Origin: a virus
DNA: 64,000 bases
IMG/VR virus record: IMGVR_UViG_3300015374_000004
Coordinates: 5,787 to 69,786 of that record
Reading direction: 5' to 3' (one strand)
In this document: in pieces, positions 1 to 64,000 of the stretch
How the letters are laid out: every line of letters begins with the position of its first letter
How positions within the stretch are numbered: the first letter of the stretch is position 1
Notes under the pieces: generated by a model
What the model was told of the DNA's origin: nothing
The model's database searches: none
The model's input: the letters and a program-made list of their open reading frames with translations, nothing else
Position numbers and translations under genes: made by a program

Positions 1-1964
1 TGCGCACCACGACCTACTACGGCGAGGTCCAGGACGGCGGCTCGACGAACCCCCGCCGCACCAAGAGCCGCTGCATCGTTCACAACGGGGTGAACCGCTA
101 CGCCGCGGTCGAACGGTCGGCCTCCCCCTCGAATGGCGTGGCCCGCTCCACCGACACTGGAGCGACGTGGACGGCCTGGTCGTTCGGGACCACCCGCAAC
201 TACACGGCGATGATGAAGTCGCCCCAGTACAACGCCATCTACGCAGCGGCCGACGACCGTACCGCCACCGGGGCTGACGGGGTCTACATCCTCACCGGCC
301 TCACCGGCACGGTCACAGTCACCCGCATCGACAACATCGGGACCGGCGCTCCCACCCTGGCCGATGTCCGTGATGTGTTCGTCGGCCACATCGGCACCAC
401 CGACTACGTCTATGTTGCTGTGGGGAACCTCTCCGGCTCCGATGCCGACCGCGGGGTATGGCTCTGCAAGGTCAACGCAGACCCAACGGGCGGCGGCTTC
501 GGGGCTGGGAACTTGACGTGGACCCACGTCCTCACGCCCGGCACGGCGGACAGGATCAACTGCGTCGTGGGCTACCAGCCGAACGCTGGGGCCACGCCCA
601 TCTACTTGATGGCGACGTACTTCAAGTCCTCGACGAACTCCTCGGGCACCTACACGCTGAGCCCTGGGGCTGGCGGGACGGTGAAGTCCTACCGGGTCGT
701 CGCCCAGCGCAGCGTCAACGCTGACGACGCCTCGCCTTCCTGGCTGGTGTGCTCGGGCTCGGCGAATGTCGACATGACGACTTACGCGACGACCCATCCG
801 CACGTCTTGTCCTATGTGGGTGAGACGTCGAACGAGAACGGGCGCTTCGGCGGCACGTCCTACTCCTCGCAGGATCTCGCCATCTCGGCCAACGGCCAGC
901 GCATCGTGTCGGCTGGCAAGTCCTCGCCGTGGGTGTGCGACAACCCCTGGGATGCGACGCCCATCTGGCGGCCGTTCTCGAAGGGGCTCGGCGCGCTGGA
1001 GGGCGGCTACGCCAGCATCTTCCTCCCCGAGAAGGGGTGGTGGGCGATCGCTGACGACGACCGGGGGATGTACACCTTCGGCCACATGGGCTACGTCGTG
1101 CCGGAGTGGGTGATCGCCGAGAACATCGACGGCGTCGTCTCCACCGCGAACGCCATGAACAACATCTCACTGATGGTGGACCGCGAGCGGATCCTCACTG
1201 CCCGAGAGACGGACGGCAAGGACTACATCACCACGGACGGCTGGGACTACAACGCTGCCTTCATCACGGCCGCCTCGGTGGGCACTCGCACGTTCCCTGG
1301 ACTCGGTGCGTGGCAGTGGGTGGACGGCACGTCGACCACCCGCCTCCTGGAGGTGGACTCCGCAGCGATACGCAGGGACGGCACGATCGTCGCCTCGATC
1401 CCCTCGACGGCCACCCGCGCCGAGTTCCTCCACTCCGGGAACGTCTGCTGGCTGCACTACCCGGACCTGGGCATCTATCGCTCCACCGACAACGGTGCGA
1501 CGTGGGTGCTCTGGTGGAACAACCCGATCAGCGTCAGCCAGACCGCCAAGTACTCGGGGCACATGACGCTGGAGCCGCCCAACACCCTGTGGATCACGTT
1601 CGACACGCCCGGTGTGTGGCAGGCCGTGGACGCTGACACCTCGGCCGTAGGGACGGGGATCTCCGGCTCGCGCCCTGGCACCACGAACAAGGTGACCGGC
1701 GGCGCGCTGTCCACCGGCAACGAGTACGTCTCGGGGATCTCCTTCGACCTGTGGCGGGGCGACGTGTGGGTCTGTGGCTTCGACCCGACTGGCGCTGCTC
1801 CTCCTGGGCTCTACGTCCTGCGCAAGAACACGTCGAGCGCCTGGCACGATATGACGACGCCGGAGTACCGGGAAGCCTGCATCATCCCGCAGTTCCTCAA
1901 CGTCTACGACGGCACAGCGTTCATCTCTACGGCGTCAAACGCCACGCTTCGGAGGATGGCCTGA
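1..1964 (+). CDS. BNR/Asp-box repeat (sialidase-like beta-propeller) protein, probable tail spike or fibre; 5' end lies outside the window
   Basis: Frame is open back to position 1. Two BNR motifs, 'STDTGATW' and 'STDNGATW'. The position continues the tail module seen at the window end. Confidence 0.6.
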   Translation, partial: RTTTYYGEVQDGGSTNPRRTKSRCIVHNGVNRYAAVERSASPSNGVARSTDTGATWTAWSFGTTRNYTAMMKSPQYNAIYAAADDRTATGADGVYILTGLTGTVTVTRIDNIGTGAPTLADVRDVFVGHIGTTDYVYVAVGNLSGSDADRGVWLCKVNADPTGGGFGAGNLTWTHVLTPGTADRINCVVGYQPNAGATPIYLMATYFKSSTNSSGTYTLSPGAGGTVKSYRVVAQRSVNADDASPSWLVCSGSANVDMTTYATTHPHVLSYVGETSNENGRFGGTSYSSQDLAISANGQRIVSAGKSSPWVCDNPWDATPIWRPFSKGLGALEGGYASIFLPEKGWWAIADDDRGMYTFGHMGYVVPEWVIAENIDGVVSTANAMNNISLMVDRERILTARETDGKDYITTDGWDYNAAFITAASVGTRTFPGLGAWQWVDGTSTTRLLEVDSAAIRRDGTIVASIPSTATRAEFLHSGNVCWLHYPDLGIYRSTDNGATWVLWWNNPISVSQTAKYSGHMTLEPPNTLWITFDTPGVWQAVDADTSAVGTGISGSRPGTTNKVTGGALSTGNEYVSGISFDLWRGDVWVCGFDPTGAAPPGLYVLRKNTSSAWHDMTTPEYREACIIPQFLNVYDGTAFISTASNATLRRMA

Positions 1965-2677
1965 TGGCCCTGGTTCCCTGCACAGCCGACACCGACACCA
2001 TTGACTTCGACCAGGACGTCAGCGGCAACCTGATCGCCAACGTCCGGCTGGACCCGGCTGGTGGTCTGTCCTCGACCGGCGCGGGCATCAAGGCGAACCT
2101 GGCTGCTGCTGGTGGCCTCGGGTTCGCAGGCAACACCATCCAGATCAAGGCTCAGTCCGGTGGCGGCATCGTCATGGACGGCAGCGGGGTCATCGCCCGG
2201 CAGTTGTTCACCTACACCGGATGGCGGCCGGGCCTTGGTGACAACCAGACCCACTCCCAGTCGATCCCTCGCGGCGCCCAGTTGCAGGTCGGGCCAACCC
2301 TCAGCCTCAACCTGTCGCTCGCCCCCACGATCGCCAGCGTCGTCGGGGTCGGCTTCACGTGGACCGTCAACATGAACACGAACCTCACTGGCTTCGCCCC
2401 AGCCGGGTCGTCGGTGTTCGACACGGTCACGGCCAGCCTGCAGGGCAACTTCGACAACGGCGGCTGGTTCAACGTGGACGAGGCCGCCCTCTACACCAGG
2501 GACCAGGCTGGCCTGTACTCCCTGTCCGGGCTGGTGGCAGTCGGCCTGGCCAACTCCACTGTCCACAACATGCAGGCCCGTCTCGTCGCCACTGGCGGCA
2601 CGCTGTCGGGCACGTCCATCCAGGGAGCCATCACCTCCTCCCAGCAGCGCGGCATCTACGCCCTCTACATGTCCTGA
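1964..2677 (+). CDS. Gly/Ser-rich tail fibre-like protein
   Basis: ATG overlaps the upstream stop (TGATGG). Gly-rich repeats 'AGGLGFAGNTIQIKAQSGGGIVMDGSG'. Confidence 0.5.
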   Translation: MALVPCTADTDTIDFDQDVSGNLIANVRLDPAGGLSSTGAGIKANLAAAGGLGFAGNTIQIKAQSGGGIVMDGSGVIARQLFTYTGWRPGLGDNQTHSQSIPRGAQLQVGPTLSLNLSLAPTIASVVGVGFTWTVNMNTNLTGFAPAGSSVFDTVTASLQGNFDNGGWFNVDEAALYTRDQAGLYSLSGLVAVGLANSTVHNMQARLVATGGTLSGTSIQGAITSSQQRGIYALYMS

Positions 2678-3051
2678 ACCTCGATCACGTCGAGGACGAG
2701 GCGGATCATGCCGGGGGCCACGTCCTGGCAGACGACTGGCGCGTGGAAGCGGACCCACTTGACGTACCGGCCGTCGTCATCTGGCATCACGCGGGCATCC
2801 ACCAGGCCGTCGATCGCGGCCTTGGCCAGCAGGGCGTGGGCCACAGGATCACCGAGCGACTGGCGCTTGGTGCCCTTGCAACGGTCGAAGTAGACCTCGA
2901 AGCCGAAGGGTGGCGCCACCTTCCTGGCGATGGTCATGCCAAGCCAGAAGAAGTCCTCCCTCCACTGCTTGACGATCGGTTCTCGCTTCGTCCAGTGGGA
3001 CGAGATCGCCGTGTTCACGGTCAGGGGAGCGCCACTGTGGGTGAGTCTCAT
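2665..3051 (-). CDS. rusA: RusA-family Holliday junction resolvase
   Basis: 128 aa. Motif 'DPVAHALLAKAAIDGLVDARVMPDDDGRYV' matches the RusA Asp-rich catalytic core. RBS GAAGGGA lies upstream of the ATG. Confidence 0.65.
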   Translation of the reverse strand: MRLTHSGAPLTVNTAISSHWTKREPIVKQWREDFFWLGMTIARKVAPPFGFEVYFDRCKGTKRQSLGDPVAHALLAKAAIDGLVDARVMPDDDGRYVKWVRFHAPVVCQDVAPGMIRLVLDVIEVQDM

Positions 3052-3294
3052 GGTCCCTTCAATCTAGACGGGCAGTTCTGTAGTCAGTATCCTGGCCTCA
3101 TGCGTGCTCACGAGGACATCCAAGTGGTGGTCTCGAAGTCTGCACTTCGGGATCTCCTTGACCTTGCGCGCACTGCAGCGAGGGTTCTGGGGCACAATGA
3201 TCGCGCCCTGTCGGATGCTCTGCTGGGGTGTGCCACCGAGGTCGCTCTCACCGTCGACGACCTCCCTGAACGAGTTCACTGCTGAGGAGAGATC

Positions 3295-3657
3295 ATGGGT
3301 TGTGGATGCGGTAGGAACAAGCCAGCCCTCTCTCAGGGCGCCCTCCTGCGGGGGGAGGGGGGTTACCTGACCCTCCACTACGGCGACAACGGGGTCGCGT
3401 ACGGCGGCGACCATGCCGACGAGCAGGTCATCATCGTCGCTCGGAACACCCCCGACGAGAAGGTGTTCACCAAGGACGACCTAGTCGGCGCCAGCGCCTA
3501 CGCCCGTAGCGTCCGAAAGACTCTCATCATCCAGCCCGCCAGCCTGCTTCCGGCTGCGGCGATGGAGAGCCTCTTCTCGCCTGATGTCCTCGACGCTGGA
3601 ACGACCGTCCCGGTTGAGGAGGAAGGTGACGAGGAGGAAACCCTCCAGTTCGTCTAG
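3295..3657 (+). CDS. hypothetical protein (overlaps an antisense ORF)
   Basis: Strong RBS GAGGAGA 4 nt before the ATG. Good GC3 codon usage in the first ~260 nt; codon usage degrades after about 3560. Confidence 0.4.
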   Translation: MGCGCGRNKPALSQGALLRGEGGYLTLHYGDNGVAYGGDHADEQVIIVARNTPDEKVFTKDDLVGASAYARSVRKTLIIQPASLLPAAAMESLFSPDVLDAGTTVPVEEEGDEEETLQFV

Positions 3658-3813
3658 TAGCCGGAGCACCTGATCTTCATCGAGGGTGCGCCAGGTCGTG
3701 ATGTCACGACGGAGCACCATCTGGGCCAGGTCGATCCGCTGGGTGCGGGAGAGCCCGATGTCTCGGGCCAGCAAGCGCAACTTCTTGAGTGGCGCGTCAG
3801 TAGCGTCGTTCAC
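3481..3813 (-). CDS. hypothetical protein (overlaps an antisense ORF)
   Basis: GTG start preceded by AGGAG. Codon usage is good from 3813 to about 3600 and poor in the 3' overlapping part. Confidence 0.4.
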   Translation of the reverse strand: MNDATDAPLKKLRLLARDIGLSRTQRIDLAQMVLRRDITTWRTLDEDQVLRLLDELEGFLLVTFLLNRDGRSSVEDIRREEALHRRSRKQAGGLDDESLSDATGVGAGAD

Positions 3814-3830
3814 TTCTACACTCCTGCCTC

Positions 3831-4499
3831 GTGACGGTCAGTGCTTTGGAGGAGTCCCATCTCCCATCGTACTTCACGGCTGCTACCGGGTTGGATACCC
3901 GCTGGATGGAGCGGGGGCTCTGTCGCAGCCGCAACCACGGCCAGTCGAACGCCTGGTTCCTCCAGCGGTACGACACCGACTACAGCCGGGAAGCCCTGGC
4001 TCTGGCCCTGGGTACGTGTGAGATCTGCCCGGTCCAGTGGGAGTGTGCGTCATACGCGATCGACGGTGAGTGCATCTACGGGATCTGGGCGGTCAAGCGG
4101 GACGATCGCCGGGCACTGGGGAAGAAGGTCGGCTGGCGGGAGATGATGCAGGAGGCCAAGGAGAACTGCCGCCCGGTCTCCTCAGTCATCGTGGCCATCG
4201 GTCGCGACCCCTGGCGCGGTATACAGTCTCGTCCCATGACACCCACATACGGAGCGACCCTGGCGATCGACGGCGAGCCCATCGCTGACGACGCCATCAT
4301 CATCCCCTGCGGAACCAAGTCGGTGACTGCCTACGGGTACGACCCTGAGTCGGCACGCAACGTCATCATCGGCGAGATCCTGCGGCCGACGTTCGAGGAC
4401 GACCCCAACGGCGCCCGCATCACAGGACTCAACCGGGAGACCGGGGTGTCTGAGGTGTGGACGGTGGCTCCGGGCCGCAGGTGTCATGGATGTGGCTGA
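3831..4499 (+). CDS. WhiB-like (Wbl) Fe-S transcription factor with a ~120-aa C-terminal extension
   Basis: Four-Cys pattern 'C..x..TCEICPVQWECASYAIDGECIYGIWA' matches the WhiB C-X(n)-C-X2-C-X5-C and G[IV]WGG signature. The start may lie further downstream (about 3906). Confidence 0.6.
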   Translation: MTVSALEESHLPSYFTAATGLDTRWMERGLCRSRNHGQSNAWFLQRYDTDYSREALALALGTCEICPVQWECASYAIDGECIYGIWAVKRDDRRALGKKVGWREMMQEAKENCRPVSSVIVAIGRDPWRGIQSRPMTPTYGATLAIDGEPIADDAIIIPCGTKSVTAYGYDPESARNVIIGEILRPTFEDDPNGARITGLNRETGVSEVWTVAPGRRCHGCG

Positions 4500-4798
4500 C
4501 CTGGGTGGTCGTCTTGTCCCTGGTGGTGTACCGCATCACCCGGTTCCTCATTGACGACGACCTGATCAACGAGCCTCGGGCCTGGCTGCAGCGCACCATC
4601 GCTGGCGGCGTCCGCGGCCGAGCCCTCCGCATCAAGTTGCTGGAACTGATGCAGTGCCCCTACTGCGTGTCGGTCTGGGTCGGAGCAGGCGTGGTTCTCC
4701 TCGCGAGCATTCTGAGCACAGTTCCCTACCCAGTGCTGACGTGGGGGGCAGCCTGTGGCGGTTGCATGGTGGTCTGGACGGTGGTCGAGACAGAATGA
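4490..4798 (+). CDS. DUF1360-like small membrane protein
   Basis: Two TM helices and a 'QCPYCVSVWVG' motif. Its stop overlaps the TerS start (ATGA). Confidence 0.5.
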   Translation: MWLTWVVVLSLVVYRITRFLIDDDLINEPRAWLQRTIAGGVRGRALRIKLLELMQCPYCVSVWVGAGVVLLASILSTVPYPVLTWGAACGGCMVVWTVVETE

Positions 4799-5256
4799 GC
4801 ATCATGTCCCCCGAGGAGACCCTCGCCTTCGAGAAGCGGGCCTTCCTGGAGAAGGTCAAGGACGGCGTGCCCCGCGTCCATGCGGCCATGGAACTCGGCT
4901 GGTCGCTGCGCAAGTTGGAGCGGCTGCTCCGGGAGCAGGACTTCCTGGAGATGGTCACCGACGTCGAGCAGTACGAGATCGCCGAGGTCGAGATGGTCCT
5001 CCGGGACAAGGCCAAGGCCGGGGCCATGGACGCCATCAAGATGTACCTGCTGAACAAGGCGCCCGAGCGGTGGTCGGAGCGCCGTGAGGTCAACGTCACC
5101 GGCACCTCGGCCGTGATCGTGGCTCACGTCGATGCCACCAGGAGCGCGCTGCGGGAACTGCTGGAGGATCCGTCCGCCAGAGATGCAGCCATCGCTGCGC
5201 TCATGCCCGGCGGTGTGATCGACGCGGAGGTGATCGAGGATGACGACAGCACTTGA
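4795..5256 (+). CDS. terminase small subunit
   Basis: About 153 aa. Shows the helical N-terminal and 'MYLLNKAPERW' features of actinophage TerS. Sits immediately upstream of TerL and overlaps it. Confidence 0.55.
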   Translation: MSIMSPEETLAFEKRAFLEKVKDGVPRVHAAMELGWSLRKLERLLREQDFLEMVTDVEQYEIAEVEMVLRDKAKAGAMDAIKMYLLNKAPERWSERREVNVTGTSAVIVAHVDATRSALRELLEDPSARDAAIAALMPGGVIDAEVIEDDDST

Positions 5257-6757
5257 TCCCAAGGATCAGGTGCGCCTGAGCCACATGGCTCTGCCGTCCC
5301 GCCTCGCCCAGTACGTCAGCAAGGATCTGTTCGGGTTCGAGTGGATTCCCGCGCCGCACATCGCCTACATGGAGCAGCGCGTGCTGGCCAACGTGCTGGA
5401 GCCGAAGAAGACGTTCATCTCCATCTCGATGCCGCCCCGCCACGGCAAGAGCCTGTACTGCTCAGCCGCGCTGGCAGCCTGGTTCCTGGGGATGTACCCC
5501 GAGAAGAACGTCATCCTCGTCACGTACTCGGAGGACTACGCCCTGCGGTACGGCCGTCTGGTGCGTGACATCCTCGCTCGCTACGGCAAGGAGTTGTTCG
5601 GCCGCTCGGTGAGCCGAGGCGCCAACTCGGTGACCGACTGGCAGATGGAGCGATCCCTCGGCGGGATGCTCTCCGTGGGTGTCGGGGGTGGTATCACCGG
5701 GCGTGGTGGTGACCTCATCATCATCGACGACCTGATCAAGAACCAGCAGGAGGCGCGGTCCAACGCCACCAAGTTGTTCCACAAGACAGAGTACGACGCC
5801 TCGATCCGCACCCGGTTGGAGACCGGCGGCACGATCGTTGCAGTCGCTACCCGGTGGGCGATGGACGACCTGCCCGGCCGCTGGCGAGAGATGGACGAGG
5901 CCGGTGACCAGTGGGAGTTCGTCGACTTCCCCTGCATCGCCGAGTGCCCCAAGGACGAAGACCCTGAGATCTGGCGAGATGAACTGGGTCGCAAGGACGG
6001 CGACGCTCTGTGGCCCGCGCGCCTGCCGGTCGAGGAGGCCATGAAGACGAAGGCGTCCATCGAGGAACTCGTGTGGGCCGCCATGTACCAGCAGGATCCC
6101 TCGACCCTGCAGACGGCCATGTTCCCGGCCGACAAGTGGGGCACCTACCCCTGGTACCAGCGCGACGAGGTGATGAAGAAGTGCGTGCGCTTCGTCCGAG
6201 CCTGGGACTTGGCAGCGTCCGAGGAGTCGGGCGACTGGACGGTGGGCGTGTGGATGGGGATGGGCTGGGATGGCCGCATCTACGTCCTCGACGTAGACCG
6301 CTTCCGCTCCGGCCCCACTGAGGTCGAGAACCGGGTGCTCAAGCGGGCCGAGGAGGATGGCGTCAAGACCCACGTCATCATCGAGCAAGAGAAGGCTGGC
6401 TCAGGCAAGACGGTGGTCGCCCACTACGCCCGCGTGCTGATGAACCGTGTGGTCGAGGCGATCCCGGTGACCGGCTCGAAGGATGAGCGCGCCATGATCT
6501 ACGCGGGCAAGATGGGCGCCGGGTTAGTGCTGATCCCCGACGAGATCCACTGGCGCAAGGAGTGGGTCGACGAGCACAAGTTGTTCGGCCGCATCAAGAC
6601 CGACGACCAGGTTGACGCCGCGGCCCACGGCTTCAACTACTTGGCGGACCAGGGCGGCGTGGCGAGGATCTGGTCTCCGGCCGAGATCCCCCTCAACTTC
6701 CACGCCGAGGAGCAACTACGTGCTCTCCTGGAACGAGGGGTGGTGGTGCGGCGCTAG
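5240..6757 (+). CDS. terminase large subunit
   Basis: 505 aa. Walker A-like 'SMPPRHGKS', an ATPase domain and a C-terminal nuclease domain with acidic residues. RBS GGAGGTGA. Confidence 0.8.
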   Translation: MTTALDPKDQVRLSHMALPSRLAQYVSKDLFGFEWIPAPHIAYMEQRVLANVLEPKKTFISISMPPRHGKSLYCSAALAAWFLGMYPEKNVILVTYSEDYALRYGRLVRDILARYGKELFGRSVSRGANSVTDWQMERSLGGMLSVGVGGGITGRGGDLIIIDDLIKNQQEARSNATKLFHKTEYDASIRTRLETGGTIVAVATRWAMDDLPGRWREMDEAGDQWEFVDFPCIAECPKDEDPEIWRDELGRKDGDALWPARLPVEEAMKTKASIEELVWAAMYQQDPSTLQTAMFPADKWGTYPWYQRDEVMKKCVRFVRAWDLAASEESGDWTVGVWMGMGWDGRIYVLDVDRFRSGPTEVENRVLKRAEEDGVKTHVIIEQEKAGSGKTVVAHYARVLMNRVVEAIPVTGSKDERAMIYAGKMGAGLVLIPDEIHWRKEWVDEHKLFGRIKTDDQVDAAAHGFNYLADQGGVARIWSPAEIPLNFHAEEQLRALLERGVVVRR

Positions 6758-7252
6758 CACCATGGTCTCGAACCGCTGGTGCTCAGCGAGCCCGTAGTGC
6801 CAGGGCAGCACCTCCTCGATGGGCTGCTCCCAGGGAAGCCACTCGGTGATCATGCCGCCAGAGGTGCGCCGCTGCTTCGGCCACAGGACGACCATCTCCG
6901 CTCCGGGGTGGGCCATCTGGATGAACGGCACCACATCAGCGTCGCGTCGGCGGAAGCCGAACACCCATCCCGTCTCCTTGTGAGCCACACCGAGGCCCTG
7001 GAAGGCCGGGTGCGTACGCCAGGCGTTCACCTCTCGGGCGATCCTGGTCGTCGCAGCCTGCAGGCTCCTGGGCGCCTTAGCGCCCCATTCCAGAGCCTCG
7101 ATGCACTGCTCCATCACGGCGTAGAAGAACGAGGGCAGCCCCGTCCAGTCGACCATGTCGCCATGCTGCTCGGGAAGCGAGGCCGAGTCCGCGTACTGCT
7201 TGAGCCCTCCGCAGAGGACGCTGTAGACAGCGTCCATCTGGCGGATCGTCAT
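6716..7252 (-). CDS. hypothetical protein
   Basis: ORF with typical GC3 bias. RBS AAGGTGA precedes the internal ATG (MTIRQ...). Confidence 0.45.
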   Translation of the reverse strand: MTIRQMDAVYSVLCGGLKQYADSASLPEQHGDMVDWTGLPSFFYAVMEQCIEALEWGAKAPRSLQAATTRIAREVNAWRTHPAFQGLGVAHKETGWVFGFRRRDADVVPFIQMAHPGAEMVVLWPKQRRTSGGMITEWLPWEQPIEEVLPWHYGLAEHQRFETMVLAPHHHPSFQEST

Positions 7253-7264
7253 GGTCACCTTCAC

Positions 7265-7402
7265 TGCATCGCATCCATGCAGCAGATGACGAAGTGCTCG
7301 GCGAGCGGCGGCGGCAGCCCGTTGTCCAGGCAGTGCTGGTAGAGCATGGCGTACGCAGTGGCGAGCGGGCCGTAGTGCTCGAACAGCACCGCCGCGTGCT
7401 CC
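7265..7402 (-). CDS. small hypothetical protein (45 aa)
   Basis: GTG start overlaps the ERF stop (GTGA). Good codon bias. Not in the ORF track because it is shorter than 60 aa. Confidence 0.25.
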
Positions 7403-7408
7403 GTGATC

Positions 7409-8197
7409 TCACCCAGGGCTGTCTGGGGCAGGTTCGTCACCGACCGTCACCTCCCCGAAGGCACCACGCAGGCTGTCGATGGCCTGCTCCACCGGATCGG
7501 GCTCGACAGCGGAGCCGACCGCGGCCCGCTTGCGGGTGCGCTTGGCTGGGGCCGGTGTGACCGGCTCGGCCTGGGCCTCCTGGGCCTTGATCTCACCGAC
7601 GATGGTGAGGTACTCCTCGGCCGCTGCGTAGACGTCGTACGGGGCGGCCTTCGCCCAAGCGGGCACCGTCTCGTAGCCAGCCTCGGCAGCACGAGCCCGG
7701 AGTTCGGACGTGTAGTGCCCGTTGCCCTCCGCGTCCCGCAGTTCCTTGGCCTTGGCCATGGCCTCGCGGTACGACTCGTCGGCCTTCACATCCTCCTCGG
7801 TGCGAGCCACCGTGGAGCGGTTGCCGTCGTCGTCGTCGTCGGCCGAGATGCCCAGCACCGAGCACAGCGCGTAGCGCCGAGCGTAGGTGAGTGCAGAGCC
7901 CTGGCCTTGCGAGTCGTTCTTCGGCAGGTACATCGGCATCTCGTAGGCCACGTACTCGCCTGACTCATGGAACAGGATGGTGCGCAGGGTCGGTGCGTCG
8001 TGCGTGCCGGACGGGAACTGGCTGACGGCCAGCCCGTTGGCTGCTAGCACGCTTCGCACCGCAGCGATCACGTCGCTGAGATCCGCGTACTTCGAGTTGA
8101 AGAACGGGTTCACCTTGTTCTTGGGGATGGACGTGAACTGTCCCTGCGCTGCAGCGAGTGCGGCAGCGAGGCCGCTCACACCCTCAGAAGTCGTCAT
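7409..8197 (-). CDS. erf: ERF-family single-strand annealing protein
   Basis: 'NPFFNSKYADLSDVIAAVRSVLAANGL...GSALTYARRYAL' is the characteristic ERF core. Confidence 0.8.
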   Translation of the reverse strand: MTTSEGVSGLAAALAAAQGQFTSIPKNKVNPFFNSKYADLSDVIAAVRSVLAANGLAVSQFPSGTHDAPTLRTILFHESGEYVAYEMPMYLPKNDSQGQGSALTYARRYALCSVLGISADDDDDGNRSTVARTEEDVKADESYREAMAKAKELRDAEGNGHYTSELRARAAEAGYETVPAWAKAAPYDVYAAAEEYLTIVGEIKAQEAQAEPVTPAPAKRTRKRAAVGSAVEPDPVEQAIDSLRGAFGEVTVGDEPAPDSPG

Positions 8198-9170
8198 GGG
8201 TACTCCTCTCGGTCAGAAGACGATCGACAGCCCGATCCCGGATGACGAACCGGCGGAAGCCGGGCTGTAGTCCTGTGTACTCGGCGACCAGTGCTGGATG
8301 TTCAGCGGCGAGCCGCTTCCAGTCGACCACCTCTCGGTCCTTCGTGGTTCGGAAGGACGCGACCTGCTCTCCGTCGACAGTGGCGAGGGCGTGAGGCCCC
8401 AATCTCGTGACCACAAGGTCACGAGCCTCCTCCTTCTCCTCCTTGGCTTCCTTCTCGCGGCGGCGGGCATCCTTGTACCTCGCCACTGCCTCGGCTGCTT
8501 CGGGCGGCAGTTCGACGCTGGACCCTGAGTCTCTCGGATACAACACCTGAACGTTCTCTGCTGAGAGTTCGACTCCGGGTGGTAGATCCCCGAAGGCGAT
8601 GGCCGCCATGAGTGTGTCGACGCGCTCGCACAGCGCGCTGATGGCGTCGTCGTCTCGGTCTACCTCGAATAGTGAGACGCTGAGCCGAGGCCCCTCTAGC
8701 GCTCCGATGTAGGTCGTGATGGTGTCACGGCACCACATCTGCGCCTGGGCCTGCCAGTACCAATACCGCGGGACGAGCCCGCTCAGGTTCTTGGTAGTGG
8801 TCTTGATCTCGACGTGTCGGTCGTCGTCGACCTCGTAGTCGAGGGTGGCCATGATCTGACCACGGCGGTAGAGGACGGACGGCCTGCGTAGTCGCAGACC
8901 AGTCATGGCCTCCACCTCGCTCGCCACGTAAGGCTCCAGGTTGAGCCCTCGGGCGAACATCTTGAGCGTGTCCTCGTCCAACACCTTGAAGTCGCTCCTC
9001 AACTTCTCGGTGCAGGCATCGCCGAGGGAGACGTACTCGTGCTCCCCGAACACGCAGGCCGCAAGCGAGGCGTTCCACCAGGGCTTGCGGAGTTCGAGCC
9101 AGTCCTCCTCCAGCGGAGGCAGTGGGTACGTCTCGAAGTCAGCCCTTTGCGACTCCAGAGTCCTTGTCAT
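8184..9170 (-). CDS. YqaJ-like viral recombination exonuclease (PD-(D/E)XK)
   Basis: 328 aa, paired with ERF. 'EIKTTTK' fits the catalytic D/E-x-K region. Typical Erf/exo module. Confidence 0.6.
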   Translation of the reverse strand: MTRTLESQRADFETYPLPPLEEDWLELRKPWWNASLAACVFGEHEYVSLGDACTEKLRSDFKVLDEDTLKMFARGLNLEPYVASEVEAMTGLRLRRPSVLYRRGQIMATLDYEVDDDRHVEIKTTTKNLSGLVPRYWYWQAQAQMWCRDTITTYIGALEGPRLSVSLFEVDRDDDAISALCERVDTLMAAIAFGDLPPGVELSAENVQVLYPRDSGSSVELPPEAAEAVARYKDARRREKEAKEEKEEARDLVVTRLGPHALATVDGEQVASFRTTKDREVVDWKRLAAEHPALVAEYTGLQPGFRRFVIRDRAVDRLLTERSTHDDF

Positions 9171-9390
9171 GTTCCTCCCTGTGGGTGGGGTAGATCGTTC
9201 GGCCAGCGCGGGCCTCGGCTGCCACCAGGGCGCCTTCGTCCCGCAGTTCGCCGACCAAGCGGTGGACGTAGGACAACGTCAGCCCCGTCGCGTCGGCCAG
9301 TTCTCGATAGGTCGGACCGTAGCCATGGCGTGATACATAGAGCAGCACGTGCTCGTACACCTGTTCCATGGAAGCGGCGTGGTTGCGCAT
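9139..9390 (-). CDS. winged-helix transcriptional regulator (LexA/MarR-like DNA-binding domain)
   Basis: 'YGPTYRELADATGLTLSYVHRLVGELRDEGALV' HTH. RBS GGGAGAGAG lies before the ATG. The longer upstream ORF extension is Arg/Pro junk. Confidence 0.55.
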   Translation of the reverse strand: MRNHAASMEQVYEHVLLYVSRHGYGPTYRELADATGLTLSYVHRLVGELRDEGALVAAEARAGRTIYPTHREEHDKDSGVAKG

Positions 9391-9533
9391 CTCTCTCCCT
9401 TCGTGTCCCCGGCGGGGAACCTTCGGCCGACCAATGACCACCAGTGATGGCTGTAGAAACCGTTGACGCCCCCGAGAGGCGCAGGTTCCCCTTCGGGCGG
9501 GATAGGAACCGCCCTGCCAGGGACACGAGGATC

Positions 9534-11111
9534 TTAGAGGTTGCCCAGCGAGAACTCGCTGACCAGCCCCGGCGTGGAGCCGTCGAGGCCCACCAGGTCG
9601 AGGTGGGTGGCGTCGGTCGGATCGGCGATGGTGTACCGGTTCGCGTTCATGGCCACGAACGCCGTCCGAGCGTCGATGCCGGACGTCTCCTTGTAGGCGC
9701 GGAGCGCCTGGTGCGTGTGGATGTCGCCAGCCCACGTCTCGTTGTCCGTCAGGAAGACGAACGTGTCCACGTTCAGGTGCTCCTGCGTGGCCCACAGCAC
9801 CGGGAGGCTGGCGTCGGTCCCGCCACCACCGACCCGAGCGGCGAGCAACGCCTCACGGAGCGAGGACTTCGGGCTCATCGCCAACGGGTACAGCGAGCGG
9901 TCGTAGCCGACCACGGCGCAGTGCTCCTCGGTGGCCAGGGTCACCAGACCCATCGCAGCCCCAGCCTCGCGGCAGGAGATCGGGCTTCCGATGACGTGGT
10001 TGTTCATGGACCCCGACACGTCCAGGCAGATCAGCGTCCGCTTGCCGGACGGCTTGACGGTCTGGAAGGCCAAGGTGAAAGCCTCACCGAGCGCGTCCAC
10101 GATCTTGCCCTCGGGCACCCAGGTCTTGCCGGAGCGGTAGCCCCCGCCAGAACCGTAGACAGCCGAGGCCAGGAGGAACTGCATCGGGTGGACGCGGCCC
10201 CTCTTGATCACGTCGACGTCGGTGAGCCGCTCCACGACCCGCTTCGTGGTGTCGGAGAACGGCGCGATGAGGCCCACCGTGGTCATGGTGGCGAGGTTGC
10301 GCACCATGGCCGTGATCGGCATGTCTTCGAGCAGCGCCTCCCACACAGCGGGCGAGCGCAGCGCCTCGGAAGGCACGGCCTCTCGGGGCAGGCGGTACTG
10401 GCGGATGGCCGAAGCCACCGTCAGATCGTCAGCACCCTTGGACATCTCGAAGCCACGGATGACGTCGGGCAGGTTGCCGTCAGGCGTCTTGCCGACCACC
10501 CAGGCGAGGACGTCGTTGACGCCTCCCTTGGCCACCTCGGGGTGAGCGAGGCGCAGAAGGTCACGCTGAGCCCAGCCGTCTCGCGACTGGTACTTGACCA
10601 TCTGGTAGGCGAGGTTGTCGCTGGTCTTGCCCTCGTACCACCGGGCCACGGCGCGCCGTAGGCCCCGGCCCCAACCCCTGAACTGCTCGACGTAACTCGC
10701 GAACATGAGCAGATGGGAGCCGGTACGGCACACCGTGGCGATGGCGGCCTCGCCAGCCCGGCGGGTGACGGGGTCAGCCGCACCGCAGCAGGCAGCGAGA
10801 GCGAACAGGGTGGCGTTCTGCTTGGGCGCCAGACCCAGTTCGCTGACCAAGGCCAGTTCACGGACAACGCGAGGCCCGTCCGCAGCGATGCAGCGGAGCA
10901 GGACGGTGGCGTTCTCCTTGGTGAGATCGCGCTCGGAGATGTAGGCGGTGCCCCCATCCGTGCCGAGGACCAGGAACCGGCGAAGCCGCATCCAGTCGCT
11001 CGACTCGAAGACGAACCCACCGGCCGTGTTCTGCACCATGTCGGTGCGGGTGGGGTCGGGCTCGCTCTGAGGGGTGGCACGCGTCCCGAAGGCGCGCAGG
11101 GGATCAGTCAT
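9534..11111 (-). CDS. rsr: Ro60-like RNA-binding protein (TROVE domain plus C-terminal vWA with MIDAS)
   Basis: About 525 aa. Helical-repeat TROVE region and a vWA 'LICLDVSGSMN' DxSxS motif. RBS GGAGG 9 nt before the ATG at 11111. Confidence 0.8.
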   Translation of the reverse strand: MTDPLRAFGTRATPQSEPDPTRTDMVQNTAGGFVFESSDWMRLRRFLVLGTDGGTAYISERDLTKENATVLLRCIAADGPRVVRELALVSELGLAPKQNATLFALAACCGAADPVTRRAGEAAIATVCRTGSHLLMFASYVEQFRGWGRGLRRAVARWYEGKTSDNLAYQMVKYQSRDGWAQRDLLRLAHPEVAKGGVNDVLAWVVGKTPDGNLPDVIRGFEMSKGADDLTVASAIRQYRLPREAVPSEALRSPAVWEALLEDMPITAMVRNLATMTTVGLIAPFSDTTKRVVERLTDVDVIKRGRVHPMQFLLASAVYGSGGGYRSGKTWVPEGKIVDALGEAFTLAFQTVKPSGKRTLICLDVSGSMNNHVIGSPISCREAGAAMGLVTLATEEHCAVVGYDRSLYPLAMSPKSSLREALLAARVGGGGTDASLPVLWATQEHLNVDTFVFLTDNETWAGDIHTHQALRAYKETSGIDARTAFVAMNANRYTIADPTDATHLDLVGLDGSTPGLVSEFSLGNL

Positions 11112-11169
11112 GTGGATGTTGCCTCCAGTCAAGTGGTTGACGTCCCGACCAGTTGCATCGAGAACAGGA

Positions 11170-11424
11170 CGCCTCCGGCCCGGAGGGCCAGATCTAACGA
11201 TGCGGTCAAGTGAGTGGTCCGGGGGTCGACCACGGCGAACCGTGGCGGCGGGATTTGAACACCGCTCACTTCTTGCGAAGCGTCATCCAGAGGTAACCCG
11301 AGCCTGTCGGCCCGCATCTATGTCGATGGTCGGATGGTCAAGGGTTGGCTGCGGGAACTGGTTTCATCCAGAGTGAAAGGTAACCCGCTGCCTTCGGCCC
11401 ATCCGAAGTTCTGAGGGACAGTAT
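11170..11424 (-). ncRNA. candidate Y-RNA-like (Yrl) structured ncRNA(s) between tRNA-Cys and rsr
   Basis: Non-coding 325-bp gap upstream of rsr on the same strand. Contains a T-arm-like 'GGTGTTCAAATCCCGCC', a UUCG-tetraloop hairpin (CCACGG-TTCG-CCGTGG), a cloverleaf-like closing stem AAGTGAG/CTCACTT, three copies of 'ACTCACT(T/G)GACC' and a duplicated 'CGGGTTACCT..CTGGATGA' module. Flanked by a TATACT -10 and a GC hairpin. Confidence 0.35.
11172..11187 (-). terminator. GC hairpin (CCTCCGG/CCGGAGG) downstream of the structured RNA and upstream of rsr
   Basis: Inverted repeat followed on the minus strand by CGTCCTGTTCTCG. Confidence 0.3.
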
Positions 11425-11457
11425 ACTGGAGACTGCTCACCGGTCCAGTGAGTTTCG

Positions 11458-11528
11458 AGGGGTGGGCCGGACTCGAACCGGCGTAGTCCGCTTTGCAGGC
11501 GGACGTCTAGCCACTCGACCACCACCCC
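11458..11528 (-). tRNA. tRNA-Cys (anticodon GCA)
   Basis: Minus strand 5'-GGGGTGG..TCCGC-CTGCAAA-GCGGA..GCCGG-TTCGAGT-CCGGC-CCACCCC-T. 7-bp acceptor, anticodon loop CUGCAAA, T-loop TTCGAGT. 71 nt, no encoded CCA. Confidence 0.8.
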
Positions 11529-11533
11529 GGTAG

Positions 11534-11998
11534 TCAGCCGTGAAAGGTTGCCCAGGCCCCGTACCCCGCACGGCTCCACACGTCGTACGCAGCGTTGGCG
11601 CACGCCTGCGGGTCGTAGAGCAGGTCGTACATGGACGCCTGGATGATCCCCAGCGCCAGGAGCCGCTTCTGGTGGGCGGTCCTGTTGATCTGCCACCAGC
11701 AGAAGTCATGCGTCGGCGAGACGGCCGTGAGCGTGTCCTGGGACTCCCGCCAGCAGAGCGCCGACATGACGGCCCACTGGCTCCGGGCGAACCCGGCATC
11801 CCGGAAGTATGGGTAGGCATCGGCACATGGCCGCCCGGCCGTGTCCTCAGCCTCCTCCGCGTTGAACTGGGCGACGACCTCATCGACCTTCTCTTGGCCG
11901 ATGATAGGAAGCCACTCGAAGTACCTGTTCATCTGGTTGAACGTGCAGGATGAGCAGGTCAGCACGATCACGAAGGCTGCAGCGATTGCTCGCTTCAT
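11534..11998 (-). CDS. lysozyme-like / SLT-domain lipoprotein (peptidoglycan hydrolase candidate)
   Basis: Signal peptide plus lipobox 'VLTCSSC'. 'CWRESQ...FCWWQIN' resembles the SLT/lysozyme-like E-S...Q motifs. RBS TAAGGAGAGGAAC. Confidence 0.5.
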   Translation of the reverse strand: MKRAIAAAFVIVLTCSSCTFNQMNRYFEWLPIIGQEKVDEVVAQFNAEEAEDTAGRPCADAYPYFRDAGFARSQWAVMSALCWRESQDTLTAVSPTHDFCWWQINRTAHQKRLLALGIIQASMYDLLYDPQACANAAYDVWSRAGYGAWATFHG

Positions 11999-12019
11999 GT
12001 TCCTCTCCTTACGCGCAAA

Positions 12020-12040
12020 CGCCCAGGAAAGACCTGGGCG
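12020..12040 (-). terminator. intrinsic terminator hairpin CGCCCAGG-tcttt-CCTGGGCG followed by TTTGCGCG
   Basis: Perfect 8-bp stem with a U-rich tail on the minus strand, between the 12081 gene and the lipoprotein RBS. Confidence 0.45.
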
Positions 12041-12080
12041 TCGCGCCAGGCTAGTCCGGCCCTGTCACTGGATGAAGTGA

Positions 12081-12296
12081 TCAGGCGGTGGGCCGGGAGC
12101 CTCTCCGTGGCGACGTTGGGGATGGATCGGGTTCTAACCAGTCGCATGTGTTGTCACCCCATTCGTGGTTGCAGGTGTGGTCGATGCCGACCAGCAGGAC
12201 GTGGCGCAGGCGGTTGACGGGCTTCTGCATCCGACAGACGGTGCAGACGATCCAGTCGTGGTCTGTGGTCCGGCGTCCTGGAAGGCGGATCATCAT
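12081..12296 (-). CDS. small Cys/His-rich protein (putative zinc-binding)
   Basis: 'CTVCRMQK...HTCNHEWGDNTCDW'. RBS GGAAGGA. Confidence 0.45.
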   Translation of the reverse strand: MMIRLPGRRTTDHDWIVCTVCRMQKPVNRLRHVLLVGIDHTCNHEWGDNTCDWLEPDPSPTSPRRGSRPTA

Positions 12297-12577
12297 GGGT
12301 CGTCCTTCCAGTCGGGCCAGTGCTCGTCGAGCACGGCGATGGTGTCGTCGGTGGCCCAGAGGGCCGTGGTGCCGTCGCCCCTGCTGACGATCTGGAACCT
12401 GCCATCGTCTCCACTCGCCACGACCGCCGTGATTCGGCGGCCCTCGCGAGCGGCGGCGCCAGCATGAACGAACGCCAGGTGGACGGCTTCGAGAAGCGAG
12501 CCTGCCTCCTCATCGCGGAACGGCTGGCCGTGAATGGCCAATCGCTTGTAGGCCCGCTTGTAGAGCAGGAGCCTCAT
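12293..12577 (-). CDS. hypothetical protein
   Basis: ATGA-coupled to the downstream gene. Codon bias is good. Confidence 0.45.
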   Translation of the reverse strand: MRLLLYKRAYKRLAIHGQPFRDEEAGSLLEAVHLAFVHAGAAAREGRRITAVVASGDDGRFQIVSRGDGTTALWATDDTIAVLDEHWPDWKDDP

Positions 12578-12762
12578 GGCTGGCCGAACGCCTGGGGGTA
12601 GTTCGTCGCACGCACACGACGTCGCAAGACGTTCGCTGCATGTCTGATCGCGGCCAACTCCGCGGGCTCCAACACGTCCCTGTACCGGACCAGGATCATC
12701 TCCAAGTCCGTACAGTCCGAGGCTCGCACCTCGTCGTAGATCTCAGTGTCCATCGGTTTCAT
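12574..12762 (-). CDS. hypothetical protein
   Basis: 62 aa, translationally coupled within the gene chain. Confidence 0.4.
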   Translation of the reverse strand: MKPMDTEIYDEVRASDCTDLEMILVRYRDVLEPAELAAIRHAANVLRRRVRATNYPQAFGQP

Positions 12763-13021
12763 CCTCCTCTCCTACTCCAGCAAGGCGGTTGGCGAGTGCC
12801 TCCCAGCGGTCCCAGACCTCCCAGGGCATTCGGCCCATCACCTTGATTGCGACGTCGTCGGCGCGCCAGGCGGTCATGCCGCCCCTGCGCCACTTGAGGT
12901 AGGTGCCACGAGCCACGCCGCAGATGGCGCCCTTCGTGGCGTCGGACGTGGCCTCTGGATGGTGGACTCGTAGCCACAACTCCAGAGGCTCCACGTCGAG
13001 ATGGTCGTCAACTGTCGTCAT
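12743..13021 (-). CDS. hypothetical protein
   Basis: The start 'MTTVDDH' overlaps the amidoligase stop. Confidence 0.4.
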   Translation of the reverse strand: MTTVDDHLDVEPLELWLRVHHPEATSDATKGAICGVARGTYLKWRRGGMTAWRADDVAIKVMGRMPWEVWDRWEALANRLAGVGEEDETDGH

Positions 13022-14390
13022 CGAGGAGACTCCATTCGTCGGTGTCATCGAGGTAGGCCGACTCCTCCCTCAGTCGGGGCGGGATGGGTGGCGGTCTTGA
13101 CGGCGTGCGTCGCAACCGCCTGGCCTCTTGCGCGGGGTTCAACGGTGGTCGGTTCCGCCGCCGTGGGCCGCTCCCGTTCTCGTCCCAGGCGACCTGCCAC
13201 TCCATCTCCCGGAGCAGGCGCTCGGCGCGCTCCTGTTCGATGGTCGTGGCCGTGCCGTGGAGCCACTGGTTGACGTCGTCGGTGTGTACCGACGACAGGC
13301 GTTCGGTCTGCTCCAGTTCCCGGTCAGTCTCGGTCTGCTCGACCCACTGCCAGCGGGCGGTCGGGATCTCGGCCGACTCGATGTGCCACCAGGAATCGGT
13401 GCGCCGTGGCGTCACCACCAGGCCGTCCCCCAGGTCCACGGCCACGCCGAGATCGTGGGCAGTGGTCGCGGCCTCGTAGTCGAGGTCGTCCTGCTCGCTC
13501 CATTCCTGGAGCGAGTGCGTCGGCAGCCAGGGAGTCGTGTCCCGGAAGTGCAGATGGCGCCGCACCAGTTCGGCGGCGATCGGATCGTGGGCCTCGATGT
13601 AGAGCAGGGCCGCGTCACGATCGACGCTGTAGCCCTCCGACGTGCGGCCGATGCCGTCGTCGTACCACTGGTTGCCGGTGAGCAGGAAGTCCTTCGACCA
13701 CTCGGACACCTCCTGGACGAAGTCGTGCTGCGTGAACAGCACCGAGAGCCGGGCGAACATCTCCATGCGCCAGGCGGATCGGGTGGCGTTCCATGCTCGG
13801 AACTCCGGCCGGTTGTCTGACCGGGTCAGGTTCAGCGTGACGTGGCGGTCGTTGTGCCGGATCCACGTCGCCGTCTCCGACAGGCTCCACCGCTCATCGA
13901 CGGTGTTCGGCATGTAGGAGCGGAGCATCGTGGAGATCTTGTAGTTCCCACCGCCCCGGAACACGGCCAGCGGGCCGGTGACCACCTCGCTCAGCAGCCA
14001 GTCCTCGAAGGGCAGCCACGTGAACAGCAGGTCGGTGCTGCGTGGCAGCCGCTCGTTGACCTCGCCCCAGTCACCCGAGACGTGGACGTGGAAGCCAGCC
14101 CTGGAGTCGATCTCGGCGTCGCACTCGACCAAGACGTCCTGGAGGGTCTGCATGGCGACCCTGGCCTCCTCCCAGGACGTGAACGGGCAGGAGATGATCT
14201 CTCCGGCGCACGTCGAGTCGGACTGAGCGTGGAACAGCCAGTCACCACCTGGATCGCAGAACTCGCAGTCGCAGTGGTAGTGGTGGAGGTGGTCCATCCC
14301 CGCGAGCCCTCTCTCGTTGAGGACGCGGACGACGGCCTGTGCCTCGGAGCCCAACTCGGCCTCAAAGCCGAAGGCTCGGTTCAGTGTCAT
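13008..14390 (-). CDS. amidoligase (glutamine synthetase-like COOH-NH2 ligase, Amidoligase_2-like) with a Cys-rich insert
   Basis: The N-terminal 'AFGFEAELGSE' two-Glu strand is typical of GCS2/GS-like ligases, followed by 'HYHCDCEFCD' and 'HVHVSGDWG'. Paralogous to 16323-17258. ATGA-coupled to the upstream gene. Confidence 0.55.
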   Translation of the reverse strand: MTLNRAFGFEAELGSEAQAVVRVLNERGLAGMDHLHHYHCDCEFCDPGGDWLFHAQSDSTCAGEIISCPFTSWEEARVAMQTLQDVLVECDAEIDSRAGFHVHVSGDWGEVNERLPRSTDLLFTWLPFEDWLLSEVVTGPLAVFRGGGNYKISTMLRSYMPNTVDERWSLSETATWIRHNDRHVTLNLTRSDNRPEFRAWNATRSAWRMEMFARLSVLFTQHDFVQEVSEWSKDFLLTGNQWYDDGIGRTSEGYSVDRDAALLYIEAHDPIAAELVRRHLHFRDTTPWLPTHSLQEWSEQDDLDYEAATTAHDLGVAVDLGDGLVVTPRRTDSWWHIESAEIPTARWQWVEQTETDRELEQTERLSSVHTDDVNQWLHGTATTIEQERAERLLREMEWQVAWDENGSGPRRRNRPPLNPAQEARRLRRTPSRPPPIPPRLREESAYLDDTDEWSLLDDDS

Positions 14391-14920
14391 GGCATCACCC
14401 CGTAGGCGTGTAGGTAGTCGGACTGGATGCGCTCGGCGAACATCGTCCACTCGCCGACCTCGGCGGCGTGCCAGCCGCCGTTCATCGTGACGGACGCCTT
14501 GATGACGAGGCCCACCTTCTCCTCATGGTCGAGACGGAAGTCAGCGACCGGAGCGAACCGAGGCTCGTTCACGTCGCCCAACCTCGCCCAGATGAGCAGG
14601 CGGTTCTCGACCGCACGCACCTCGTCCAGGGCTTCCAGCAGCGCCTTGCTGCGCGCCCTGGGCGAGACGTACGGGATCAGGAGGGCGGCGGTGTCCCGCC
14701 AGCGGTGGAGTCGGAAGGCCATGGTGTAGCCCCCGAACTTGCGTTCGGTCACCTCGTCGTAGGAGGTGGGCTCACCCACCACGGCGACTCGGTAGGGCGT
14801 GCGGGTGGCGACGTCCAACTCCACGAAGTTCGGGAGGTAGGACCGCAACGTGCCTGTGTCACAGAGCCTCGTCACGGCCACCATCTCGTCCGCGTTGTCG
14901 TTGTGGTTCAGCCAGCGCAT
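14387..14920 (-). CDS. hypothetical protein embedded in the amidoligase cluster
   Basis: 177 aa, ATGA-coupled on both sides. No recognisable motif. Confidence 0.45.
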   Translation of the reverse strand: MRWLNHNDNADEMVAVTRLCDTGTLRSYLPNFVELDVATRTPYRVAVVGEPTSYDEVTERKFGGYTMAFRLHRWRDTAALLIPYVSPRARSKALLEALDEVRAVENRLLIWARLGDVNEPRFAPVADFRLDHEEKVGLVIKASVTMNGGWHAAEVGEWTMFAERIQSDYLHAYGVMP

Positions 14921-14921
14921 G

Positions 14922-16265
14922 TCACTCCCTTGCTCCGGCGGGTAGTTCCAGGAGGCCGCCCTCGATGAGTTCGAGGCGGCGCTCGAAGTAGGCGCCGAGA
15001 TCTTCCTCGTCGTTGGGCTCCAACGTGTCGGAGATCACGATGATCTCGTCGTCGGCGGCGTCGTCAGGATGGGTCAACCCCTGCAGGTGCTCGGTGATGG
15101 CTGCGGCGTCGGCGGCCTGCTCGGCGTCGTAGTTGTCCACGGTGATGACCCTGGACAGGTCAGCCACCTTGTCGAGACCGTCGCACTGGATGTACCTGGT
15201 GGACAGCCTGTCGATGGGGACGACCACGTCGTCGACGACGGTGTAAGGGTCCAGCGAGATCATCACCGTCGCCAGCACTCGGCCGACATCGGTGATGATG
15301 CCGGGGAGCGGATCACGCCGCATCCCGTCGTCGCCCTTGTGGGGACGGAACCAGATCTTGTTCCCGACCACGAGGTCGTCCTCGCTGATCGGCTTGTCGT
15401 TGGCCAGGACGCTCTTCGGCTCGTCGGCCGGTTTCGTGGCCGAGGTGGTGCCTCGGTTCCACTCGATCCAGTCGTCGTCGTCGTGGCTCCAACCGCCAGC
15501 GGTGTAGGTGCTGGTGTAGGAGCGGCGGGTGTAGCCCCACGTGTCGGGGATCTCGAACTTGTCCCAGAGGAGGAAGTCGAACGTGTCCCCGTTGTACGAG
15601 CCGATGAAGCCTTCCTCGGCTTCCTCGGGCTTCGTGTCGGTCGGCTCGTTCAGGTAGATGAGACCTGCCTGGACAGCGCCAGGAGTCGAGCCGAACATGA
15701 GTGAGCCGTTCTGGCTCATGGCGTAGCAGAGGGGCGAGCCCTCGCCGCGAGCCATGTTGAGCACCAGAGGCTCTCGGACGTCGATCCACGCCGTCGCCAT
15801 GTGACCCTCGATGAGGCCCAGGGCCTCCTTCGGATCTTCGACGTTGGCCAGGGCAGCGAAGATCGCCTCGGAGTCAACCTCGGCGTACTGCGGCCACCGC
15901 TTGGCGGCGAACAAGCGCTTGTCGTTGTTCACCCACCCGTTGTGGATGCCGATGATGTGACCCGACTGGACCGGATGGTTGTTCCGGTTCACCAGCGGGT
16001 CGCCCTGAGTCGCCAGTCGGGTGTGGATGAGGGCCAAGCGAGCGCCCTCTCCGATTCCCGGCCTGCTGTCGAAGAACTGGCCCGCGGCAACGGGGGCCTT
16101 CGACAACTTGACTCGACCGCTCGCTGACACCCGAACGACGCCTGTGGCGTCGCGGCCTCGATGCTCGATCGAGAGGCCCATCGTGCGCACCATCCTTGCG
16201 ATGCGCGACGGGTCGAGGTCGGCGTAGTCGAGCGGCGACAGGACAAAGCCTGCGATTCCGCACAT
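14922..16265 (-). CDS. class II (Ntn) glutamine amidotransferase domain protein with an acidic C-terminal domain
   Basis: 'MCGIAGFV' places the nucleophile Cys at position 2, so the start must be at 16265 rather than the upstream Met. 'GIHNGWVNN' also present. Confidence 0.65.
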   Translation of the reverse strand: MCGIAGFVLSPLDYADLDPSRIARMVRTMGLSIEHRGRDATGVVRVSASGRVKLSKAPVAAGQFFDSRPGIGEGARLALIHTRLATQGDPLVNRNNHPVQSGHIIGIHNGWVNNDKRLFAAKRWPQYAEVDSEAIFAALANVEDPKEALGLIEGHMATAWIDVREPLVLNMARGEGSPLCYAMSQNGSLMFGSTPGAVQAGLIYLNEPTDTKPEEAEEGFIGSYNGDTFDFLLWDKFEIPDTWGYTRRSYTSTYTAGGWSHDDDDWIEWNRGTTSATKPADEPKSVLANDKPISEDDLVVGNKIWFRPHKGDDGMRRDPLPGIITDVGRVLATVMISLDPYTVVDDVVVPIDRLSTRYIQCDGLDKVADLSRVITVDNYDAEQAADAAAITEHLQGLTHPDDAADDEIIVISDTLEPNDEEDLGAYFERRLELIEGGLLELPAGARE

Positions 16266-16322
16266 GTGTTCTATGTGCCTCACTTTCTGCGGGATCCACC
16301 CGCGGTAGGACACGTGTCCGTG

Positions 16323-17258
16323 TCAGAGGGAGTTCTGGACCAAGTCCATCAACTTGGCCTCGTGGGTCTGCGAGCCGGGAACCCGGTCGTCGAGGAACAG
16401 CGCCACCTCGCTGAATGCCCGCCTCGGGCGGCCAGCGCGTACGACCTTCTGTGCCTCGCCCACCGTGATGTCGCCGTGCCGGTCGTGCATGAGTGATGCC
16501 CAGCGGGTCATCGCCAGGCTCATGTTGACGTGGAACGGGATCCACCCGGACTCGCGGGGCGAGTTCCAGATCCGGTACTCGACCGTGGCGTTGCGGGGCG
16601 ACACCCAGGAGGAACCGTTGTGGTACTCCCGGAGCGCCTGCGACGCGCCCCAGACGTTGGTCTCGTCGGGGCGGCCGTTGTAGTACCGGACCTCATCGCC
16701 TCCACCGGCACCCACCTTGAGCCACTGCTCGCGGAACGTGCCCATGTGCAGGCCGGTCCACCGGCCGATCGCCCGGCGATCGCTCGCCCCCACGTGGATG
16801 TGGTTGCCAGCGTCACGCCCGACGCGGTGCCAGTTGGATGCGTCGGCGATGTGGGAGAACTGGGCGTCGAACTCGGCCAACTCCTCCATGTCGGAGGGGC
16901 TGGTCACCCGCAGGATGCGGGAGACGAACTCCGCCGAGACGGTGCAGTCCTCCTGGGCTGCGAACAGCCCGAAGTCGCGGTCGTAGTCGCACAGGCTGCA
17001 GTCGCAGTGGTAGGCGTGGAGACGGCCGCAGCGGTCGCTGTAGCAGTCGCACGTGCCGTTGCAGCACGAGCAGTCGTCCTCGCCGCACCCGCAGTTGTCG
17101 TAACCACAGGTGTTCCGCGAGTAGCCATCGGCGAAGTCGGGGTCGACGAACCCGAGCCGCATCATCTCGGATACGGCCGTGTCCGCGTCACCGATCATCT
17201 CCAGTTCGATGCCGAACGCCGGGGTGTCAACCCGGACGTCTTGCGCGGTCTTTGCCAT
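16323..17258 (-). CDS. amidoligase paralog (GS-like COOH-NH2 ligase) with an extended Cys-rich insert
   Basis: 'AFGIELEMIGDAD', Cys cluster 'CGCGEDDCSCCNGTCDCYSDRCGRLHAYHCDCSLCD' and 'HIHVG'. Start carries the conserved GAGAGGAGGTGA motif. Confidence 0.55.
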   Translation of the reverse strand: MAKTAQDVRVDTPAFGIELEMIGDADTAVSEMMRLGFVDPDFADGYSRNTCGYDNCGCGEDDCSCCNGTCDCYSDRCGRLHAYHCDCSLCDYDRDFGLFAAQEDCTVSAEFVSRILRVTSPSDMEELAEFDAQFSHIADASNWHRVGRDAGNHIHVGASDRRAIGRWTGLHMGTFREQWLKVGAGGGDEVRYYNGRPDETNVWGASQALREYHNGSSWVSPRNATVEYRIWNSPRESGWIPFHVNMSLAMTRWASLMHDRHGDITVGEAQKVVRAGRPRRAFSEVALFLDDRVPGSQTHEAKLMDLVQNSL

Positions 17259-17305
17259 CGTTGTTTCACCTCCTCTCGACGGCCTAGTAGGGACAGGATC
17301 AGCGC

Positions 17306-17869
17306 CTACATGTAGGCGACGATGGCGGCGAAGTTGCCCGCAGCGACCAGTTCGTCTGCTCGCTGGGTGGCCAGGTGCAGGACGGCGAAGTTCGCCACGT
17401 CCAAGGCGTCGGTGCCCGCCAGGTTGGCGGCCCGATCACGGAGGTTGGCGACGAAGTCGCGTGCCCGCTGCTCGTCGGAGTCGTTGCACGACTCCTCGAA
17501 GATCTCGGTCACGACGGCGTTCGTCATCCAGCGGGTCAGGTCGGACCAGTTGTAGTTCCTGGTCGAATCCAGGATCTTCACGATGGTCAGATCGACCAGC
17601 CCTTCGCTGTGCTCGTAGCCAGGCGTCACGACCATGGAGACCATGAAGCCGTGCGACTCCCAGGTCGTGCCCAGGCGTGTCGCGTCGACGTAGCCAGCCA
17701 CGTCGCGGCCGCTGTTGGGATACAGCGACTCACGGCTCTGCCGTGTGCGCAGAGCGCTCGCGGTGGCCTTGACGGTCCAGCCGAACACGCTGTCGTGATC
17801 GAGGGTGGTGTTGTACCCCCAGGCGCACGAGCCGACCGTGACGGAGTCGTACTCGGTCAGATAGATCAT
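17306..17869 (-). CDS. hypothetical protein
   Basis: Conserved start motif GAGAGGAGGTGAGAACATATG. Confidence 0.45.
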   Translation of the reverse strand: MIYLTEYDSVTVGSCAWGYNTTLDHDSVFGWTVKATASALRTRQSRESLYPNSGRDVAGYVDATRLGTTWESHGFMVSMVVTPGYEHSEGLVDLTIVKILDSTRNYNWSDLTRWMTNAVVTEIFEESCNDSDEQRARDFVANLRDRAANLAGTDALDVANFAVLHLATQRADELVAAGNFAAIVAYM

Positions 17870-18128
17870 ATGTTCTCACCTCCTCTCTGGCGGGACGCAC
17901 GCAGAGAGCCCAGCCCCAGGAGTGCAAGGCTTTGACGGTCACACTCCTGCCGTGCCGTCCGGGTTGCGTGCGTCCCCCACAGGGGAGGTCAGACGAAGGG
18001 GTCTGCCTGCTCGTCGTCAGGCACTCGGATCCACACCTTCATGGTGTCGTCCGGGCGCGTCAGCGCGAGGTACAGGCAGAACCCGAGGGCCGCCAGCACA
18101 CACAGGCTGACGGCCACACCGAGCAGGT

Positions 18129-18494
18129 TCACCACGCCGTGGCGTCTGTGGCCACGATGTTGATCGCCTGAGCCCCCGCGGTGTTCTGCAGGGTGCCGAG
18201 GCGGAAGTTGTCCGTGCCGATGCCGGGCATGTTGCCCCGCCAGCAGTCGTCGACGGCGTTGGAGCCACCCATGAGCGGCCCACAGTTCTCGTGGACGAGG
18301 ATCAACTTCTGGCCCGGCAGACGGGTGCAGAGACCCGCGTTGTTGGTCAGGGCCACGATGGCCTTGCCATCCTGCGTCTGGCCACAGTAGGCCGGATCGT
18401 CGATCCGGGCATCCGGCTGAGGCGGCACGCAGGCTGCGACCACGGTGATCGCACTGCCGATGATGGCGGCGCGACCGAAGTTCTTGCGGTTCAT
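18129..18494 (-). CDS. secreted Cys-containing small protein
   Basis: Signal peptide 'MNRKNFGRAAIIGSAITVVAAC' and 6 Cys. Start motif GGGAGGTGAACATATG. Confidence 0.5.
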   Translation of the reverse strand: MNRKNFGRAAIIGSAITVVAACVPPQPDARIDDPAYCGQTQDGKAIVALTNNAGLCTRLPGQKLILVHENCGPLMGGSNAVDDCWRGNMPGIGTDNFRLGTLQNTAGAQAINIVATDATAW

Positions 18495-18647
18495 ATGTTC
18501 ACCTCCCTTCGAGGTGATGATGGGCGCGGATTGTGAAGGAAGATCCGCGCCGGGCGGAAAGACACGTGTTCGTAACGTGTCAGGTCAGGAGCCCCGCGAT
18601 GATCAGCACCAAGGCGAGGACGAAGTTGATCTTCGAGCCGGTGGGGA

Positions 18648-18848
18648 TCACGGCATGGCGCTCACGTAGAGCACCTGAGTCCTCTGGGCCTCGGCCGCCG
18701 CCCGGACCCCCCGGACGAAGGCGGTGCGCTGCACCGTCTCGTACGTGAACTCGGGCATCTGGAACGTGGTCACGTCCCCATCGGCCGTGATCGAGATCAC
18801 GGTCACCTGGGACTCGGACTCGACGATGATGATCGTCTTGATGAACAT
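18648..18848 (-). CDS. small hypothetical protein (66 aa)
   Basis: ATG 3 nt after GAGAGGAGGTGA. It is the C-terminal part of the longer track ORF 18648-19199, whose upstream part is Arg/Pro junk. Confidence 0.45.
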   Translation of the reverse strand: MFIKTIIIVESESQVTVISITADGDVTTFQMPEFTYETVQRTAFVRGVRAAAEAQRTQVLYVSAMP

Positions 18849-18898
18849 GTCACCTCCTCTCAGGAGAACGCACGGCCCCTCCAGGCCGCGCGTTCTGC

Positions 18899-19342
18899 TC
18901 AGAGCGGGCGGGGAACGTCGGACGGCCACGCCAGGTCGTTGCGCGCGGCGAACTCGCGCGCCCGGCGCAAGAACTCCGGCATGAACTGCTCGGGGCCATC
19001 GCCCTCGGCGAACGCTTCCTGGCCGGGGCCGTCGTGGCACGACTGGAACGCCGACAGGGTCTCGGCGTTGAGGCCGTCGAACAGGGCCTTGATGGCCACG
19101 TAGCGGTCGTCGTCGGCGGTCAGCAGCACGTAGATGCCGTGGCCCTCCAACTCGCCGGGTTCGTAGACATCGTCGGGGATCGAGTGGCCGATGGCGCACC
19201 GGACCTCGAAGAACGAACCGTCCTCGGCGTACTTCGCCGTGCGGTAGGCGCAGGTCACTCCGTCGTGGGCGTAGGTGCCCTGGGCGACGATCCCACGCAC
19301 TCCCGCGTCGAAGACGTCCTGGAGCGTGAGTGAGTTGCTCAT
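18899..19342 (-). CDS. hypothetical protein
   Basis: Start 'MSNSLTLQ' lies after GAGAGGAGGTGATTAC. Confidence 0.45.
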   Translation of the reverse strand: MSNSLTLQDVFDAGVRGIVAQGTYAHDGVTCAYRTAKYAEDGSFFEVRCAIGHSIPDDVYEPGELEGHGIYVLLTADDDRYVAIKALFDGLNAETLSAFQSCHDGPGQEAFAEGDGPEQFMPEFLRRAREFAARNDLAWPSDVPRPL

Positions 19343-19548
19343 GTAATCACCTCCTCTCTGCAGGGGGCTCAACCCGGAGGCGGGGCCGGGGAGCCCCCTG
19401 CAGGGGGGAGGGGACGTTTCTGCTCAGGAACGGCGCACACTCCGGCGCGACCGGCTAGTACGCCGTCCCGAGCAGATGTTTCACGTGAAACTCGCCAGTG
19501 CGAGCACGGCGGCGAGGCAGAGGCTCACGAGGAGCCAGGGGAACCGCG

Positions 19549-19728
19549 TCATGGCCAGTACCCCATATCGAGACGGTGGCGGGTGCCGGATGCGGCCACG
19601 TCGCAAGTCCTCGGCATGTTGCCCAGGTTCTCCTGCCAGGAGCAGCCACAGACGACGATGACGTCGCCGACCCTCGCGCCTGGATAGGCGGTGACGACGA
19701 CGGTGACCTTCGGCTCGTGCTCGTTCAT
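19549..19728 (-). CDS. small hypothetical protein (~59 aa, MNEHEPKVTVVV...)
   Basis: Not in the ORF track. ATG 6 nt after GAGAGGAGGTGA. Good GC3. Confidence 0.4.
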   Translation of the reverse strand: MNEHEPKVTVVVTAYPGARVGDVIVVCGCSWQENLGNMPRTCDVAASGTRHRLDMGYWP

Positions 19729-19899
19729 GGGTTCACCTCCTCTCTGGAGAGGCGCTCAGCGGGCTTCGGGTACTGGGCCTCGGCGGCCGTTCTCCTACGC
19801 CCTCGGATTCCTGAGAACCCCTCCAGGGGGGAGGTGGGTAGTTCTGAGCCTCACTCTGTCCTGCCTCCCACGAGCACATCCCACCAGTTCGGCGAGAGT

Positions 19900-20300
19900 T
19901 GATCGACTGCCTCGCGAGCCCGACATACAGGCTTCCCTGGCGATTATCGGGAGGGGGGGGTGGGGGGGGCCACCATCATTTCTCTCCCCTGGGGGAAAGT
20001 CGATGGGGGGGCCGCTGTCGCGGCTTCCCACCCTCGACCTCAACTGGAGGTTTAGGGTGAACCTCGACGTCAACCTCGACTGCAGGTAGAGGGTTGCACT
20101 GGGCAGTGCCAGATTCGACCTCGACTGGAGGGTTAGGTTGAGGGTTCACTGAGAGTGAGGATTCTGACCACAGAGAGTGTGGGTCTCTCAGTGTGGTCAG
20201 CGAAGGTGACAACGAGCACTGAGAGTGAGAGTGAGTGTGAATCCTGGTCTCACTCTGTCCTGGCGTCCCGCGGCACTTCCCACCAGTACGGCGGCCGTGG
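19900..20300. repeat. repeat-rich non-coding strand-switch region (poly-G tracts, ~35-bp 'CGACCTCGACTGGAGGnTTAGG' direct repeats, 'CACTGAGAGTGAG' repeats, ~45-bp imperfect direct repeat at 19845 and 20250)
   Basis: Seen directly in the sequence. No ORF with coding bias. Confidence 0.6.
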
Positions 20301-20353
20301 CACTCTGGTGCTGGCGGCCGCCGTGGCCGCCCACGACAGACAGGACAGAGACC

Positions 20354-21826
20354 ATGACCCGACAGGACCCGAATCGGCTCTGGACGGCCGCCGCGCTCGC
20401 GGCGCTCGCTCAGGCCGACAGAGAGACAGACGCGTGGCTCGCTGACCACGACCCACAACCACCTACCGACCACCGCGGACTGACCGCCTACCGACTGCAG
20501 GGCGGCACGATCACCAGGACCCGGCCGGAGGTTGTGACGCCAGTGCTGACGCCAGCGCTGACGGACGACCAGGCCGACGCGCTGGTGGCCGCTGGTGGCT
20601 CGCTGGTGACGTGGAACGGCCGCACCTACGACGGCGCTCTGAGCGAGGCGCTGGGCACAGAGCCGTCGTTTGACTACGTGACCCAACACGCGACCACCCC
20701 CCACCGCGACCGCGGCGCGTTCACGCGGTGGCCGCTGGTCCGTGTCCGCCGTGTCGACCGTGACACTGGCGGCCGCACGTACGTCAGTGCGCTGGTGCCC
20801 GCGGCCGATGCGACCGTGGTGCAGCGCCGTGCGAGCGCCGTGCCGCTGGTGCTCACTGAGACACGGCCGCGGGTGGTCCGTCGCTCCGGCGTGGTGACCA
20901 TGCACAGCGAGCACAGCGGCCGCACGTACCGGCACGCGGTCAGCGTCACTGTCCGCGGACGGCGCGCCGTGGTGGACGGTACGGCGCCGTGGGTCAGCGA
21001 CCGCGTGGTCAGCGAGCTGCAGTCGCGGCGCCGTGGGCGGACCACCGCGAGGCGCTCGCTGGGATGGTGGAGCGAGTCCACCTACGCCGCGGGTCCAGAG
21101 AGCACCAGGACGGTCCTGGTGGCCGCCTACCGCGTGCAGAGCCACCGCGAGCACCGTGACAGCGGACAGCGGATCTACGGCGCTCTGAGCGCCGCTGACA
21201 GGCTCCACAGCGAGGCGCTGACAGTGTGCGAGGCGCTGCAGCGCACCTACGGCGCGGCGCCGCTGGTCGTGCGGAGCATCGGCGGGACCATCCTCCCGGC
21301 CGCCTACACGGCTGGGATGCTGGCGGCCGATGCGCTGCAGAGCGAGCCGTGGTCGGGTCCGGTGGCCGCACGCGACTGGACGGTCGCCGTGCCTGAGCGG
21401 ATCACGGTGGAGCGCACGATCCCAGCGCTTGACCTGACCCATCGCCCGGCCGACGCGACCGCCTGGCACCTACCGGAGCGGAGCCACGCGAGCACTGGCG
21501 TCGGCAGGACCGGCCGCCCGCCTGTCACGGACGCTGACGCGGTGGCAGTCCTGTCACCAGCGGCCGTGCGAGCACGGCTGACCAGTAGCCCAGAGGCGGC
21601 CGCCTGGTGCGCCCGCCTACTGCAGGCGACAGAGCGCGTCGCGGTCAGTCCTGGTGCCAGCGTCAAGGTGGGCGCTGGCGTCACGCTGACGTTCGACCCT
21701 ACGGCGCTAGACCAGGCGACAGCGCTGACGTTCACTGAGGCGGCCACCGGCCGGTCCTGGTCAGGATCCTGGCGTGGCCGCCGTGCGCTAGCCCAGCGTG
21801 CGGCCGTTGCAACGCTGACCCGGTAG
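20354..21826 (+). CDS. hypothetical protein (490 aa)
   Basis: Non-repetitive sequence with good codon bias. The upstream part of the listed ORF overlaps the repeat region, so the start is placed at the Met at 20354. Confidence 0.5.
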   Translation: MTRQDPNRLWTAAALAALAQADRETDAWLADHDPQPPTDHRGLTAYRLQGGTITRTRPEVVTPVLTPALTDDQADALVAAGGSLVTWNGRTYDGALSEALGTEPSFDYVTQHATTPHRDRGAFTRWPLVRVRRVDRDTGGRTYVSALVPAADATVVQRRASAVPLVLTETRPRVVRRSGVVTMHSEHSGRTYRHAVSVTVRGRRAVVDGTAPWVSDRVVSELQSRRRGRTTARRSLGWWSESTYAAGPESTRTVLVAAYRVQSHREHRDSGQRIYGALSAADRLHSEALTVCEALQRTYGAAPLVVRSIGGTILPAAYTAGMLAADALQSEPWSGPVAARDWTVAVPERITVERTIPALDLTHRPADATAWHLPERSHASTGVGRTGRPPVTDADAVAVLSPAAVRARLTSSPEAAAWCARLLQATERVAVSPGASVKVGAGVTLTFDPTALDQATALTFTEAATGRSWSGSWRGRRALAQRAAVATLTR

Positions 21827-21844
21827 GCGCACTGACGCACTGAC

Positions 21845-21885
21845 GTTCGGCCGCCCGCTGGCACTGTCTGGCGGGCGGCCGAACC
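21845..21885 (+). terminator. 14-bp perfect-stem GC hairpin (GTTCGGCCGCCCGC...GCGGGCGGCCGAAC)
   Basis: Sits immediately after the stop at 21826. Confidence 0.45.
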
Positions 21886-22024
21886 GCGCCCGGTCTGCCA
21901 TCGACCCGGTGGGTGCTCCGCACTAGGGCGAGAGGCTGCTGCCAAGAATGAATCGCTTGCCATAACCCCCATAAGCGACAGCGAAACCCGTTTCCGGGTA
22001 AGCAGCGGGTGTTATGCTTGCGTT

Positions 22025-22225
22025 ATGCCCAGACCCCGTCTGTACTCAGTCCCCACGAAGGCGGTGACCCTGCGGATCCCCGAGACCCATCTCGCCTGGC
22101 TTGACCTGTACTGCAAGTCCAAGGGTCGTTCCCGCTCGCTGGGGGTCGCCAAGGTGATCGAGCAGTTGCCGATCAAGGCTGTCACCGGCACTGTGCGCTT
22201 CGCCGAGAAGGACGTCGTGCCGTGA
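22025..22225 (+). CDS. ribbon-helix-helix (CopG/Arc-like) DNA-binding protein
   Basis: 'VTLRIPETHLAWLDLYCKSKGRSRSLGVAKVIEQ'. The start is embedded in GTTATG direct/inverted repeats. Confidence 0.55.
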   Translation: MPRPRLYSVPTKAVTLRIPETHLAWLDLYCKSKGRSRSLGVAKVIEQLPIKAVTGTVRFAEKDVVP

Positions 22226-22698
22226 GTGAGCGCAACATCATCCACGATCCGGTCAGTTCTCGGCCTCGCAACGGGGCCAACGAGCCTTTGGGGGATCTGA
22301 CGGAGACGCCTTACTCACCCGCCGACCATCTGGACTGGCTGCTGCGGCAACTCAAGGCCGACTCCCAGTTCCCGGTGGAGGTGTACGTCGATGGGATCGA
22401 CACCCATGCCGTCGCGGCCGAAGTTGAGCGGTTGCGGGCCGCGGCACACGACGACTGGGGGACCGCCCCGGAGAAGGGGCATGAGTACGACGACCTGATC
22501 GCCGCGCTTCCCGGCCACCTTCGGTCGAGGATCTGCCACGACGAGATGTACTGCCCGGTGCCGGAGCGCGACTTCGACCACGGCCACACCAACTGCCTGC
22601 TCTTTGGGCTGGCGGCGGCCGAGATCGAGTCCCTTCGGGCCGTGCGCGACGAGATGTACGACTACTTGAAGAAACTGGTGAAGGGAGACCCGGAATGA
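22222..22698 (+). CDS. hypothetical protein
   Basis: Overlapping start-stop coupling. Coding bias. Confidence 0.45.
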   Translation: MSERNIIHDPVSSRPRNGANEPLGDLTETPYSPADHLDWLLRQLKADSQFPVEVYVDGIDTHAVAAEVERLRAAAHDDWGTAPEKGHEYDDLIAALPGHLRSRICHDEMYCPVPERDFDHGHTNCLLFGLAAAEIESLRAVRDEMYDYLKKLVKGDPE

Positions 22699-22895
22699 GC
22701 CCCGAGCAGCGGCTCCTCATGCCGATCTGGCTACCCCCCGAGCCTTCCCTCCGGTGCGACATGTGCCTCCACTTCCACTCGGCCCACGCCATCCAGGTGA
22801 ACTCGGCCGGGTCGCACACCTTCTGCCAGGTGCCGGGCTGCACGTGCCGCCTGATCATCACCAGCGCCAAGTTGTTCTGGGACAACCGGCGATGA
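22695..22895 (+). CDS. small Cys/His-rich protein
   Basis: 'CDMCLHFHSAH...CQVPGCTC'. Confidence 0.4.
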   Translation: MSPEQRLLMPIWLPPEPSLRCDMCLHFHSAHAIQVNSAGSHTFCQVPGCTCRLIITSAKLFWDNRR

Positions 22896-22999
22896 ACACC
22901 TGGCTCGCCATCGTGGGCGGCCTCATCATCGGCGCCGCCATCCGCATCATCATGCTGCTCGAAGACATCCGCGACGACGCCAGGGACCGGTTCAAGTGA
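22892..22999 (+). CDS. small membrane peptide (35 aa)
   Basis: ATGA overlap. Single TM 'WLAIVGGLIIGAAIRIIMLL'. Confidence 0.35.
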   Translation: MNTWLAIVGGLIIGAAIRIIMLLEDIRDDARDRFK

Positions 23000-23142
23000 A
23001 CGTCGCCGTCTTCCTGCTCAAGGTGTTCGTCTTCATGGCCTTGCAGCCGATCATCCACGTGTTGGCCTGGCTCGCGCTGGGCATGAGCCTGGGCATCCTG
23101 TGTGCCCTCATCTACGTCGGCCCCCGCAAGGAGCGAACATGA
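22996..23142 (+). CDS. small membrane peptide (48 aa, GTG start)
   Basis: GTGA overlap with the previous gene. TM 'VFLLKVFVFMALQPIIHVLAWLALGMSLGILCALIYV'. Ends in an ATGA overlap with the next gene. Confidence 0.3.
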   Translation: MNVAVFLLKVFVFMALQPIIHVLAWLALGMSLGILCALIYVGPRKERT

Positions 23143-23324
23143 GTACGCCCAAGTTCTTCACCGACGCCCAGCGCGTCACACTCAGGCTCCCAGCCACCCA
23201 CGTCAGCGCGCTCGACGCCTGGTGTGAGCGCAGAGGCGTGAGCCGCAACGTCGCCATCTGCCGCCTCATCGAGGCGTGCCACTTCGACGGCCAGCCCCTC
23301 ATCGCTTCGGAGGACAGACTGTGA
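23139..23324 (+). CDS. ribbon-helix-helix DNA-binding protein (paralog of the 22025 gene)
   Basis: 'VTLRLPATHVSALDAWCERRGVSRNVAICRLIE'. Confidence 0.5.
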   Translation: MSTPKFFTDAQRVTLRLPATHVSALDAWCERRGVSRNVAICRLIEACHFDGQPLIASEDRL

Positions 23325-23641
23325 GCCCCATCGACCTCGGCCCCGGCCAGTCCTACGCGCTGGTCATCACCCGCCGCCCTGACGGCACCATCGTCGAGAC
23401 CTGGTTCCCTGACGTCGTGCTCGTCGCCACTCCCATGGTGGTGCCTGGCGCGGTGTGGGAGGACATGGACGCCACCATCGTCGACCCCGACCGCATCGAC
23501 CACTGGTCGATCGACGGCATCGCCCGCTCTAACGGCAGCGGCTACGCCATGGCCCAGCGGATCCTCGACGCCGACGACCGGCGCACCCTGGCCACCCACG
23601 TCTCCCACTACCGCTCGCCCTTCTGGTCCAACAACCAGTAA
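23321..23641 (+). CDS. hypothetical protein
   Basis: GTGA-coupled to the upstream gene. Confidence 0.4.
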   Translation: MSPIDLGPGQSYALVITRRPDGTIVETWFPDVVLVATPMVVPGAVWEDMDATIVDPDRIDHWSIDGIARSNGSGYAMAQRILDADDRRTLATHVSHYRSPFWSNNQ

Positions 23642-23710
23642 GCAGCCAGGCGTATACTGCTCGTAGACCCCGGTAACGGTCCGCCAGTCCCCCCTTGGCG
23701 GTTCGGCCGG

Positions 23711-23840
23711 GGTCTTCCTATTCAGCGGCGCACGCCTCGCAGACCTGCAACTCGGGCAGTTCCTCGTCGCGGGTGACGACGCCTTCGTAGGCGACCGGCA
23801 CACCATGCGGGCAGTAGACGGCCTGCATCTTCGCGTCCAT
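23711..23840 (-). CDS. small Cys protein (42 aa, MDAKMQAVYCPHGVP...CEACAAE)
   Basis: RBS CAGGAGATGTG. TGATG coupling with the upstream gene. Confidence 0.35.
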
Positions 23841-24073
23841 CACATCTCCTGTTCGAGCAGCACCACGGTAGCCGCCTCGTGGAGCGCCTCGCAGAGGTGG
23901 AACACCTGCTCGGCTGGGAAGATCAGGTCGAAGCGCTCCATCACGCCCTCGTCGTCAGGGCGCGCGACCCAGATCTTGACGCAAGGCTGGCCCTCCAGCG
24001 TCCCGCCTTCGATGTGGACACCTTCGGTCCATTCGCTCACTAGCCGGTGGCCTCGATGTAGGTCTTGCGCCAC
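23840..24073 (-). CDS. hypothetical protein
   Basis: Coding bias, but the exact start is uncertain. Confidence 0.35.
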   Translation of the reverse strand: MAQDLHRGHRLVSEWTEGVHIEGGTLEGQPCVKIWVARPDDEGVMERFDLIFPAEQVFHLCEALHEAATVVLLEQEM

Positions 24074-24510
24074 ACGGCGACGTTGGTGGCGTTGAAGGAC
24101 GAGTAGTGGCCCGAGCCCCGTCCGAAGACCGGGGCGGTGTCCAGGTGGAAGTCCAGCACCAAGATCGTGTGCTCGTTCGGGTCACCTGTGATCTTCACCA
24201 CCGGCAGCGCCCGGCCCGAGTCGCGAGACGGGATCACGCAGGCGGTCCAGAAGGCCCAGCCGTTGGCGTTCCAGAACGTGTCGACCGTCGAGTACGGCGC
24301 GTGGAGCGTCGGGTCGGCCGGTTCGGCCAGGATGGCGCAGGAGTGGGGCTCCGGCCGCGGCGGCTTGGCGAGCGGGTCCACGGCCGAGGACCAGAAGATC
24401 TCCTTGAACAGGTAGGTGACCGGCGGCGGGACCGGCGGCGGGGTGATCGCTGGTTCGCAGGCTGTGCCGACGAACACGATGGCGAGGGCGGCGAGGATGG
24501 CGCGCTTCAT
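24040..24510 (-). CDS. lipoprotein with a Pro-rich linker
   Basis: 'MKRAILAALAIVFVGTAC' lipobox followed by 'PPPVPPPV'. Confidence 0.5.
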   Translation of the reverse strand: MKRAILAALAIVFVGTACEPAITPPPVPPPVTYLFKEIFWSSAVDPLAKPPRPEPHSCAILAEPADPTLHAPYSTVDTFWNANGWAFWTACVIPSRDSGRALPVVKITGDPNEHTILVLDFHLDTAPVFGRGSGHYSSFNATNVAVWRKTYIEATG

Positions 24511-24905
24511 CTCAGTGCATCTCCTGGGCAGGCTTGGGGTGGGACGCCGACGAACATGGCCTGGTCGTAGTTGGCGTAGTAGCGGTCACCGAGGTCGGGC
24601 CGGTACCAGCAGAAGTACGGGGCGTGGGCCGGGTCATAGGGGCCGACGTACCAGTAGTTGCAGGAGCGGTCGAGCCACATGATCTTCCGCTGGTCCTTGG
24701 TGGACGGCAGCAGGAAGATCGGCCGTCCGGTGGGGACCGGGCGGGTGTAGGTGTCCGGGAAGACGTCCTTGCACTGGCTGATCGGGGTGACCGGCGGCAG
24801 CACAGGGACCGGAGGCGGGGGTGGCGGGGTGATGCCCGGCTCGCAGGCCCCCACCGTGAAGATCGCGGTGAAGCCGAGCGCGCCGATGAACGCTCTCAGA
24901 GCCAT
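24507..24905 (-). CDS. lipoprotein with a Pro-rich linker (paralog)
   Basis: 'FTVGAC' lipobox followed by 'PPPPPPVPVLPPV'. Confidence 0.5.
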   Translation of the reverse strand: MALRAFIGALGFTAIFTVGACEPGITPPPPPPVPVLPPVTPISQCKDVFPDTYTRPVPTGRPIFLLPSTKDQRKIMWLDRSCNYWYVGPYDPAHAPYFCWYRPDLGDRYYANYDQAMFVGVPPQACPGDALR

Positions 24906-25053
24906 GATTCCTCCTCGTCCATCTTCTTGGTCTGGTGCTTGATGATCTGCCTCAGTTCCCAGTCCACCGTCTTGCGGTGGTCCAGGTGCTCCTGGATGCA
25001 GAAGATCAGGAGACCGGCGATCAGCCCGGCGATGATCCCCATGGCGACGGCGT
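24896..25053 (-). CDS. small membrane protein (~52 aa)
   Basis: 'MLFYAVAMGIIAGLIAGLLIFCIQ...'. Contains the RBS for the next gene. Confidence 0.35.
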
Positions 25054-25062
25054 AGAACAGCA

Positions 25063-25323
25063 TCAGCCTCGAACCCCTCTCATGAAGCCCTCGATGGCGG
25101 CCTTGGACATCTCCAACTGGGCCACGAAGCCCCAGGCGTCGATGTTCCCGTTCTTGTACTTGGTGGCAGCATCGTTCAACTCGGCGGTCACGTCCATGAC
25201 GGCCTCGCCGAACTGCTTGTTCTGCTGGTCGATGGTGCCGGTGAGCGGATACATGTTGATGTCACGCCCGTCTACAACCCGCTTGAGTTCAACGGAGCCC
25301 ACCACAGCCCTCCATCCCGGCAT
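25063..25323 (-). CDS. hypothetical protein
   Basis: 86 aa with coding bias. Confidence 0.4.
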   Translation of the reverse strand: MPGWRAVVGSVELKRVVDGRDINMYPLTGTIDQQNKQFGEAVMDVTAELNDAATKYKNGNIDAWGFVAQLEMSKAAIEGFMRGVRG

Positions 25324-25347
25324 ACGACATTCTCCCAGAAGATGTTG

Positions 25348-25515
25348 CTACTGCAACGGATGTTCGTCGGTCTCGTCCACACCCGCGACCGCCTCGGCGA
25401 TCCGGTGGGCGTTGAGCACTTCCCTGATGGCGGCGGCCTCGTACCACTTCCGGCGCCCACACAGGCGCTTGACGTAGGCCGACTCCTCCTCGTTGAGGTA
25501 CAGCGTGACGATCAT
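25348..25515 (-). CDS. ribbon-helix-helix regulator, probably expressed from a leaderless mRNA
   Basis: 'MIVTLYLNEEESAYVKRL...WYEAAAIREVL'. TATACT lies 6 nt upstream of the ATG. Divergent from the 25561 gene. Confidence 0.5.
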   Translation of the reverse strand: MIVTLYLNEEESAYVKRLCGRRKWYEAAAIREVLNAHRIAEAVAGVDETDEHPLQ

Positions 25516-25560
25516 GTAGCCAGTATACGGCGGTGTGCTGACTGGGTGTATCCTGGAGAC
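25516..25560. promoter_or_regulatory. divergent promoter/switch region (TATACT -10 for the leaderless RHH gene and RBS for the + gene)
   Basis: 45-bp gap between divergent starts containing the CAGTATAC palindrome. Confidence 0.4.
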
Positions 25561-25914
25561 ATGACCTGGCACATCCATTCACCACTGGGACGCTTCGGCG
25601 TCTCGGCACCCGGCGCCAAGCGCAAGCGTCAACTGGCCGAGAAGGAGCAGGAGCGACAGGAGTTGCTCGCCGACCTCCGGCAGAAGGCGTTCTTGGAGGC
25701 CACCCAGCCTCGGACCACCTACGTCCCCCTCACCGGCAACTCCGTCCTGTACCAGGGGCTCCACATCCAGCCCCTCCCTCCGTCGCACTCGAACGTGGTC
25801 CAGGAGTACCTCCGTCAGCATCACATGGAGTGGAAGGATCTGACGTCCGAGGATGCCCACCAGATCGTGGAGATCTACGCCCGCATGATCGCGGACGGCC
25901 ACGAGATCTCATAG
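25561..25914 (+). CDS. hypothetical protein
   Basis: Start 'MTWHIHSPLG'. 118 aa. Confidence 0.45.
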   Translation: MTWHIHSPLGRFGVSAPGAKRKRQLAEKEQERQELLADLRQKAFLEATQPRTTYVPLTGNSVLYQGLHIQPLPPSHSNVVQEYLRQHHMEWKDLTSEDAHQIVEIYARMIADGHEIS

Positions 25915-25922
25915 GAGGAGAC

Positions 25923-26135
25923 ATGGAGAACGAGACCATGAAGGCCGAGGCCGAGCCTCTCGACCTCAAGGAGGCCGCCCGGCGCGCCTCGGCGGCCGTT
26001 AAGGGCCTGAACGAGGTGGCGGGCGTGCGGCGCTCGAAGCACACCGGCTCGGTGGTCCCCCCGGACCTGCGCAAGCAGCGGAACCGAGCCAAGGCCAAGC
26101 GGGCCCGCGCCAGCCGGAAGATCAACCGTGGCTGA
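25923..26135 (+). CDS. small basic protein
   Basis: C-terminus 'RKQRNRAKAKRARASRKINRG'. Confidence 0.4.
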   Translation: MENETMKAEAEPLDLKEAARRASAAVKGLNEVAGVRRSKHTGSVVPPDLRKQRNRAKAKRARASRKINRG

Positions 26136-27093
26136 GGTCGTCTACCTCGGCAACTTCCAGCACGACCACTGCACCGAGGTCCACCTCGCCAGGGAGATGC
26201 AGGCCAACGGCCACCGGGTGAGCAAGGTCCAGGAGCCTCACGACGCCAACGAGCGGTTCGTGCGGCGCCTGGAGGCCAAGGTGTCGAACCTCAAGCCCGA
26301 CCTGTTCCTCTGGACGAGGACGTGGGGCCTGCCACCGATGGCGACCGACACGTGGCGACGGTTCGAGGAGAAGGGCATCACCACCGCCTCCTACCACCTC
26401 GACCTGTACCTGGGGCTCAAGCGGGCCGAGAAGATGCGCCGCGACCCGTTCTGGACGACCGGCTACGTCTTCACGCCGGACGGCAACGCCTCCAGCGAGC
26501 GCTACTTCCACTCCATGGGCATCAACCACTGGTTCATGCCGCCCGCGGTCGTCTCCGACGCCGTACATGAGGGCATCAGGATGCCTGAGTACGTCTCCCC
26601 GCTGGCCTTCGTCGGCTCGTGGAAGAACTACCACCCCGAGGAGTGGCCGTTCCGCCAGACGATGGTGCTGTGGCTCCAGAGGCGCTACCAGAGGGAGTTC
26701 GCCGCCTGGGGGGCCAACGGCCGGGGCACGATCCGTGAGGGCCACCTGAACGACCTGTACGCCTCGGTGAAGGTCGTGGTCGGCGACAACCTCTCCCTGC
26801 GGGGCAACACCCACTACATCTCCGACCGCTACTTCGAGACGCTGGGCCGCGGCGGCTTCCTGGTCGCCCCCTACGTCCAGATCCTCGACGAGTTGGGCTT
26901 CGTCCACGGCGAGAACATCTGGACGTATCGCTCGGCCGACCTGTCGGACCTGGAGTACCAGATCAAGGTCACCCTCGCCCTACCGCCCGAGCGGCGCAAG
27001 GAGATCGTCGCCAACGCCATGGCCTTGATCAAGGAGCGACACACGTACCGCCATCGCCTGCAGAAGGCGTTCGAGATCATGGGAGTGCAGTGA
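26128..27093 (+). CDS. glycosyltransferase (CgeB/DUF3880-like)
   Basis: 321 aa. The C-terminal 'YISDRYFETLGRGGFLVAPY' resembles the CgeB-type GT domain. First gene of the glycosylation cassette. Confidence 0.45.
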   Translation: MAEVVYLGNFQHDHCTEVHLAREMQANGHRVSKVQEPHDANERFVRRLEAKVSNLKPDLFLWTRTWGLPPMATDTWRRFEEKGITTASYHLDLYLGLKRAEKMRRDPFWTTGYVFTPDGNASSERYFHSMGINHWFMPPAVVSDAVHEGIRMPEYVSPLAFVGSWKNYHPEEWPFRQTMVLWLQRRYQREFAAWGANGRGTIREGHLNDLYASVKVVVGDNLSLRGNTHYISDRYFETLGRGGFLVAPYVQILDELGFVHGENIWTYRSADLSDLEYQIKVTLALPPERRKEIVANAMALIKERHTYRHRLQKAFEIMGVQ

Positions 27094-27605
27094 AACTCAT
27101 CATCGGCGCAGGACAGGAGAGGATGGAGGGCTGGACGACGGTCGACATCGACCCCGCCAACGAACCTGACATCGTGGCCAGCGCAGACGACCTGAACATG
27201 ATCCCCGACTGGACCGTCGAGGAGATCCGCGCCGTCGACATCCTGGAGCACATGCCCTACCGCACGGTGGGCAAGACGCTGGGCGAGTGGCGCCGAGTGT
27301 TGAAGCCCGGCGCGCTGGCCTTCATCCAAGTCCCGGACGCCGGGACGGTGATGCACTGGTGGGTGAGCCGTGACCCGAGGCTCCTGCAGCGGATCCCCGA
27401 GGAGATGGAGCGGACGTTCATGAACGGGGTCAACTGGCGGCTGATGGGCGGCCAGGACGACGCCTACGGCGACTGGACGTACAACGTCCACTACACGCTG
27501 TTCTCGGCGGCCAGCCTGACCAAGGCCGTGGCCGACGCAGGCTTCCGGCTCCGGGAGATCAACACCGACACCCACCCCAACCTGTACTGCTGGGTGAGCG
27601 CGTGA
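27090..27605 (+). CDS. SAM-dependent methyltransferase
   Basis: 'KLIIGAGQERMEGWTTVDIDP', glycine-rich motif I. Confidence 0.5.
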   Translation: MKLIIGAGQERMEGWTTVDIDPANEPDIVASADDLNMIPDWTVEEIRAVDILEHMPYRTVGKTLGEWRRVLKPGALAFIQVPDAGTVMHWWVSRDPRLLQRIPEEMERTFMNGVNWRLMGGQDDAYGDWTYNVHYTLFSAASLTKAVADAGFRLREINTDTHPNLYCWVSA

Positions 27606-28279
27606 TCACGATCATCTCTCCCCACCTCGACGACGCCGTGCTGTCGCTGGGTGACTTCCTGGCGCGCAACGAGGTGCCGGTCTCGGTTGTCACCGTGCTC
27701 GCTGGCATCCCCGGCTTCCTGCCGCTCACCAAGTACGACTTCGACTGCGGCTTCTCGTCAGGAGCCGAGGCGATGGGACGCAGGCGGGTCGAGGACAAGG
27801 ACGCTCTGGCCTTCCTCCGCTGTGAAGCCCACCACCTCGACTTCCTGGACATGCAGTACGGCATCGAGCAGAACCCGGAGCAGATCAAGGCCGCGCTCAA
27901 GCCGCACCTCGACATGGCCTTCGGTCCGGTGTACGTCCCGCTCGGCCTCGTCCACCCGGACCACGAACTGGTCGCCCGCTGTGCGATGGAGATGCTCCTC
28001 CCCCAGGAGGGCAGGGAGATCTTCGTCTACGAGGACGCACCGTCGCGGGTGCTGTACCCCGAGTCGGTCAGGGAGGCGATCCTGCTTCTCGGCGGTCGGG
28101 GCTGGGTAGTGAGTGACGCGATCTACGTCCCGCAGGAACTAGACCTGATGCGGCGGAAGATGCAAGCCATCCATCACTACCGCTCCCAACTATGGTCCCT
28201 CGATCTCGCATCGTCCCTAGCCCCGGAGAGGATCCACCCAGTGGTCCCCTCCCGCGTCTTGGAGGAGATCCCGTCATGA
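27602..28279 (+). CDS. LmbE/PIG-L family N-acetylglucosaminyl deacetylase
   Basis: 'IISPHLDDAVLSLG' (PIG-L 'HPDDE') and 'HPDHE' motifs. Confidence 0.6.
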   Translation: MITIISPHLDDAVLSLGDFLARNEVPVSVVTVLAGIPGFLPLTKYDFDCGFSSGAEAMGRRRVEDKDALAFLRCEAHHLDFLDMQYGIEQNPEQIKAALKPHLDMAFGPVYVPLGLVHPDHELVARCAMEMLLPQEGREIFVYEDAPSRVLYPESVREAILLLGGRGWVVSDAIYVPQELDLMRRKMQAIHHYRSQLWSLDLASSLAPERIHPVVPSRVLEEIPS

Positions 28280-28788
28280 GGCTGAACTTGGGTTGCGGCC
28301 TCGACGTCCGTGAGGGCTGGGTCAACATCGACTGCGAGCCCTCGGGCAACGGTGCGGTCGTCCTGATGGACGTCGTCAAGGAGGGGATCCTCTACGACAG
28401 CGGCTCGGTCGACTTCATCTTCATGGGGCACATGCTTCACATGGTCGAGCCCGACTCCGTGCCAAAGTTGCTCGGGGAGTGCCATCGAGTCCTCCGTCCC
28501 GGTGGCGCTCTCCGCATCGTCGAGATGGACTTCGAGAAGGCGATCGTCAACTGGCAGAAGGGGAACGACGAGTGGTTCCCGGTCGCTGACGAGATCGAGC
28601 GGACTCTCGACGGCAAGTTGCTGCGCTACCTCACCTGGCACGGCACGCGCCGGTCGCTGTACACGCCCCTCTACCTGTTCTCGCTGTTCACGGACACGGA
28701 CTTCGAGCACTTCGGCCTCGGCCGGTACGGCGACTGCGAGTTGGACGCCAGAGAGTCGGAGTCCGTCGTCTTCGAGGCCATCAAGTGA
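28276..28788 (+). CDS. SAM-dependent methyltransferase (Methyltransf_11-like)
   Basis: 'LNLGCGLDVREGW', 'LRPGGALRIVE'. Confidence 0.55.
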   Translation: MRLNLGCGLDVREGWVNIDCEPSGNGAVVLMDVVKEGILYDSGSVDFIFMGHMLHMVEPDSVPKLLGECHRVLRPGGALRIVEMDFEKAIVNWQKGNDEWFPVADEIERTLDGKLLRYLTWHGTRRSLYTPLYLFSLFTDTDFEHFGLGRYGDCELDARESESVVFEAIK

Positions 28789-29771
28789 CACGGCTGGCGT
28801 TGATCGCCAGGGCAGACAACGGCGGGCTCGGCAACCAGACGTGGGAGATGGCGAACCACCTCAAGCCGGAGAAGGTGCTCGTCGTCCACTCCCGGCACAT
28901 CACGAGGGGTCACGCCGACGTCTCTCGGTACGTCGACTCCGAGGCCGAGGTGCGCATCACCCCGAGAGGGCCGACAGACGCCGAAGCGCGCTGGCTCTGC
29001 TACGGGATCGACAAGATCCTGACCGCGGAGACGTTCTACGGCACAGCGATCCCCACCGCAGCGCGCAGACGGGGCGTGCTGACCATCAACCACTGCAACC
29101 CGGAGATGTTCAGGGCCACCGACACGGCCGACGTGAACCTGGCGCCCACCGACTGGCGCATGGACAGGCTGCCGAAGGGCACCCGAGTCGTCCCGATGCC
29201 GGTGGTGATGGCGTCGGACGAAGGCTGGGACGGCCACAGGACCATCTGCCACGTCCACTCGGACGCCATGTGGGACCGCAACGGGACCGGCGACCTGCTC
29301 GATGCGCTCCAGTACCTCCACGAGTCGACCTTGGTGACGATCCTGGGCGGCAAGGCGGGCTACGAGGAGATCGGCAAGGCCACCGTCATCTGGCTCGGCC
29401 CCATCCAGGACTCCTACAAGATCGCATGGAAGCAGATGAGGGGGATCTTCGTGCTGCCTCGGCGCTTCGGAGGGCTCTGTCTGCCCATCCAGGAGGCCGC
29501 AGCGCGCTCCAGACCCATCATCACGACCAACGTGGGGCCTCAGAACAAGTGGCAGGGCGCCGCGCTGGTCCCTGCGAGCGTCAGGAGCATCGAAACGATG
29601 CCCGGAGGCCGATTCGAGGTCTACCAGTGCTCTCCGAGGGGTCTTGCGCACGAAATCGAGCGCGTTCTGACCATTCACGGCCCTCTGCTGGCGAAACGGG
29701 CCTCCGAATGGGCCTCAGAGCGGTCTTGGGAGGCTCTGGGGCCTCTCTGGACCTCGATCTGCCGTGATTAG
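28785..29771 (+). CDS. glycosyltransferase family 4 (GT-B)
   Basis: The E-X7-E region 'RRFGGLCLPIQEAAARSRPIITT'. Confidence 0.55.
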   Translation: MTRLALIARADNGGLGNQTWEMANHLKPEKVLVVHSRHITRGHADVSRYVDSEAEVRITPRGPTDAEARWLCYGIDKILTAETFYGTAIPTAARRRGVLTINHCNPEMFRATDTADVNLAPTDWRMDRLPKGTRVVPMPVVMASDEGWDGHRTICHVHSDAMWDRNGTGDLLDALQYLHESTLVTILGGKAGYEEIGKATVIWLGPIQDSYKIAWKQMRGIFVLPRRFGGLCLPIQEAAARSRPIITTNVGPQNKWQGAALVPASVRSIETMPGGRFEVYQCSPRGLAHEIERVLTIHGPLLAKRASEWASERSWEALGPLWTSICRD

Positions 29772-30471
29772 CCTCCTGGTGCCCTTCCGGCCCGGAGATC
29801 CGGTCCGAGACCGCCTCTGGAGGCACGTGAAGGGCCTCTGGAGGGCCGCAGCGCCCGATTGGGAGTTGATCTGGGCCTCAGACGACCCAGATGGCCCCTG
29901 GCGCAAGGGTGTGGCCGTCCAGAGGGCTCTGAGCGCCTCCACAGGCGAGATCGTGGCCGTCATCGACGCCGATACGTGGATTCCGGGCGTGTTCGAGGCC
30001 GTGGAGCGCGTCCAGAGCGGCCAGACGTGGGTCAGGAGCCACCATCAGGTGCTCAGACTGACCCAGGAAGCCACCGAGAAGGTGCTCCTGGGAGCCCATA
30101 TCAGCCTCGTCGGGGGGTACCCGGAGAACCTCGTGGACCCTCCGTACACCCAAACGGCGGCCGGAGCGGGCACTGTGTGCCTCAGATCGGTCATCGAGGA
30201 CATTCCCATCGACTGCCGTTTCGCTGGCTGGGGAGGGGAGGATTCGGCCTGGGCGGACGCTCTGACGACCTTCTACGGCCCCGCGAGCCGTGTGAACGAC
30301 TTCTGCTACCACCTGTGGCACCCTCCGGCGCCCAGAATCGGCCCCAAGATCGGTTCAGACCTCTCGAACCAACTCCGCATCCGCTACAAGCAGGCGTTTC
30401 GCAACAGAGAGGCCACAAGGGTCCACGTCGAGGCCGGGAGGTATCACTCCCGGCACTTCGACGTCGTCTGA
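29764..30471 (+). CDS. glycosyltransferase family 2
   Basis: 'ISLLVPFR' and a DxD motif 'VIDADTW'. Confidence 0.55.
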   Translation: MISLLVPFRPGDPVRDRLWRHVKGLWRAAAPDWELIWASDDPDGPWRKGVAVQRALSASTGEIVAVIDADTWIPGVFEAVERVQSGQTWVRSHHQVLRLTQEATEKVLLGAHISLVGGYPENLVDPPYTQTAAGAGTVCLRSVIEDIPIDCRFAGWGGEDSAWADALTTFYGPASRVNDFCYHLWHPPAPRIGPKIGSDLSNQLRIRYKQAFRNREATRVHVEAGRYHSRHFDVV

Positions 30472-30475
30472 GGTA

Positions 30476-30760
30476 CTACCGCAGGTTGCGGAAGGGATCG
30501 GCGCCCAGATCGGGCATCGGACCGGTCCCGTTGGCCATCTTCGGTATCACCAGGCCGCCCCGGCGCCTCTGCAGCGCCTCGTAGAGCCACTGCTCCACGT
30601 TCTCCTCGAAGAAGTAGTGGGACTCCTGGGACTGGGTGTTGAAGATCAACACCCAGCGCTCCGTGCCGTCAGGGAGGGTTGCGGTGGCCTCCCTGACGGT
30701 GAACGGCACTGGTGCCGGTTGGACGATGGGGACGTTGTCCCCCGGCAACTGTGTGGTCAT
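30476..30760 (-). CDS. hypothetical protein
   Basis: 94 aa with coding bias. Confidence 0.4.
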   Translation of the reverse strand: MTTQLPGDNVPIVQPAPVPFTVREATATLPDGTERWVLIFNTQSQESHYFFEENVEQWLYEALQRRRGGLVIPKMANGTGPMPDLGADPFRNLR

Positions 30761-31440
30761 GCCAGCCGACGCCTGGTGGCGTAGACGAGCAGCCCACCGA
30801 GGGCCAGGGCCACCAGGGCAACCGGCGCAGCGTTGGAGCCCTTCCCGGTCGCGGGCAGCGTGGCCGGGGAGACCGTGGCCGATGCGGCCGTGGTCGGGGT
30901 GGTGGCCACCGTGGTCTGCCCAGGGACCGTGGTCGCGGGGACCGTGGTCGTCGGCGTGGTGGTGGTGGAGACGACCTGCGAGGCGCAGACGTACGGGCCA
31001 CCGACTCGGCCGTTGGCCTGACCGTTGCCAGTGAAGACGGCCTTGATGTCGATCTGGCCGCAGCCGACCGTGAAGGTCAGCGTGACCGGGCCGACCGAGT
31101 TGGCCGGGAAGGTGCCGGACACGTCTGAGTCCACCGCGCCGCCCGCACCCGAGGTGCCCTCATGGGCGACCACTCGGATCGGGAACGGCTGGGGCACCGG
31201 CTTGTCCAGGGTGTAGGTGACCGTGGAGCCCTTGCCGTCCGCGGGGACGTTGAGCACGATGGTCACGGTCCGCTGCAGCGTCCCGAAGGTGAACGTCTTC
31301 GAGTTGGTGCAGGTCACCGGGGCCTGCTGGATCTTCTGGTTCCCCCCGCAGAGCGGGAAGGACTGGGCTTGGGCGTGACCGGCTACTGCCGCCCCCCCGA
31401 AGGAGAGGACGGCAGCGACGGCCACGAGGGTCTTCCTCAT
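30757..31440 (-). CDS. LPXTG cell-wall-anchored surface protein with a Thr/Pro-rich stalk
   Basis: N-terminal signal peptide. C-terminal 'LPATG' + hydrophobic segment + 'RRRLA'. Confidence 0.65.
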   Translation of the reverse strand: MRKTLVAVAAVLSFGGAAVAGHAQAQSFPLCGGNQKIQQAPVTCTNSKTFTFGTLQRTVTIVLNVPADGKGSTVTYTLDKPVPQPFPIRVVAHEGTSGAGGAVDSDVSGTFPANSVGPVTLTFTVGCGQIDIKAVFTGNGQANGRVGGPYVCASQVVSTTTTPTTTVPATTVPGQTTVATTPTTAASATVSPATLPATGKGSNAAPVALVALALGGLLVYATRRRLA

Positions 31441-31442
31441 GG

Positions 31443-32453
31443 TTAGCCTCCTGCTACGGCTGCGGCGGCGGCGTCAGCCGTGCCGGTCGTGTTGACGATG
31501 ATGGGTGACTTCCCATCGGTGATGATCACCTTGACTCCGGGGGCGATCTTGTCGATGTAGTGCGACGTGATCAGTTCCGGCGTCAAGGACTGTGCCACAA
31601 GGTTGTTCGCTGCGGCCTCCGCTTCGGCCGCGATCTTCACGGACTCGGCGGAACCCTTGGCGGTCTCGATGGCCTGGTTGGCCTGAGCGGTGGCTGTGGC
31701 GACCTGAGCCTGGGCCTCCTGGGCCTTCTGCTTGGCAGCCTGCTTGTCCTCGATGGACTGCTTGTACTGCTTCGAGAAGTCCAGGTTGTCGATCAGCAGG
31801 TCGTTGACCGTGATCGAGTACTTGCGCAGATCCTCCGCGAGCCGAGCCTTGACGGCCTTGCGGATGTCCTCTCGGTGCGGAGCGATCTGGTCAGCCGTGT
31901 AGGGGACCGTCTCCTCCTTGAAGAAGTTGTGGACCCTCGCGGGCACCAGCACCTCGAACCAGTTCTTGCCGACGTTCTTGAACAAGTCCTGGACCTTGTT
32001 CTTGTCCAAGGAGTAGTTCAGGGTGACGTCGAAGAACACGTCCTGGGTCTCTGACGAGAAGGCCACGATCTCCTGGCCCTGGCCCTTGTCCTTCTGGAAC
32101 CGGTACTTCTGCACCTTGATCGACTGCTTCGACAGCGACTCCCAGGGCGGCAAGATCTGCACGCCAGGGTCACGTTGGCCGACGATCTTCCCGAACCGGT
32201 AGACGACCCCGACTTCACCGGAGCCGACCGTATGGAACGAGAAGAAGGCCGTGACCAGCAGCCACAGGAAGAAGCCTGCGCCGAAGACGGCCATCCCGCG
32301 AGCAGGGGTGCCCTCGTACTTGTAGACGGGCTCCCCCCTCTGTCGGGTCTCGTAGTCGTCTTCGACCTTGCTGCTGGCTGCCAGGGCTCCCACAGCGGAG
32401 AGCCCCAGCAGGAGCAGGGATACGAGGATCCAGCCGATCATCACGCAGCCCAC
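31443..32453 (-). CDS. SPFH/Band-7 (stomatin/prohibitin-like) membrane protein
   Basis: N-terminal TMs. 'GEVGVVYRFGKIVGQRDPGVQILPPW' SPFH core and a coiled-coil C-terminus. Confidence 0.65.
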   Translation of the reverse strand: MGCVMIGWILVSLLLLGLSAVGALAASSKVEDDYETRQRGEPVYKYEGTPARGMAVFGAGFFLWLLVTAFFSFHTVGSGEVGVVYRFGKIVGQRDPGVQILPPWESLSKQSIKVQKYRFQKDKGQGQEIVAFSSETQDVFFDVTLNYSLDKNKVQDLFKNVGKNWFEVLVPARVHNFFKEETVPYTADQIAPHREDIRKAVKARLAEDLRKYSITVNDLLIDNLDFSKQYKQSIEDKQAAKQKAQEAQAQVATATAQANQAIETAKGSAESVKIAAEAEAAANNLVAQSLTPELITSHYIDKIAPGVKVIITDGKSPIIVNTTGTADAAAAAVAGG

Positions 32454-33262
32454 CAGTTCGGCAGGCGGTGGCCCCCACGGCCGGAGTTGATGACGTCGAC
32501 CGCAGCCGCAGCCACCGACTGAGCCTTGGGCCGACCGGTCGCCCGGCGGATGCCCTCAGCCCGCTGGAGCAGGCCCCGAGCGCCTCCACGAGCACTGCCC
32601 AACTTGCGGGCAGCCTCCTCGTCGACGAGAGCGTCGCCGTAGCGGTTCATCAGGAGGCCGAAGCCAGCCACGATGTTGCCAGCGGGCTCCTTGCCGTAGG
32701 CGAGGTTGATGAACTTGAGGACTCGGTCGAGCCCCTCGGAGCCGTTCTCGTCCCAGATGCGACGGAGGGCTGCGAGGCAGCGGATGTGGGTGATGTCCGT
32801 GGCTTCATCCCCGTTGGAGCCGGTCGAGCCAGCGACGGGGACGGCGTAGCCGTTCTCGAAGCAGATCCGAGCGATCTCGTTCTCGGGCACCCGTCCGGCC
32901 TGGACGGCGACCTTGAACTTGTCGTTGGGGGAGACGTTCAGGCGGTCGTTGCGCCGCAGGAACATCTCAGCCTCCTCCTGCTCGGAGAGGCCCTCACGGA
33001 CTTCGCACTCGATCATCTGATCGTTCCAGCCCATGGCGCGCAGTGCGGCGACACGGTGCTGGCCGTCGATGACGTAGTACCAGCCGTCCCGGAAGGACAT
33101 GACGGGGTAGCCGAGTTCGTCCGGGTCGAACTCACTGGCGAGGTAATCCACGAAGTGGCTTCGCAGATCCCGCTGGGTGAGGGGAGAGACTCGGATCCGC
33201 TCGATGGGCACCCAACGGATGTCCCCCGTTCGGACGAGCCGCTCACGTGTTTGCGTGGGCAA
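32441..33262 (-). CDS. ParB-like nuclease domain protein
   Basis: 'YYVIDGQHRVAALRAMG' is the ParB/Srx N-terminal motif. Confidence 0.55.
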   Translation of the reverse strand: MPTQTRERLVRTGDIRWVPIERIRVSPLTQRDLRSHFVDYLASEFDPDELGYPVMSFRDGWYYVIDGQHRVAALRAMGWNDQMIECEVREGLSEQEEAEMFLRRNDRLNVSPNDKFKVAVQAGRVPENEIARICFENGYAVPVAGSTGSNGDEATDITHIRCLAALRRIWDENGSEGLDRVLKFINLAYGKEPAGNIVAGFGLLMNRYGDALVDEEAARKLGSARGGARGLLQRAEGIRRATGRPKAQSVAAAAVDVINSGRGGHRLPNWWAA

Positions 33263-33941
33263 GGTTCATCTCCTTGATGAAGCGGGTGATCACCCGCATG
33301 TGGGTTCGGGCGACGGACGAGAACTCGGCCGCCACTTCTGGGCTCACGTCTTCGGGGTTGGCGATGGCGAGCCCGGCCACCACCCCGTCCAAGTGGCCGA
33401 GCATCTCGACCACGACCTTGTCGGACTGCGGATTGCGAGCCCGATCGTTCTTGCCGAGGATCTCGTCATGCACGGAGTTCATGCCGCACATGCCCCGTTC
33501 GAGGCAGACCAGCAACGCGTGATCGAACTCCTCCTGGGTGGCTCGGGCGAAGGCCAGCGAGGCGCTCCTCGCGTCACTGGCAGGCAGGATGTCCTTGAAC
33601 GACGGGATGCCCCTCATCGACTTGTCGGACTGGCCTCTGATTCTGAGGACGCCCTTCTCCTGCATGGCGAAGACCCGCTGGCCGATGGCCCGCTCCAGAC
33701 GCCGGGTGGCTTCCATGACCACCAGGCACTCGTCGGAGTAGGCGTCCCCACCTTGCGTGTGGCGGAAGTGGAAGACGATGGCGGCCCCGGCATCACGCTG
33801 AGCGATCAGGTACTCGATCTGCTGGATGTGGCCGGTGAGCGTTGTCATGGAGATCATCTCGCGGGCCGCTCTGGTGGCCTGCTGGGCGACTTCCCCGAGG
33901 GGGAGGTTGCGCATTCCGTTGGAGACGCTGACGAGGTTCAT
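33243..33941 (-). CDS. hypothetical protein (between ParB-like and MTase; possible nuclease partner)
   Basis: ATGA-coupled to the MTase stop. The N-terminal 190 aa of the listed ORF is Arg/Pro junk. Confidence 0.4.
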   Translation of the reverse strand: MNLVSVSNGMRNLPLGEVAQQATRAAREMISMTTLTGHIQQIEYLIAQRDAGAAIVFHFRHTQGGDAYSDECLVVMEATRRLERAIGQRVFAMQEKGVLRIRGQSDKSMRGIPSFKDILPASDARSASLAFARATQEEFDHALLVCLERGMCGMNSVHDEILGKNDRARNPQSDKVVVEMLGHLDGVVAGLAIANPEDVSPEVAAEFSSVARTHMRVITRFIKEMNLAHANT

Positions 33942-34648
33942 GGGAGCCTCATGTGGATGATCCACTCCGAGGAGGGGCGAGCCTCCCGGTTGGCGCCGTC
34001 CTTGTAGCGCTTGGTCTTGACGGGGACGCCGTCGACCATCACCCAGCCACGCTGGCCGAAGTTGGCCACCCACCAGGAGACGACCGGGTGCTCGATGCCG
34101 TCGTGAAACAGGTTCGAGACGTTCAGCGCCAGGTTGGCGGGGCGCAGCATCACCCTTGTCACCGCGATGGCGACGTCGGAGTGGATGCGCTTGTACTCGG
34201 GGCTCCAGAAGTAGTGCCCTGCCCCGTTTCCCGGCGTGACCGGACGGTTGAGGCTGAGGGCGTAGCCCCTGCGTCTGGGGTGCTTCCCTGTGGCGGCACG
34301 CTCGGCCTGTTCGGCCTGCGTGCCCAGGTAGTTGTCGGCGAATCGGTTGCCGTAGTCGGGGCTGGTGACGATGGCGTGAGGACGGGGCAAGAACGAGCGC
34401 CCGCCGTTCACTGAGACGTTCTCCGGGTTGAGCGGGGCCACAGTAAGAGTGGTGGAATCCCCCCAGGCGGTGCGCTCGTGCATCTTCGCCCAGGGCTCCT
34501 CGATCTCGATGCCCCACGTGTCGTCGCGTCCCATCTCGTGGATCAGCCCCGTACCGGCGTAGGGATCCAGGATCGGCCCCTCCCAGTCCTTTGTCAGGGC
34601 TGAGAGTTGGGCCAGGATCTCCTTCGAGAACGGTGCGGGATGGCTCAT
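33938..34648 (-). CDS. DNA methyltransferase (N6-adenine or N4-cytosine type)
   Basis: Motif I 'ILDPYAGTG' and motif IV 'VTSPDYG'. Leaderless-type start 7 nt after TATACT. Confidence 0.6.
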   Translation of the reverse strand: MSHPAPFSKEILAQLSALTKDWEGPILDPYAGTGLIHEMGRDDTWGIEIEEPWAKMHERTAWGDSTTLTVAPLNPENVSVNGGRSFLPRPHAIVTSPDYGNRFADNYLGTQAEQAERAATGKHPRRRGYALSLNRPVTPGNGAGHYFWSPEYKRIHSDVAIAVTRVMLRPANLALNVSNLFHDGIEHPVVSWWVANFGQRGWVMVDGVPVKTKRYKDGANREARPSSEWIIHMRLP

Positions 34649-34693
34649 GGGAAACAGTATACGGTCAACTGCTTACCGACGAACCATGCGAAC

Positions 34694-34867
34694 TCAGTCT
34701 TCGTAGACGTGATGGACCTTCACAGAGCACTCCGGGAAGAACTCGTTCATCTCCTTGAGGTAGCGAGTGAGTTCTTCGGACTGCCCTGGATCGAACACAC
34801 GTTCGACGGTGTCAGTCGTGCCCGGCATACGCACGGTCACTTCCCACCGGATCAGGTTCTTGATCAT
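34694..34867 (-). CDS. small hypothetical protein
   Basis: RBS GGGAGGAGC before 'MIKNLIRWEV'. Confidence 0.4.
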   Translation of the reverse strand: MIKNLIRWEVTVRMPGTTDTVERVFDPGQSEELTRYLKEMNEFFPECSVKVHHVYED

Positions 34868-35048
34868 TGTGCTCCTCCCACCACACGCAGCGGAGCCGCT
34901 CGCCATCGCGAACGACAGTCACCCGCTGGCCGTGTGGCTTGTGAACACAGCGGATGAGGAAGGTGGCTCCGGGCTTGGTCTGCGGCCGCAGCCGGACCAG
35001 TAGCCCGCAGCAAGGGATACGTGAGTTCAGGACTTGAAGCCTGGGCAT
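34812..35048 (-). CDS. small hypothetical protein
   Basis: RBS AAGGAGC before the ATG. The 3' end overlaps the downstream gene. Confidence 0.35.
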   Translation of the reverse strand: MPRLQVLNSRIPCCGLLVRLRPQTKPGATFLIRCVHKPHGQRVTVVRDGERLRCVWWEEHNDQEPDPVGSDRAYAGHD

Positions 35049-35347
35049 CGGTGCTCCTTGAAGAAGGGGAGGTTGGACACGTCAGGACGTTCGTCCTCAC
35101 GCAGTGGATAGGCGATGTGGCCAGCGAAGAAGAAGTCCCCGCCGACGACAGCATCCGGCTCGAAGGACATCTCCTGCCCAAGGGCGACGATGTCCACGCC
35201 GGAACCGGAGAGATACGCCTTGCGGACCAACTGGCCGCACTGCTTGCACTTCTCCGGCTGGGGCTCGGTGTTCTTCTCCTTGCTGGCGTGGCGGACCTTG
35301 TCCTCGGCGGCCCAGTCTGTCCCGAAGGAGGGCTCGACCCAGGTCAT
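35027..35347 (-). CDS. hypothetical protein with a CxxC motif
   Basis: 'EKCKQCGQLV'. Confidence 0.35.
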   Translation of the reverse strand: MTWVEPSFGTDWAAEDKVRHASKEKNTEPQPEKCKQCGQLVRKAYLSGSGVDIVALGQEMSFEPDAVVGGDFFFAGHIAYPLREDERPDVSNLPFFKEHRCPGFKS

Positions 35348-35706
35348 TCGTTCACCGCGTCGATGTAGGCCCGAGCCAGCGAGGTGGTGGCCGAGGGCAC
35401 CCACGCTCCGTGGGCAGCCGAGACCTTCTGCACGAGATCCTGGAAGGTGCCGTGACCAGCCTCGACCTGGCGCTCGGTGGACACGATGGTCAGTTCGCAG
35501 AAGGCCGTGAGGGCGCAGAGCGCGCCGTAGGTGGCGGCCCGCTGCTCGACGTTGTCGGAGCAGCCCTGCGCGACCAGTTCGGCGATCCGGGCCAGGTAGT
35601 GGTCCGTGAAGGAGATCGCCATGTCCTTGACGCGAGCGTGGGGGGTCATCACCTCCTCGGCGGTGTCACCGGAGGCCACTTTCAAGACCCAGCCGTCGTC
35701 ATTCAT
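35344..35706 (-). CDS. hypothetical protein
   Basis: 120 aa, coupled starts. Confidence 0.4.
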   Translation of the reverse strand: MNDDGWVLKVASGDTAEEVMTPHARVKDMAISFTDHYLARIAELVAQGCSDNVEQRAATYGALCALTAFCELTIVSTERQVEAGHGTFQDLVQKVSAAHGAWVPSATTSLARAYIDAVNE

Positions 35707-35848
35707 GGGGTACGTCCTTGTTGATGATGGCCGACAGCAGGAGCCGCCGGACGGTGGATGAGATGCCTTCCCCCGGCCTGGCCTGAGCGATGATCTGCTC
35801 CTTGAGCCAGCCGGGGATCTTGACGTTGAGGTGGTACTCGTCTTCCAT
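35699..35848 (-). CDS. ribbon-helix-helix protein
   Basis: 'HLNVKIPGWLKEQIIAQARPGEGISSTVRRLL'. Confidence 0.45.
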   Translation of the reverse strand: MEDEYHLNVKIPGWLKEQIIAQARPGEGISSTVRRLLLSAIINKDVPHE

Positions 35849-36165
35849 CAGATCCTCGACAGCATGAGCCCGACTTCGCGAGCCCACTCAGAGTGGTTGT
35901 GGGCGAAGACGTGGTGGCGATCGCAGAGGCAGCGGAGGTTGGCGGGCTCGTTGGCGCCCCGGACCCGGCGACCCTTGGCATGGTGGACGACGAGGTGCCC
36001 GGCGCACAGCCAGACGTTGGGGATCTCGGGCGGCTCGGCCTTGCGGTCGGCGTAGCGGCCGAACTCACACCCGCGCTCAAGGATCTGAGGGGTGACGGCG
36101 TCGAGTTCCTTCTGGAAGTTCCGTAGCCGCTGGCTCGGGCCTCGCTTGATCTGGGTCCGTTTCAT
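35848..36165 (-). CDS. HNH endonuclease
   Basis: 'CEFGRY...NVWLCAGHLVVHH...NLRCLCDRHH'. Confidence 0.55.
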   Translation of the reverse strand: MKRTQIKRGPSQRLRNFQKELDAVTPQILERGCEFGRYADRKAEPPEIPNVWLCAGHLVVHHAKGRRVRGANEPANLRCLCDRHHVFAHNHSEWAREVGLMLSRI

Positions 36166-36332
36166 TTGCCCTCCGCGAATCGCTGAACGGCAGGTCGTTC
36201 GAGTAGCCACCGGATACCGTCAGCGTTCGACTGCGGTGTCTCGGTGTCGGCCTCCAGCCGATCCAGCACCGCCTGCAGGGTGTCCATCTGAGTGTCGGTG
36301 ATCCTGATGCACAGGTGGTGTGGGTAACGCAT
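36162..36332 (-). CDS. ribbon-helix-helix protein, leaderless start
   Basis: 'CIRITDTQMDTLQAVLDRLE'. TATACT lies 6 nt upstream of the ATG. Confidence 0.45.
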   Translation of the reverse strand: MRYPHHLCIRITDTQMDTLQAVLDRLEADTETPQSNADGIRWLLERPAVQRFAEGK

Positions 36333-36495
36333 GGAGACAGTATACGTCAGGACGCTCAACGGGGGAGGAAGCGGCCGGGTGTACCATGCCCCGGAACGCG
36401 AAGAACCCCCGGCTTCCGCTCCGGGGGTTCTTCCTACGACCTGATGAGGAGGTCCATGTGAAGACTACCAGCGACCGCTCACCGGGGGGACCGAA

Positions 36496-37164
36496 GTGAG
36501 CGCCGAGGCCATGGGCTGGGTGTTCCGGCACTCGCCCTACAAGGGGGCGGCCTTCGTCGTCCACCTGGCCATCGCGGACAGCGTCAACGACCAGAACGAC
36601 AACGAGTTCTGGATGTCGCAGGCCAGGCTGTGCGAGAAGGCGAGAACGAGCCACGCCACGACAGAGCGGGCCGTGAAGGCACTCCGGGATGACGGACTCC
36701 TCACGCTCTTGGAGGACAACTCGACGGCTGGAAAGCCTTGCCGTTACCGATTCGAGATGCCTCCGAGGGTCCCTCATGGTGAGGGAGGGGGTCCCTCACA
36801 GGGAGTCACCCGGGTCCCTCATGGTGAGGGACAAACCCAAAGAACAACCCAAGAGAACCCAATAACGCGCGCCTCACGTGAGTTCGAGGCGTTCTGGGCG
36901 ATGTACCCGAGGAAGGTTGGGAAGCCTGCCGCCCTCAAGGCATTCAGGTCTCGCGCGTCGGACGCTCTGATGCAGGGAACGGTCAGATGGGCTGAGTTCT
37001 GGGCGCGGTCGAAGACTGAGATCAGGTTCATCCCGCACCCCTCGACCTTCCTGAACCAGGAGCGGTATCTGGACACGCCGCCGGTCCAGGAGGAGATCTC
37101 TCCGTGGGGTCCAGGCCGCGGCCAGCGGACCGCTGGCGGGGACTGGGTGCCGGTCGATGTCTGA
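36496..37164 (+). CDS. winged-helix replication initiator / replisome organiser-like protein with internal iterons
   Basis: N-terminal HTH 'ARLCEKARTSHATTERAVKALRDDGLL'. The gene contains 3 palindromic DNA iterons. Sits directly upstream of the helicase. Confidence 0.5.
   Translation: MSAEAMGWVFRHSPYKGAAFVVHLAIADSVNDQNDNEFWMSQARLCEKARTSHATTERAVKALRDDGLLTLLEDNSTAGKPCRYRFEMPPRVPHGEGGGPSQGVTRVPHGEGQTQRTTQENPITRASREFEAFWAMYPRKVGKPAALKAFRSRASDALMQGTVRWAEFWARSKTEIRFIPHPSTFLNQERYLDTPPVQEEISPWGPGRGQRTAGGDWVPVDV
36766..36831. repeat. three 20-bp palindromic iterons (GGGTCCCTCA-TGG-TGAGGGA) inside the initiator gene, candidate origin
   Basis: Two perfect copies at 36766-36785 and 36812-36831, plus a variant at 36788-36804. 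Confidence 0.55.
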
Positions 37165-38485
37165 TCCGCGAGTCCCGCCGCACGACATGGGCGCCGAGAC
37201 GTCCGTGCTCGGAGCCTGTCTGCTTTCAGCCCAGGCGTTGGCCGACGTCCTGCCGATCCTCCTGGCTGAGGACTTCTACAAGCCTGCCCACCAGTACGTG
37301 TTCGACGCCATGCTCACCTTGTACGCGAAGGGCGTTCATGTTGACGCTGTGTCAGTAGCAGGCTTACTGACTGATGCGTCAGTCTTTGATGACATCGGCG
37401 GGACCGGGCTCCTGCTCGACTTGCAGATGACCACGCCAGCGATCTCCTCGGCGAAGTCCTATGCCGAGCGCGTCGTGAGGATGTCACGCCTCCGGGCCGC
37501 CATCAGCGCCACCAGCGAAGTCCTCGACGCCGTGTACGACGGCAAGGATCCTGACGTCGTCGTCGACCTGCTGGCCTCGCTCGCTGACGACCGGCGGCTC
37601 GTGCCGCGTGAGATCTCCCTCCCGGCGGACTACCAGCGCGCCGCCGAGTTCAGGGCCATGCTCGACCAGGAGATCGAAGGCGGCGAGTGGATCGTCCCCT
37701 CGATCCTGCGGAAGATGTGGCGGGCGCTCGTGGTCGGGGCCGAGGGCGGCGGCAAGTCGACCATCTTCCGCCAGATGGCCACGCTCGTCGCCAACGGGAT
37801 GCACCCGTTCTCCTCCGGCTACCACAAGATCACCCCGCGCCGCTGCCTGGTGATCGACGCCGAGAACCCGGTCGACATCATCCAGGACCAGTTCGACCTG
37901 ATCGACGAGTGCGCCGGGATGCCCCTGAGCCACTCAGAGAACCTGTGGATCTGGCGGTTGGAGGGCGGAATCAACCTGCGTGAGCGCACCGCCCAGATGC
38001 ACATGGAGCGCATCCTCCAGGACTGCCAGCCCGAGTTCGTCACCATGGGGCCGGTGTACAAGATGTACGCCAACGGCAAGACCGACATGGAGCAGTCAGC
38101 CAACGAGTTCCTCTCGGTGATCGACAACTTCCGCAAGCGGTTCGGCTTCGCCGTGATGATCGAGCACCACGCCCCGAAGGGCTCGAACGGCGAGCGGGAC
38201 ATCGTCCCCTTCGGCTCCTCGACCTGGCTCCGCTGGCCGGAGTTCGGCATCAGGCTCAGGGGCATGGACCTGGACGCTCAGATGCGTCCCCACAAGATCC
38301 TGGTCGGCCGCTTCCGTGGTGACCGGCCGAACGCCCAGTGGCCCACGATCCTTCACCGCGACCGCAAGCAGTCGATGATCCCCTGGGTTGGAGAGTGGCC
38401 GACAGGGACGTTCAGAGATCCATCAGCCAAGCGTCCAGAGCCACCCTCAGTCGGGGACTCAGATCGCAGGGACGGTGGGTCATAA
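37157..38485 (+). CDS. DnaB-like replicative helicase (DnaB N-terminal domain + RecA-like AAA_25 ATPase)
   Basis: 'SVLGACLL...YKPAHQYVFDAM' DnaB N-terminus. Walker A 'GAEGGGKST'. Confidence 0.65.
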   Translation: MSDPRVPPHDMGAETSVLGACLLSAQALADVLPILLAEDFYKPAHQYVFDAMLTLYAKGVHVDAVSVAGLLTDASVFDDIGGTGLLLDLQMTTPAISSAKSYAERVVRMSRLRAAISATSEVLDAVYDGKDPDVVVDLLASLADDRRLVPREISLPADYQRAAEFRAMLDQEIEGGEWIVPSILRKMWRALVVGAEGGGKSTIFRQMATLVANGMHPFSSGYHKITPRRCLVIDAENPVDIIQDQFDLIDECAGMPLSHSENLWIWRLEGGINLRERTAQMHMERILQDCQPEFVTMGPVYKMYANGKTDMEQSANEFLSVIDNFRKRFGFAVMIEHHAPKGSNGERDIVPFGSSTWLRWPEFGIRLRGMDLDAQMRPHKILVGRFRGDRPNAQWPTILHRDRKQSMIPWVGEWPTGTFRDPSAKRPEPPSVGDSDRRDGGS

Positions 38486-38969
38486 GATCTGCTGCCACGG
38501 CATCGGCCACGCTGCGCGCTGAGGCGTGGCCGGTGCTGAGGGGCTCACCGGTCCACCGGTCTGACTTGTACTGACGTACCATGGCGATCGCTTCCCTGAC
38601 GGTCGTGGTAGGCCCCACGTCTCCACACTCGGTCAGGGCCGTCAGGGAAGCCTGGTCGATGGCCCGCAGCGCGTAGAGCGCCTGCCAAGGACGGGGGAGC
38701 CTGGCCAGCGTGGCCTCGTCGAGGTTCGAGTACGCCTGGTAGATCCTCATGTACCGGCTAGCGGTGTCGAGCCCGAACGGCAGTTCGTCCTCCACCCACG
38801 CCTCGTACGCCTGGCGGCCCATGTCCTCCTTGCCGATCAGCAGGAGGCGCCCGATCTCCATGACAGCCCGGCTGGCCGCCTCGTAGATCTGCCTGGTGAG
38901 GGTGTCCCGGTCTATCGCCGGGGCTACCACGACCACGTCTACACTCGCCACGTGGAGATTCTGGCCCAT
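38412..38969 (-). CDS. hypothetical protein
   Basis: 185 aa. Start uncertain. Confidence 0.35.
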   Translation of the reverse strand: MGQNLHVASVDVVVVAPAIDRDTLTRQIYEAASRAVMEIGRLLLIGKEDMGRQAYEAWVEDELPFGLDTASRYMRIYQAYSNLDEATLARLPRPWQALYALRAIDQASLTALTECGDVGPTTTVREAIAMVRQYKSDRWTGEPLSTGHASARSVADAVAADLMTHRPCDLSPRLRVALDAWLMDL

Positions 38970-39386
38970 GGGGCGTGCCGTCTATGCGACGCGTGGACTC
39001 CGCGAGTCATCCTCGAGCGGACCCGAGGGGTGTGCGAGTCCTGCGTGAGCCAAGGGCTGACGTCCCGGCCGATACGCGTCAAGATGGGTGGGGCGCCAGT
39101 CGTTGTTTCCACCCGGCGCTGGCGCTCCACCAAGGGCAGGAAGACGAACCGCAACGCAGTGCGTGCTGCCCACACCGCGGCGATGAAGCGTCTGCGTGAC
39201 GCCTTCCCCGAGATCTACCGGCTGATCTACATGGAGGAGCGGGCCAAGCGTGGCCTGCAGCCGGTGCCGATCGACCTGCCCTGCCTCGATCACGAGCGCC
39301 ATGCTCGGGAGATGGCGGCTGCCGGGGTGGACTTCGACATGGATGCTGTGGTCGGCGCTCTGCGTGACGCCGGGATCGAGGACTGA
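38952..39386 (+). CDS. hypothetical Cys-rich protein (zinc-finger)
   Basis: 'CRLCDAW...CESC'. Confidence 0.35.
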   Translation: MEILAHGACRLCDAWTPRVILERTRGVCESCVSQGLTSRPIRVKMGGAPVVVSTRRWRSTKGRKTNRNAVRAAHTAAMKRLRDAFPEIYRLIYMEERAKRGLQPVPIDLPCLDHERHAREMAAAGVDFDMDAVVGALRDAGIED

Positions 39387-40894
39387 TGGTCACGTTCAGG
39401 ACGCGCAAGCAGCAGCCCGAGGTAACGATCGCCTCGACCCGCATCCAGAACCCCAACCAGTTGATCCGCTCCCGGCCGTCGTTCTCTGTCACCGACCAGC
39501 GGGCGTGGACCTGGTACGACCGGATCGGCGAGGTCCACTTCGGGCTCAACAACGGAGCGCGCGAGTGCTCCCGAGCGAACCTGATGGCCGTCAAGTGGAA
39601 CAGCCCCGACGACTTCACCGAGCAGTCCGGCTACCCCCAGGATCTCGTGATGTCGCTCCAGTCGGAGCACGGCGGCACCCCCACCCTCATCAGCCGGTAC
39701 TACCTGAACTCCAAGGTGACCGGCGACGGCTACATCTACGGCTTCCCGGAGGCTCCAGAGTCCCCGTACATGTGGTTCGACTTCCTCTCCACGGACGAGT
39801 TGCAGTCCTCGAACGCTGTCGACCCGAACGCCCCGATCTGGCGTGTCCGCCAGCCGGAGGCCACTGGCACCACCGTCGACAACAAGCAGGTCGTCAACCT
39901 CAACACCGACATCCTGATCCGGCTCTGGAACCCGCACCCCCGGTACTCCAACGTGGCCGACTCGTCACTCAAGGCGCTGGACCTGATCTGCGAGGAACTC
40001 GACCTCCTGACTCAGTCCCTCAAGGCGAAGATCACCTCCCGCCTGGCGATGGCCGGGATCCTCTACATCGCCGACCGGCTCCAGATCGTGCCGACCGAAC
40101 CGCCCAACGGCGACCCCAACCGGCTCAGCGAAGACCCGCTGATGGACTACATCATCCAGATGTTCACCACGGCGATCATGCACCCGGACGAGCCCTCGGC
40201 GATCATGCCGATCCTCCTCCGTGGCCCGCAGGCCGAGGTCGACCAGTTGATCAAGTGGATCCCGCTCGACAGGGAGATCTTCGCCACTGACATCTCCCAG
40301 CGCGACGAACTCATCAAGCGCATCCTCCACGGCCTCGATCTCCGGCCCGAGCAGGTCGAGGGCTTCTCGGAGTCCAACCACTGGTCGGCGTGGTCGACAC
40401 AGGACGTCCACCTCAAGGTCGACGTCACCCCGGACCTGGTGGCGCTCTGCTGGGCGCTCACCAAGGACTTCCTCTGGCCGCAGTTGCTTGAGTCCCCCGA
40501 CTTCACCGACAAGGCCAACGTCAGGGACTACTCGCTGTGGTTCGACCTGGCCAACCTAACCGTGCGGCCGAACCGCACCGAGGAGTTCAACCAGTTGGCC
40601 GCGGGCGCCGCCGTGAGCCGTGCCGCCCAGCGCGCCGCAGCCTCCGTGCAGGAGGAGGACGCCCCCGACGACATCGAAGAAGTGCGCATGATCGGATGGA
40701 AGACGGGTGACCCGTACTTGTTCCTCTGGAAGAACCCCGAGGCCGAGGAGATCGACTTCACGAAGATCAAGGGGGCATCGCCGCCAGGCCCGGATCCGAG
40801 CACCGCGCCGGATAGTTCGGTGGGTCCAGGTAATGACAGGGGCGCTCCTGGGGCGGGAGACTCAAACGCACCGCGGTCAGAGCAGCCGCAGTAA
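39386..40894 (+). CDS. portal protein
   Basis: 502 aa. Its position heads the structural module. Acidic/Gly-Pro-rich C-terminus. Confidence 0.55.
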   Translation: MVTFRTRKQQPEVTIASTRIQNPNQLIRSRPSFSVTDQRAWTWYDRIGEVHFGLNNGARECSRANLMAVKWNSPDDFTEQSGYPQDLVMSLQSEHGGTPTLISRYYLNSKVTGDGYIYGFPEAPESPYMWFDFLSTDELQSSNAVDPNAPIWRVRQPEATGTTVDNKQVVNLNTDILIRLWNPHPRYSNVADSSLKALDLICEELDLLTQSLKAKITSRLAMAGILYIADRLQIVPTEPPNGDPNRLSEDPLMDYIIQMFTTAIMHPDEPSAIMPILLRGPQAEVDQLIKWIPLDREIFATDISQRDELIKRILHGLDLRPEQVEGFSESNHWSAWSTQDVHLKVDVTPDLVALCWALTKDFLWPQLLESPDFTDKANVRDYSLWFDLANLTVRPNRTEEFNQLAAGAAVSRAAQRAAASVQEEDAPDDIEEVRMIGWKTGDPYLFLWKNPEAEEIDFTKIKGASPPGPDPSTAPDSSVGPGNDRGAPGAGDSNAPRSEQPQ

Positions 40895-40903
40895 GGAGTT
40901 CTC

Positions 40904-42202
40904 GTGGACATCACCTACGGCTCGGTCGCAACCAGTGCCCCGGAGGGCTTCCTGCCCCAGAGGGTTCACTTCCCTACCTTGGCCCGCCTCAATGAGGGGA
41001 CCAAGGAAGGTGGCATGAGCCGGACGATCTTCGGCTCCGGCTTCTCGGTCCGCGAACTGCCGCTCTCCATCGCCGCCCAGTTCCAGACCGGCGGCGGCCA
41101 CGACGGTGCGTTCGCTGTGGGTCGGCTCGACTCCGTGAAGGTCGACGGCAACAACGTCGAGGGCTGGGGCTGGCTGGCCGACACCGAGGAGGGGCGCAAG
41201 GCGTACAACGGCGTGAGGCTCGGCTACCTCCGCGGCAACTCGATCGACATGGCTGACGTGACGGTCGAGGTCGACTTCCAGTGGGAGGACATGGAGGCGC
41301 CGATCCTCGTCAACTTCGTCGAGTCCCGCATCGCAGCCACGACGCTCGTGATGACCCCGGCCTTCGCCTCCGCTTCGGCTGAGATCGAGAACGAGATCAT
41401 GGCCTCGATGAGCGTGGGCGACTTCACCATCGCCGGTACTGACTGGTACGTCAGTATGGACGAGGCGCCGCCGGTCGACGGCTGGAAGATGGAACTGGCT
41501 GCCTCGGCAGGGATCGTGGTTCCGAGGGAGGCGTTCTTCCAGAAGGAGCCCAACGAGGCGACGCCGATCACCATCGACGAGAACGGCTGGGTCTACGGCC
41601 ACCTCGGCACGTGGGAGGGCTGCCACAACGGCTGGGTTGACCGCTGCGTGCGCATCCCCCGCTCCGGCACGAACTACTCCCACTACTGCAAGTCCACCGT
41701 CCTGACGGATAGCGGCCCGGTCCACACCGGCCCGATCTTCCTACTCGGCGGCCACGAGTTCACCCGCGAGGCGATCAACAACGCCTGCGCCGACGTCAAG
41801 AACGCGTGGGCCGACGTACGCGTAGTTGACGGCATCTTCGGTCCCTGGATCTCCGGCATCGTCCGGCCGGGCATCGCCGAGGAGGCCGTCTACGCCGCTC
41901 GGGCCAGCCGGATCTCCGGCCACTGGCTCAAGGGCGAGTTGTACGCCGTCTGCTCGGTGAACGCCGAGGGCTTCGACGTGCCGCGGGCACGCTTCGAGAC
42001 CGACAGCGACAACGAGGTCGAGTACCTCGCCGCCTCGTTCGACGTGACCTGTGGTTGCGACGAGACCGTGGTGGTCGAGGATCTCGGCCTGGAGCACCTC
42101 ATCAGCCGCATCAGAGAGACACTCGGAGATCCCGATGGCAGCAGCGAAGAAGGCAGCAACACCAGCGAAGCGAGTGGCCAAGAAGGCAGCGCCCAGGGTT
42201 GA
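40904..42202 (+). CDS. putative capsid maturation protease / head morphogenesis protein
   Basis: RBS AAGGAG, GTG start. Lies between the portal and capsid genes. Confidence 0.4.
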   Translation: MDITYGSVATSAPEGFLPQRVHFPTLARLNEGTKEGGMSRTIFGSGFSVRELPLSIAAQFQTGGGHDGAFAVGRLDSVKVDGNNVEGWGWLADTEEGRKAYNGVRLGYLRGNSIDMADVTVEVDFQWEDMEAPILVNFVESRIAATTLVMTPAFASASAEIENEIMASMSVGDFTIAGTDWYVSMDEAPPVDGWKMELAASAGIVVPREAFFQKEPNEATPITIDENGWVYGHLGTWEGCHNGWVDRCVRIPRSGTNYSHYCKSTVLTDSGPVHTGPIFLLGGHEFTREAINNACADVKNAWADVRVVDGIFGPWISGIVRPGIAEEAVYAARASRISGHWLKGELYAVCSVNAEGFDVPRARFETDSDNEVEYLAASFDVTCGCDETVVVEDLGLEHLISRIRETLGDPDGSSEEGSNTSEASGQEGSAQG

Positions 42203-42413
42203 GCCCGAGGAGGCGCCCATCCTCTTGGAGGACGTGCGCTCACCGGAGGAGTCCCTCACCGCGGCCGCTACCCAACTGGCCCTTGACTGGCTCTACCGTG
42301 AGGCGTTCAAGTACGGCGCCCGCCACCACACTCGCATCATCGTGGACCAGGCCCAGATCCCCCGAGAGGTGAAGGCCGTCCTCCTCGAAGTCATCGAGCG
42401 CAACAACGACTGA
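42136..42413 (+). CDS. Lys/Ala-rich small protein (scaffold- or histone-like)
   Basis: 'MAAAKKAATPAKRVAKKAAP'. Overlaps the end of the previous gene. Confidence 0.3.
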
Positions 42414-42485
42414 TCTGTCGACTGGCCTCGCCCACGTGAGCCACACTTCGACACCAAGGACATACCGCGCTACTAGGAGGCGGCG

Positions 42486-44219
42486 ATGCTCAAGTTCCCC
42501 GAGGTTCCCTCGGATCTTTCGGCAGTGGACGACGCGGCGCTTGAGGCGCTGCGTGCCGAACTGCACCGGAAGTTGTCGGTCGTCGCCAGCGGTGACTACG
42601 AGCCGGAGGCCGGTGACATCGGCCTTGTCGGTGCGGCCACTGCCGGTCACGAGTCGGTGAAGGCAGAGATCGCCAAGCGTGAGGCCGCCTCGGCCAACGC
42701 CCAGGCCGTCCTCGCCGCCGCCGCCGCTTCGGTGGCTGTGGCCGACCCGGAGGATGACGAAGACACGGACGGTGATGGCGACGTCGATGAGGATGACGTC
42801 ACCGAGGCCGACGACGAGGTCGATACGGGTGCCGCCACCCACGTCGACGAGGTCGAGCCCGACACCGAGATCGAGGCTGAGGTCGACGCCGAGAGCGCCG
42901 AGTCCCTCGCCGTCGCCTCCACGGCCAACGGTCGGCGCACCCCCCAGAAGGGCGTGGGCGCCAAGACCCGCCCGCTGAGTGGCGCTCCGAAGGGTGCGGT
43001 CACCGCCTACGACGGCGTGCCCGGCAAGAAGGCCGGTGAGTCCTTCGACTCCTGGAAGGACGTGTCCTTCGCCCTCCAGGAGCGTGGCCGCAGCGTCGGT
43101 GCGAGCAAGGATCTGGTCCCGGTGGCTGGCGTCAAGGCCAACTACGCCAAGGACCGGGTGCTGCTGGACACCGCCTCGACCAACACCTGGAACCTGAGCC
43201 GGTTCGAGCCGGACGAGATCCAGGCGGCCCTGTGCGCTCCCTGCACGCCGTACTACAACCTCTCCTGCCAGAACACGGACCGCCGCCCGGTGTTCAACAG
43301 CCTGCCCCAGTTCCAGGCTCCCAGGGGTTGCGTGAGCATCTACCCGTCGCCGTCGCTCTCCGACATCACCACCGGCTACGGCCTGTGGGACAAGGACGAC
43401 GACGCTGACAGCAACGCCACGAAGGCGGCCTGCCAGACGATCGCCTGCGCCACGCCGACCGAGTACTTCTTCTACGGCGTGTACCGCTGCATCACCATCA
43501 AGAACATGCTGCAGATGACCTTCCCGGAACTGGTCGAGGCGTACCTCAACCGGCTCGCGGCGGCCACGGCCCGCATGGCCGAGAAGCAGTTGCTCGACCT
43601 GATGGGCTCGGCGGTCAACCACATCACGGCTCCGAGCCGGGTGTACGGCGCCTACGAGACGCTGGCCTCCACGCTGCTGATGTACATCACCGGCTACCAG
43701 GAGCGGCAGCGGTGGGACTTCGACTCCATCGACATGTGGGCTCCTCGCTGGCTGGCGAACGCCCTCCGCATGGACATGTTCCTCCACCGCAACACGAACG
43801 GCGGCCGCAAGACGGTGCCGAGCCTCTCCGAGGTCAACGGGATGCTGGCCAACGTCGGTGTCAACCCGCACTGGTTCATCGACACCCCGTCCTGGGGCAT
43901 CGCTGCTCCGACGCAGGGCACTGGTGCGAGCAACCTGATCACCTGGCCGGACAGCGTGAGCGTCCTGCTGGCGCCTCCGGGGAAGTTCGCCCTGATCGAC
44001 CGTGGGGAACTGCGGATCGGCGTGACCGGCAACAACATCTACCGGGACAACACCTCGAACAGCCGCAACGAGTTCACCATGTTCTTCGAGACCTTCGAGG
44101 GGATCGTGGACACTGACTCCTGCCCGGCCGACATGCTGAACGTGCCGCTCTGCTACAACGGCGCTCAGGTCGCCGACGTGGATGCGGACTGCGACGGTCG
44201 AGACCTGCTGTCGACCTGA
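42486..44219 (+). CDS. major capsid protein with an N-terminal acidic scaffold-like (delta) domain
   Basis: RBS AGGAGG. 577 aa. The N-terminal 160 aa are D/E-rich and coiled-coil; the remainder is consistent with an HK97-fold MCP. Confidence 0.55.
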   Translation: MLKFPEVPSDLSAVDDAALEALRAELHRKLSVVASGDYEPEAGDIGLVGAATAGHESVKAEIAKREAASANAQAVLAAAAASVAVADPEDDEDTDGDGDVDEDDVTEADDEVDTGAATHVDEVEPDTEIEAEVDAESAESLAVASTANGRRTPQKGVGAKTRPLSGAPKGAVTAYDGVPGKKAGESFDSWKDVSFALQERGRSVGASKDLVPVAGVKANYAKDRVLLDTASTNTWNLSRFEPDEIQAALCAPCTPYYNLSCQNTDRRPVFNSLPQFQAPRGCVSIYPSPSLSDITTGYGLWDKDDDADSNATKAACQTIACATPTEYFFYGVYRCITIKNMLQMTFPELVEAYLNRLAAATARMAEKQLLDLMGSAVNHITAPSRVYGAYETLASTLLMYITGYQERQRWDFDSIDMWAPRWLANALRMDMFLHRNTNGGRKTVPSLSEVNGMLANVGVNPHWFIDTPSWGIAAPTQGTGASNLITWPDSVSVLLAPPGKFALIDRGELRIGVTGNNIYRDNTSNSRNEFTMFFETFEGIVDTDSCPADMLNVPLCYNGAQVADVDADCDGRDLLST

Positions 44220-44290
44220 CCTAGACCACGATGCGAGACTTGGACCGCCCTTCGGGGCGGTCCTTCTCGTTCTAGCCAAGGAGCCCAAAC

Positions 44291-45082
44291 GTGGCTGTCA
44301 CCGGCTTTGGTCCCGTCATCCAGTTGCCGACCCCCGCACTGCGGGATGTCGGTCTCCTGCTGGACAACATCCCCCGCCCTGGGATCGACTCGCGGTGGCC
44401 GTTGGGTGTCAAGTTCCAGCCCTTCGACTTCACGGCCCTGCTGTTCAACGACTCGGACTGCGCGCCGACGAACTTGCCCGGCACGAACCGGACGTTCCCG
44501 ACCGTCGTCGAGCAGCCCGCCTTCTCGATCTGGGATGCCGTCAAGTGCTCCACGCTGTGGATGACGCCCCAGGAGTTGGAGGACAACGTCCGCTACCGCT
44601 GGCCGAACCTCATCTCCTACGCCTTCGCCCAGGAGTTGCTCACCAGCAACGCCTCGGGTGGTCACAGCCTCCAGGACGACGACGTCGACCTCGGTGCCTC
44701 GGCCTCGGTTCAGGTCGCTCTGGCTGAGGCCGAGGAGTTCCTGGCGCTCAACCTCAAGAACTCCGTGGGGCTCGTCCACATGTCGCCGAGCCTCCTGGCC
44801 TACGCCGTGGCCAACAACCATGTCTTCCGCCGGGGCAACACGTACTACACGCCTGGCGGCCACATCGTGATCGCCGACGCTGGCTACCAGGTTGCTGAGA
44901 CCACCACCTCGGTCATGTACGTCACCGGCCCGGTGTTCTACGCCATGACGGACGTGGAGTCCTTGGGAGCCCCGTACTCGAACCTGGACCGGACGCACAA
45001 CGACTACCGGGCGCTCCAGATGGCCTACGGGATCCTCCTGTTCGACCCGGCTCTCGTGCGCTCCACGACGGTCACGAAGTGA
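44291..45082 (+). CDS. head-tail connector/adaptor candidate
   Basis: RBS AAGGAG, GTG start. Position after the MCP. Confidence 0.4.
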   Translation: MAVTGFGPVIQLPTPALRDVGLLLDNIPRPGIDSRWPLGVKFQPFDFTALLFNDSDCAPTNLPGTNRTFPTVVEQPAFSIWDAVKCSTLWMTPQELEDNVRYRWPNLISYAFAQELLTSNASGGHSLQDDDVDLGASASVQVALAEAEEFLALNLKNSVGLVHMSPSLLAYAVANNHVFRRGNTYYTPGGHIVIADAGYQVAETTTSVMYVTGPVFYAMTDVESLGAPYSNLDRTHNDYRALQMAYGILLFDPALVRSTTVTK

Positions 45083-45795
45083 CCCTGACGGTCGCCTGCT
45101 CCCGGTGGGTGGAGGCAGAGGATCTGCCCACCGACTGCGTCTGCAACATCACAGACGACGACGTCATCGACGACGTCCTGGACGGCGTGTCCGACATCCT
45201 CACGATGCTCTCCGGCTTCGCTTACTACGGCGTCTGCACCGAGCGCACCATCCGTCCCTGCCGCGGCTGCTGGTGCGGGGCGTGCCCAGGGTGCTGTGAG
45301 ATCGACTCGATCCCGTTGCGTGGCCCGGTGGTCTCCGTCGACGAGGTGAAGATCGACGGTGTCGTCATCGCGCCCTCCGAGTACATGCTCCTGAGCCGCA
45401 ACCGGCTGATGCGTGTCTCGACCGATGGCGCCCGGCGCGCGTCGTGGCCGCAGAACCAGCACGTCTGGGCCGAAGACACCGAGGTCGGCACCTTCTCGAT
45501 CACGTACTCCTTCGGCCACGACCCCCTCCCGTACTTCGCCAGGGCCGCTGCCATCGAGTTGGCGTGCGACCTCCTCAAGACCTTGACCCCCAACTCCAAG
45601 AGCCGTCTCCCGGCCAACGCGACGAACGTCTTCTTCCAGGGGACGCAGGTCTCACTCCAGACCCGCGCTGAGGCCGTCAGGGAGGGCGCTACGTACCTCA
45701 CGAGGGTCTCGGGACTCCTCAGCGCGGCAGGAGGCCGTCAGGCCGGTGTGTACTCGCCGGACGGCCTGGGCGCATGGGTGTTCCCGAGGGCCTGA
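45079..45795 (+). CDS. structural protein (head-tail joining)
   Basis: Position and coupled start. Confidence 0.4.
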   Translation: MTLTVACSRWVEAEDLPTDCVCNITDDDVIDDVLDGVSDILTMLSGFAYYGVCTERTIRPCRGCWCGACPGCCEIDSIPLRGPVVSVDEVKIDGVVIAPSEYMLLSRNRLMRVSTDGARRASWPQNQHVWAEDTEVGTFSITYSFGHDPLPYFARAAAIELACDLLKTLTPNSKSRLPANATNVFFQGTQVSLQTRAEAVREGATYLTRVSGLLSAAGGRQAGVYSPDGLGAWVFPRA

Positions 45796-45861
45796 TCTGT
45801 CGACTGGGGCACCCCCGACGCGGGAACATGACCCCAGTACGTTCTCGAAGGGAGCGACAAC

Positions 45862-46578
45862 ATGGCCACGAATCTCGCCGGTGACTTCTGCATCCAGCAG
45901 TACGGCGTTTGCCACCTGCGGGTCAGTCGGCTGGGGTCGAACTGTGCGCCGCTGACGGGCGCGAACAACGGCGCTGTCTCGGCGTCGATCCTGACCCTCA
46001 CGGCTTCCCCGGAGATCGAGGAAGGGCAGGCGTACGAGTTCAAGAACGGCTGCGGTGTTCTCATCGCGAACGCTCTGGACTGCGACCGGATCAAGCGGTG
46101 GAACCTGACCGGTGAACTCCTGACGTTCGACTACGAACTCCTGGAGATCATGTTCGGCGGCGAACTGATCACAGGCGCGGTCGCCTCGTCCTTCGCTGGT
46201 GAGGTCATCGGCTGGGCGAGCCCCGGCTCGACGGCTGACTGCTCGAACGGTGCGGCGCTTGAGGTCTGGACCAAGATCTCGGTGGGTCCGGGCTCCTGCA
46301 CCCCGGCCGCCAACCCCCCGCTGTTCACCCGGCACATCTTCCCGAAGGTGGTCTTCACTCCCGGCGACAAGACCATCGAGAACGACATCGCTCGGGTAGC
46401 GTTCACTGGGAAGGCCGTGGAGAACCCGGCCTGGGGCAACGGGGCGTTCAACGACTACCCCGGCGTCTACCCCGGTCCGCTGGAGAGCGGCTACTTCCAG
46501 TTCGTCGAGGCTGCCATGCCTTCCGGTGTCACCACCGCCGGTTGTGGCTACGTGACGGTGCCTGCCGACGCATCCTGA
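45862..46578 (+). CDS. major tail protein candidate
   Basis: 238 aa. Position 4 genes before the tape measure. Confidence 0.4.
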   Translation: MATNLAGDFCIQQYGVCHLRVSRLGSNCAPLTGANNGAVSASILTLTASPEIEEGQAYEFKNGCGVLIANALDCDRIKRWNLTGELLTFDYELLEIMFGGELITGAVASSFAGEVIGWASPGSTADCSNGAALEVWTKISVGPGSCTPAANPPLFTRHIFPKVVFTPGDKTIENDIARVAFTGKAVENPAWGNGAFNDYPGVYPGPLESGYFQFVEAAMPSGVTTAGCGYVTVPADAS

Positions 46579-46642
46579 TCTCATGTGGGTGAGGGGACGA
46601 GGGCCTCGCTTCGGCGGGGCCTTCGTCGCGTAAGGTGGGCCG

Positions 46643-47191
46643 ATGCCGTACCCCAACAACGCCTGCTCCGGTGAGGAGATCCCGCAGCCGTGCTGCACGA
46701 CGTTGTGGGACCAGGGTGTTGATCTCCTGACCGTCGTAGCCGACGAACTGGCGCAGTGCATCGTCACGTCCTCGTGCTGCCAGGGCGGGATGCGCATGTT
46801 CATGTCGCTCGGCACGCCGCAGACGTGGCAGACGGACATCCTCTGCGTCTACCTCCAGGGCTTGGTGTACTCCTCGGGCACCTTCCAGTCCTCTGGCTCC
46901 TTCGCCCGCCTCCCGCTGGCTCGTGCGCAGTGGGTGGTGTACCTGATGGAGTCCTGCTACCCGAACGTCACCGAGGACGGCGACACGCCCAACGACGACG
47001 TGCTCCACATCGTCAACGAGCACGCCTACGCTCACGGTGAGGCGATCTACCGCGCAGTGGTGCGGTCCGTGCAGCCCGGCGGTGTGTTCGGAGCCTGTCA
47101 GGACTTCGCCCTCGGCTCCCTGGCGCCCATCCTGCCCATCGCGGGCTCAGCGGGATGGACGTTCAACGTCCAGATGCAGGTCGCGCTGTGA
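46643..47191 (+). CDS. structural protein
   Basis: Position within the structural module. Confidence 0.4.
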   Translation: MPYPNNACSGEEIPQPCCTTLWDQGVDLLTVVADELAQCIVTSSCCQGGMRMFMSLGTPQTWQTDILCVYLQGLVYSSGTFQSSGSFARLPLARAQWVVYLMESCYPNVTEDGDTPNDDVLHIVNEHAYAHGEAIYRAVVRSVQPGGVFGACQDFALGSLAPILPIAGSAGWTFNVQMQVAL

Positions 47192-47685
47192 AGGTCTCAG
47201 GCTCCCTCTCCGGGGCCGGGGCGATGGCTGATGCTGTCGAGCGGTTCGGCCGCCGGTCGATGGCCCGGCGTCTCAACGTCCAGGGCAACAACGCCATCAA
47301 GTTCGCCCAGAACTCAGCGAACCGCAACCTCAAGAAGTCCTCGGGCCGCTACGCCGCTTCGATGCGCGCCGAGTACACCGGTCTCAACGAGTCACTGGGT
47401 GCCGGAGCGATGACGGTGACGCTCAAGAACAACTCGGCCAACGTGTTTCGCATCGAGTACGGCACCAGGGACCACGACATCTTCCCGCAGAGCGAGGACG
47501 GGAAACTGTCGTGGCCTGCGGAGCGTTCCCGCAAGGGCGTGCCGTTCCGTGGCGCAGTGGGCCAGGGCGTCCACCATCCCGGTCAGCCAGCGCTCCACAT
47601 CATGGAGAACGCGATCCGCCTGGCCTTCAACGAAGGGTTCAAGGGGCAACTCGGCCGAGGGGTAGTTCGGTTCTCCGTTCGGTAG
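47155..47685 (+). CDS. structural protein
   Basis: Position within the structural module. Confidence 0.4.
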   Translation: MDVQRPDAGRAVKVSGSLSGAGAMADAVERFGRRSMARRLNVQGNNAIKFAQNSANRNLKKSSGRYAASMRAEYTGLNESLGAGAMTVTLKNNSANVFRIEYGTRDHDIFPQSEDGKLSWPAERSRKGVPFRGAVGQGVHHPGQPALHIMENAIRLAFNEGFKGQLGRGVVRFSVR

Positions 47686-47702
47686 ACGCGTATACTCCCG
47701 CC

Positions 47703-48119
47703 ATGCCCTCACCCAAGCCCTTCAACATGGATGCTGTAGTCAGCGAGAAGATCGCTGCGAACGCGGCCAAGGCAGAGATCAGAGACTTCGACCTCCTGGG
47801 GAGGACGTGGCACGCCACCACTGCTCCCTCCGTCACCGCAGTCCTCGACGCCATGAACGATCCGACCGGGGCATCGGCGCAGAACTTCCTGCTCTCGATG
47901 ATCGTCCCGGAGGAGCGGGTGGCGTTCAAGGACACGATGGCCATGACGGTCGGCTTCGACGGCGACGTCTTCTCCGAGGTGCTCAACAACCTCGCTGAAC
48001 TCGTGGCAGAGCGCCCTACCGAGCCGTCGTCCGCCTCATCGCCTACCTCGCGCAGCCGCACGTCAGGCTCGCGGTCGACGGTCAACTCATCCGTAGCGGA
48101 CAGCGACTCGCTGGACTGA
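47703..48119 (+). CDS. tail assembly chaperone (G-like); the 3' part probably bypassed by a -1 frameshift
   Basis: Start 'MPSPKPFN'. Sits upstream of the tape measure. The C-terminal 35 aa in frame 0 are low-complexity. Confidence 0.45.
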   Translation: MPSPKPFNMDAVVSEKIAANAAKAEIRDFDLLGRTWHATTAPSVTAVLDAMNDPTGASAQNFLLSMIVPEERVAFKDTMAMTVGFDGDVFSEVLNNLAELVAERPTEPSSASSPTSRSRTSGSRSTVNSSVADSDSLD

Positions 48120-48334
48120 CCCTCCAGGAGATGATGGCGCTCGCATGGGCGCACATGATCGAAGGGGCCTCCAACGAGTCCATCCAGAACGCCTGGGAAT
48201 CGCTCCTGGCGGAGAACACCGAGGATGCAGCCGTCGCTGGCGGCGGGGTCACCCTCTCCATGGTGGACCAACTCCGACAGGAGAGAGAGCGAATGATGGA
48301 GGCCGCGGCAACTAGCATCCCGCCCAATGTCTGA
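47999..48334 (+). CDS. tail assembly chaperone -1 frame extension (GT-like)
   Basis: The -1 frame is open from 47999 to 48334 and overlaps the tape measure start. Standard G/GT arrangement. Confidence 0.35.
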   Translation, partial: TRGRAPYRAVVRLIAYLAQPHVRLAVDGQLIRSGQRLAGLTLQEMMALAWAHMIEGASNESIQNAWESLLAENTEDAAVAGGGVTLSMVDQLRQERERMMEAAATSIPPNV

Positions 48335-51300
48335 TGTGAGCGGCGGCAGCCTGGAGTTCGAGGTCGTCGCCAACGTCAGCGACGTCACCTCCGGTGCCAA
48401 GACGACCCAGAAGGCCGTCGAGACCGTAGCCAAGTCGGTCAAGGATCTGGAGTCCACTACTACCAGGTTCGGGTCTCACGCCCGGACCACCTTCTCCGGG
48501 GTCGGTGCGGCGATCCAGGCGTCGCTCGGCAAGTCCGGGATCAAGGCGGCCAGCGCCTCCGTCAACCAGTTGGAGAAGGACATCCTGGCCCTACGGGCCA
48601 CCTTCGGCGCTCGGGCTGGCCAGTTCTCGGCCCTGGGGATCGACCCCAAGAACCTGGCTCTCCTCCAGAACCAACTGGACAAGTTGCTGAACCTCCAGCG
48701 GAGGATCAAGGCCGAGAACACGGCGGGCACGCTGACAGGAGACAGGCTCAAGGGCTTCGTCAACGAGTTCGAGTCGATCCGCAAGGGCGTCACCTCCGAG
48801 ACCGCCTCGATCCAGTCGGTCATCAAGAACCTGACCGCCCAGCAGACTCAGCAGGCTCAGACGCTCCGGGCTGCATCCCAGGTCCAGAACGAACTCCAGA
48901 AGATCGCAGCCCGCGCTGCCAACTCCACGGCCCAGAAGAACCTGGCTGGAACGAACGTCCAGAACGCCATCGCTGCTCGCTCCGCAGCGAAGCAGGCCAC
49001 GCAGGCGCAGGCCGCCGAACTCTCCCAGCAGAAGATCCTCCAGCAGCGGATCCAGCAGGAGGGGCTGAACTCAGCGAAGGTCGCCGGTCAGCAGCGGGGG
49101 GCGATCACCCGAGCAACCCTGGAGACGATCGGTCGACTGGAGCGAGCCACCGGAGCGGTGGTCAAGGGGATCGCCTCCACCACGGTCGGCGCGATCGGCA
49201 AGGTGTGGGACGGCCTGGTCGGTTCGGTCAGCCGCACCATGCACCGCCGGGAGGAGGTCATCTCCGGCGGGCTCAAGAACGAGACCCGTCTGTTCCAGCA
49301 GGCGTCCGTCGTCCAGCAGAAGGCGCAGCAGGGCTTCCTTGGCATTGGGGTCCGCCAGGCTGCGTTCGTCGGAGGCGGCCTCGGCCTCGTTGGCGCGCTC
49401 AAGAACACCTTCACCCTCGGTGCCGACTTCGCTCAGGGTCTCCGAGTCCTCCAGGCGCAGTTGGGGCTCACCGACGCGGAGATGAATAACGTCCGCAAGA
49501 CGGCCATCGACTTGGGCAACGACATCACCCTGCCGGGCGTCTCGGCCAAGGACGCCGCAGCGGACATCCAGTTGCTCGCCAAGCAGTTCGCCTCCCTCGG
49601 CCCGGCCGCTGTCACCGCAGCCCAGGACGCAGCCAAGGGCACTCTGCAGTTGCAGATCGCCACCCAGGCCACCGCGGATGAAGCGGCTCGACTGGTTGGC
49701 GCGTCAGTCAACATCTTCAAGATCCCGGCGCAGCAGGCCACGCAGGTCGCCGACCAGATCGCCCAGGCTCTCGCCAAGTCCGCGGGTATCTCGGTCACGG
49801 AGTTCACCCAGGGCTTCACCCAGGCCGCTGCCGTCTTCGAGCAGTTCGTCGGTCCCGGCGAGGACGCCACCAACACCCTGATCGACTTCAACACCGCCCT
49901 GGCCGCGTTGGCCAAGGGCGGCCTCATCGGGTCGGACGCCGGTACGTCACTACGGCAGTTCTTCCTCCAGGCCAACCGTGGCACCGACGAGTCCGTCACC
50001 GCCCTGGACGAACTGACGAAGCGTGCTGGTGAGACGGGCTCGGCCTTCTTCACCTTGGAAGGCAAGTCCCGGCCCTTCGTCGACACGCTGAACATCCTGC
50101 GTCGTGGCCTGGAGGGCCTGACCGCCGAGCAGCGAGCCAACACCCTGCAGACGTTGTTCGGATCGGACGCCACTCGTGCCGCCTCGATCCTCCTGGACCA
50201 GAACGGCTTCGAGTATCAGAAGTTGAGGGACCAGATCGCGGACTCCACTGGAGCGGCGGCGAAGTTCGCCAACGCTCAGTCCGGCGGTCTCCGGCGAGCC
50301 TTCGACGCCATCTCGTCCTCCATCGAGACCGCACAGATCCAGATCTTCGAGTTCGTCGACAAGACCTTGGGTCCGCTCGCGCTTGGCTTCGCCGACTTCT
50401 TCTCGAAGTTGATCTCCGGCAGCGGCGCCTTCGAGATCATTCGGCGTGGCCTGCTTGGTGTCGCTGCCGGTCTTGGGGCGATCATCGCCGTCAAGGTCGG
50501 CGTCGAGGTGCTCGGGCTCCTGGCCAAGACCCTGCCGTTGCTGATCACCCCGTTCGGCCTCCTCTCCGTGCTGGCGGCCGGACTGGGCGCGGCCTTCGTG
50601 ATCGCGTCCAAGTCCTCGAAGGGGTTCTCCGAGACCCTCAAGACGATGGGCGAGCAGGCCAAGATCGCCGCTGGCTTCCTCAAGGATCAGTTGGCCAAGG
50701 GCTTCGAGATCGTGGGTCGCACGATCAAGCCCGTCCTCGACGAGTTGATCCCAGGGTTCAAGGAACTGAGCCGGATCTTCTCCCTGTTCGCTCTCGCCAC
50801 CAAGGACGGAGGGCTGGGGTTCGGTCTCCAGGTGTTGGCCAAGTCGCTGCAGACCTTTGCCCGCCAGACATTGGCCGACCTGGCTCAGCGGTTCCCGATC
50901 GTCCAGCGCGGCCTCGACGACATCCGCCACGTCATCGAGAACCTCGTGCCGCTCGGTCGGCGGCTCCGTGAGTTCGGCGCCATCTTCCAGAACGCGTTCG
51001 CCACCGTTCGCACGGACGGGTTGGTCGCTGGCCTCAAGACCCTGGGCGCCTCGCTGTTCAACGTCATCAAGGCGGACATCCAGCAGATCAACTTCAAGGA
51101 GATCGGTCGGCTCCTGTCGACCAACCTCGGCCGTGCCCTGACCGGCGCTGGTCTCGGTGCTGTCGCTGGTGGCGTGATCGCTGGTCCCATCGGCGCCGCG
51201 CTCGGCGCTGCCATCGGGGCGGGGATCGGGCTGGCCCTGCCGACGATCCGCAACGCCCTGGTGCGGCTGTTCACCTCGATCGACCCGGCCGCACTGTTCG

Positions 51301-54300
51301 GCAAGTTGCTGGACGGCGTCCACAAGTTGGGCGAGACGATCGGCAAGATCATCTCCTCGAAGAACTTCATCCTCGGTGTGGCTGGCATCGCCGCTGCTGC
51401 CGCCGCGATTGCCGTCCAGTTCATCACCGGCTTTGTCGGTGGGATCTTCTCCCACCTCGGCCAGGTCGCTCAGGCTGGTGCGGCAATCCTCAACGCCCTG
51501 TTCGATCAGAACTCGATCGTCAAGGCCGTGGTCGCCCTGGCCATCTTGCTGCGCAAGCAACTGATCGGCGCCTTCACCTCGAACAAGGTCGGTGAGGAAG
51601 CGGGCAAGGTCGTGGCCAAGAACGTGGCCGACGGCGCGGCGAAGAACCTCCCGACCACCCTCGGCTCCCGGCTCAAGGGTCTTGGTACGTCGATCGGCGC
51701 AGCGTTCAAGGATCTGGGCTCGAAGGCCGCCAACGGTCTGACCGTCGCACTCTCCGCTGGACTGTCCGGCTCCGCGCTCGGCGGGGCCTCCTCGAACCTG
51801 GAGAAGGGCCTCGGCATCGCCGGAGTCCTCGGCTCTGTCGCTGCCGGTGCATCTGTCGCTGGCCCTGCCGGTGCCGCTGCTGCCGGTGGCATCGCGCTGC
51901 TCACCACGGCCATCGCCCAGAACGCCAAGGCTGCCGCCGAGGCGAAGGGCCTCATGCTCCAGTACAAGGACGCCATCACCCAGACGGGGGATGCGGGCAA
52001 GGGCACCGCCGACGTCCTCGGGGTCAACCTCACTGGGGCGAGCAAGCAGGTCAAGAAGGATCTGGCGGCCGTTGGGTTCACGGTCGAGGACTTCAACAAG
52101 GCGATCCAGGCCGGGAAGTCCAAGGAGTTCCTGGACGACCTGAACAACAAGTTGGAGGGCGTCTTCCACGCTCTCGACTCGAAGGGGAACCTGGCCCGGA
52201 ACCAGAACGTCTTCGAGTTCCTCGACAAGCAGGTCAAGGCGTTCCAGGGCTCCTTGAAGGACATCAAACTGGACGAGGCCCTCAACCCGAAGGGCATCGG
52301 CAGGGGGTTCGACTTCGGCGCGATCACTCATGGCCTTGTCGACATCGGCACGAAGGCGGCCGAGGCACGACGCCAGGAGTTGGAGGTAGCGAAGGATCTC
52401 CAGGCGCAGAGGTTGGAGGCCACCCTTACCCGGCTCAGGACGAAGGCCGAGAACATCACAGAGGCAGCGCAGACGGCCCGCACCAAGTTGGCCGAGTTGA
52501 TCGCTGGCCAGACGCAAGAGGTCACCCCGGTCCAGGCCACCGACACGGCCATCATCAACACGCAGGCGACCGCAGCCGATGTCCAGAAGGCAATCACGGA
52601 CGGCGTCTTCTCTGCTGTCGGTTCGGCTGAGTTCCAGCAGGCGATCGGCTCGTTCAACGTCGATGTGGGCACTGCCTTCACCACCGCCCTGACCTCTGCT
52701 GATCCGGGCACCGCGCTACAGCAGTCGTTCGACAAGCAGGCGTTCGCCATCAACCAGATGGACGTCTCGCCGGACGCCAAGAGCCTGCTCCTCCAGAACC
52801 TCCAGGCCGACTTCGATCGAGCCAAGGAGAACATCCCGGTCGGCGTCGGTATCCGCGCCGACGAGGCGACCGCGGCTGGTCTGGAGGCCCAGGCCAAGGC
52901 GGCAGAGGCCGCCGCCCAGAACCAGATTCCGATCGGGTCCGTCGCCGACATCGACACCGCTCAGGCCGCGGGCCGTAACGCTCAGAAGGCTGCCGCTGAT
53001 GCTGCGGTGGCACAGGCTGGCGATGGCATCCCGCTCAAGTTCAAGGCCGAGCGAGAGATGGCGATCCAGGACGCCAAGAACGCCGCTGGTGAAGCAGCGA
53101 AGGCAGCGAGTGATGCGATCGCCTCCGGGAGTCAGGCGGCTGGCGCCGCCCTGCCCACCGGGCTGGCCCAGGGCATCCTCGGTGCCAGTGGCACTGCGTC
53201 CAGCGCGGCGTCCACCATGGCCGATCAGACAGTTCAGGCAGCGAAGTCGCGGCTGGGCGTGTCGTCTCCGTCCACCGTCTTCCAGGCGATGGGCGTCAAC
53301 GTCGGCCAGGGTCTCGTCGCTGGTATGCGGTCCCAGACCGGGGCCGTGAACGCCGCTGCGTCCTCGATGGTCTCTGGTGCCGCCGCAGCGGCATCGAGGG
53401 GCCTGACGTCCTTCAACGCGATCGGTCGCAACATCGTCCTCGGTATCGCCAACGGCATCCGCTCTGCTTCGACTGTCGTGGTGAAGGCCGTGACCGCCAC
53501 GGCTGGATCCCTGGTGCAGACGATGCAGTTGGCCTTGAAGATCGGCTCGCCGTCGAAGGTGTTCATGGGGATTGGCGAGGACGTCATGGCCGGTCTCGTC
53601 AAGGGCATCGAGGCCGGTGGCTCTGAGGTCGTGAGCGCGATCAGCAGTGTGGCCACGGCCATGATCAACTCGACCCGCAACGCGGCGAACAGCATCCCCG
53701 ACGCGCTGGGCACACTGTTCGACGACGCCTTCTCCCGCTTCGCCGTCAGCGGTGGCTCGAACACGGCGAAGGCCGTGAACGGCTTCAACGATGCCATCCA
53801 CGACGTGTTCCTCCAGGTTGCCCAGAACGCCAAGACCCTGTGGGACGCAGCCTCGAAGGAAGCGGGCGCCCGCTCGACCGAGGAGAACATGCTCCTGTTC
53901 TTCCAGGAGCAGTTCCAGTCCCTCTCCGGCGGCACGGTGTTCGGTCGAGCCAACATCGACGCCATCACGAAGGCCGTCGACGCCATCAAGCAGATCGGTG
54001 ACTCGCTCCTGGAGCAGGGCTTCTCCGCTCAGCAGGCCGCCGACCAACTCCTCAACTACCGCGCCGCCCTCATCCAGATCGCCACCCAGGCCGGTATCGC
54101 CGGACCCGAGGTGGCGGCCCTCATCGACTCGCTCGGGCTGAGCACCACCAGCCTCACCGACTTCGTGAACCAGGCGAACCGGCTAAACCAGATCGTGGCC
54201 GAAGGGCAGCGCCGGACGACGGCCGGGACCGACATCACCCCCCTCGTTCCTGGGCCGAACGCGGTGCAGCAGTTCAACGAGATCAACCTGGTCATTCCCC

Positions 54301-54365
54301 ACGGTGACCCCCAGGCCGTATCTTTGGCGGTCGTGAACCGTCTGGCGCAGGACATCCGCCGATGA
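48327..54365 (+). CDS. tape measure protein
   Basis: 2012 aa. Ala/Gln/Leu-rich coiled coils with central hydrophobic segments. Confidence 0.75.
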   Translation: MSDVSGGSLEFEVVANVSDVTSGAKTTQKAVETVAKSVKDLESTTTRFGSHARTTFSGVGAAIQASLGKSGIKAASASVNQLEKDILALRATFGARAGQFSALGIDPKNLALLQNQLDKLLNLQRRIKAENTAGTLTGDRLKGFVNEFESIRKGVTSETASIQSVIKNLTAQQTQQAQTLRAASQVQNELQKIAARAANSTAQKNLAGTNVQNAIAARSAAKQATQAQAAELSQQKILQQRIQQEGLNSAKVAGQQRGAITRATLETIGRLERATGAVVKGIASTTVGAIGKVWDGLVGSVSRTMHRREEVISGGLKNETRLFQQASVVQQKAQQGFLGIGVRQAAFVGGGLGLVGALKNTFTLGADFAQGLRVLQAQLGLTDAEMNNVRKTAIDLGNDITLPGVSAKDAAADIQLLAKQFASLGPAAVTAAQDAAKGTLQLQIATQATADEAARLVGASVNIFKIPAQQATQVADQIAQALAKSAGISVTEFTQGFTQAAAVFEQFVGPGEDATNTLIDFNTALAALAKGGLIGSDAGTSLRQFFLQANRGTDESVTALDELTKRAGETGSAFFTLEGKSRPFVDTLNILRRGLEGLTAEQRANTLQTLFGSDATRAASILLDQNGFEYQKLRDQIADSTGAAAKFANAQSGGLRRAFDAISSSIETAQIQIFEFVDKTLGPLALGFADFFSKLISGSGAFEIIRRGLLGVAAGLGAIIAVKVGVEVLGLLAKTLPLLITPFGLLSVLAAGLGAAFVIASKSSKGFSETLKTMGEQAKIAAGFLKDQLAKGFEIVGRTIKPVLDELIPGFKELSRIFSLFALATKDGGLGFGLQVLAKSLQTFARQTLADLAQRFPIVQRGLDDIRHVIENLVPLGRRLREFGAIFQNAFATVRTDGLVAGLKTLGASLFNVIKADIQQINFKEIGRLLSTNLGRALTGAGLGAVAGGVIAGPIGAALGAAIGAGIGLALPTIRNALVRLFTSIDPAALFGKLLDGVHKLGETIGKIISSKNFILGVAGIAAAAAAIAVQFITGFVGGIFSHLGQVAQAGAAILNALFDQNSIVKAVVALAILLRKQLIGAFTSNKVGEEAGKVVAKNVADGAAKNLPTTLGSRLKGLGTSIGAAFKDLGSKAANGLTVALSAGLSGSALGGASSNLEKGLGIAGVLGSVAAGASVAGPAGAAAAGGIALLTTAIAQNAKAAAEAKGLMLQYKDAITQTGDAGKGTADVLGVNLTGASKQVKKDLAAVGFTVEDFNKAIQAGKSKEFLDDLNNKLEGVFHALDSKGNLARNQNVFEFLDKQVKAFQGSLKDIKLDEALNPKGIGRGFDFGAITHGLVDIGTKAAEARRQELEVAKDLQAQRLEATLTRLRTKAENITEAAQTARTKLAELIAGQTQEVTPVQATDTAIINTQATAADVQKAITDGVFSAVGSAEFQQAIGSFNVDVGTAFTTALTSADPGTALQQSFDKQAFAINQMDVSPDAKSLLLQNLQADFDRAKENIPVGVGIRADEATAAGLEAQAKAAEAAAQNQIPIGSVADIDTAQAAGRNAQKAAADAAVAQAGDGIPLKFKAEREMAIQDAKNAAGEAAKAASDAIASGSQAAGAALPTGLAQGILGASGTASSAASTMADQTVQAAKSRLGVSSPSTVFQAMGVNVGQGLVAGMRSQTGAVNAAASSMVSGAAAAASRGLTSFNAIGRNIVLGIANGIRSASTVVVKAVTATAGSLVQTMQLALKIGSPSKVFMGIGEDVMAGLVKGIEAGGSEVVSAISSVATAMINSTRNAANSIPDALGTLFDDAFSRFAVSGGSNTAKAVNGFNDAIHDVFLQVAQNAKTLWDAASKEAGARSTEENMLLFFQEQFQSLSGGTVFGRANIDAITKAVDAIKQIGDSLLEQGFSAQQAADQLLNYRAALIQIATQAGIAGPEVAALIDSLGLSTTSLTDFVNQANRLNQIVAEGQRRTTAGTDITPLVPGPNAVQQFNEINLVIPHGDPQAVSLAVVNRLAQDIRR

Positions 54366-55603
54366 CGCACCACATGCAGTGGCTCTACACCACGTCGGAT
54401 ACGGGGACTTGCGAGATCTTCAACGGTGAGCGGCTGCTGGCCAACCTGCGCCACACCGATGCCTGCGGGATCTTCACGGTGTCGGGGACCGACTGCAAGT
54501 GGTCGAACGGGATCTTCCCGCTGATGCTCGACGTCGGCTCACTGGACGGGAACGGCGTCAACGACTGGCCGTACCTCGACTTCACCGGAGGGGTCACCGA
54601 CCTCTCCAACCCGGCGCCGTGGTGGGATGGCGTGAACGGCTCCCCGTCCTCTCGTGGCTACGGGTTCTGGATCGAGGAGTGGACCGGGCTCGACTCGGCT
54701 CACGTGACCCGCGCCGTGTCCCAGCGCGCTGGTCGGCTGGGTGGTGCGAACTTCGGGCCACTCACCTCCGGTAGCCGCGTGTGGAAGATGAACGTGATCC
54801 TGGTTGGTGCTGACGGCGGCGCCCTGGAGGCCATGTTCCGCTGGCTGGAGACCACGCTGTTCGACTGCTGCAACGCCTGCGGTGGCGAGGAGATGCTGAT
54901 CCGCACCTCCTGTCCTCCTCAGTCGGAGCCCGCAGTCGACGTGTACCGAGCCCGCGGTGCTGCGCTGATCGAGGGCCTCACGTGGGAGGAGCCGCCCATC
55001 GAGCGGCTCGGCTGTCTGATGCGGCGAGTGTCATTCACCATCGGCGTCGCCGATCCGTGCCTGTACGCCTGTGCTGAGTCGTGCGTCAATCAGCAGCCCT
55101 TCGACTTCCTCGCTCCCTGCGTCCCCATCCACCTCTGGATCGGCTGCAACGTGACCTGCGCCGAGATGGAGCCCTACCGGATCTGCTGCCCGATCGACGC
55201 TGCGAGCCAGGGCCTCACCTCACCAGTCGTCACCCTGGAGAACGAGGGCACGCTCCCCACGTCCGCGGTGCGCATCTACGGGATGACTGACCCGCTCAAC
55301 ATCGGCTGCGATCCGTGCTCGCTGGTGGTGCAGCAGAACATCGTGACCCACCCGATCCCGCCCGGCTCAGCGCTACGGATTGACTCGTCTCAGCGCAAGG
55401 TGCTGTTCCGCTCCCCCGACACCGGCCAGGAGTGGGTGGACGGCACGGCCTTCCTCAACCCGGAGCCTGGGTTCGCTCCTTCGTTCCTGTCGCTGGCCGG
55501 TGGTCTGCCGGGCTGGGTCGCCGTCGAGCCCGTCTCCTTCTGCGGCAGCCTGGACGATCTCCTGATCTCCGTCGACATCGTGAGCCGAGTGGGATGCTGC
55601 TAA
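54362..55603 (+). CDS. distal tail protein candidate
   Basis: Immediately after the TMP with a coupled start. Confidence 0.45.
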   Translation: MTHHMQWLYTTSDTGTCEIFNGERLLANLRHTDACGIFTVSGTDCKWSNGIFPLMLDVGSLDGNGVNDWPYLDFTGGVTDLSNPAPWWDGVNGSPSSRGYGFWIEEWTGLDSAHVTRAVSQRAGRLGGANFGPLTSGSRVWKMNVILVGADGGALEAMFRWLETTLFDCCNACGGEEMLIRTSCPPQSEPAVDVYRARGAALIEGLTWEEPPIERLGCLMRRVSFTIGVADPCLYACAESCVNQQPFDFLAPCVPIHLWIGCNVTCAEMEPYRICCPIDAASQGLTSPVVTLENEGTLPTSAVRIYGMTDPLNIGCDPCSLVVQQNIVTHPIPPGSALRIDSSQRKVLFRSPDTGQEWVDGTAFLNPEPGFAPSFLSLAGGLPGWVAVEPVSFCGSLDDLLISVDIVSRVGCC

Positions 55604-57874
55604 GTGACCGCCATCCCTCGCTACGTCTCCACGGCGCCAGAGGCCGCAGCGCGGATCGCCGGGTTCATCTTCGGGGATGGCAACCCCGACCACACTGACA
55701 CCGTCCTCACCGGGTCGCCGATCGCCTTCACGGCGCTGAACACCACCGGCTGGACGCACGACGAGTGCGTTCGCTGCGCCGGGATCCTGTCCTGGGTGAA
55801 CGGCACCGACTACCGGCTCCCCGCCAACGGCAACTTCATCTGCAAGCGGGACTCGCTGTACGCCGCTCTCGGCATCTCCAGCCCCACCTTCGACATGTAC
55901 CACCGGGCTCTCGCGCCCCAGGGCGGCTTCACGCCGACCAGGGTGCAACTCGAAGCCTTCATGGCCTCGCTGATCGAGACCGAGGGCTCGGCTTCCACCG
56001 CTCCTCCCAAGGTGTTCGACGAGGCACGCGGTGGGATCTACGACCAGCGCATCGACAACCTCGTGCTGACGATGAACACCCAGAGCCTCGGAGCGTTCCG
56101 CTCAGGCGTGGCCGTCAAGTGCTCGTTGGCCGCGCTCGATGCGTTCCCGATGCCGCTCATCTCGGCTGTGCGCTATCCCGGTACCACGCCAGCCGACTGG
56201 CCTGACGGTGCGCCCCCGCCGCCCGACGAGACTGCTCCTGCTGTCCCGACCGGCCTGGCCGCCACTCCCGGCACGAACTCGGTGGCCCTCTCGTGGACGG
56301 TGAACGTCGAGCCGGACCTGGCTGGCTACATCCTCTACCGCAACGGTGACACCGAGGTCTACATCGGAGCCACGCCGTCGTTCATCAACTCCGGCCTACC
56401 TGCTGGCATCGAGGTCAGTTACCAGGTCGCCGCGTTCGACGTGAGCGAGAACGCCAGCGCTCTCTCTGACCCGGTCTTCGCCACGCCGCTCGGCGCTGCT
56501 GCTCCACCGCCTGCCGCACCGACCAGCCTGGCCGCTTCACCATCCTCGACGTCCGTCTCGCTGACGTGGACGAACTCGGTCACCCCTGGCGTGGTGTCGC
56601 ACCGCGTGTACCGGGGTTCCCTCCTGGTGGGCACCGTCTCTACACCCACAGCCTTCTTCGTGGACACCGGGCTGGACCCCTCCACCTCGTACTCGTACCG
56701 CGTCACCGCGGTCAACCCTGACGGTGGCGAGTCGGCCTCCACGCCCTTCATCACCGTCACGACCCTGTTCGGCACGGTCGGCCCGCCGGACATCACCACC
56801 ATCCCGATCTTCATCGTCTCCCAGATCGGGTGCCCCGAGAACTACGCCGTCTACGTGGCGAACCGCAGCGGCACGACGCTGCTCTCCGAGTTGCCCTTCA
56901 CGTCCCTCAACTGGACACGCGAGATGGACGAGGTCTCGTCCTGTGACGTCACCCTCGATCTGGTCAACGGTTACCAGGACTGCTGCCGCGCTGTCCGCGG
57001 CATGGTGCGGTGGGGCCACGAGATCGTGGTGTACCGGGAGGGCGTGCGGGTGTGGACCGGGCCGCTCGTCGACATCCTTCCTGACGGTCAGAACATCCAA
57101 CTCCGCGCCCAGGACAAGATGGCCTGGCTCGGCGTGCGTGTCGTCTGGGAGCCGGGCCTCGACTACCCGGACCCCGGCGAGGAGATCTCGCTCATCTTCA
57201 ACGACGTGATCTTCAACGCCATGCAGCCCGACAACGAGCCCGGCCTGATCGCTGCGGCTCTGCCGACCGGCATCCGGGCTGCTCGGACCTACGCCACCAA
57301 CCCGCCTGTGATCGCTCTCGATGCTGTCCAGGAGTTGGCCAGGACCGGCGTCGACTACACGATGATCGGTCCGAACCTGGTGGCTGGTTCCTTCGTGATC
57401 CCCGCCTCCCCGATCTCGTTCATGACCGACCAGGCGCTCGCCGAGTTGCCCAAGGTCGAGTTGCTCGGGGCTAACTACGCCAGCCAGTGGTTCGTCACCG
57501 GGGATCCGACCCAGAACATCAGGTCCACCTACGGTGGCGCGGACGGCACCGCTGGACTGGTGGTGCGCATCGCCCAGGAGGACACGATCAAGGACCAGGC
57601 GTCGCTGGATCAGAACGCCAAGACGCGCTGGGAGTTGACCAACGCCCCCTTGATCGCTGAGGCGACCTTGTCGCTCAACCCCACGGCTCCGCTGCCGGTG
57701 GAACTGGCGGTGCCCGGCGCCGTGGTGAACCTCTCGCTCGTGGAGTCCTGCTACCCCATCGAGGGTCTGTTCCGCATCAAGCGGTTCGAGTTCTCGGTGA
57801 GCAGTGGTGATGGCGGGGTGTCAGAGAGCGTGTCGATGACGGTCCAGCCTCTCGGCACGGAACTGGTGACCTGA
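55604..57874 (+). CDS. minor tail protein with two fibronectin type III-like domains
   Basis: 'PTGLAATPGTNSVALSWT...YILYRNG' and 'PTSLAASPSSTSVSLTWT...HRVYRG'. Confidence 0.5.
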   Translation: MTAIPRYVSTAPEAAARIAGFIFGDGNPDHTDTVLTGSPIAFTALNTTGWTHDECVRCAGILSWVNGTDYRLPANGNFICKRDSLYAALGISSPTFDMYHRALAPQGGFTPTRVQLEAFMASLIETEGSASTAPPKVFDEARGGIYDQRIDNLVLTMNTQSLGAFRSGVAVKCSLAALDAFPMPLISAVRYPGTTPADWPDGAPPPPDETAPAVPTGLAATPGTNSVALSWTVNVEPDLAGYILYRNGDTEVYIGATPSFINSGLPAGIEVSYQVAAFDVSENASALSDPVFATPLGAAAPPPAAPTSLAASPSSTSVSLTWTNSVTPGVVSHRVYRGSLLVGTVSTPTAFFVDTGLDPSTSYSYRVTAVNPDGGESASTPFITVTTLFGTVGPPDITTIPIFIVSQIGCPENYAVYVANRSGTTLLSELPFTSLNWTREMDEVSSCDVTLDLVNGYQDCCRAVRGMVRWGHEIVVYREGVRVWTGPLVDILPDGQNIQLRAQDKMAWLGVRVVWEPGLDYPDPGEEISLIFNDVIFNAMQPDNEPGLIAAALPTGIRAARTYATNPPVIALDAVQELARTGVDYTMIGPNLVAGSFVIPASPISFMTDQALAELPKVELLGANYASQWFVTGDPTQNIRSTYGGADGTAGLVVRIAQEDTIKDQASLDQNAKTRWELTNAPLIAEATLSLNPTAPLPVELAVPGAVVNLSLVESCYPIEGLFRIKRFEFSVSSGDGGVSESVSMTVQPLGTELVT

Positions 57875-58320
57875 TGTCAGCCCGCGCTCTTGGCTCTCTG
57901 GATCGTGCGCTCAAGGAAGTCCTCGCGGACTTCGAGCGGAGGATCACCGAACTCTCGAACCGTCGTGGTTTCGGTGGCGGTGGCCAGTCGGTCACGTTGC
58001 CCGGCGTCCCCACCGTCAACATCTCCCTTGTCCACGGCTCAGACACCACCATCGTCCTCACGTTCCGGGACAGGGCCACGAACACGCTCATCAACTGGAC
58101 CGGGCAGACCTTCACTGCTCGGGCGTACTCCGGCGTGGGAGGCTCGGTGCTGGCCACCGCGACCACGTCACACAATGGCTCCGGTGGGGCCGTCACGATC
58201 GTCTGGCCAGCCACACAGACGGTCTTGCTGGCTGTCGGCCTCACCGGGGTCTGGGATCTCAAGGCGTCACCGCTCGGTCAGACTGTGGCCATCGGTTCGT
58301 TCATCGTGCAGGGAGTCTGA
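57874..58320 (+). CDS. minor tail protein
   Basis: Position within the tail module. Confidence 0.4.
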   Translation: MSARALGSLDRALKEVLADFERRITELSNRRGFGGGGQSVTLPGVPTVNISLVHGSDTTIVLTFRDRATNTLINWTGQTFTARAYSGVGGSVLATATTSHNGSGGAVTIVWPATQTVLLAVGLTGVWDLKASPLGQTVAIGSFIVQGV

Positions 58321-58847
58321 TGGCAACGGGAGAACGGGTCTACATGGCGCCCATGTGGCAGCCGCTCGATGGGTCCGCGAACAACGTCACCCCGGCCGGT
58401 GTCACGATCGCAGGCTCCACGACGCAGAAGATCCAGATCCCCGTCTGGGCATTCGACGGCGCGGGCTCGACGGCTGAGTACCTGTGCATCACCACGGTCT
58501 GCCCGGTCGACTACGCCTCCGGCGGATCCATGTACATCTACTGGACGATCAACTCCACGACCTCGGCGAACGTGGTGTGGCAGGTCCAGGTCCAAGCCAT
58601 CACCGCCGCTGACGCTGACACGCCGTTCGAGCACGCCTGGTCCACCGCGGCCACCACCACGTCAGCCGTGAACACCACGGAGGCTCGCCGCCTCATCCTC
58701 ACCAGTGCCATCAGCCTCAACATGGACTCGGCGGCCGCTGGAGATCTGCTGTCCTTCCTGTTGTTCCGTGACCCTGCCAACGGCTCAGACACTTCCAGCG
58801 TCGACGCTGAGATGGTCGCTGCGGTCTTCCAGTACACGACGACGTAG
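58320..58847 (+). CDS. minor tail protein
   Basis: Position within the tail module. Confidence 0.4.
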   Translation: MATGERVYMAPMWQPLDGSANNVTPAGVTIAGSTTQKIQIPVWAFDGAGSTAEYLCITTVCPVDYASGGSMYIYWTINSTTSANVVWQVQVQAITAADADTPFEHAWSTAATTTSAVNTTEARRLILTSAISLNMDSAAAGDLLSFLLFRDPANGSDTSSVDAEMVAAVFQYTTT

Positions 58848-58853
58848 GCCGCC

Positions 58854-60179
58854 ATGGCCATCACGTTCAACGGCACCACCGACGAGATCCAGTTCACTGG
58901 CGCGGCGGCATGGCCCACGTGGACAGGGATCACGGTTGCCTGCCTGTTCTACAAGAACGCCAGTTCCGCCGTTCAGAACCTCTACCTCGCTGACGCCACC
59001 GGCTCGCCCGCTGACATCAGGCTCTCGTTCTCTGCCACCGACAAGATCCGCCTCTTTCTCAACGGCACCAACGCTGCTGGAGCGAACACCTTCGGCACCG
59101 GCCAGCACCTCGCTGGAGCCATCAAGGGGACCGGCCTCGTAGCGCCTTCCTTCCCCTACATCACGCCGCTGGGTGGCACGTGGGCCGTCGACACCACCGC
59201 GACGGTCCTCAATGACCCCACCACCACCGCCCCCGGCGTAGCGGAGACGCTCGGCTCGCAGAACGGGTCGTCCTTCTTCAACGGCGACATCACCGCCCTG
59301 GGGGTCTGGAGCCGCGCTCTGGGGCTCGATGAGTTCAAGAGCCTGCTCGACATCGGCTACAAGAACTGGTGGACAGTCCCCGGCTGCGCGCGGCTGTTCG
59401 TGCTCGACCAGCACTCCACCTCCACCAAGGTCATCGACCTGGCGGGGTCAGGGGCCAAGGAGTCCACCCGCACCGGCACGTCGATCGCCACCCGCTCCGT
59501 GCCCATGGCGAGGATGCACGGTCGCTACTGGCAGATCGAGCAGAGGCTCGCCGCCACGGCCGTCAACGTCGCTGCTGGGTCGGCCTCAGCGACAGGTACG
59601 GCCTACACCGCGGCGCTCACCCTCTCCGGCTCTGCTGCGAACGCGAGTGGTACTGGCTCGGCGAACACTCCTGCCCCCTCAATCAGCGTCAATGCGGGCG
59701 CGGTCAGTGGCTCCGGGACGGCGTTCAACGCCACGGTCTCCACGGCCGCGAGCATCACGGTCAACGCTGGTTCGGCCAGTGCCACCGGCTCTGCCTACGC
59801 GGCTACTCTCACCCTCAGCACCGCTGGTGGAGCCAGTTCGGGGACCGCTACCGCAGGCGGCCCTTCTTCTAGCATCTCGGTCGGAGCAGGAGCCGGTTCC
59901 GCCAGCGGGGCCGCATTCAACGCCACCGTCTCGACGGCCGCGTTCCTCTCCGTCAACGCTGGAGCGGCCTCTGGTACGGGCACGGCGTACGACGCCACCG
60001 TCACCACGCTGTCGACGACCAACCCGGCAGCCCAGCGGGCGTTGGGTGCCGGGTCGGCCTACAACGCGACCGTACACATCGTGTCGGGGGGGAATCTGCA
60101 CCAGGCGTACGACGTCTTCCTCGGGTCCAGCGCGGACATCCTCATCACCCTCACCCCATCTGCGGACCTGCTCCTCTAG
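58854..60179 (+). CDS. tail fibre protein with tandem Ala/Ser/Thr/Gly-rich ~33-aa repeats
   Basis: Repeats 'NAGSASATGSAYAATLTLS', 'NAGAVSGSGTAFNATVSTAA', ... Confidence 0.45.
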   Translation: MAITFNGTTDEIQFTGAAAWPTWTGITVACLFYKNASSAVQNLYLADATGSPADIRLSFSATDKIRLFLNGTNAAGANTFGTGQHLAGAIKGTGLVAPSFPYITPLGGTWAVDTTATVLNDPTTTAPGVAETLGSQNGSSFFNGDITALGVWSRALGLDEFKSLLDIGYKNWWTVPGCARLFVLDQHSTSTKVIDLAGSGAKESTRTGTSIATRSVPMARMHGRYWQIEQRLAATAVNVAAGSASATGTAYTAALTLSGSAANASGTGSANTPAPSISVNAGAVSGSGTAFNATVSTAASITVNAGSASATGSAYAATLTLSTAGGASSGTATAGGPSSSISVGAGAGSASGAAFNATVSTAAFLSVNAGAASGTGTAYDATVTTLSTTNPAAQRALGAGSAYNATVHIVSGGNLHQAYDVFLGSSADILITLTPSADLLL

Positions 60180-60197
60180 GTCGCGTACCATCTGACC

Positions 60198-60569
60198 ATG
60201 CCTGCCCTCGCCTGCGCCGTAGAGACCCCCGCCGGGCACGTCCCCGAGCAGGACATCGAGATCACGGCCGGGGATGACGCCACCATCATCTTCGAGTTCC
60301 GCTGGGGTAATACCGGGCGGCTGAGGGATTGGACCGGCTGGACGTTCTCCTCGCTGCTCAAGGACTCCCTGGGCGGGACGATCATGGCCACCGGCACTGT
60401 GACCCACAACGGTACTGGTGGTCAGTTGCAACTGGTCTACCCCTCCAGTGATACCGCCCTGCTCACGGACGGTGACAGCGGCGTGTATGACATCGAGGGC
60501 GTCGACTCCGGCACCGCGGTCCACACCGTCCTCCGTGGCACCGCCATCTACAAGGGATCCGTCACCTGA
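60198..60569 (+). CDS. tail-associated protein
   Basis: Position within the tail module. Confidence 0.35.
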   Translation: MPALACAVETPAGHVPEQDIEITAGDDATIIFEFRWGNTGRLRDWTGWTFSSLLKDSLGGTIMATGTVTHNGTGGQLQLVYPSSDTALLTDGDSGVYDIEGVDSGTAVHTVLRGTAIYKGSVT

Positions 60570-60572
60570 TCT

Positions 60573-60935
60573 ATGGCGCCTGAGCACGGCTGCGGCCAGA
60601 ATGGCGGCGTGTCCGCTGTGCTCCTGACGCCGCCGAAGATGGAGTGGTACTGCCCGAACTGCTCGGCGCGGCGGGTCACCAAGGCTCGCATCAACCCCGG
60701 CGACTCCGTCTCCGAGATCCACATCTGCCCCGGCCTCAAGGGCGTCTGGGCTCCGCTGGTCCCGGTAGGAGTCAAGGCCAAGGTGACGGCGAACCTCCGT
60801 GAGGACTATGTCGGCCCGCTCGACATCCCCCAGAGGAACGACGAGGGCCAGGTGATCATGTCGGTCACGGCTGAGCGCGACGAAGGTACGGACCTGGTGG
60901 TCCTTGCCCCGACCGCGGTCTACAAGTTGGGCTAG
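60573..60935 (+). CDS. hypothetical protein with a CPNC motif
   Basis: 'WYCPNCSARR'. Confidence 0.35.
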   Translation: MAPEHGCGQNGGVSAVLLTPPKMEWYCPNCSARRVTKARINPGDSVSEIHICPGLKGVWAPLVPVGVKAKVTANLREDYVGPLDIPQRNDEGQVIMSVTAERDEGTDLVVLAPTAVYKLG

Positions 60936-60943
60936 GAGGTCCA

Positions 60944-61216
60944 GTGTCAGACACCGCAGAGTTCTACGTGACGATGGCCGAGATGGAGCGTCGGCTCGCG
61001 GACGCGGTCGCCAACAAGGCGACCGACCCGGAGACGTACCAGGCGGTCAGCACGGAGTTCGCCGAGTGGCGGCGCGACGTGAAGATCCTCTCCGGTCGCA
61101 AGGGCAGCGAGTTCGCCCTGGCGGTCAAGGAGGGCCGTGAGGACGACCTGATCGCTGAGGGTCGATCCGCTCTGTCCGTGGCGCTTGACGCCGTAGTCGT
61201 CACCGAGGAGGGCTGA
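60944..61216 (+). CDS. hypothetical protein
   Basis: 90 aa. Confidence 0.35.
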   Translation: MSDTAEFYVTMAEMERRLADAVANKATDPETYQAVSTEFAEWRRDVKILSGRKGSEFALAVKEGREDDLIAEGRSALSVALDAVVVTEEG

Positions 61217-61683
61217 TGGCCTGGTCCGATTCCCGTTGGTTCATCTCGCTGGTCAAGGATGCGCTGGACAACACGTCCGCCATTGATCTTGGAAGCGACA
61301 CCCCGAAGATCGCTCTATTCGACAACTCGATCACTCCTGATCGCACTGTTTCAAGCGCCAACAGCGCTTACGCTGCAGGCGTTTGGGCGTCAGGCGGGGT
61401 GTCGGATGCGACCGGTTGGCCCGCTGCTGGCCGTCCGCTGGTGTCTGCTACCTGGACTCAGTCGTCCGGGACGGCGACGTACGACGCCAACGACACGGCA
61501 AGTGCGAACTCCAACACCACCCTCGCAGCCTTCTTTGGCTGCCTGAACTACGACGACACATTGACTACCCCCGTAGCGGATCAGGGCATCTCATTCAACT
61601 ACTTTGGCGGATCGAACAGCGTGACCGCCGGTAGTGCGACCGTGGTGTGGAATGCCTCTGGCATCTGCGCCATCACGGTGTAG
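61216..61683 (+). CDS. tail fibre-associated protein
   Basis: Position within the tail module. Confidence 0.35.
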   Translation: MAWSDSRWFISLVKDALDNTSAIDLGSDTPKIALFDNSITPDRTVSSANSAYAAGVWASGGVSDATGWPAAGRPLVSATWTQSSGTATYDANDTASANSNTTLAAFFGCLNYDDTLTTPVADQGISFNYFGGSNSVTAGSATVVWNASGICAITV

Positions 61684-61686
61684 CGC

Positions 61687-62151
61687 ATGTCCCGCATCAT
61701 CAGGATCACCACAGAAGGCGAAGAAGCCGTAGGGGCTTCGACAGCGGAGACGCTCGTGCAGTTCCGCGGTGTCACCACGTTGAAGTTGGAGGTGGCAGAG
61801 TTCAACGCCTCGGCCGACTACACGACGGACGCCACCGGGATCGTCGCCTGGTCGCTCGTCTACCAGTCGACGGACGGCACCGCCACCGGAGCGTCGGAGA
61901 TCCCCGGCGACCCGGACGACCCGACCCCGGCGATCACCGGGTTCAACTCCTTCTCGGCTGAGCCGACCACCTCGTCCACCATCATGGAGGGCCACTTCAA
62001 CTGCAACGGCGGCGAGGTGTACAGGTACTACGCCGAGGGTGACGGGATCACCATCGACAGCGCCACCTCGTCCCGCATCGGCCTGGTGGTAACCTCCGAC
62101 AAGGCGTGCAACATGAAGGCGACGCTGGGATTGAGGGTGATGTCCGCATGA
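61687..62151 (+). CDS. hypothetical structural protein
   Basis: Position within the tail module. Confidence 0.35.
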   Translation: MSRIIRITTEGEEAVGASTAETLVQFRGVTTLKLEVAEFNASADYTTDATGIVAWSLVYQSTDGTATGASEIPGDPDDPTPAITGFNSFSAEPTTSSTIMEGHFNCNGGEVYRYYAEGDGITIDSATSSRIGLVVTSDKACNMKATLGLRVMSA

Positions 62152-62489
62152 CCGTGCCGTCCGTGGCCGAACTTCGCCGCAAGGTGTCCGAAGCGGCCGA
62201 GCCGTTGGAGCACCCGACGAAGACGGGCTATCACAACGTCGAGCAGAACATCCGCCTCGCGAACAAGCCCCACAAGTACGGGAAGGTCGTCTACTTCGAC
62301 GGCGGCGCTGTCGGGATCAAGAACGATGGCAAGTTGCTCGTGGCCCGCGGGTCCGACCACGGCGACTCGATCTGGGCGCTCGCCCAGCACCTCGGGTTCG
62401 TCGACTTCGGCCCGGACGTCACGGTCGACGAGGTGACTGCCGACGAGTTCAAGGCGCTGCAGACCGCCAAGGTCACTCCGAAGCAGTAA
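62148..62489 (+). CDS. hypothetical protein
   Basis: ATGA overlap with the previous gene. Confidence 0.35.
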   Translation: MTVPSVAELRRKVSEAAEPLEHPTKTGYHNVEQNIRLANKPHKYGKVVYFDGGAVGIKNDGKLLVARGSDHGDSIWALAQHLGFVDFGPDVTVDEVTADEFKALQTAKVTPKQ

Positions 62490-62501
62490 GGGCGGTCCTG
62501 A

Positions 62502-63308
62502 ATGGCCGCCTCGTTCGTCAAGGAGGTAGCGCAGACAACCAGCACGTCTGCTGGTACGACTGTGAACCTCACAGTTGCCGCGGGCGGTGTCGCGCTCGGC
62601 GACGTGATCGTCATCCTCGGCGCCGCCGACAACAGCGGTACGTCCGGCGCGGCGACGACCGTGTCTGCCGCCGACAACCACGCTGGCACCACCAACGTCT
62701 ACACGCTCCGCACCCCGCAGGGGATCGCCGATCCTGGCGCCGCGTCTGCTGGCGCGCAGGCGTGCATCCTTCACTGCCCGGTGACGACGGCCCTGTCCGC
62801 GGGCGACGTCATCCAGGTCACGTTGGGCAACTCGACCACGTCGAAGGCGTTCGTCGCTGAGCAGTTCACCGGCCTGCGGACCGACTCCGGGCTGTTCCTC
62901 CCCGGCTCGTATGCGACGGACGACAATGAGACTGGTCAGGTCGTCTCCCTGTCGACGACCCCGGCGCGCGCCGGGCAACTCGTCATCGGCTGTGTGGCGA
63001 TCGAAGGTCTCGCTGCCGACTCGTTTACGAACGACTCCGACACGACGAACGGGTCGTGGGTGGCGCTCACCGCCCGCTACGGCGACACCGGCACAGCGAC
63101 GACGTCGATGGGTGTCCGCGGGTTCTACAAGATCGTCAACGCTCCCGGCACCCAGACGTGGGGGAGCGCCACGATGCTTGGCACCGGTCGCGACCACTGC
63201 GGCGCGATCGTCACGCTCGACATCCCGTCCGACCCGCGCAAGGTGATCGGGGTCGGCTCCGAGATCCCGCACCGGACAATGGTCGCCATGAGGGGGCGAG
63301 GCCGATGA
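62502..63308 (+). CDS. tail fibre/receptor-binding candidate
   Basis: Position. Gly/Thr-rich. Confidence 0.35.
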   Translation: MAASFVKEVAQTTSTSAGTTVNLTVAAGGVALGDVIVILGAADNSGTSGAATTVSAADNHAGTTNVYTLRTPQGIADPGAASAGAQACILHCPVTTALSAGDVIQVTLGNSTTSKAFVAEQFTGLRTDSGLFLPGSYATDDNETGQVVSLSTTPARAGQLVIGCVAIEGLAADSFTNDSDTTNGSWVALTARYGDTGTATTSMGVRGFYKIVNAPGTQTWGSATMLGTGRDHCGAIVTLDIPSDPRKVIGVGSEIPHRTMVAMRGRGR

Positions 63309-64000
63309 CCGGGTTCTCGAAGCAGCAGCGAGCCCCGCACCGCCGCTCCCTCTCTCACGTCCGTCGCTACCTGGAGCCGCCCGTCCCGATCGTCGGCACG
63401 ATCGGCGCCCAGTTCAACGGGACGTCCAGCCTGATCGACTGCGGCGGCAACGACTTCACCGCGACCGCCTTCACGCTCGGCCTGTACTGGCAGCCAGGGT
63501 CGATCACCGGCTCCAACATCTACGTCCCGTTCGAGATGATCGACGCGAACAGCGACCGGCTCGGGTTGGCGATCGACAACAGCGGCCCGTTCATCATCAT
63601 CGACTGCGCCGGAGCCAACGCCTTCTATACCGGCGGTCAGATCGCGGCGAACACGTTCTACGCCACGTTCGTCACGAAGGCAGCCGGGTCGGCGACGCCC
63701 CGCTATCACACGACCAGCGACGGGACGAACTGGTTCCACACCAACTTCGGTGCTGCTCTCGGCGACCCGACCGGGACGATCACCCGGATCACGCTCGGCG
63801 CCGAACACCTCGATGCCGTCACGCAGAAGTACTTCCTCGGTGGCATCTGGATGGCTGGCATGTGGGCCGAGGACACGACCGATGGCACCTGCCAGACCTA
63901 CATCGACTACAACGTGCTCGCCGCGAAGACGAACGCCCAGTTCTTCACGAACACGTCGCTGATCAACGCTGGCACAGTCGTCGACTCCGGTGCGACAGGC
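63305..64000 (+). CDS. tail protein, 3' end outside the window
   Basis: Open to the window end. Plausibly continues toward the gene at the window start. Confidence 0.35.
   Translation, partial: MTGFSKQQRAPHRRSLSHVRRYLEPPVPIVGTIGAQFNGTSSLIDCGGNDFTATAFTLGLYWQPGSITGSNIYVPFEMIDANSDRLGLAIDNSGPFIIIDCAGANAFYTGGQIAANTFYATFVTKAAGSATPRYHTTSDGTNWFHTNFGAALGDPTGTITRITLGAEHLDAVTQKYFLGGIWMAGMWAEDTTDGTCQTYIDYNVLAAKTNAQFFTNTSLINAGTVVDSGATG

Follow-up and report, generated by a model that had tools for sequence, protein, structure and literature searches.

A Ro60 gene and three Y-RNA-like modules in an uncultured actinophage-like virus

Introduction

Does a phage that encodes a Ro60 protein also encode the RNAs for that protein to bind, and where in its genome would these RNAs lie? 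The question is raised by a stretch of viral DNA of 64 kb, here called the window, in which a gene for Ro60 (rsr) is preceded by a gap and a tRNA gene on the same strand. Ro60 and Y RNAs have been known from phages since 2003/2014 (Pedulla 2003; Chen et al. 2014, PMC4201824). YrlA-like RNAs were described beside Ro60 in 254 bacteria and 22 phages, with adjacency defined as a distance within 4 kb of Ro60, and multiple Y RNAs within a species and a polycistron, Yrn2-tRNA-Asp-Yrn1, were described as well (Chen et al. 2014, PMC4201824). Recently, the Ro60 of Thermus phage phiLo was shown to bind two upstream Yrl RNAs and to assemble with host PNPase in vitro, and capture of host PNPase was proposed (PMC12135203, 2025). 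A first-pass annotation of the window had implied that such an arrangement in a phage was novel, an impression corrected by the YrlA-like RNAs already reported beside phage Ro60 (PMC4201824). Because the pairing is known in mycobacteriophages and bacteria, the locus is a new example and not a new kind of system.

Results

The Ro60 gene and its phage setting

The features of the locus are collected in Table 1. The product of the rsr reading frame matches the Pfam families TROVE (PF05731, the HEAT-repeat ring; E = 4.2e-44 and 151.9 bits, where the cut-off is 23) and vWA_Ro60 (PF25045; E = 2.1e-48). It can be aligned end to end with Rsr from D. radiodurans (2NVO; E = 1e-108, residues 5-524 against 8-533) and with Ro60 from X. 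laevis (1YVP; E = 4e-105, residues 17-522 against 7-535), and it also aligns over the full length of the Ro60 structure 9NEN. The first-pass annotation had placed a Ro60 ortholog on the minus strand and named a TROVE HMM search as the check, and the match bears it out. The MIDAS motif that it had read in the vWA domain also holds, given that residues D364-V-S-G-S368 align with the MIDAS of Rsr (LDVSGSM) and of Xenopus Ro60 (IDVSASM). In this alignment, equivalents of K170, R174 and H187 of X. laevis Ro60 are kept; in vertebrate Ro60 the first two presumably serve Y-RNA binding and the third presumably belongs to the central cavity.

The source of the DNA is an uncultured actinophage-like virus. 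Genes for a large terminase, a portal, a tape measure, Erf and a RecE-like exonuclease are present in the window, and structural and recombination genes of phage type surround the Ro60 locus. Synteny is seen with two related loci, L019 (GATase) and L020 (SLT, ERF); in L020 an SLT gene lies immediately upstream of the Y modules and Ro60, matching the position of the SLT_3 reading frame in the window. The closest relative of the Ro60 protein is only 58% identical. A genome collection scanned for a host or prophage contained no relative above 49% identity, and when the locus and 25 kb of the window were compared with GenBank phages by megablast, no nucleotide similarity emerged. A Ro60 homologue is present in 365 GenBank phage records.

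Table 1. Coordinates of the Ro60 locus, counted from the first letter of the window
Feature	Position	Strand	Remarks
rsr/Ro60 coding sequence	9534-11111	minus	525 aa; ATG at 11111; stop included
MIDAS motif DVSGSM, vWA domain	10005-10022	minus	residues 364-369; read from the sequence
Y-C, Y-RNA-like	11120-11187	minus	abuts rsr; R1 43.6 bits, E = 4.6e-8
rsr Shine-Dalgarno (SD), GGAGG	11122-11126	minus	10 nt before the ATG; in the 3' strand of the Y-C outer stem
Alternative hairpin UCUGGCCC-UCC-GGGCCGGA	11174-11192	minus	element of the minimum free energy (MFE) structure in the extended fold
Anti-SD, CCUCC	11182-11186	minus	partner of the SD in the Y-C outer stem
Y-B, YrlA-like	11199-11319	minus	R1 32.5 bits, E = 2e-5; Y stem around three hairpins
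Y-A, short Y RNA	11329-11406	minus	R1 54.3 bits, E = 1.4e-10
Sigma-70-like promoter candidate, TGGACC-16-TATACT	11420-11447	minus	between tRNA-Cys and Y-A; prediction
tRNA-Cys(GCA)	11457-11528	minus	ARAGORN; Rfam tRNA 63.4 bits; sole tRNA in the window
Upstream neighbour, lysozyme-like (SLT_3) reading frame	11534-11998	minus	Pfam SLT_3 E = 4.8e-5, under the curated cut-off

The gap upstream of rsr

The tRNA-Cys(GCA) gene noted earlier on the rsr strand is recovered by both ARAGORN and the Rfam tRNA model. The gap between it and rsr, previously given as 325 bp, measures 345 nt (11112-11456) and is read as non-coding RNA. On the minus strand the order is tRNA-Cys, a probable promoter, Y-A, Y-B, Y-C and rsr. 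The promoter candidate is the only promoter-like site between 9300 and 12100, and TATACT or TATACA also stands ahead of the first module in L019 and L020.

At gathering thresholds, Rfam 15 reports the tRNA alone and no Y-RNA family. This result carries little weight, because in a control scan of four GenBank phage loci (Cashline, Sparky, FuzzBuster and Cali) Rfam 15 also left the YrlA-type elements upstream of Ro60 unflagged. Partial matches to Y-A are given by the Y_RNA model, which is metazoan (RF00019; 19.7 bits), and by the ceN72-3 nematode sbRNA model (RF01656; 28.4 bits), each against a gathering threshold of 38, and the nematode Y-like model passes gathering on a sister phage module in L002 (40.4 bits).

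Three modules found by a family covariance model

A covariance model of the Y core (R1) was built from 19 Ro60-adjacent modules of other phages and metagenomes, chosen by eye, with the window left out. In this seed alignment 90% of positions that should pair do so, against 34-47% when the partners are slid, and compensatory changes occur at 16 of 17 pairs. R1 matches the 64-kb window three times (E from 1e-10 to 2e-5), always in the gap and on the rsr strand. The modules, Y-A, Y-B and Y-C, lie 9-295 nt upstream of rsr, and each aligns along the full 72 positions of R1 and keeps the helix paired. Nothing else falls below E = 0.1; the next-best match (E = 0.11), antisense to tRNA-Cys, and another within the terminase gene (E = 0.35) are attributed to chance. 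The window thus yields the covariance-model match that had been put forward as a check of the gap, by R1 for three modules and by a YrlA model (R2, below) for Y-B.

The same bias is seen across the family. Over 97 phage and metagenome loci and the window, 110 of 110 R1 matches are on the Ro60 strand, with 90.3% pairing in their alignment against 34-46% when slid; in bacteria the count is 79 of 79 (65 loci). This makes 189 of 189 matches at 163 Ro60 loci. A composite 5' motif is about 23-fold commoner upstream of Ro60 than within the gene, and the window has GGGCCGR-NN-G-N6-GTTMYC at three places, each within the gap, against an expected count of 0.56. A looser pattern, GGGCCGGAGN{30,60}CTTGAC, was also run on viral contigs and matched at 120 loci; since none of these encodes Ro60 by tblastn, they are taken as chance matches.

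The core common to the three modules comprises a terminal stem in which the 5' and 3' ends pair, a bulged helix of GGGC[C]GR with YUUGAC, an inner stem and GUUAYC. The bulged helix is the Ro60-binding site in the Y RNAs of animals and Deinococcus. The YrlA motif GNCGAAN0-1G is fitted by GCCGAAG in Y-A, and GCCGACAG in Y-B and GCCGGAG in Y-C are each one base off; the CGGA variant occurs in many phage modules.

Y-A is the minimal module. Its outer stem, UCGGAUGG/CCAUCCGA, is followed by the GCCGAAG motif, a bulged helix that pairs with CUUGACC, an inner stem (GGCAGCGGG/CCCGCAGCC), UUACC and an apical hairpin. The MFE fold is the model fold (z = -3.0 against shuffles). Although it scores best, Y-A had been overlooked in the first-pass annotation, which had both the number and the borders of the RNAs wrong. 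Since single-sequence folding supports Y-A only, the case for Y-B and Y-C leans on comparative evidence.

Y-C and the Shine-Dalgarno sequence of rsr

Y-C is made up of an outer stem (CCUCC/GGAGG), a bulged helix (GGGC[C]GG/UUGACU) and an inner stem (GGCGUCC/GGACGUC), with UGUUCUC standing where GGUUAYC would be expected. It does not fold better than shuffles (z = -1.1), and its MFE structure differs in part from the model fold. Homologues with compensatory changes are found at L019, L020, L223, L224 and L225; relative to L019, Y-C combines 22 identical 5' nucleotides with compensatory changes in the inner stem, for Ro60 proteins that are 58% identical.

The SD also lies in the 3' strand of the outer stem of Y-C-type modules at these five loci and in FuzzBuster (L017), and its place there in the window and in the closest relatives suggests autoregulation by Ro60. 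A bolder proposal is that Y-C is mainly a cis-acting, bistable leader of the rsr mRNA and not a free Y RNA, which is possible but rather unlikely. The Y fold would bury the SD, and an upstream hairpin would capture the Ro-binding strand and expose it; by binding the Y fold, Ro60 would repress translation of its own mRNA and so set its own synthesis. Ribosomal-protein leaders, which mimic rRNA, offer a parallel. The hairpin of UCUGGCCC and GGGCCGGA is predicted to sequester the Ro-binding 5' strand of Y-C with the SD free, and the upstream GAUCUGGCC is kept in all of the five closest relatives but L020, which has GAACCGGCC. Also consistent with a leader are the position of the SD in the window and at all six of the loci just named and the covariation of anti-SD and SD (CCUCC/GGAGG, CUUCC/GGAGG, UCUUUC/GAAAGG and CCCUUC/GAAAGG). 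In six of six clade members the alternatives are near iso-energetic, at -27.8 to -34.0 kcal/mol for the Y fold and -26.8 to -32.2 kcal/mol for a fold constrained to free the SD.

An upstream hairpin able to sequester the Ro motif tends to be stronger when the module is Ro-proximal (median -10.3 kcal/mol, compared with -4.4; p = 2e-5, a statistic that ignores relatedness), but a retest on 65 bacterial loci was unconvincing (p = 0.05, with a motif-paired fraction that was not higher). The probability given to a leader switch was lowered because the hairpin enrichment was not convincingly replicated in those loci. Moreover, at the majority of loci the last module ends 5-30 nt short of the SD, and the hairpin might rather serve the upstream Y RNAs as a terminator or processing signal. 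Compaction alone would explain the overlap, since any module that abuts the start codon places the SD in its terminal stem. A full-text literature search found no report of Ro60 autoregulation.

Y-B, a tRNA-like module

With the gap read as three Y modules, Y-B is the tRNA-like one. The V region begins as YUAY, with UUAC directly after the inner stem, and contains the hairpin CUUC-GCAA-GAAG (11269-11280). A T-arm-like hairpin, GCGG(U)G-UUCAAAU-CCCGC (11248-11265), has a loop of the canonical 7 nt on a 5-bp stem interrupted by one bulged U, and aligns to the T-loop columns of YrlA, in keeping with a conserved T stem-loop. The T arm is followed by an acceptor-like 7-bp stem, GCCACGG-UUCG-CCGUGGU (11229-11246). 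The D stem-loop (GUAGCUCAG..GAGC), the arm by which the tRNA elbow of YrlA is defined, was sought in Y-B and is absent. The MFE fold includes the V, T-like and UUCG hairpins but differs in part from the model fold, and Y-B does not fold better than shuffles (z = -1.5).

Y-B is the sole match of R2 in the window below E = 0.1 (26.3 bits, E ~3e-4). In the R2 alignment the UUCG hairpin is placed on the D position at low posterior probability; the middle of the module likewise has low posterior probability, and its register is shifted. Because the alignment is significant but misregistered, Y-B is not classed as a canonical YrlA. It falls within known variation, given that Yrn1 is without a full D arm and the YrlB of M. 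smegmatis has a T arm (Chen 2014, PMC4201824). Circularly permuted tRNA-shaped forms occur at other loci.

A different architecture had been drawn for this segment, in which 11208-11271 mimics a tRNA cloverleaf, with AAGUGAG/CUCACUU as the closing stem, and three copies of ACUCACUKGACC are Ro-binding strands. Several of its parts exist: the T-arm-like GGTGTTCAAATCCCGCC (11247-11263) and the UUCG hairpin are present as claimed, and they lie between the two heptamers, AAGTGAG (11265-11271) and CTCACTT (11208-11214). The closing stem is what fails, having no comparative support. When forced, it is 2.8 kcal/mol worse than the MFE and the V and T-like hairpins are lost; it overlaps the bulged helix found family-wide, at the UU, and in the YrlA of L019 the equivalent segments are, by inspection, not complementary. 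As for the motif ACTCACT(T/G)GACC, two of the three copies are exact (ACTCACTKGACC; 11204-11215 and 11442-11453). The one at 11442-11453, given as the first "ACTCACTGGACC", overlaps the promoter-like site and is in no module; the supposed third, CCACTTGACTGGAGG (11122-11136), has more than two mismatches to the 12-mer, yet is a genuine 3' strand of a module. Allowing up to two mismatches, the 12-mer occurs 10 times in the window, where chance gives 13 +/- 4. The true repeat of the gap is the Y module, not the 12-mer, and the cloverleaf is very improbable.

Comparison with known systems

The closest parallels in arrangement are drawn from phages and bacteria. In mycobacteriophages of cluster C1 (Bxz1, ET08 and Cali), several Y modules also lie on the Ro60 strand in the gap upstream of the gene, with the same core of terminal stem, GNCGR motif and GGUUAYC; in Cali, R1 matches two short modules, between which a canonical YrlA can be seen by inspection. 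The C1 Ro60 proteins, however, are about 43% identical to that of the window, there is no nucleotide similarity, and the 3' strand is CAUGUC where the window has the animal-like CUUGAC. The window also differs from C1 in its tRNA-like module without a D arm and in the SD inside its last module. Bacteria with YrlA and YrlB (Salmonella, M. smegmatis) or Yrn1 and Yrn2 (D. radiodurans) likewise have at least two same-strand Y RNAs beside rsr, one of them with tRNA-like elements, and a tRNA gene can be part of the cluster, as between Yrn2 and Yrn1. In contrast to bacterial YrlA, Y-B has no D stem-loop and carries GCCGACAG in place of GNCGAA.

Thermus phage phiLo also has Y-like RNAs immediately upstream of Ro60, but it belongs to an unrelated phage lineage and has two modules, not three; with the window Ro60 as query, the phiLo protein is not among the PDB sequence matches at E <= 0.001. 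The metazoan Y RNAs and nematode sbRNAs share the bulged helix (GGUC[C]GA/UUGACC in animals, GGGC[C]GA/UUGACC in the window) and GGGUUAYC after the inner stem, and their Rfam models give the partial matches described above. The window differs from them by a G.A mismatch in the helix, by the lack of an oligo-U/La tail context and by its origin in a prokaryotic virus.

Discussion

The locus is probably a phage Ro60 ribonucleoprotein cassette, which may redirect RNA decay. Its protein belongs to the Ro60 family, its three modules have a structure found family-wide, and they share the strand and position typical of modules beside Ro60. The central proposal of the first-pass annotation, a phage-encoded Ro60 beside a tRNA and Y-RNA-like RNAs of its own, is thus supported by the TROVE, R1 and R2 matches. 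There is scarcely any probability that the gap instead consists of short reading frames or of the decayed remains of a tRNA or Y RNA and has no RNA function, with Ro60 acting alone or with host RNAs: the bulged T stem and missing D arm of Y-B could be decay, and minus-strand frames of 62 aa (11129-11317) and 40 aa (11318-11440) can be drawn, but three independent R1 matches retain paired stems, Y-C is conserved with compensatory changes relative to L019 in spite of the divergence of the proteins, and the strand bias holds throughout the family.

In a functioning cassette, the modules may be transcribed, may bind Ro60 and may engage a partner protein to the benefit of the phage. The phage Ro60 ring would bind the bulged helix of Y-A, Y-B and Y-C, and the variable apical parts would tether Ro60 to host partners. 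For such a tether there is precedent in Deinococcus and Salmonella, where Ro60, Y RNA and PNPase form a complex, and in the complex assembled in vitro for phiLo; by analogy PNPase may be tethered in this phage. The outcome would be that host 3'-5' RNA decay, or the handling of structured RNAs, is redirected during infection.

The present view of Ro60 biology is unchanged by this locus, which adds a divergent example, from an uncultured phage, to the phage Ro60 genes already known to occur with Y RNAs. The anatomy obtained is cleaner than annotation pipelines give: none of the four GenBank phage loci that were inspected has its Y RNAs annotated. Y modules next to Ro60 are picked up by R1 in both phages and bacteria, with 0 of 189 on the wrong strand, and the model could seed an Rfam family. 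Together, the Y-B module without a D arm and the permuted forms point to a tRNA-like module that is freely remodelled. The SD within a Y stem makes autoregulation by Ro60 a concrete, testable hypothesis. If Y-C does act as a leader, a Y RNA would be a cis-regulatory element, and an evolutionary link between free Y RNAs and autoregulatory leaders would be suggested.

The Ro60 gene and its phage setting

An HMM search against Pfam finds two domains in the protein encoded by rsr, the Ro60 gene of the window: TROVE (E 4e-44) and the Ro60-specific vWA domain (E 2e-48). The protein can be aligned over its full length with Rsr from Deinococcus radiodurans (2NVO, E 1e-108), with Ro60 from Xenopus (1YVP, E 4e-105) and with human RO60. 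The residues aligned with Xenopus K170, R174 and H187, which we take to be marks of the Y-RNA-binding surface and central cavity, are conserved. These matches confirm the first-pass annotation of a minus-strand Ro60 ortholog with a DVSGSM MIDAS motif. The tRNA-Cys(GCA) that it placed upstream on the same strand was found by both ARAGORN and Rfam, as the sole tRNA of the window. The gap between the tRNA and the rsr ATG measures 345 nt rather than the reported 325 bp, a value that belongs to a longer, TTG-initiated rsr ORF. A tRNA also lies directly upstream in the GenBank phage Sparky, at locus L008 and, by inspection, at L021. In Deinococcus, Yrn2, tRNA-Asp and Yrn1 form one precursor, according to Chen et al. 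2014 (PMC4201824).

Features of the window discussed in the text
Feature	Position	Strand	Remarks
Large terminase	5240-6757		
rsr ORF	9534-11111	-	525 codons, ATG at 11111
MIDAS motif DVSGSM	10005-10022	-	encoded in rsr
GGAGG	10 nt upstream of rsr ATG	-	sequence reading
Y-C	11120-11187	-	R1 43.6 bits, E 4.6e-8
Y-B	11199-11319	-	R1 32.5 bits, E 2e-5
Y-A	11329-11406	-	R1 54.3 bits, E 1.4e-10
Promoter-like site TGGACC-16-TATACT	11447-11420	-	only such site; -35 overlaps repeat copy 11442-11453
tRNA-Cys(GCA)	11457-11528	-	63.4 bits
Glutamine amidotransferase	14922-16313	-	near rsr
Portal	39386-40894		
Tape measure	48327-54365		2012 aa

The window is phage DNA that also encodes tail proteins and, just downstream of rsr, Erf and a RecE-like exonuclease. 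No nucleotide-level relative was found among 50,697 GenBank phage records, and the identity of its portal to those of actinophages does not exceed 28%. By tblastn, a Ro60 homologue occurs in 365 GenBank phage records (hosts: 212 Mycobacterium, 115 Streptomyces, 17 Gordonia and others), always with less than 60% identity to that of the window; among the matches listed, these are annotated as Ro-like or RNA-binding proteins. The glutamine amidotransferase gene near rsr is found also in the closest relative, L019 (at L019 3637-4911), and Erf and SLT are common to the window and the related locus L020. This gene sharing speaks for a group of related, uncultured phages that has not been described. 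The large terminase and portal genes are separated by about 33 kb, with leftward early or recombination genes between them; this distance is unusual in a siphovirus-like layout, and the window may span genome ends or a permuted assembly.

A family of Y modules upstream of Ro60

Ro60 loci were taken from IMG/VR (14 loci), GenBank phages, metagenomes (80 loci) and genomes (67 loci), and further loci from the closest proteins in a set of 5.8 billion proteins (best, 58% identity). Upstream of Ro60, a recurring unit was read by eye. It opens with a terminal stem and GNYCGR, followed by an inner stem that closes with GGUUAYC; after a variable apex come the complement of the inner stem, an internal loop and then a 3' strand. 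This 3' strand, of the ACUUGACC, ACUUAUCC or ACAUGUCU type, folds back onto the 5' motif, with one C left bulged. In its composite form the motif has 126 occurrences in the 69.6 kb of sequence upstream of Ro60 genes, versus 12 within the genes themselves (155.8 kb of coding sequence). The seed alignment, for which a 17-pair structure was written, leaves the window out and comprises 19 short units of other loci. Paired cells make up 90% of this alignment versus 34-47% with the 3' partners slid by 1-3 columns, and both-side changes occur in 16 of the 17 pairs.

R1, the covariance model made from this seed, was run on the whole window with filters off and gives three significant matches, all within the gap and on the rsr strand, named Y-A, Y-B and Y-C in order from the tRNA towards rsr. 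The fourth-best match, antisense to tRNA-Cys at 11458-11527(+) (16.6 bits, E 0.11, GGGCCGGA...CACUCGACC), is probably due to chance; it may also reflect the descent from tRNA that has been proposed for Y RNAs. A weak match antisense inside the terminase ORF, at 6237-6322(-) (14.5 bits, E 0.35), was judged to be chance. Applied to 97 phage and metagenome loci and to the window, R1 yields 110 matches at E<=0.01, all 110 on the Ro60 strand. Upstream of Ro60 these mostly stand in tandem, one to five units to an array, and their alignment, which is fitted to the model, shows covariation as strong as in the seed. Another 79 matches come from 65 bacterial loci, again without exception on the Ro60 strand. 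Given the R1 matches and this family-wide pattern of strand, array and covariation, Y-A, Y-B and Y-C belong, as ordinary members, to the Y-RNA family of bacteria and phages described by Chen et al. 2014 (PMC4201824).

At gathering thresholds, Rfam detects the tRNA alone and nothing in the gap. Below threshold, a permissive scan matches the metazoan Y_RNA model at 11328-11404(-) with 19.7 bits, and the nematode Y-like sbRNA model at both 11331-11406(-) (28.4 bits) and 11199-11319(-) (16.3 bits). The absent match says little, because Y elements of other phages likewise go unflagged. In a control scan of six other Ro60 loci, Rfam 15 flags no Y element upstream of Ro60 in the GenBank phages Cashline, Sparky, FuzzBuster and Cali, and the nematode model passes its gathering score on a short module of the metagenomic phage locus L002. 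YrlA-like RNAs in mycobacteriophages of Cali's type are described by Chen et al. 2014 (PMC4201824). The deposited records of the four phages have 350-650-nt gaps upstream of their Ro-like genes, where the Y modules carry no RNA feature; in the Sparky record, a Y module (locus 1764-1837) is closely followed by the annotation of a 45-aa 'hypothetical protein' (locus 1855-1992).

Structure of Y-A, Y-B and Y-C

Y-A is a minimal Y RNA, with an MFE fold identical to the model fold (z = -3.0). It has an outer stem UCGGAUGG/CCAUCCGA, GCCGAAG as an exact GNCGAAG motif, the partner strand CUUGACC in the bulged helix, and an inner stem GGCAGCGGG/CCCGCAGCC followed by UUACC and a small apical hairpin. Y-B has a stem as in Y-A and a 65-nt interior with three hairpins: CUUC-GCAA-GAAG in the V position, a T arm (GCGG(U)G-UUCAAAU-CCCGC) with a canonical loop and one bulged U, and a 7-bp stem with a UUCG cap in the 'acceptor-like' position. 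The T-like sequence and UUCG hairpin of the first-pass annotation are both real, as parts of Y-B. Its closing stem AAGUGAG/CUCACUU did not hold up, being 2.8 kcal/mol worse than the MFE and destroying the V and T-like hairpins; that stem competes with the family-wide bulged helix, and the matching segments of the L019 YrlA are, by inspection, not complementary. For the repeat ACTCACT(T/G)GACC, the annotation had counted three copies. Exact matches are one that forms the 3' strand of Y-B and another (11442-11453) that lies just 3' of the tRNA in no module; the third is the more divergent 3' strand of Y-C, and a fourth 3' strand, CCCUUGACC of Y-A, was overlooked.

The canonical YrlA RNAs of relatives, L019 included, go on with a D arm (GUAGCUCAG..GAGC), which is absent at the corresponding place in Y-B. 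Y-B is the only window match below E 0.1 (26.3 bits, E about 3e-4) of R2, a YrlA covariance model built from 14 phage and metagenome sequences. Since R2 aligns the interior with low posterior probability and in a shifted register, Y-B is termed YrlA-like, not YrlA. T-like hairpins that lack a D arm occur in a few other loci, such as L191 and L011, and Chen et al. (PMC4201824) describe Yrn1 without a full D arm and a Mycobacterium smegmatis YrlB with a T arm; these comparable forms put Y-B inside known variation.

Circularly permuted, tRNA-shaped Y RNAs lie upstream of the Ro60 genes of L009 (2703-2832) and L011 (2640-2769). Each combines D and T arms with an open acceptor stem of 8-9 bp, and the anticodon arm is replaced by a long arm with the Y motifs ordered 3' strand, loop, 5' strand. 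The Rfam tRNA model covers 121 nt of the L009 RNA (47 bits), and ARAGORN calls that of L011 'tRNA-Tyr'. This form was not found in the excerpts of Chen 2014 (PMC4201824).

Y-C has the outer stem CCUCC/GGAGG, the helix GGGC[C]GG/UUGACU and the inner stem GGCGUCC/GGACGUC, with UGUUCUC replacing GGUUAYC. The 22 5'-terminal nt (GAUCUGGCCCUCCGGGCCGGAG) and the 3' strand are identical to those of L019, and the inner stem differs with compensation.

Putative transcription signals and a possible rsr leader

TATACT or TATACA stands just before the first module in L019 and L020, which mildly supports a promoter at the promoter-like site of the window. A 7-bp hairpin (CUCACUG-GAC-CGGUGAG) lies at 11412-11456(-), after the 3' end of the tRNA and ahead of the predicted -10 box, and a hairpin likewise directly precedes TATACT or TATACA in L019 and L020. 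The window hairpin might terminate transcription coming from upstream, serve as a processing signal or belong to the promoter context.

In the window and its five closest relatives (L019, L020, L223, L224 and L225; 51-58% Ro60 identity), 3-9 nt separate the last module from the start codon, so that the outer stem of this module has the Shine-Dalgarno (SD) sequence as its 3' strand. The partner on the 5' side varies with the SD (CCUCC/GGAGG, CUUCC/GGAGG, CCCC/GGAG, UCUUUC/GAAAGG), and the unrelated Microbacterium phage FuzzBuster has CCCUUC/GAAAGG. Just upstream of the last module stands GAUCUGGCC(C), which is conserved in all but one of the five relatives and is able to form a helix with GGGCCGGA, the Ro-binding strand; the resulting window hairpin has 8 bp (11185-11192 with 11174-11181) and leaves the anti-SD in its loop. 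Ro60 might regulate its own synthesis through this Y-RNA-shaped leader, although we consider this unlikely. Constrained folding gives the Y fold and the upstream hairpin similar energies in all six sequences, but a module abutting the start codon necessarily contains the SD, and the hairpin could be a terminator or processing signal. Among the phage and metagenome loci, Ro-proximal modules have stronger upstream hairpins than other modules do (median -10.3 versus -4.4 kcal/mol, p = 2e-5), although the sequences are related and the result was not replicated in bacterial loci. A full-text literature search found no report of Ro60 autoregulation of this kind.

Proposed function of the Ro-RNP

The locus joins an intact Ro60 gene, three structurally conserved same-strand Y modules immediately upstream and an adjoining tRNA, and the initial reading of a phage Ro60 with its own Y-RNA-like RNAs and a tRNA was essentially right. 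From established Ro60 biology, the Ro60 ring would bind the bulged helix of the modules, and the apical modules would recruit partners. In Deinococcus and Salmonella the partner is PNPase, forming a machine that degrades structured RNA. The Thermus phage phiLo offers a parallel: its Ro60 binds two Yrl RNAs from upstream of the gene and, in vitro, forms an assembly with host PNPase (PMC12135203). By analogy, the likeliest role here is that of phiLo, a phage-supplied Ro-RNP that would retarget host exoribonucleolytic decay, and three RNAs would supply three different apical adaptors. It is probable that Y-A, Y-B and Y-C are Ro60-bound Y RNAs; that the PNPase step operates here is a more tentative proposal, drawn from these parallels.

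Mycobacteriophage Ro60 has reportedly been known since 2003. Y RNAs beside Ro60 in 22 phages were described in 2014 (PMC4201824). The finding of Ro60 with Y RNAs in the window is real, and its variant features are a tRNA-like module without a D arm, an animal-like CUUGAC strand and a proximal module in which the SD is embedded.

Follow-up and report, generated by a model that had tools for sequence, protein, structure and literature searches.

A predicted Y-RNA array upstream of rsr in an actinophage-like genome and a Y-RNA-like module at the rsr ribosome-binding site

Gene content of the rsr locus

The window, by which we mean the whole 64-kb stretch of viral DNA analyzed here, comes from a siphovirus-like actinophage genome that is GC-rich (about 66%) and carries genes for a portal, a major head protein, a 2012-aa tape measure, minor tail proteins, a DnaB-like helicase, Erf and a YqaJ exonuclease. 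On its minus strand, an SLT-like lysozyme gene is followed by tRNA-Cys(GCA), a gap of 345 nt and rsr, which encodes an ortholog of Ro60. Small ORFs of 62, 40 and 100 aa overlap this gap, in which the pattern of conservation is helix-compensatory and the lengths of the modules vary among relatives. In the direction of transcription, the features are as follows.

11534-11998, minus strand: SLT-like lysozyme gene, upstream of tRNA-Cys
11457-11528, minus strand: tRNA-Cys(GCA), found by ARAGORN (Rfam tRNA, 63.4 bits), just upstream of the array
11420-11447, minus strand: promoter-like site TGGACC-16 nt-TATACT, the sole sigma-70-like match in 10900-12200 (0.2 expected)
11330-11406, minus strand: module 1, a predicted short hairpin Y RNA (covariance model R1, 53.9 bits, E=1.2e-8)
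11198-11319, minus strand: module 2, a predicted Y RNA with a partial tRNA-like insert (R1, 24.3 bits, E=0.009 over the whole window, 65-nt loop insert)
11185-11194, minus strand: anti-motif strand GAUCUGGCC(C), conserved, immediately 5′ of module 3
11121-11187, minus strand: module 3, a Y-RNA-like rsr 5′ leader (R1 with filters off, 20.8 bits, E=2.6e-4, full length)
11122-11126, minus strand: rsr Shine-Dalgarno sequence GGAGG, 10 nt 5′ of the ATG, within the 3′ strand of the module 3 closing helix
9534-11111, minus strand: rsr (Ro60 ortholog of 525 aa; ATG at 11111-11109), with Pfam TROVE (4.5e-44) and vWA_Ro60 (2.2e-48) domains

The closest relatives of the Ro protein are encoded by Logan contigs L086 (58% identity) and L087 (52%, syntenic with the SLT gene). 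Transcription from the promoter-like site, which is called here as a consensus match, is predicted to start ~5-8 nt 5′ of the closing helix of module 1. By eye, TATACT and TACACT hexamers occupy the equivalent relative position in L086 and L092, and neither of these −10 boxes was called by the promoter scanner. Intrinsic terminators, including U-tract terminators, were not called in the region. A 7-bp hairpin (11436-11452) located between tRNA-Cys and the array overlaps the −35-like hexamer. The tRNA-Cys(GCA) gene itself lies 50 nt 5′ of the array on the same strand, an arrangement that recalls the Yrn2-tRNA-Asp-Yrn1 precursor of Deinococcus radiodurans. A gene resembling those of glutamine amidotransferases is found near rsr both in the window (14922-16313, minus strand) and in L086 (3637-4911).

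Y-RNA modules and their family

YrlA-like RNAs adjoin rsr in 254 bacteria and 22 phages, and share a 5′ GNCGAAN0-1G motif as well as V, T, acceptor and D hairpins (Chen et al. 2014, PMC4201824). The same authors report at least two Y RNAs per species studied, a single precursor made of Yrn2, tRNA-Asp and Yrn1 in D. radiodurans, and the processing of YrlA and YrlB from a precursor upstream of rsr in Mycobacterium smegmatis; short Y RNAs of the YrlB/Yrn2 type had eluded bioinformatic discovery (Chen et al. 2014, PMC4201824). Mimicry of tRNA is a known property of bacterial Y RNAs.

Judging from motifs, helices and family covariation, the stretch upstream of rsr is very probably a Y-RNA array. 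It consists of three modules, all on the minus (rsr) strand and 10-295 nt upstream of the rsr ATG, within the distance of about 4 kb on the same strand that Chen et al. (2014) describe. The modules share a Y-RNA core in which the 5′ and 3′ ends form a closing helix, the Ro-binding 5′ strand GGGCCG(A/G)(A/C)(G/A)G has a bulged C, the 3′ strand reads CUUGAC, and there is an upper helix. Module 1 reproduces the GNCGAAN0-1G motif exactly (GCCGAAGG), and modules 2 (GCCGACAGG) and 3 (GCCGGAGG) each depart from it by one base; GCCGGAG is the usual actinophage form of the Ro 5′ motif. With the promoter-like site at one end and rsr following without a break at the other, 11121-11447 (minus strand) probably constitutes a small RNA operon, an assignment that includes the roles proposed below for its parts.

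Module 1 is closed by a perfect 8-bp helix between TCGGATGG (11406-11399) and CCATCCGA (11337-11330), which confirms the long-range pair recognized in the original prediction. The enclosed stem (GGCAGCGGG/CCCGCAGCC) also exists, as 8 Watson-Crick pairs flanking a central A.A mismatch rather than as the continuous 9-bp stem that had been proposed. From the closing helix onward, the module comprises GGGCCGAAGG, the A.A-mismatched upper helix, GGGUUACC, a pyrimidine-rich loop containing the hairpin CUGG-AUGAAA-CCAG, and the 3′ strand CCCUUGACC (fold z=−2.9). Its length of 77 nt and its loop, made of CCUUUCACUCU and a 4-bp hairpin, are those of a short hairpin Y RNA, and by sequence and predicted fold we assign module 1 to the YrlB/Yrn2 type. 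The strands UGGGCCGAAGGCAGCGGGUUA and CCCUUGACC are unusually near the vertebrate consensus. At curated thresholds, Rfam detected only the tRNA. At relaxed thresholds, 11331-11406 matched ceN72-3, a nematode Y-like sbRNA (28.4 bits, E=1e-3, below gathering), and Y_RNA (RF00019; 19.7 bits, E=0.21, below the gathering score of 38 bits), and 11199-11319 gave weaker matches than module 1, likewise below gathering.

In module 2, the closing helix GAUGCGG/CCGCAUC is followed by GGGCCGACAGG and by three hairpins: a GNRA-capped V hairpin (11282-11267, CGCUUC-GCAA-GAAGUG), a T-arm-like hairpin with a GUUCAAAUC loop, the stem of which needs a bulged U (11265-11248, GCGG[U]G-UUCAAAU-CCCGC), and a 7-bp, UUCG-capped acceptor-like hairpin (11246-11229, GCCACGG-UUCG-CCGUGGU). 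ARAGORN called no tRNA in the module. A YrlA RNA has both a T arm and a D arm (GUAGCUCA..UAGAGC), and D-arm sequence is absent from module 2; Rfam YrlA (RF02553, gathering score 69 bits) gave no match at E≤10 in 11050-11600. Module 2 is therefore not a canonical YrlA. For comparison, phage Cali and L086 score 36.1 and 36.8 bits with the Rfam YrlA model, both below gathering, and units with a T arm and no D arm occur in other loci as well. As predicted from its fold, module 2 would work like YrlA, yet it is no member by Rfam's standard or by the D arm of Chen et al.

Modules 1 and 2 have a G.A opposition at the pair beside the bulged C, a position at which 90 of the 91 other family members have G-U or G-C. 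The combination of this G.A with a CUUGAC 3′ strand, the latter as in metazoan Y RNAs, is found in window modules 1-3, L086, L087, L088, L091, L092, L133, L245 and L247, and may reflect co-variation with the Ro protein clade.

When the region and 25 kb of the window were compared by blastn and megablast with 50,697 phage records, no match was returned, and the best Ro relatives reach at most 47% identity in phages, at most 49% in IMG/VR and GTDB, and 58% in a set of 5.8 billion proteins. Since there was no close relative for a direct phage alignment, we relied on covariation at the level of the family. We gathered 85 rsr loci from IMG/VR contigs, GTDB genomes and the phages Cashline, Farewell, FuzzBuster and Cali. 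The rsr-upstream gaps of these four phages each contain 2-3 tandem, unannotated units with the pattern G(G/U)(C/U)CG(A/G)...(C/G)GGUUAYC and a closing helix, and a regex scan found such units throughout rsr flanks. A strict metazoan-type pattern (CCGA...CTTGA with a 7-bp stem) recovered only the window's own modules in the first 81 loci, and was too narrow, so the looser 5′ motif was adopted. An exact scan for CGGGTTACCTCTGGATGA in IMG/VR gave 0 matches, and a metagenome scan for GATCTGGCC-N2-10-GGGCCGGAG returned mostly chance matches within coding regions, with Ro downstream in 1 of 110 loci examined.

Covariance model R1 was built from 18 short rsr-adjacent modules of other phages and bacteria, with the window excluded and a hand-drawn structure of 21 pairs. 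Over both strands of the whole 64-kb window, R1 matches modules 1 and 2 only. Over the 85 sources (637 kb), it gives 92 matches at E≤1e-3, all of them in the orientation of rsr and grouped close to it on either side. In the family alignment, which is fitted to the model, 92% of cells are paired, compared with 65% after shuffling and 36-46% with slid partners, and 19 of the 21 pairs vary on both sides. The seeds were picked by a regex demanding GGTTAY and an 8/8 closing helix, so that the evidence for helix 1 is to some extent a product of that choice; no such selection acted on helix 2, the upper helix, which covaries at all nine pairs. The modules thus have the structure of Y RNAs as laid out by Chen et al. 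(2014), with R1 matches that are full length and a closing helix that was used in choosing the seeds.

The family also turned up arrays of other kinds. Six to eight tandem Y modules precede one rsr in L004 (IMG/VR 3300020020_000028, 667-2957) and L005 (1737-2620). In L070 (Deinococcus yunweiensis, ~600-3000), more than 2 kb upstream of rsr are dense with tRNA-like genes interleaved with Y modules. Downstream of rsr, two or three near-identical short Y modules that are the top-scoring R1 matches lie in Vicinamibacterales (L056, L058, L060 and L068, ~4646-5014) and in Sorangium loci (~5206-5511). GenBank records of Ro-encoding actinophages (L085, which is Cali, 1597-1946; L082, L083 and L084) have no annotated Y RNAs, and the Cali YrlA, at 36 bits, is missed by the Rfam gathering score of 69 bits.

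That the region might be an ordinary promoter and 5′ UTR, with repeats and palindromes arising by chance, is extremely improbable. GC-rich DNA folds readily, the fold z-scores are just −1.9 to −2.9, and TTGACC is not enriched across the window (32 copies for 25 expected), all of which suits a chance origin; against it, the sole R1 matches in 64 kb land here and on the correct strand, the family covaries strongly, and an exact 18/24-nt motif for which 100 shuffles predict 0 occurrences is present. This repeat, CGGGTTACCT(N0-6)CTGGATGA, occurs exactly twice in the window, as originally noticed, although its copies lie at 11283-11300 and 11364-11387 (minus strand), ~8-14 nt from where they had been placed, and it corresponds to a junction conserved in the family, made up of the last part of the upper helix, UUAC and the beginning of the V region. 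The TTGACC sequences, considered as −35 or promoter boxes, were rejected as such, because they belong to CUUGAC, which all three modules have as the 3′ strand of their Ro-binding helix; the three minus-strand copies first counted reduce to two exact ones in the interval (11204-11209 and 11336-11341), the third being a TTGACT just outside it (11127-11132). As far as sequence analysis can go, a plain promoter or 5′ UTR with chance repeats is refuted. Decay of tRNA genes, or remnants of an integration site beside tRNA-Cys, would account for the GUUCAAAUC T-loop and acceptor-like hairpin of module 2 and for the genuine tRNA 50 nt upstream. We nevertheless regard such an origin as very unlikely, given that modules 1 and 3 are devoid of tRNA features, that the Ro-binding core of all three modules also adjoins rsr in unrelated genomes, and that bacterial Y RNAs are known to mimic tRNA. 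The proposal that had guided the analysis, two tandem YrlA/YrlB-like ncRNA units in place of a promoter region, thus holds insofar as an independent model finds exactly both units, their family covaries and rsr lies downstream; it falls short in that the modules are three and the longer unit is not a canonical YrlA.

The module at the rsr ribosome-binding site

Module 3 lies outside the interval first singled out. Its closing helix pairs CCUCCGG (11186-11180) with CUGGAGG (11128-11122), the Ro 5′ motif GGGCCGGAG and the 3′ strand CUUGA are intact, and the upper helix is GGCGUCC/GGACGUC. The loop motif has decayed to UGUUCUC, a degenerate form of GGUUAYC, and the R1 score is modest. We conclude that module 3 belongs to the rsr mRNA leader, because there is no room for a promoter before the ATG and because the N-terminus of the product, M(T/A)DP, is conserved, being common to the closest relatives.

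In L086 and L087, Y modules also lie directly upstream of rsr, the last one running into the Shine-Dalgarno sequence. A survey of Shine-Dalgarno pairing in which 7/8 pairs sufficed, G-U included, was rich in false positives, and distances derived from the model were used instead. Among 56 loci with an upstream module, the 3′ end of the module lies 3-10 nt from the start codon in seven (the window, L086, L087, L090, L091, L092/93 and Microbacterium phage FuzzBuster) and at least 18 nt from it in the remaining 49. Three more loci, L133, L245 and L247, came from pattern scans. The resulting set of modules that embed the Shine-Dalgarno sequence numbers 10 (the window, L086, L087, L090, L091, L092/93, L084, L133, L245 and L247), of which 8 are distinct as trimmed. 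The helices are the following.

Window and L086: CCUCCGG/CUGGAGG
L091 and L092: CUUCCGG/CCGGAGG
L245 and L247: CCUUCGG/CCGGAGG
L090: UCUUUCGG/CCGAAAGG
L133: UCUUCGG/CCGAAGG
L087: a bulged variant
FuzzBuster: CCCUUCGG/CUGAAAGG, with one mismatch

In these helices, 95% of cells are paired, compared with 26-58% for slid partners, three pairs vary on both sides, and C-G/U-A exchanges occur at helix positions that include bases of the Shine-Dalgarno sequence. Pairs were counted on fixed-length segments joined by an artificial linker. We regard this covariation as supportive but modest, since it comes from 8 distinct sequences and pairing is required of every Y-RNA closing helix in any case. The Ro 5′ motif is kept in 10 of 10 sequences, and in all 10 the Shine-Dalgarno sequence, which is GGAGG in the window, lies in a Y-like closing helix, so that an RNA-binding site overlaps the ribosome-binding site of its own mRNA. 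The modules of L133 and L247 have a T arm, as do genuine Y RNAs.

A second structure is available to the leader. UCUGGCCC (11192-11185), within the anti-motif strand, can pair with GGGCCGGA (11181-11174) to form an alternative hairpin of 8 bp, in which the Ro motif is masked and the Shine-Dalgarno sequence is free. This hairpin is the minimum free energy fold of the window leader, and as its 3′ arm is the Ro motif, its formation excludes the Y-like fold. The sequence UCUGGCC is invariant in 8 of the 10 embedding modules and is followed by C/U, whereas the surrounding spacers differ. In FuzzBuster, both strands are changed (CUUCACCC and GGGUCGAAG), yet the pairing is kept; the hairpin is otherwise conserved with almost no covariation, FuzzBuster alone being different. 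CTGGCC was never found upstream of 60 ordinary modules, where the median length of the longest helix that can form with the Ro motif is 4 bp. Constrained folding, computed for both states in five leaders, yielded differences of 0.6-4.6 kcal/mol. In the window, the Y-like fold reaches −28.8 and the alternative −33.4, which favors the alternative by 4.6 kcal/mol; in L086, constrained folding gave −34.2 and −31.7, in the same order of folds.

These features suggest a model in which modules 1 and 2 would be cut from a precursor and bound by the phage Ro protein, and could then tether Ro to an effector or gate its cavity, as bacterial Y RNAs do. Module 3 would be a Y-RNA mimic inside the rsr mRNA leader. 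Free Ro, when in excess of Y RNA and substrates, would bind the leader, lock the closing helix and occlude the Shine-Dalgarno sequence. Otherwise, the alternative hairpin between UCUGGCC and the Ro motif would sequester the latter and keep the Shine-Dalgarno sequence open, corresponding to an 'on' state. Autoregulation of Ro is plausible because the Shine-Dalgarno sequence lies in the module 3 helix, the Ro motif is kept and the competing strand is specific to this class. We tentatively propose module 3 as a Ro-responsive translational switch through which Ro would control its own synthesis by means of a Y-RNA-mimic leader, a reading that we hold as a serious possibility. No report of Ro/Rsr autoregulation was found in the searchable literature, whose coverage is incomplete.

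A purely structural role for module 3 is conceivable, though we find it somewhat doubtful. The module could set a fixed, low level of Ro translation relative to the Y RNAs, or it could be a third Y RNA whose excision destroys the ribosome-binding site, each transcript giving either Y RNA or Ro, in both cases with no feedback by Ro. The position of the Shine-Dalgarno sequence within a helix, the processing of Y RNAs and rsr from one precursor in M. smegmatis, and the T arms of the L133 and L247 modules are all compatible with such a role. However, occlusion needs an anti-Shine-Dalgarno strand only, and retention of the entire Ro 5′ motif in 10 of 10 sequences therefore disfavors mere occlusion; the class-specific anti-motif strand, invariant in 8 of 10, also goes unexplained, and near-equal fold energies would suit a switch better than a fixed brake. 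A different function can be imagined for the GAUCUGGCC hairpin itself, as a processing site, as a 5′ stabilizer of mature rsr mRNA after Y-RNA excision, or as a weak attenuator, instead of as one arm of a switch. The hairpin is GC-rich, represents the minimum free energy fold and sits exactly at the junction of modules 2 and 3 in all relatives. We consider these functions rather unlikely, as the 3′ arm is made of the Ro-binding motif, which renders the hairpin incompatible with the Y-like fold, and no U-tract terminator was called. Our preferred reading of module 3 as a candidate Ro-responsive switch is the one carried into the comparisons below.

Comparison with known systems

The Yrn2-tRNA-Asp-Yrn1 locus of D. 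radiodurans (Chen et al. 2000, 2014) resembles the window in having several Y RNAs and a tRNA gene on the rsr strand, in that the Ro-binding helix is recognizable in both its strands, as in metazoan Y RNAs, and in the pairing of one short hairpin Y RNA with one that has a T arm and no full D arm. Unlike it, the window array is phage-encoded, its tRNA is upstream of the promoter-like site and not between Y RNAs, G.A takes the place of G-U/G-C (or of the metazoan U-A) beside the bulged C, and the third module is fused to the rsr ribosome-binding site. With the YrlA/YrlB RNAs of Salmonella, M. smegmatis and mycobacteriophages (RF02553), the window modules share a location next to rsr on the same strand, a GNCGAAN0-1G-type 5′ motif, a YUAY (UUAC) junction, the order of V, T and acceptor-like hairpins, and the presence of one long and one short RNA. 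They differ in that module 2 has no D arm, a bulged T stem and no RF02553 match, and in that the window keeps the CUUGAC 3′ strand, which Chen et al. describe as unrecognizable in Salmonella and M. smegmatis. Module 1 further fits the UGG(U/G)CCGAAGG.AG.GGGUUA ... UUCCC...CUUGAC pattern of metazoan Y RNAs (RF00019) and nematode sbRNAs (RF01656). In contrast to these RNAs, it is below gathering (38 bits) and has no 3′ oligo-U, the context is sigma-70-like and not that of Pol III, and G.A replaces U-A.

Leaders that mimic the target of an RNA-binding protein and mediate its autoregulation include those of the ribosomal-protein operons L1, S8, S15 and L20, the ThrRS operator, the T4 RegA and gp32 leaders and the MS2 coat operator. 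As in these systems, a copy of the protein's RNA site overlaps its own ribosome-binding site in the window, excess protein could block initiation, and alternative folds exist. The window mimic differs in being a whole member of a tandem array and not an isolated operator, and repression by Ro is here a prediction from sequence.

The predicted variant features of the window array are a Y RNA with a T arm and no D arm, G.A in the Ro helix, and a Y module fused to the rsr ribosome-binding site with a candidate switch. Because Y RNAs adjoining rsr are already established, what modules 1 and 2 contribute is chiefly further unannotated members, from a phage that has no sequenced relative. No phage record that we inspected annotates Y RNAs, and even the mycobacteriophage examples fall below the Rfam YrlA threshold; a covariance model restricted to the core can find short Y RNAs of the YrlB/Yrn2 type. 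The module fused to the ribosome-binding site is likely the sole part of specialist interest, its switch remaining hypothetical. If the proposed switch is real, a Y-RNA fold would serve as a cis-acting operator of Ro itself and hold the amount of Ro in line with its Y RNAs and substrates; this would be the first time that a Y-RNA fold is used in cis-regulation and that feedback control is described for a Ro60 ortholog. The architecture of module 3 is common to a clade of actinophage-like contigs and to the cultured Microbacterium phage FuzzBuster, whose host is Microbacterium foliorum.

Other associations between Ro-related sequences and the rsr start were seen at further loci. In L089, the stretch that separates the rsr ATG from the last Y module contains CUCCU-ACUUG-AGGAG (1892-1913), a potential small hairpin in which the Shine-Dalgarno sequence is paired; its ACUUGA loop resembles a remnant of the Y 3′ strand. 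Eleven Myxococcota loci (L018, L032, L033, L035, L038, L040, L042, L049, L051, L076 and L077) have GGGCCGGAGG-N5-8-ATG at rsr, ~10-20 nt before the ATG. In GGGCCGGAGG, the Y-RNA 5′ Ro motif is directly fused to a Shine-Dalgarno sequence, often after a small hairpin, and this fusion may be another route by which a Ro site comes to lie on a ribosome-binding site.

Follow-up and report, generated by a model that had tools for sequence, protein, structure and literature searches.

Gene content and organization of the cassette

The 64,000-nucleotide stretch of DNA analysed here (the window) comes from an uncultured actinobacterial phage, and it carries a cassette in which two amide-bond ligases with zinc motifs lie around a glutamine-splitting enzyme. 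Four genes, all on the minus strand and in the same orientation, exactly fill positions 13008-17258 (Table 1); the gene calls in the source assemblies are identical (311, 447, 177, and 460 amino acids), and third-position GC of the four genes is 0.85-0.91. A megablast search of the 4.25-kb region against 50,697 phage records gave no match.

Table 1. Genes and sequence features of the cassette and its surroundings
Feature	Position in window	Strand	Description
putative lipoprotein gene	18494..18129		flanks cassette
gX187	17306..17869	minus	187 aa; upstream of ligB, co-oriented
ligB	17258..16323	minus	311 aa; predicted Amidoligase_2-type carboxylate-amine ligase, divergent; upstream member of triad
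ligB Cys-rich insert (residues 51-78, 9 Cys)	17025..17108	minus	variable zinc-ribbon-like module, ligB-type subfamily
ligB HAYHCDCSLC (residues 81-90)	16989..17018	minus	clade motif HxYHCxCxxC; presumed zinc site
GAT	16265..14922	minus	447 aa; class-II (Ntn, Cys1) glutamine amidotransferase
p177	14920..14387	minus	177 aa; adjoins GAT and ligA
ligA	14390..13008	minus	460 aa; predicted Amidoligase_2-type ligase
lipoprotein-like SLT_3 gene	11998..11534		lysozyme-like protein; flanks cassette

An earlier note had described all four genes as translationally coupled. This is correct for three junctions, in which genes abut or overlap (the GAT/p177 junction is TGAcATG, p177 and ligA share an ATGA overlap, and ligA overlaps the next gene), but ligB stands apart, as 57 nt separate its stop codon from the start of GAT, which has its own ribosome-binding site. 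The most likely start of ligA is the ATG at 14390, because there it overlaps the stop codon of p177 as ATGA and because all homologues start 3-8 residues before the FGFE motif; the length of 480 residues given earlier came from a GTG at 14450.

The cassette lies in a non-structural block, on the strand opposite to the virion structural genes, where Erf, RecE-like, Ro60, and WhiB genes are also present.

The glutamine amidotransferase

The GAT protein begins with MCGIAG and so has Cys at position 2, as had been read from the sequence before; the ATG TGC codons (16265..16260) lie behind a GTGAGG ribosome-binding site. All GAT homologues share this N-terminus, and four of them start at ATT or ATC. 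A possible start at GTG 16313 was rejected; it would add 16 residues before the catalytic Cys, and the homologues and source gene calls all begin at M/I-C-G.

The glutaminase domain comprises residues 1-240 (window 15546-16265) and matches Pfam GATase_6 with 60.8 bits (threshold 27) and GATase_7 with 28.7 bits (threshold 25). In the AF2 model this domain has a pLDDT of about 97, and its best Foldseek match is the GlmS glutaminase domain (1xff, E 3.9e-15). The equivalents of GlmS Arg26, Arg73, Thr76, Asn98, Gly99, and Asp123 are conserved, and judged by these residues the glutamine (gamma-glutamyl) binding pocket is intact. Pfam, model, and pocket residues all agree with the identification of the middle gene as a class-II amidotransferase. 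The C-terminal half (14925-15545) is acidic and variable and has no predicted structure (pLDDT below 50). No fused synthase domain was found; residues 245-447 have no family match and are not alignable among homologues, save for a short recurrent "GDxV...G.V" stretch that is putatively beta-barrel-like or SH3-like.

The two ligases and their clade

LigA and ligB are paralogues by BLASTP (E 6e-7), and their families align with each other in hhalign at 99.6% (E 1.9e-24). LigA contains FGFEAEL (residues 7-13), HHYHCDCEFC (36-45), FHVHV (100-104), and EFRAWN; ligB contains FGIELEM (15-21) and NHIHV (152-156). The earlier reading of two paralogous glutamine-synthetase-fold COOH-NH2 ligases with FGFEAEL or FGIELEM strands and an HxH is supported. 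The metal/phosphate-binding residues (GxExE, E, HxH, R, and ExR) are kept in both proteins on the central sheet, and the active-site residues are invariant in alignments A1, A2, A3, and A6, where they lie on predicted strands 14-21, 99-113, 151-157, and 225-232.

The ligA catalytic domain comprises residues 1-230 (window 13701-14390) and is followed by a non-conserved extension whose tail is basic and then acidic. Full-length ligA does not match Pfam Amidoligase_2 (PF12224), and residues 1-230 alone do (E 4.9e-5, 23.8 bits; cut-off 22 bits), as do all six members of the ligA family (best 3.9e-10); in hhalign the family reaches 97% to the classical phage amidoligases. LigB scores 12.9 bits (E 0.1) against the same model, below the 22-bit gathering threshold, and seven of the 11 members of its family match at E<=0.1 (best 4.2e-5). 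In the wider clade 30 of 44 members match at E<=0.01, and PF14395 (COOH-NH2_lig) matches neither ligase and none of the 44. The ligB model has a glutamine-synthetase/glutamate-cysteine-ligase-like fold and its nearest structures are gamma-glutamylcysteine ligases; the fold of ligA is predicted from profile evidence. HMM, profile, and fold evidence support membership of both proteins in the glutamine-synthetase-like Amidoligase_2 lineage; the ligA domain and its relatives match Amidoligase_2, and neither ligase is assigned to an unrelated fold. They are predicted to be carboxylate-amine ligases of ATP-dependent type with the glutamine-synthetase/glutamate-cysteine-ligase fold.

Both ligases had also been said to carry unusual Cys-rich inserts. 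These segments are real, but HxYHCxCxxC is not idiosyncratic: it marks the clade as a whole, was found in 123 of the 152 relatives examined, and is invariant in alignments A1, A2, and A6, and it probably binds zinc. The Cys cluster noticed in the second paralogue is likewise real, with nine Cys in 28 residues of ligB, and falls within a low-confidence part of the model (residues 46-91); CxxC...CxxC segments occupy its position in homologues, one of which matches Pfam DnaJ_CXXCXGXG. Overall, the genes and motifs first described are borne out, and the length of ligA, the extent of coupling, and the label "insert" are corrected.

The clade comprises about 866 relatives at 50% clustering. Searches with ligA and ligB by tblastn found no match in 50,697 phage records, so it was not found among cultured phages, nor did two pattern scans find relatives in 185,579 species genomes. 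The full-length ligases gave nothing significant against Pfam and PHROGs, NCBIfam had no match for them or for p177, gX187, or p92, and a PDB sequence search with the ligases returned nothing meaningful. The clade, which always occurs as a pair of paralogous ligases on either side of GAT, appears to be restricted to uncultured, mostly high-GC phages, and most of it escapes the Pfam and PHROG models now available.

Conservation of the cassette in other viral lineages

The gene order ligB, GAT, ligA recurs in about ten independent uncultured viral or metagenomic lineages, the triad being kept in loci L001, L006/L021/L032, L007, L008/L023, L010/L026, L018 (GC 46%), and L031. Conservation of the gene set as a unit, expected of all four genes, therefore applies to the triad and not to p177, which is absent or replaced elsewhere. 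The GAT and ligA genes abut or overlap in L006 and L010; gene order alone is uninformative as to which ligase, if any, partners GAT.

GGCT/AIG2-like genes lie beside the related cassettes L008, L018, and L028, and also beside the classical amidoligase-GAT pairs of Arthrobacter phages. An HMM built from four GGCT sequences finds the gene in L008/L009, L012, L013, and L018, and that of L028 was found by tblastn. The same HMM found no GGCT in six-frame translations of the window, and none was found in L001, L006, L007, or L010.

Possible function of the three enzymes

We favour, tentatively and with a little less than even confidence, a phage-encoded three-enzyme module that forms amide bonds. 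Each ligase would convert a carboxylate to an acyl-phosphate and then join it to an amine, and two successive ligations would therefore build or decorate one product. GAT would form a gamma-glutamyl thioester on Cys1 and pass the glutamine amide nitrogen to one of the ligases, most likely ligA, as the ligA gene abuts or overlaps that of GAT in relatives that have no intervening gene. The chemistry would probably involve a gamma-glutamyl-type amide, since gamma-glutamylcysteine ligases are the nearest match of the ligB model and GGCT has been added to related cassettes; because the window itself has no GGCT, this reading rests on the relatives. The acceptor might be a small molecule or a macromolecule. 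The place of the module in a non-structural block, opposite to the structural genes and among recombination genes, makes a role inside the infected cell more probable than one in the virion.

Class-II amidotransferases that genuinely pass on ammonia usually carry their synthase as a fused domain, and the stand-alone GAT may rather be a gamma-glutamyl amidohydrolase of the EgtC type. It is thus conceivable, if rather unlikely, that GAT is no ammonia donor at all: the ligases would attach a gamma-glutamyl group to an amine or, like gamma-glutamylcysteine ligases, make a gamma-glutamyl peptide, GAT would later remove or transfer the gamma-glutamyl group as EgtC does when ergothioneine is made, and the GGCT of relatives would release 5-oxoproline by cyclisation. 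The actinobacterial EgtA (GCS2) and EgtC pair is a precedent, and the lack of a fused synthase, the retention in GAT of the residues that hold the gamma-glutamyl alpha-amino and alpha-carboxylate groups, and the GGCT genes of related cassettes and Arthrobacter phages are all consistent with such a cycle. The match of GAT to the EgtC model is weak (E 2.7e-4; 20.4 bits, cut-off 218.65), but GAT fits the true amidotransferases GlmS (E 1.2e-10) and AsnB (6e-6) far better; GGCT is missing from the window and from four of the related loci, and the constant presence of two ligases would be left unexplained. With this cassette it can be asked more sharply whether GAT is a nitrogen donor or an enzyme that processes gamma-glutamyl amides.

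A broader proposal, which we consider clearly unlikely, is a phage-restricted, zinc-dependent pathway that would modify a macromolecule with a new amide or gamma-glutamyl-type group for anti-defence or superinfection exclusion, with the hypervariable genes at the p177 position acting as targeting or substrate factors specific to each lineage. The candidate macromolecules here would be a DNA or RNA base, a wall precursor, or a protein, of the host cell or of the phage.

The p177 gene itself has no match in Pfam, PHROG, or NCBIfam and a single homologue (89% identity) among 5.8 billion proteins searched. Its position is empty in L006, L021, L032, and L010 and is filled by unrelated proteins in L001, L007, L008, and L018; BLAST and hhalign found no similarity of p177 to these counterparts, to the upstream gene families, to GGCT, or to the GAT C-terminus (probabilities below 3%). 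With one near-identical homologue and unrelated counterparts, p177 was rejected as a conserved fourth member of the cassette; it is a passenger or accessory gene peculiar to its lineage. Upstream of ligB, gX187 has its own strong ribosome-binding site and no family match; other, unrelated genes take its position in related cassettes, and it is at most a candidate member of the system.

Two paralogues with a hypervariable small gene between them, together with acidic C-terminal tails on GAT, ligA, and the L008 protein p279, recall protein tagging of the pupylation kind. In such a system the paralogues would be the equivalents of PafA and Dop, their target would be a small protein or an acidic C-terminal tail, and p177 and the proteins encoded at its position elsewhere would serve as substrates or adaptors. 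This seems most improbable, as several lineages have no gene at that place and those present in the others are not related to one another (hhalign probabilities below 3%), p177 ends in GVMP rather than a Pup-like Gly-Gly-Gln/Glu, and proteasome or Mpa-like genes are absent.

The genes around the cassette bear on two further possibilities. The putative lipoprotein and SLT_3 genes that flank it have homologues beside the cassette in L008/L009, and part of the literature attributes a role in the cell envelope to the amidoligase/GATase genes of phiEco32-type phages. The enzymes might accordingly act in the manner of MurT/GatD or LtsA and amidate or extend a carboxylate of a peptidoglycan precursor (D-iso-Glu or meso-DAP), so altering the wall during infection or excluding superinfecting phages. 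We regard this as very unlikely: the three enzymes have no Mur-ligase domain, signal peptide, or wall-binding domain, and the flanking genes, whose support is positional, are missing from most other cassettes.

Zinc-ribbon-like inserts are common among nucleic-acid-binding proteins, and Ro60, tRNA-Cys, and recombination genes lie near the cassette; both would suit a system in which a modified base of phage DNA, or an RNA, would receive an amino-acid-type substituent from the ligases and GAT, or have one amidated by them, as a means of evading restriction. In some viral contigs amidoligase and amidotransferase genes do co-occur with thymidine-hypermodification genes (PMC8989533). Such base hypermodification is nevertheless highly improbable here, for the expected partner genes were not found in the window or, by BLAST comparisons, in related loci; a Pfam scan of 45 + 17 window proteins, with which PHROG agrees, found no 5-hmU DNA kinase, aGPT-Pplase, dUMP/dCMP hydroxymethylase, TET/JBP, or tRNA-guanine-transglycosylase-like protein.

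Comparison with known systems

Pupylation by PafA/Dop is recognised by a GGQ/GGE substrate and linkage to the proteasome or Mpa, and thymidine hypermodification clusters by 5-HMUDK and aGPT-Pplase with a hydroxymethylase or TET/JBP; the cassette lacks the former set and the window the latter. Gamma-glutamylcysteine ligases, YbdK (GCS2), and glutamine synthetase share 8-17% sequence identity with ligB, which is much smaller (311 aa) and has an HxYHCxCxxC motif and Cys-rich insert that they lack. In the EgtA/EgtC system of actinobacterial ergothioneine synthesis, too, a carboxylate-amine ligase of glutamine-synthetase fold is accompanied by a stand-alone Ntn Cys1 enzyme whose substrate is a gamma-glutamyl amide, but there is one ligase in that system rather than two, and EgtB, EgtD, and EgtE are absent from the window.

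Phage gene pairs of Amidoligase_2 and class-II GATase were reportedly predicted by Iyer, Abhiman, Burroughs, and Aravind in 2009 (Mol Biosyst 5:1636). The cassette is a divergent version of that enzyme system; it has the same adjacency of the two families in a phage non-structural operon, and family, adjacency, and conservation support the match that the earlier note had proposed. Such genes are widespread, occurring in Pseudomonas, Vibrio, Arthrobacter, Mycobacterium, marine, and crAss-like phages. The literature searched treats the pairs as functionally uncharacterised, as the note had also stated, and to our knowledge neither substrate nor product is known seventeen years after the prediction.

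In the early cluster of LUZ24/phiEco32-type Pseudomonas podophages, COOH-NH2_lig (PF14395), Amidoligase_2, GATase_6, and ATP-grasp genes lie together. Like the cassette, this cluster has two different glutamine-synthetase-like ligases and a class-II GAT in one early operon, and its GAT (about 450-490 aa) has a similarly long C-terminal extension and matches that of the cassette at E about 1e-12. On the other hand, the second ligase of the cassette is an Amidoligase_2-type paralogue and not a PF14395 protein, scans of window genes gave no ATP-grasp hit, and host phylum and gene order differ. A Planctomycete phage has an amidoligase-GAT-GGCT set, from which the window differs in having no GGCT.

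The classical pairs of actinophages (Ottawa gp65/gp66 and Wheelbite gp93/gp94 of Arthrobacter, Marvin gp105/gp106 of Mycobacterium) are similar in that a glutamine-synthetase-fold amidoligase lies directly upstream of a stand-alone, MCG-initiated GATase_6 in a non-structural region; the GAT domains are 35-42% identical to that of the cassette, and the Marvin pair also has Cys-rich, zinc-ribbon-like add-ons. Marvin gp105 and gp106 are both annotated as glutamine amidotransferase domain proteins. The cassette differs in having two ligases, one on each side of GAT and both of the HxYHCxCxxC clade, where the classical amidoligases have YNH...W in place of YHCxCxxC, and in having no counterpart in the window of the GGCT-like Ottawa gp64 and Wheelbite gp92. 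The locus stands for a clade of its own that can be told by HxYHCxCxxC; its compact three-gene set is suited to heterologous reconstitution, and the cultured phages with a classical pair offer the easier experimental entry.

Gene organization of the cassette

The amidoligase cassette of the window is made up of four co-oriented minus-strand genes with high third-position GC. Two of them encode paralogous Amidoligase_2-type ligases, ligB and ligA, which lie on either side of a class-II glutamine amidotransferase gene (GAT), and the fourth encodes a 177-aa protein (p177) between GAT and ligA (see table). An identical locus with exactly the same gene calls is present in three independent assemblies. 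The earlier note gave ligA as 480 aa, but this figure stems from an upstream GTG codon that homologs do not use. The note also proposed that all four genes are translationally coupled; the TGAcATG junction of GAT and p177 and the ATGA overlap of p177 and ligA agree with this, but ligB and GAT are 57 nt apart and a separate ribosome-binding site precedes GAT. The ligA gene in turn overlaps the next small gene.

Features of the window and of related loci (L-numbered contigs)
Feature	Position	Strand	Remarks
Cassette	17258 to 13008	-	four genes
ligB	17258..16323	-	311 aa
GAT	16265..14922	-	447 aa from ATG giving MCGIAG
p177	14920..14387	-	177 aa
ligA	14390..13008	-	460 aa
Large terminase	5240-6757	+	
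Region compared with large terminase	39386-40894	+	
Ro60/TROVE gene	11132..9534		
tRNA-Cys and adjoining RNA	11328-11528	-	
Candidate Y-like RNA	11328-11406		
tRNA-Cys(GCA)	11457-11528	-	
SLT_3 protein	11534-11998	-	lipoprotein-like signal peptide (…VLTCSSC…)
Lipoprotein-like protein	18129-18494	-	lipoprotein-like signal peptide (…VVAAC…)
490-533-aa ORF	20225-21826	+	local GC 70%
Glycosylation-type cluster	~25300-30500		
Glyco_trans_1_2	26128-27093		
GAT start, L001	11021		ATT
GAT start, L006	8710		ATT
GAT start, L007	1295		ATT
GAT start, L021	5537		ATC
Cys/His-rich proteins, L018	2509-3445		156 and 161 aa
RRSGIGTLL protein, L018	8945-9682		245 aa
CxxC-rich protein, L028	7801-8445		214 aa

The ligases

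Full-length ligA and ligB give nothing significant against Pfam, PHROGs, NCBIfam or PDB sequences; the sole signal is 12.9 bits for ligB with Amidoligase_2, and only 12 word-sharing ligB homologs exist among 5.8 billion proteins. A profile of these 12 plus ligA recovers 866 proteins (E<=1e-3, searched against 1.84 billion representatives at 50% identity), and 30 of 44 sampled members match Pfam Amidoligase_2 (best 8.5e-11). Residues G16, E18, E20, H84, C85, C87, C90, Q102, D104, E110, G151, H153, H155, R191, E227, and R229 (ligB numbering) are invariant in this sample and lie on central-sheet strands of the ligB AlphaFold model (pLDDT 75.8, pTM 0.81), whose best matches among predicted viral structures are dozens of phage "amidoligase enzyme" proteins. 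The ligA catalytic domain alone scores 23.8 bits with Amidoligase_2 (threshold 22), and all six members of its family match that model. Profile-profile comparison pairs the ligA family with the ligB family at a probability of 99.6% (E 1.9e-24), and the classical amidoligases of cultured phages (Ottawa gp65, Wheelbite gp93, and Marvin gp105) match the ligA family at 97% and ligB at 69%; ligB is the more divergent paralog. The Pfam matches of the homolog set, the ligB fold, the ligA domain scan, and the profile comparisons together settle the assignment to Amidoligase_2 that had been proposed for both proteins. They are paralogous ligases of the glutamine synthetase/glutamate-cysteine ligase fold with intact active-site residues, and are predicted to be catalytically active.

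The HYHCDCEFCD stretch, described earlier as an unusual Cys-rich insert, is indeed present, but it is a clade signature, HxYHCxCxxC, whose strict form occurs in 123 of 152 relatives (CxCxxC in 136 of 154 fetched proteins); classical amidoligases have YNH....W at this place. The signature lies at residues 30-45 in ligA-type proteins and 70-150 in ligB-type proteins, because in the latter a variable CxxC-rich insert precedes it. In the window ligB this insert has 9 Cys in 28 residues and lies in a low-confidence part of the AlphaFold model, and that of one homolog matches a DnaJ zinc-finger model; these cysteine features would probably bind zinc. Two small Cys/His-rich proteins precede the low-GC L018 cassette, and a protein with many CxxC pairs directly follows the single ligase of L028; Cys-rich partner proteins seem to be a recurrent theme.

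The amidotransferase

GAT scores above threshold with both GATase_6 and GATase_7, and its N-terminal 240 residues (pLDDT ~97) superpose on the GlmS glutaminase domain, with equivalents of GlmS Arg26, Arg73, Thr76, Asn98, Gly99, and Asp123 kept. The earlier identification of a class-II amidotransferase with a MCGIAG start is upheld: GAT is a class-II glutaminase, its activity predicted, whose gamma-glutamyl/glutamine pocket is intact and to which no acceptor domain is fused. The main rival to its being an ammonia donor is that this stand-alone protein is an EgtC-like gamma-glutamyl amidohydrolase; its top family scores are with GlmS, AsnB, and PurF, and the EgtC match is weak. Residues 245-447 are acidic, are modeled only at low confidence (pLDDT below 50), and cannot be aligned across homologs, and a short GDxV...G.V stretch that recurs near the C-termini of the family is read as a putative small beta-barrel.

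Four related GAT genes have no ATG, GTG, or TTG before the catalytic Cys codon and have ATT or ATC there; at the three ATT loci, for which the upstream sequence was read, a good ribosome-binding site precedes this codon by 7-10 nt. Translation of this enzyme, which needs Cys as its first mature residue, may thus start at a non-canonical codon.

Conservation and distribution

Protein look-ups and pattern scans recovered related cassettes with the order ligB-type, GAT, ligA-type in L001 (an NCBI metagenome-assembled contig), in IMG/VR contigs of 42-70 kb (L006, L007, L008/L009, L010, and L018), and in metagenome contigs L021, L023, L026, L031, and L032. Pairwise identities are ~25-55%, and one cassette is from a 46% GC genome. 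Conservation as a unit, which the earlier note made a condition of its reading, holds for this order but not for p177, which has a single homolog (89% identical). No gene lies between GAT and ligA in L006, L021, L032, and L010, and the intervening proteins of L001 (160 aa), L007 (176 aa), L008/L023 (279/332 aa), and L018 (212 aa) show no recognizable similarity either to p177 or among themselves. What is conserved is thus a unit of three genes, ligB, GAT, and ligA, which are strictly co-inherited. No ligase of either type turned up in 50,697 cultured-phage records, nor did a pattern search find one in 185,579 species-representative genomes.

Genomic setting

The window (65-66% GC) is of phage origin and encodes a large terminase, portal, major head protein, Erf, RecE-like exonuclease, DnaB, WhiB, and a tape-measure-sized protein of 2012 aa. 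Its portal matches only actinophages, at <=28% identity; the source is therefore an actinobacterial phage with no near relative in culture. Some 32 kb, with minus-strand recombination and accessory blocks, separate the large terminase gene from the portal and head genes, which is an unusual arrangement in a siphovirus-like genome unless its ends are situated in that interval. A glycosylation-type cluster, which recalls the virion-glycosylation clusters of mycobacteriophages, includes a Glyco_trans_1_2 match; the protein set scanned with it has further GT1/GT2, Methyltransf_23, and PIG-L (de-N-acetylase) matches. A family search with the 490-533-aa ORF, which the source assemblies also call, gave no match.

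A tRNA-Cys(GCA) gene (ARAGORN; Rfam 63.4 bits) lies between the SLT_3 and Ro60/TROVE genes. The sequence just downstream of it matches, below threshold, Y_RNA (19.7 bits, E 0.21) and a family of nematode stem-bulge sRNAs (28.4 bits, E 0.001), making this a candidate Y-like RNA adjoining a phage Ro60 ortholog. The lysozyme-like SLT_3 protein and a second minus-strand protein start with lipoprotein-like signal peptides. Homologs of the second and of the SLT_3 protein (47.9% and 33.8% identical, respectively) flank the L008/L009 cassette, but not those of other lineages.

Possible chemistry

The cassette would perform two ATP-dependent ligations within one pathway, with GAT giving glutamine-derived nitrogen to one ligase; ligA is the favored recipient because its gene abuts or overlaps GAT where no gene intervenes. 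The chemistry is probably of gamma-glutamyl type, given the glutamate-cysteine ligase-like fold and the association with gamma-glutamyl cyclotransferase (GGCT) genes. A GGCT-like gene (AIG2/GGCT-like, FVYGSL motif) adjoins the L008/L009 cassette, and others lie inside that of L018 and near the single HxYHCxCxxC ligase of L028. The L018 cassette is also followed by a protein whose RRSGIGTLL stretch resembles a GNAT acetyltransferase-fold motif.

Three further readings are weaker. Amidation of peptidoglycan precursors would fit the flanking lipoprotein and SLT_3 genes common to the window and L008, but these neighbors are all that points to it. DNA hypermodification is suggested by co-occurrence with hypermodification genes in other contigs (PMC8989533), but no kinase, pyrophosphorylase, hydroxymethylase, TET, or TGT gene was found in the window. 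Pupylation-like tagging would call for a Pup-like substrate, and none was found.

Comparison with known systems

Phage Amidoligase_2 and class-II GAT systems have reportedly been predicted since 2009, and SEA-PHAGES genomes routinely carry this annotation. The classical pairs of cultured phages (Ottawa gp65/gp66, Wheelbite gp93/gp94, and Marvin gp105/gp106) are no harder to test than the window locus. In Arthrobacter phages Ottawa and Wheelbite a GGCT-like gene lies upstream of the pair, and a Planctomycete phage is reported to have amidoligase, GATase, glutathione-synthase-like, and GGCT genes together (PMC10945688); LUZ24-like phages carry COOH-NH2_lig and Amidoligase_2 along with GATase and ATP-grasp (PMC3890496). 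No GGCT, ATP-grasp, or COOH-NH2_lig (PF14395) gene was found in the window. What is new is that its ligases belong to a separate HxYHCxCxxC clade, that current family models mostly miss this type of cassette, so far seen only in uncultured phages, and that GAT is flanked on each side by one copy of a duplicated ligase.
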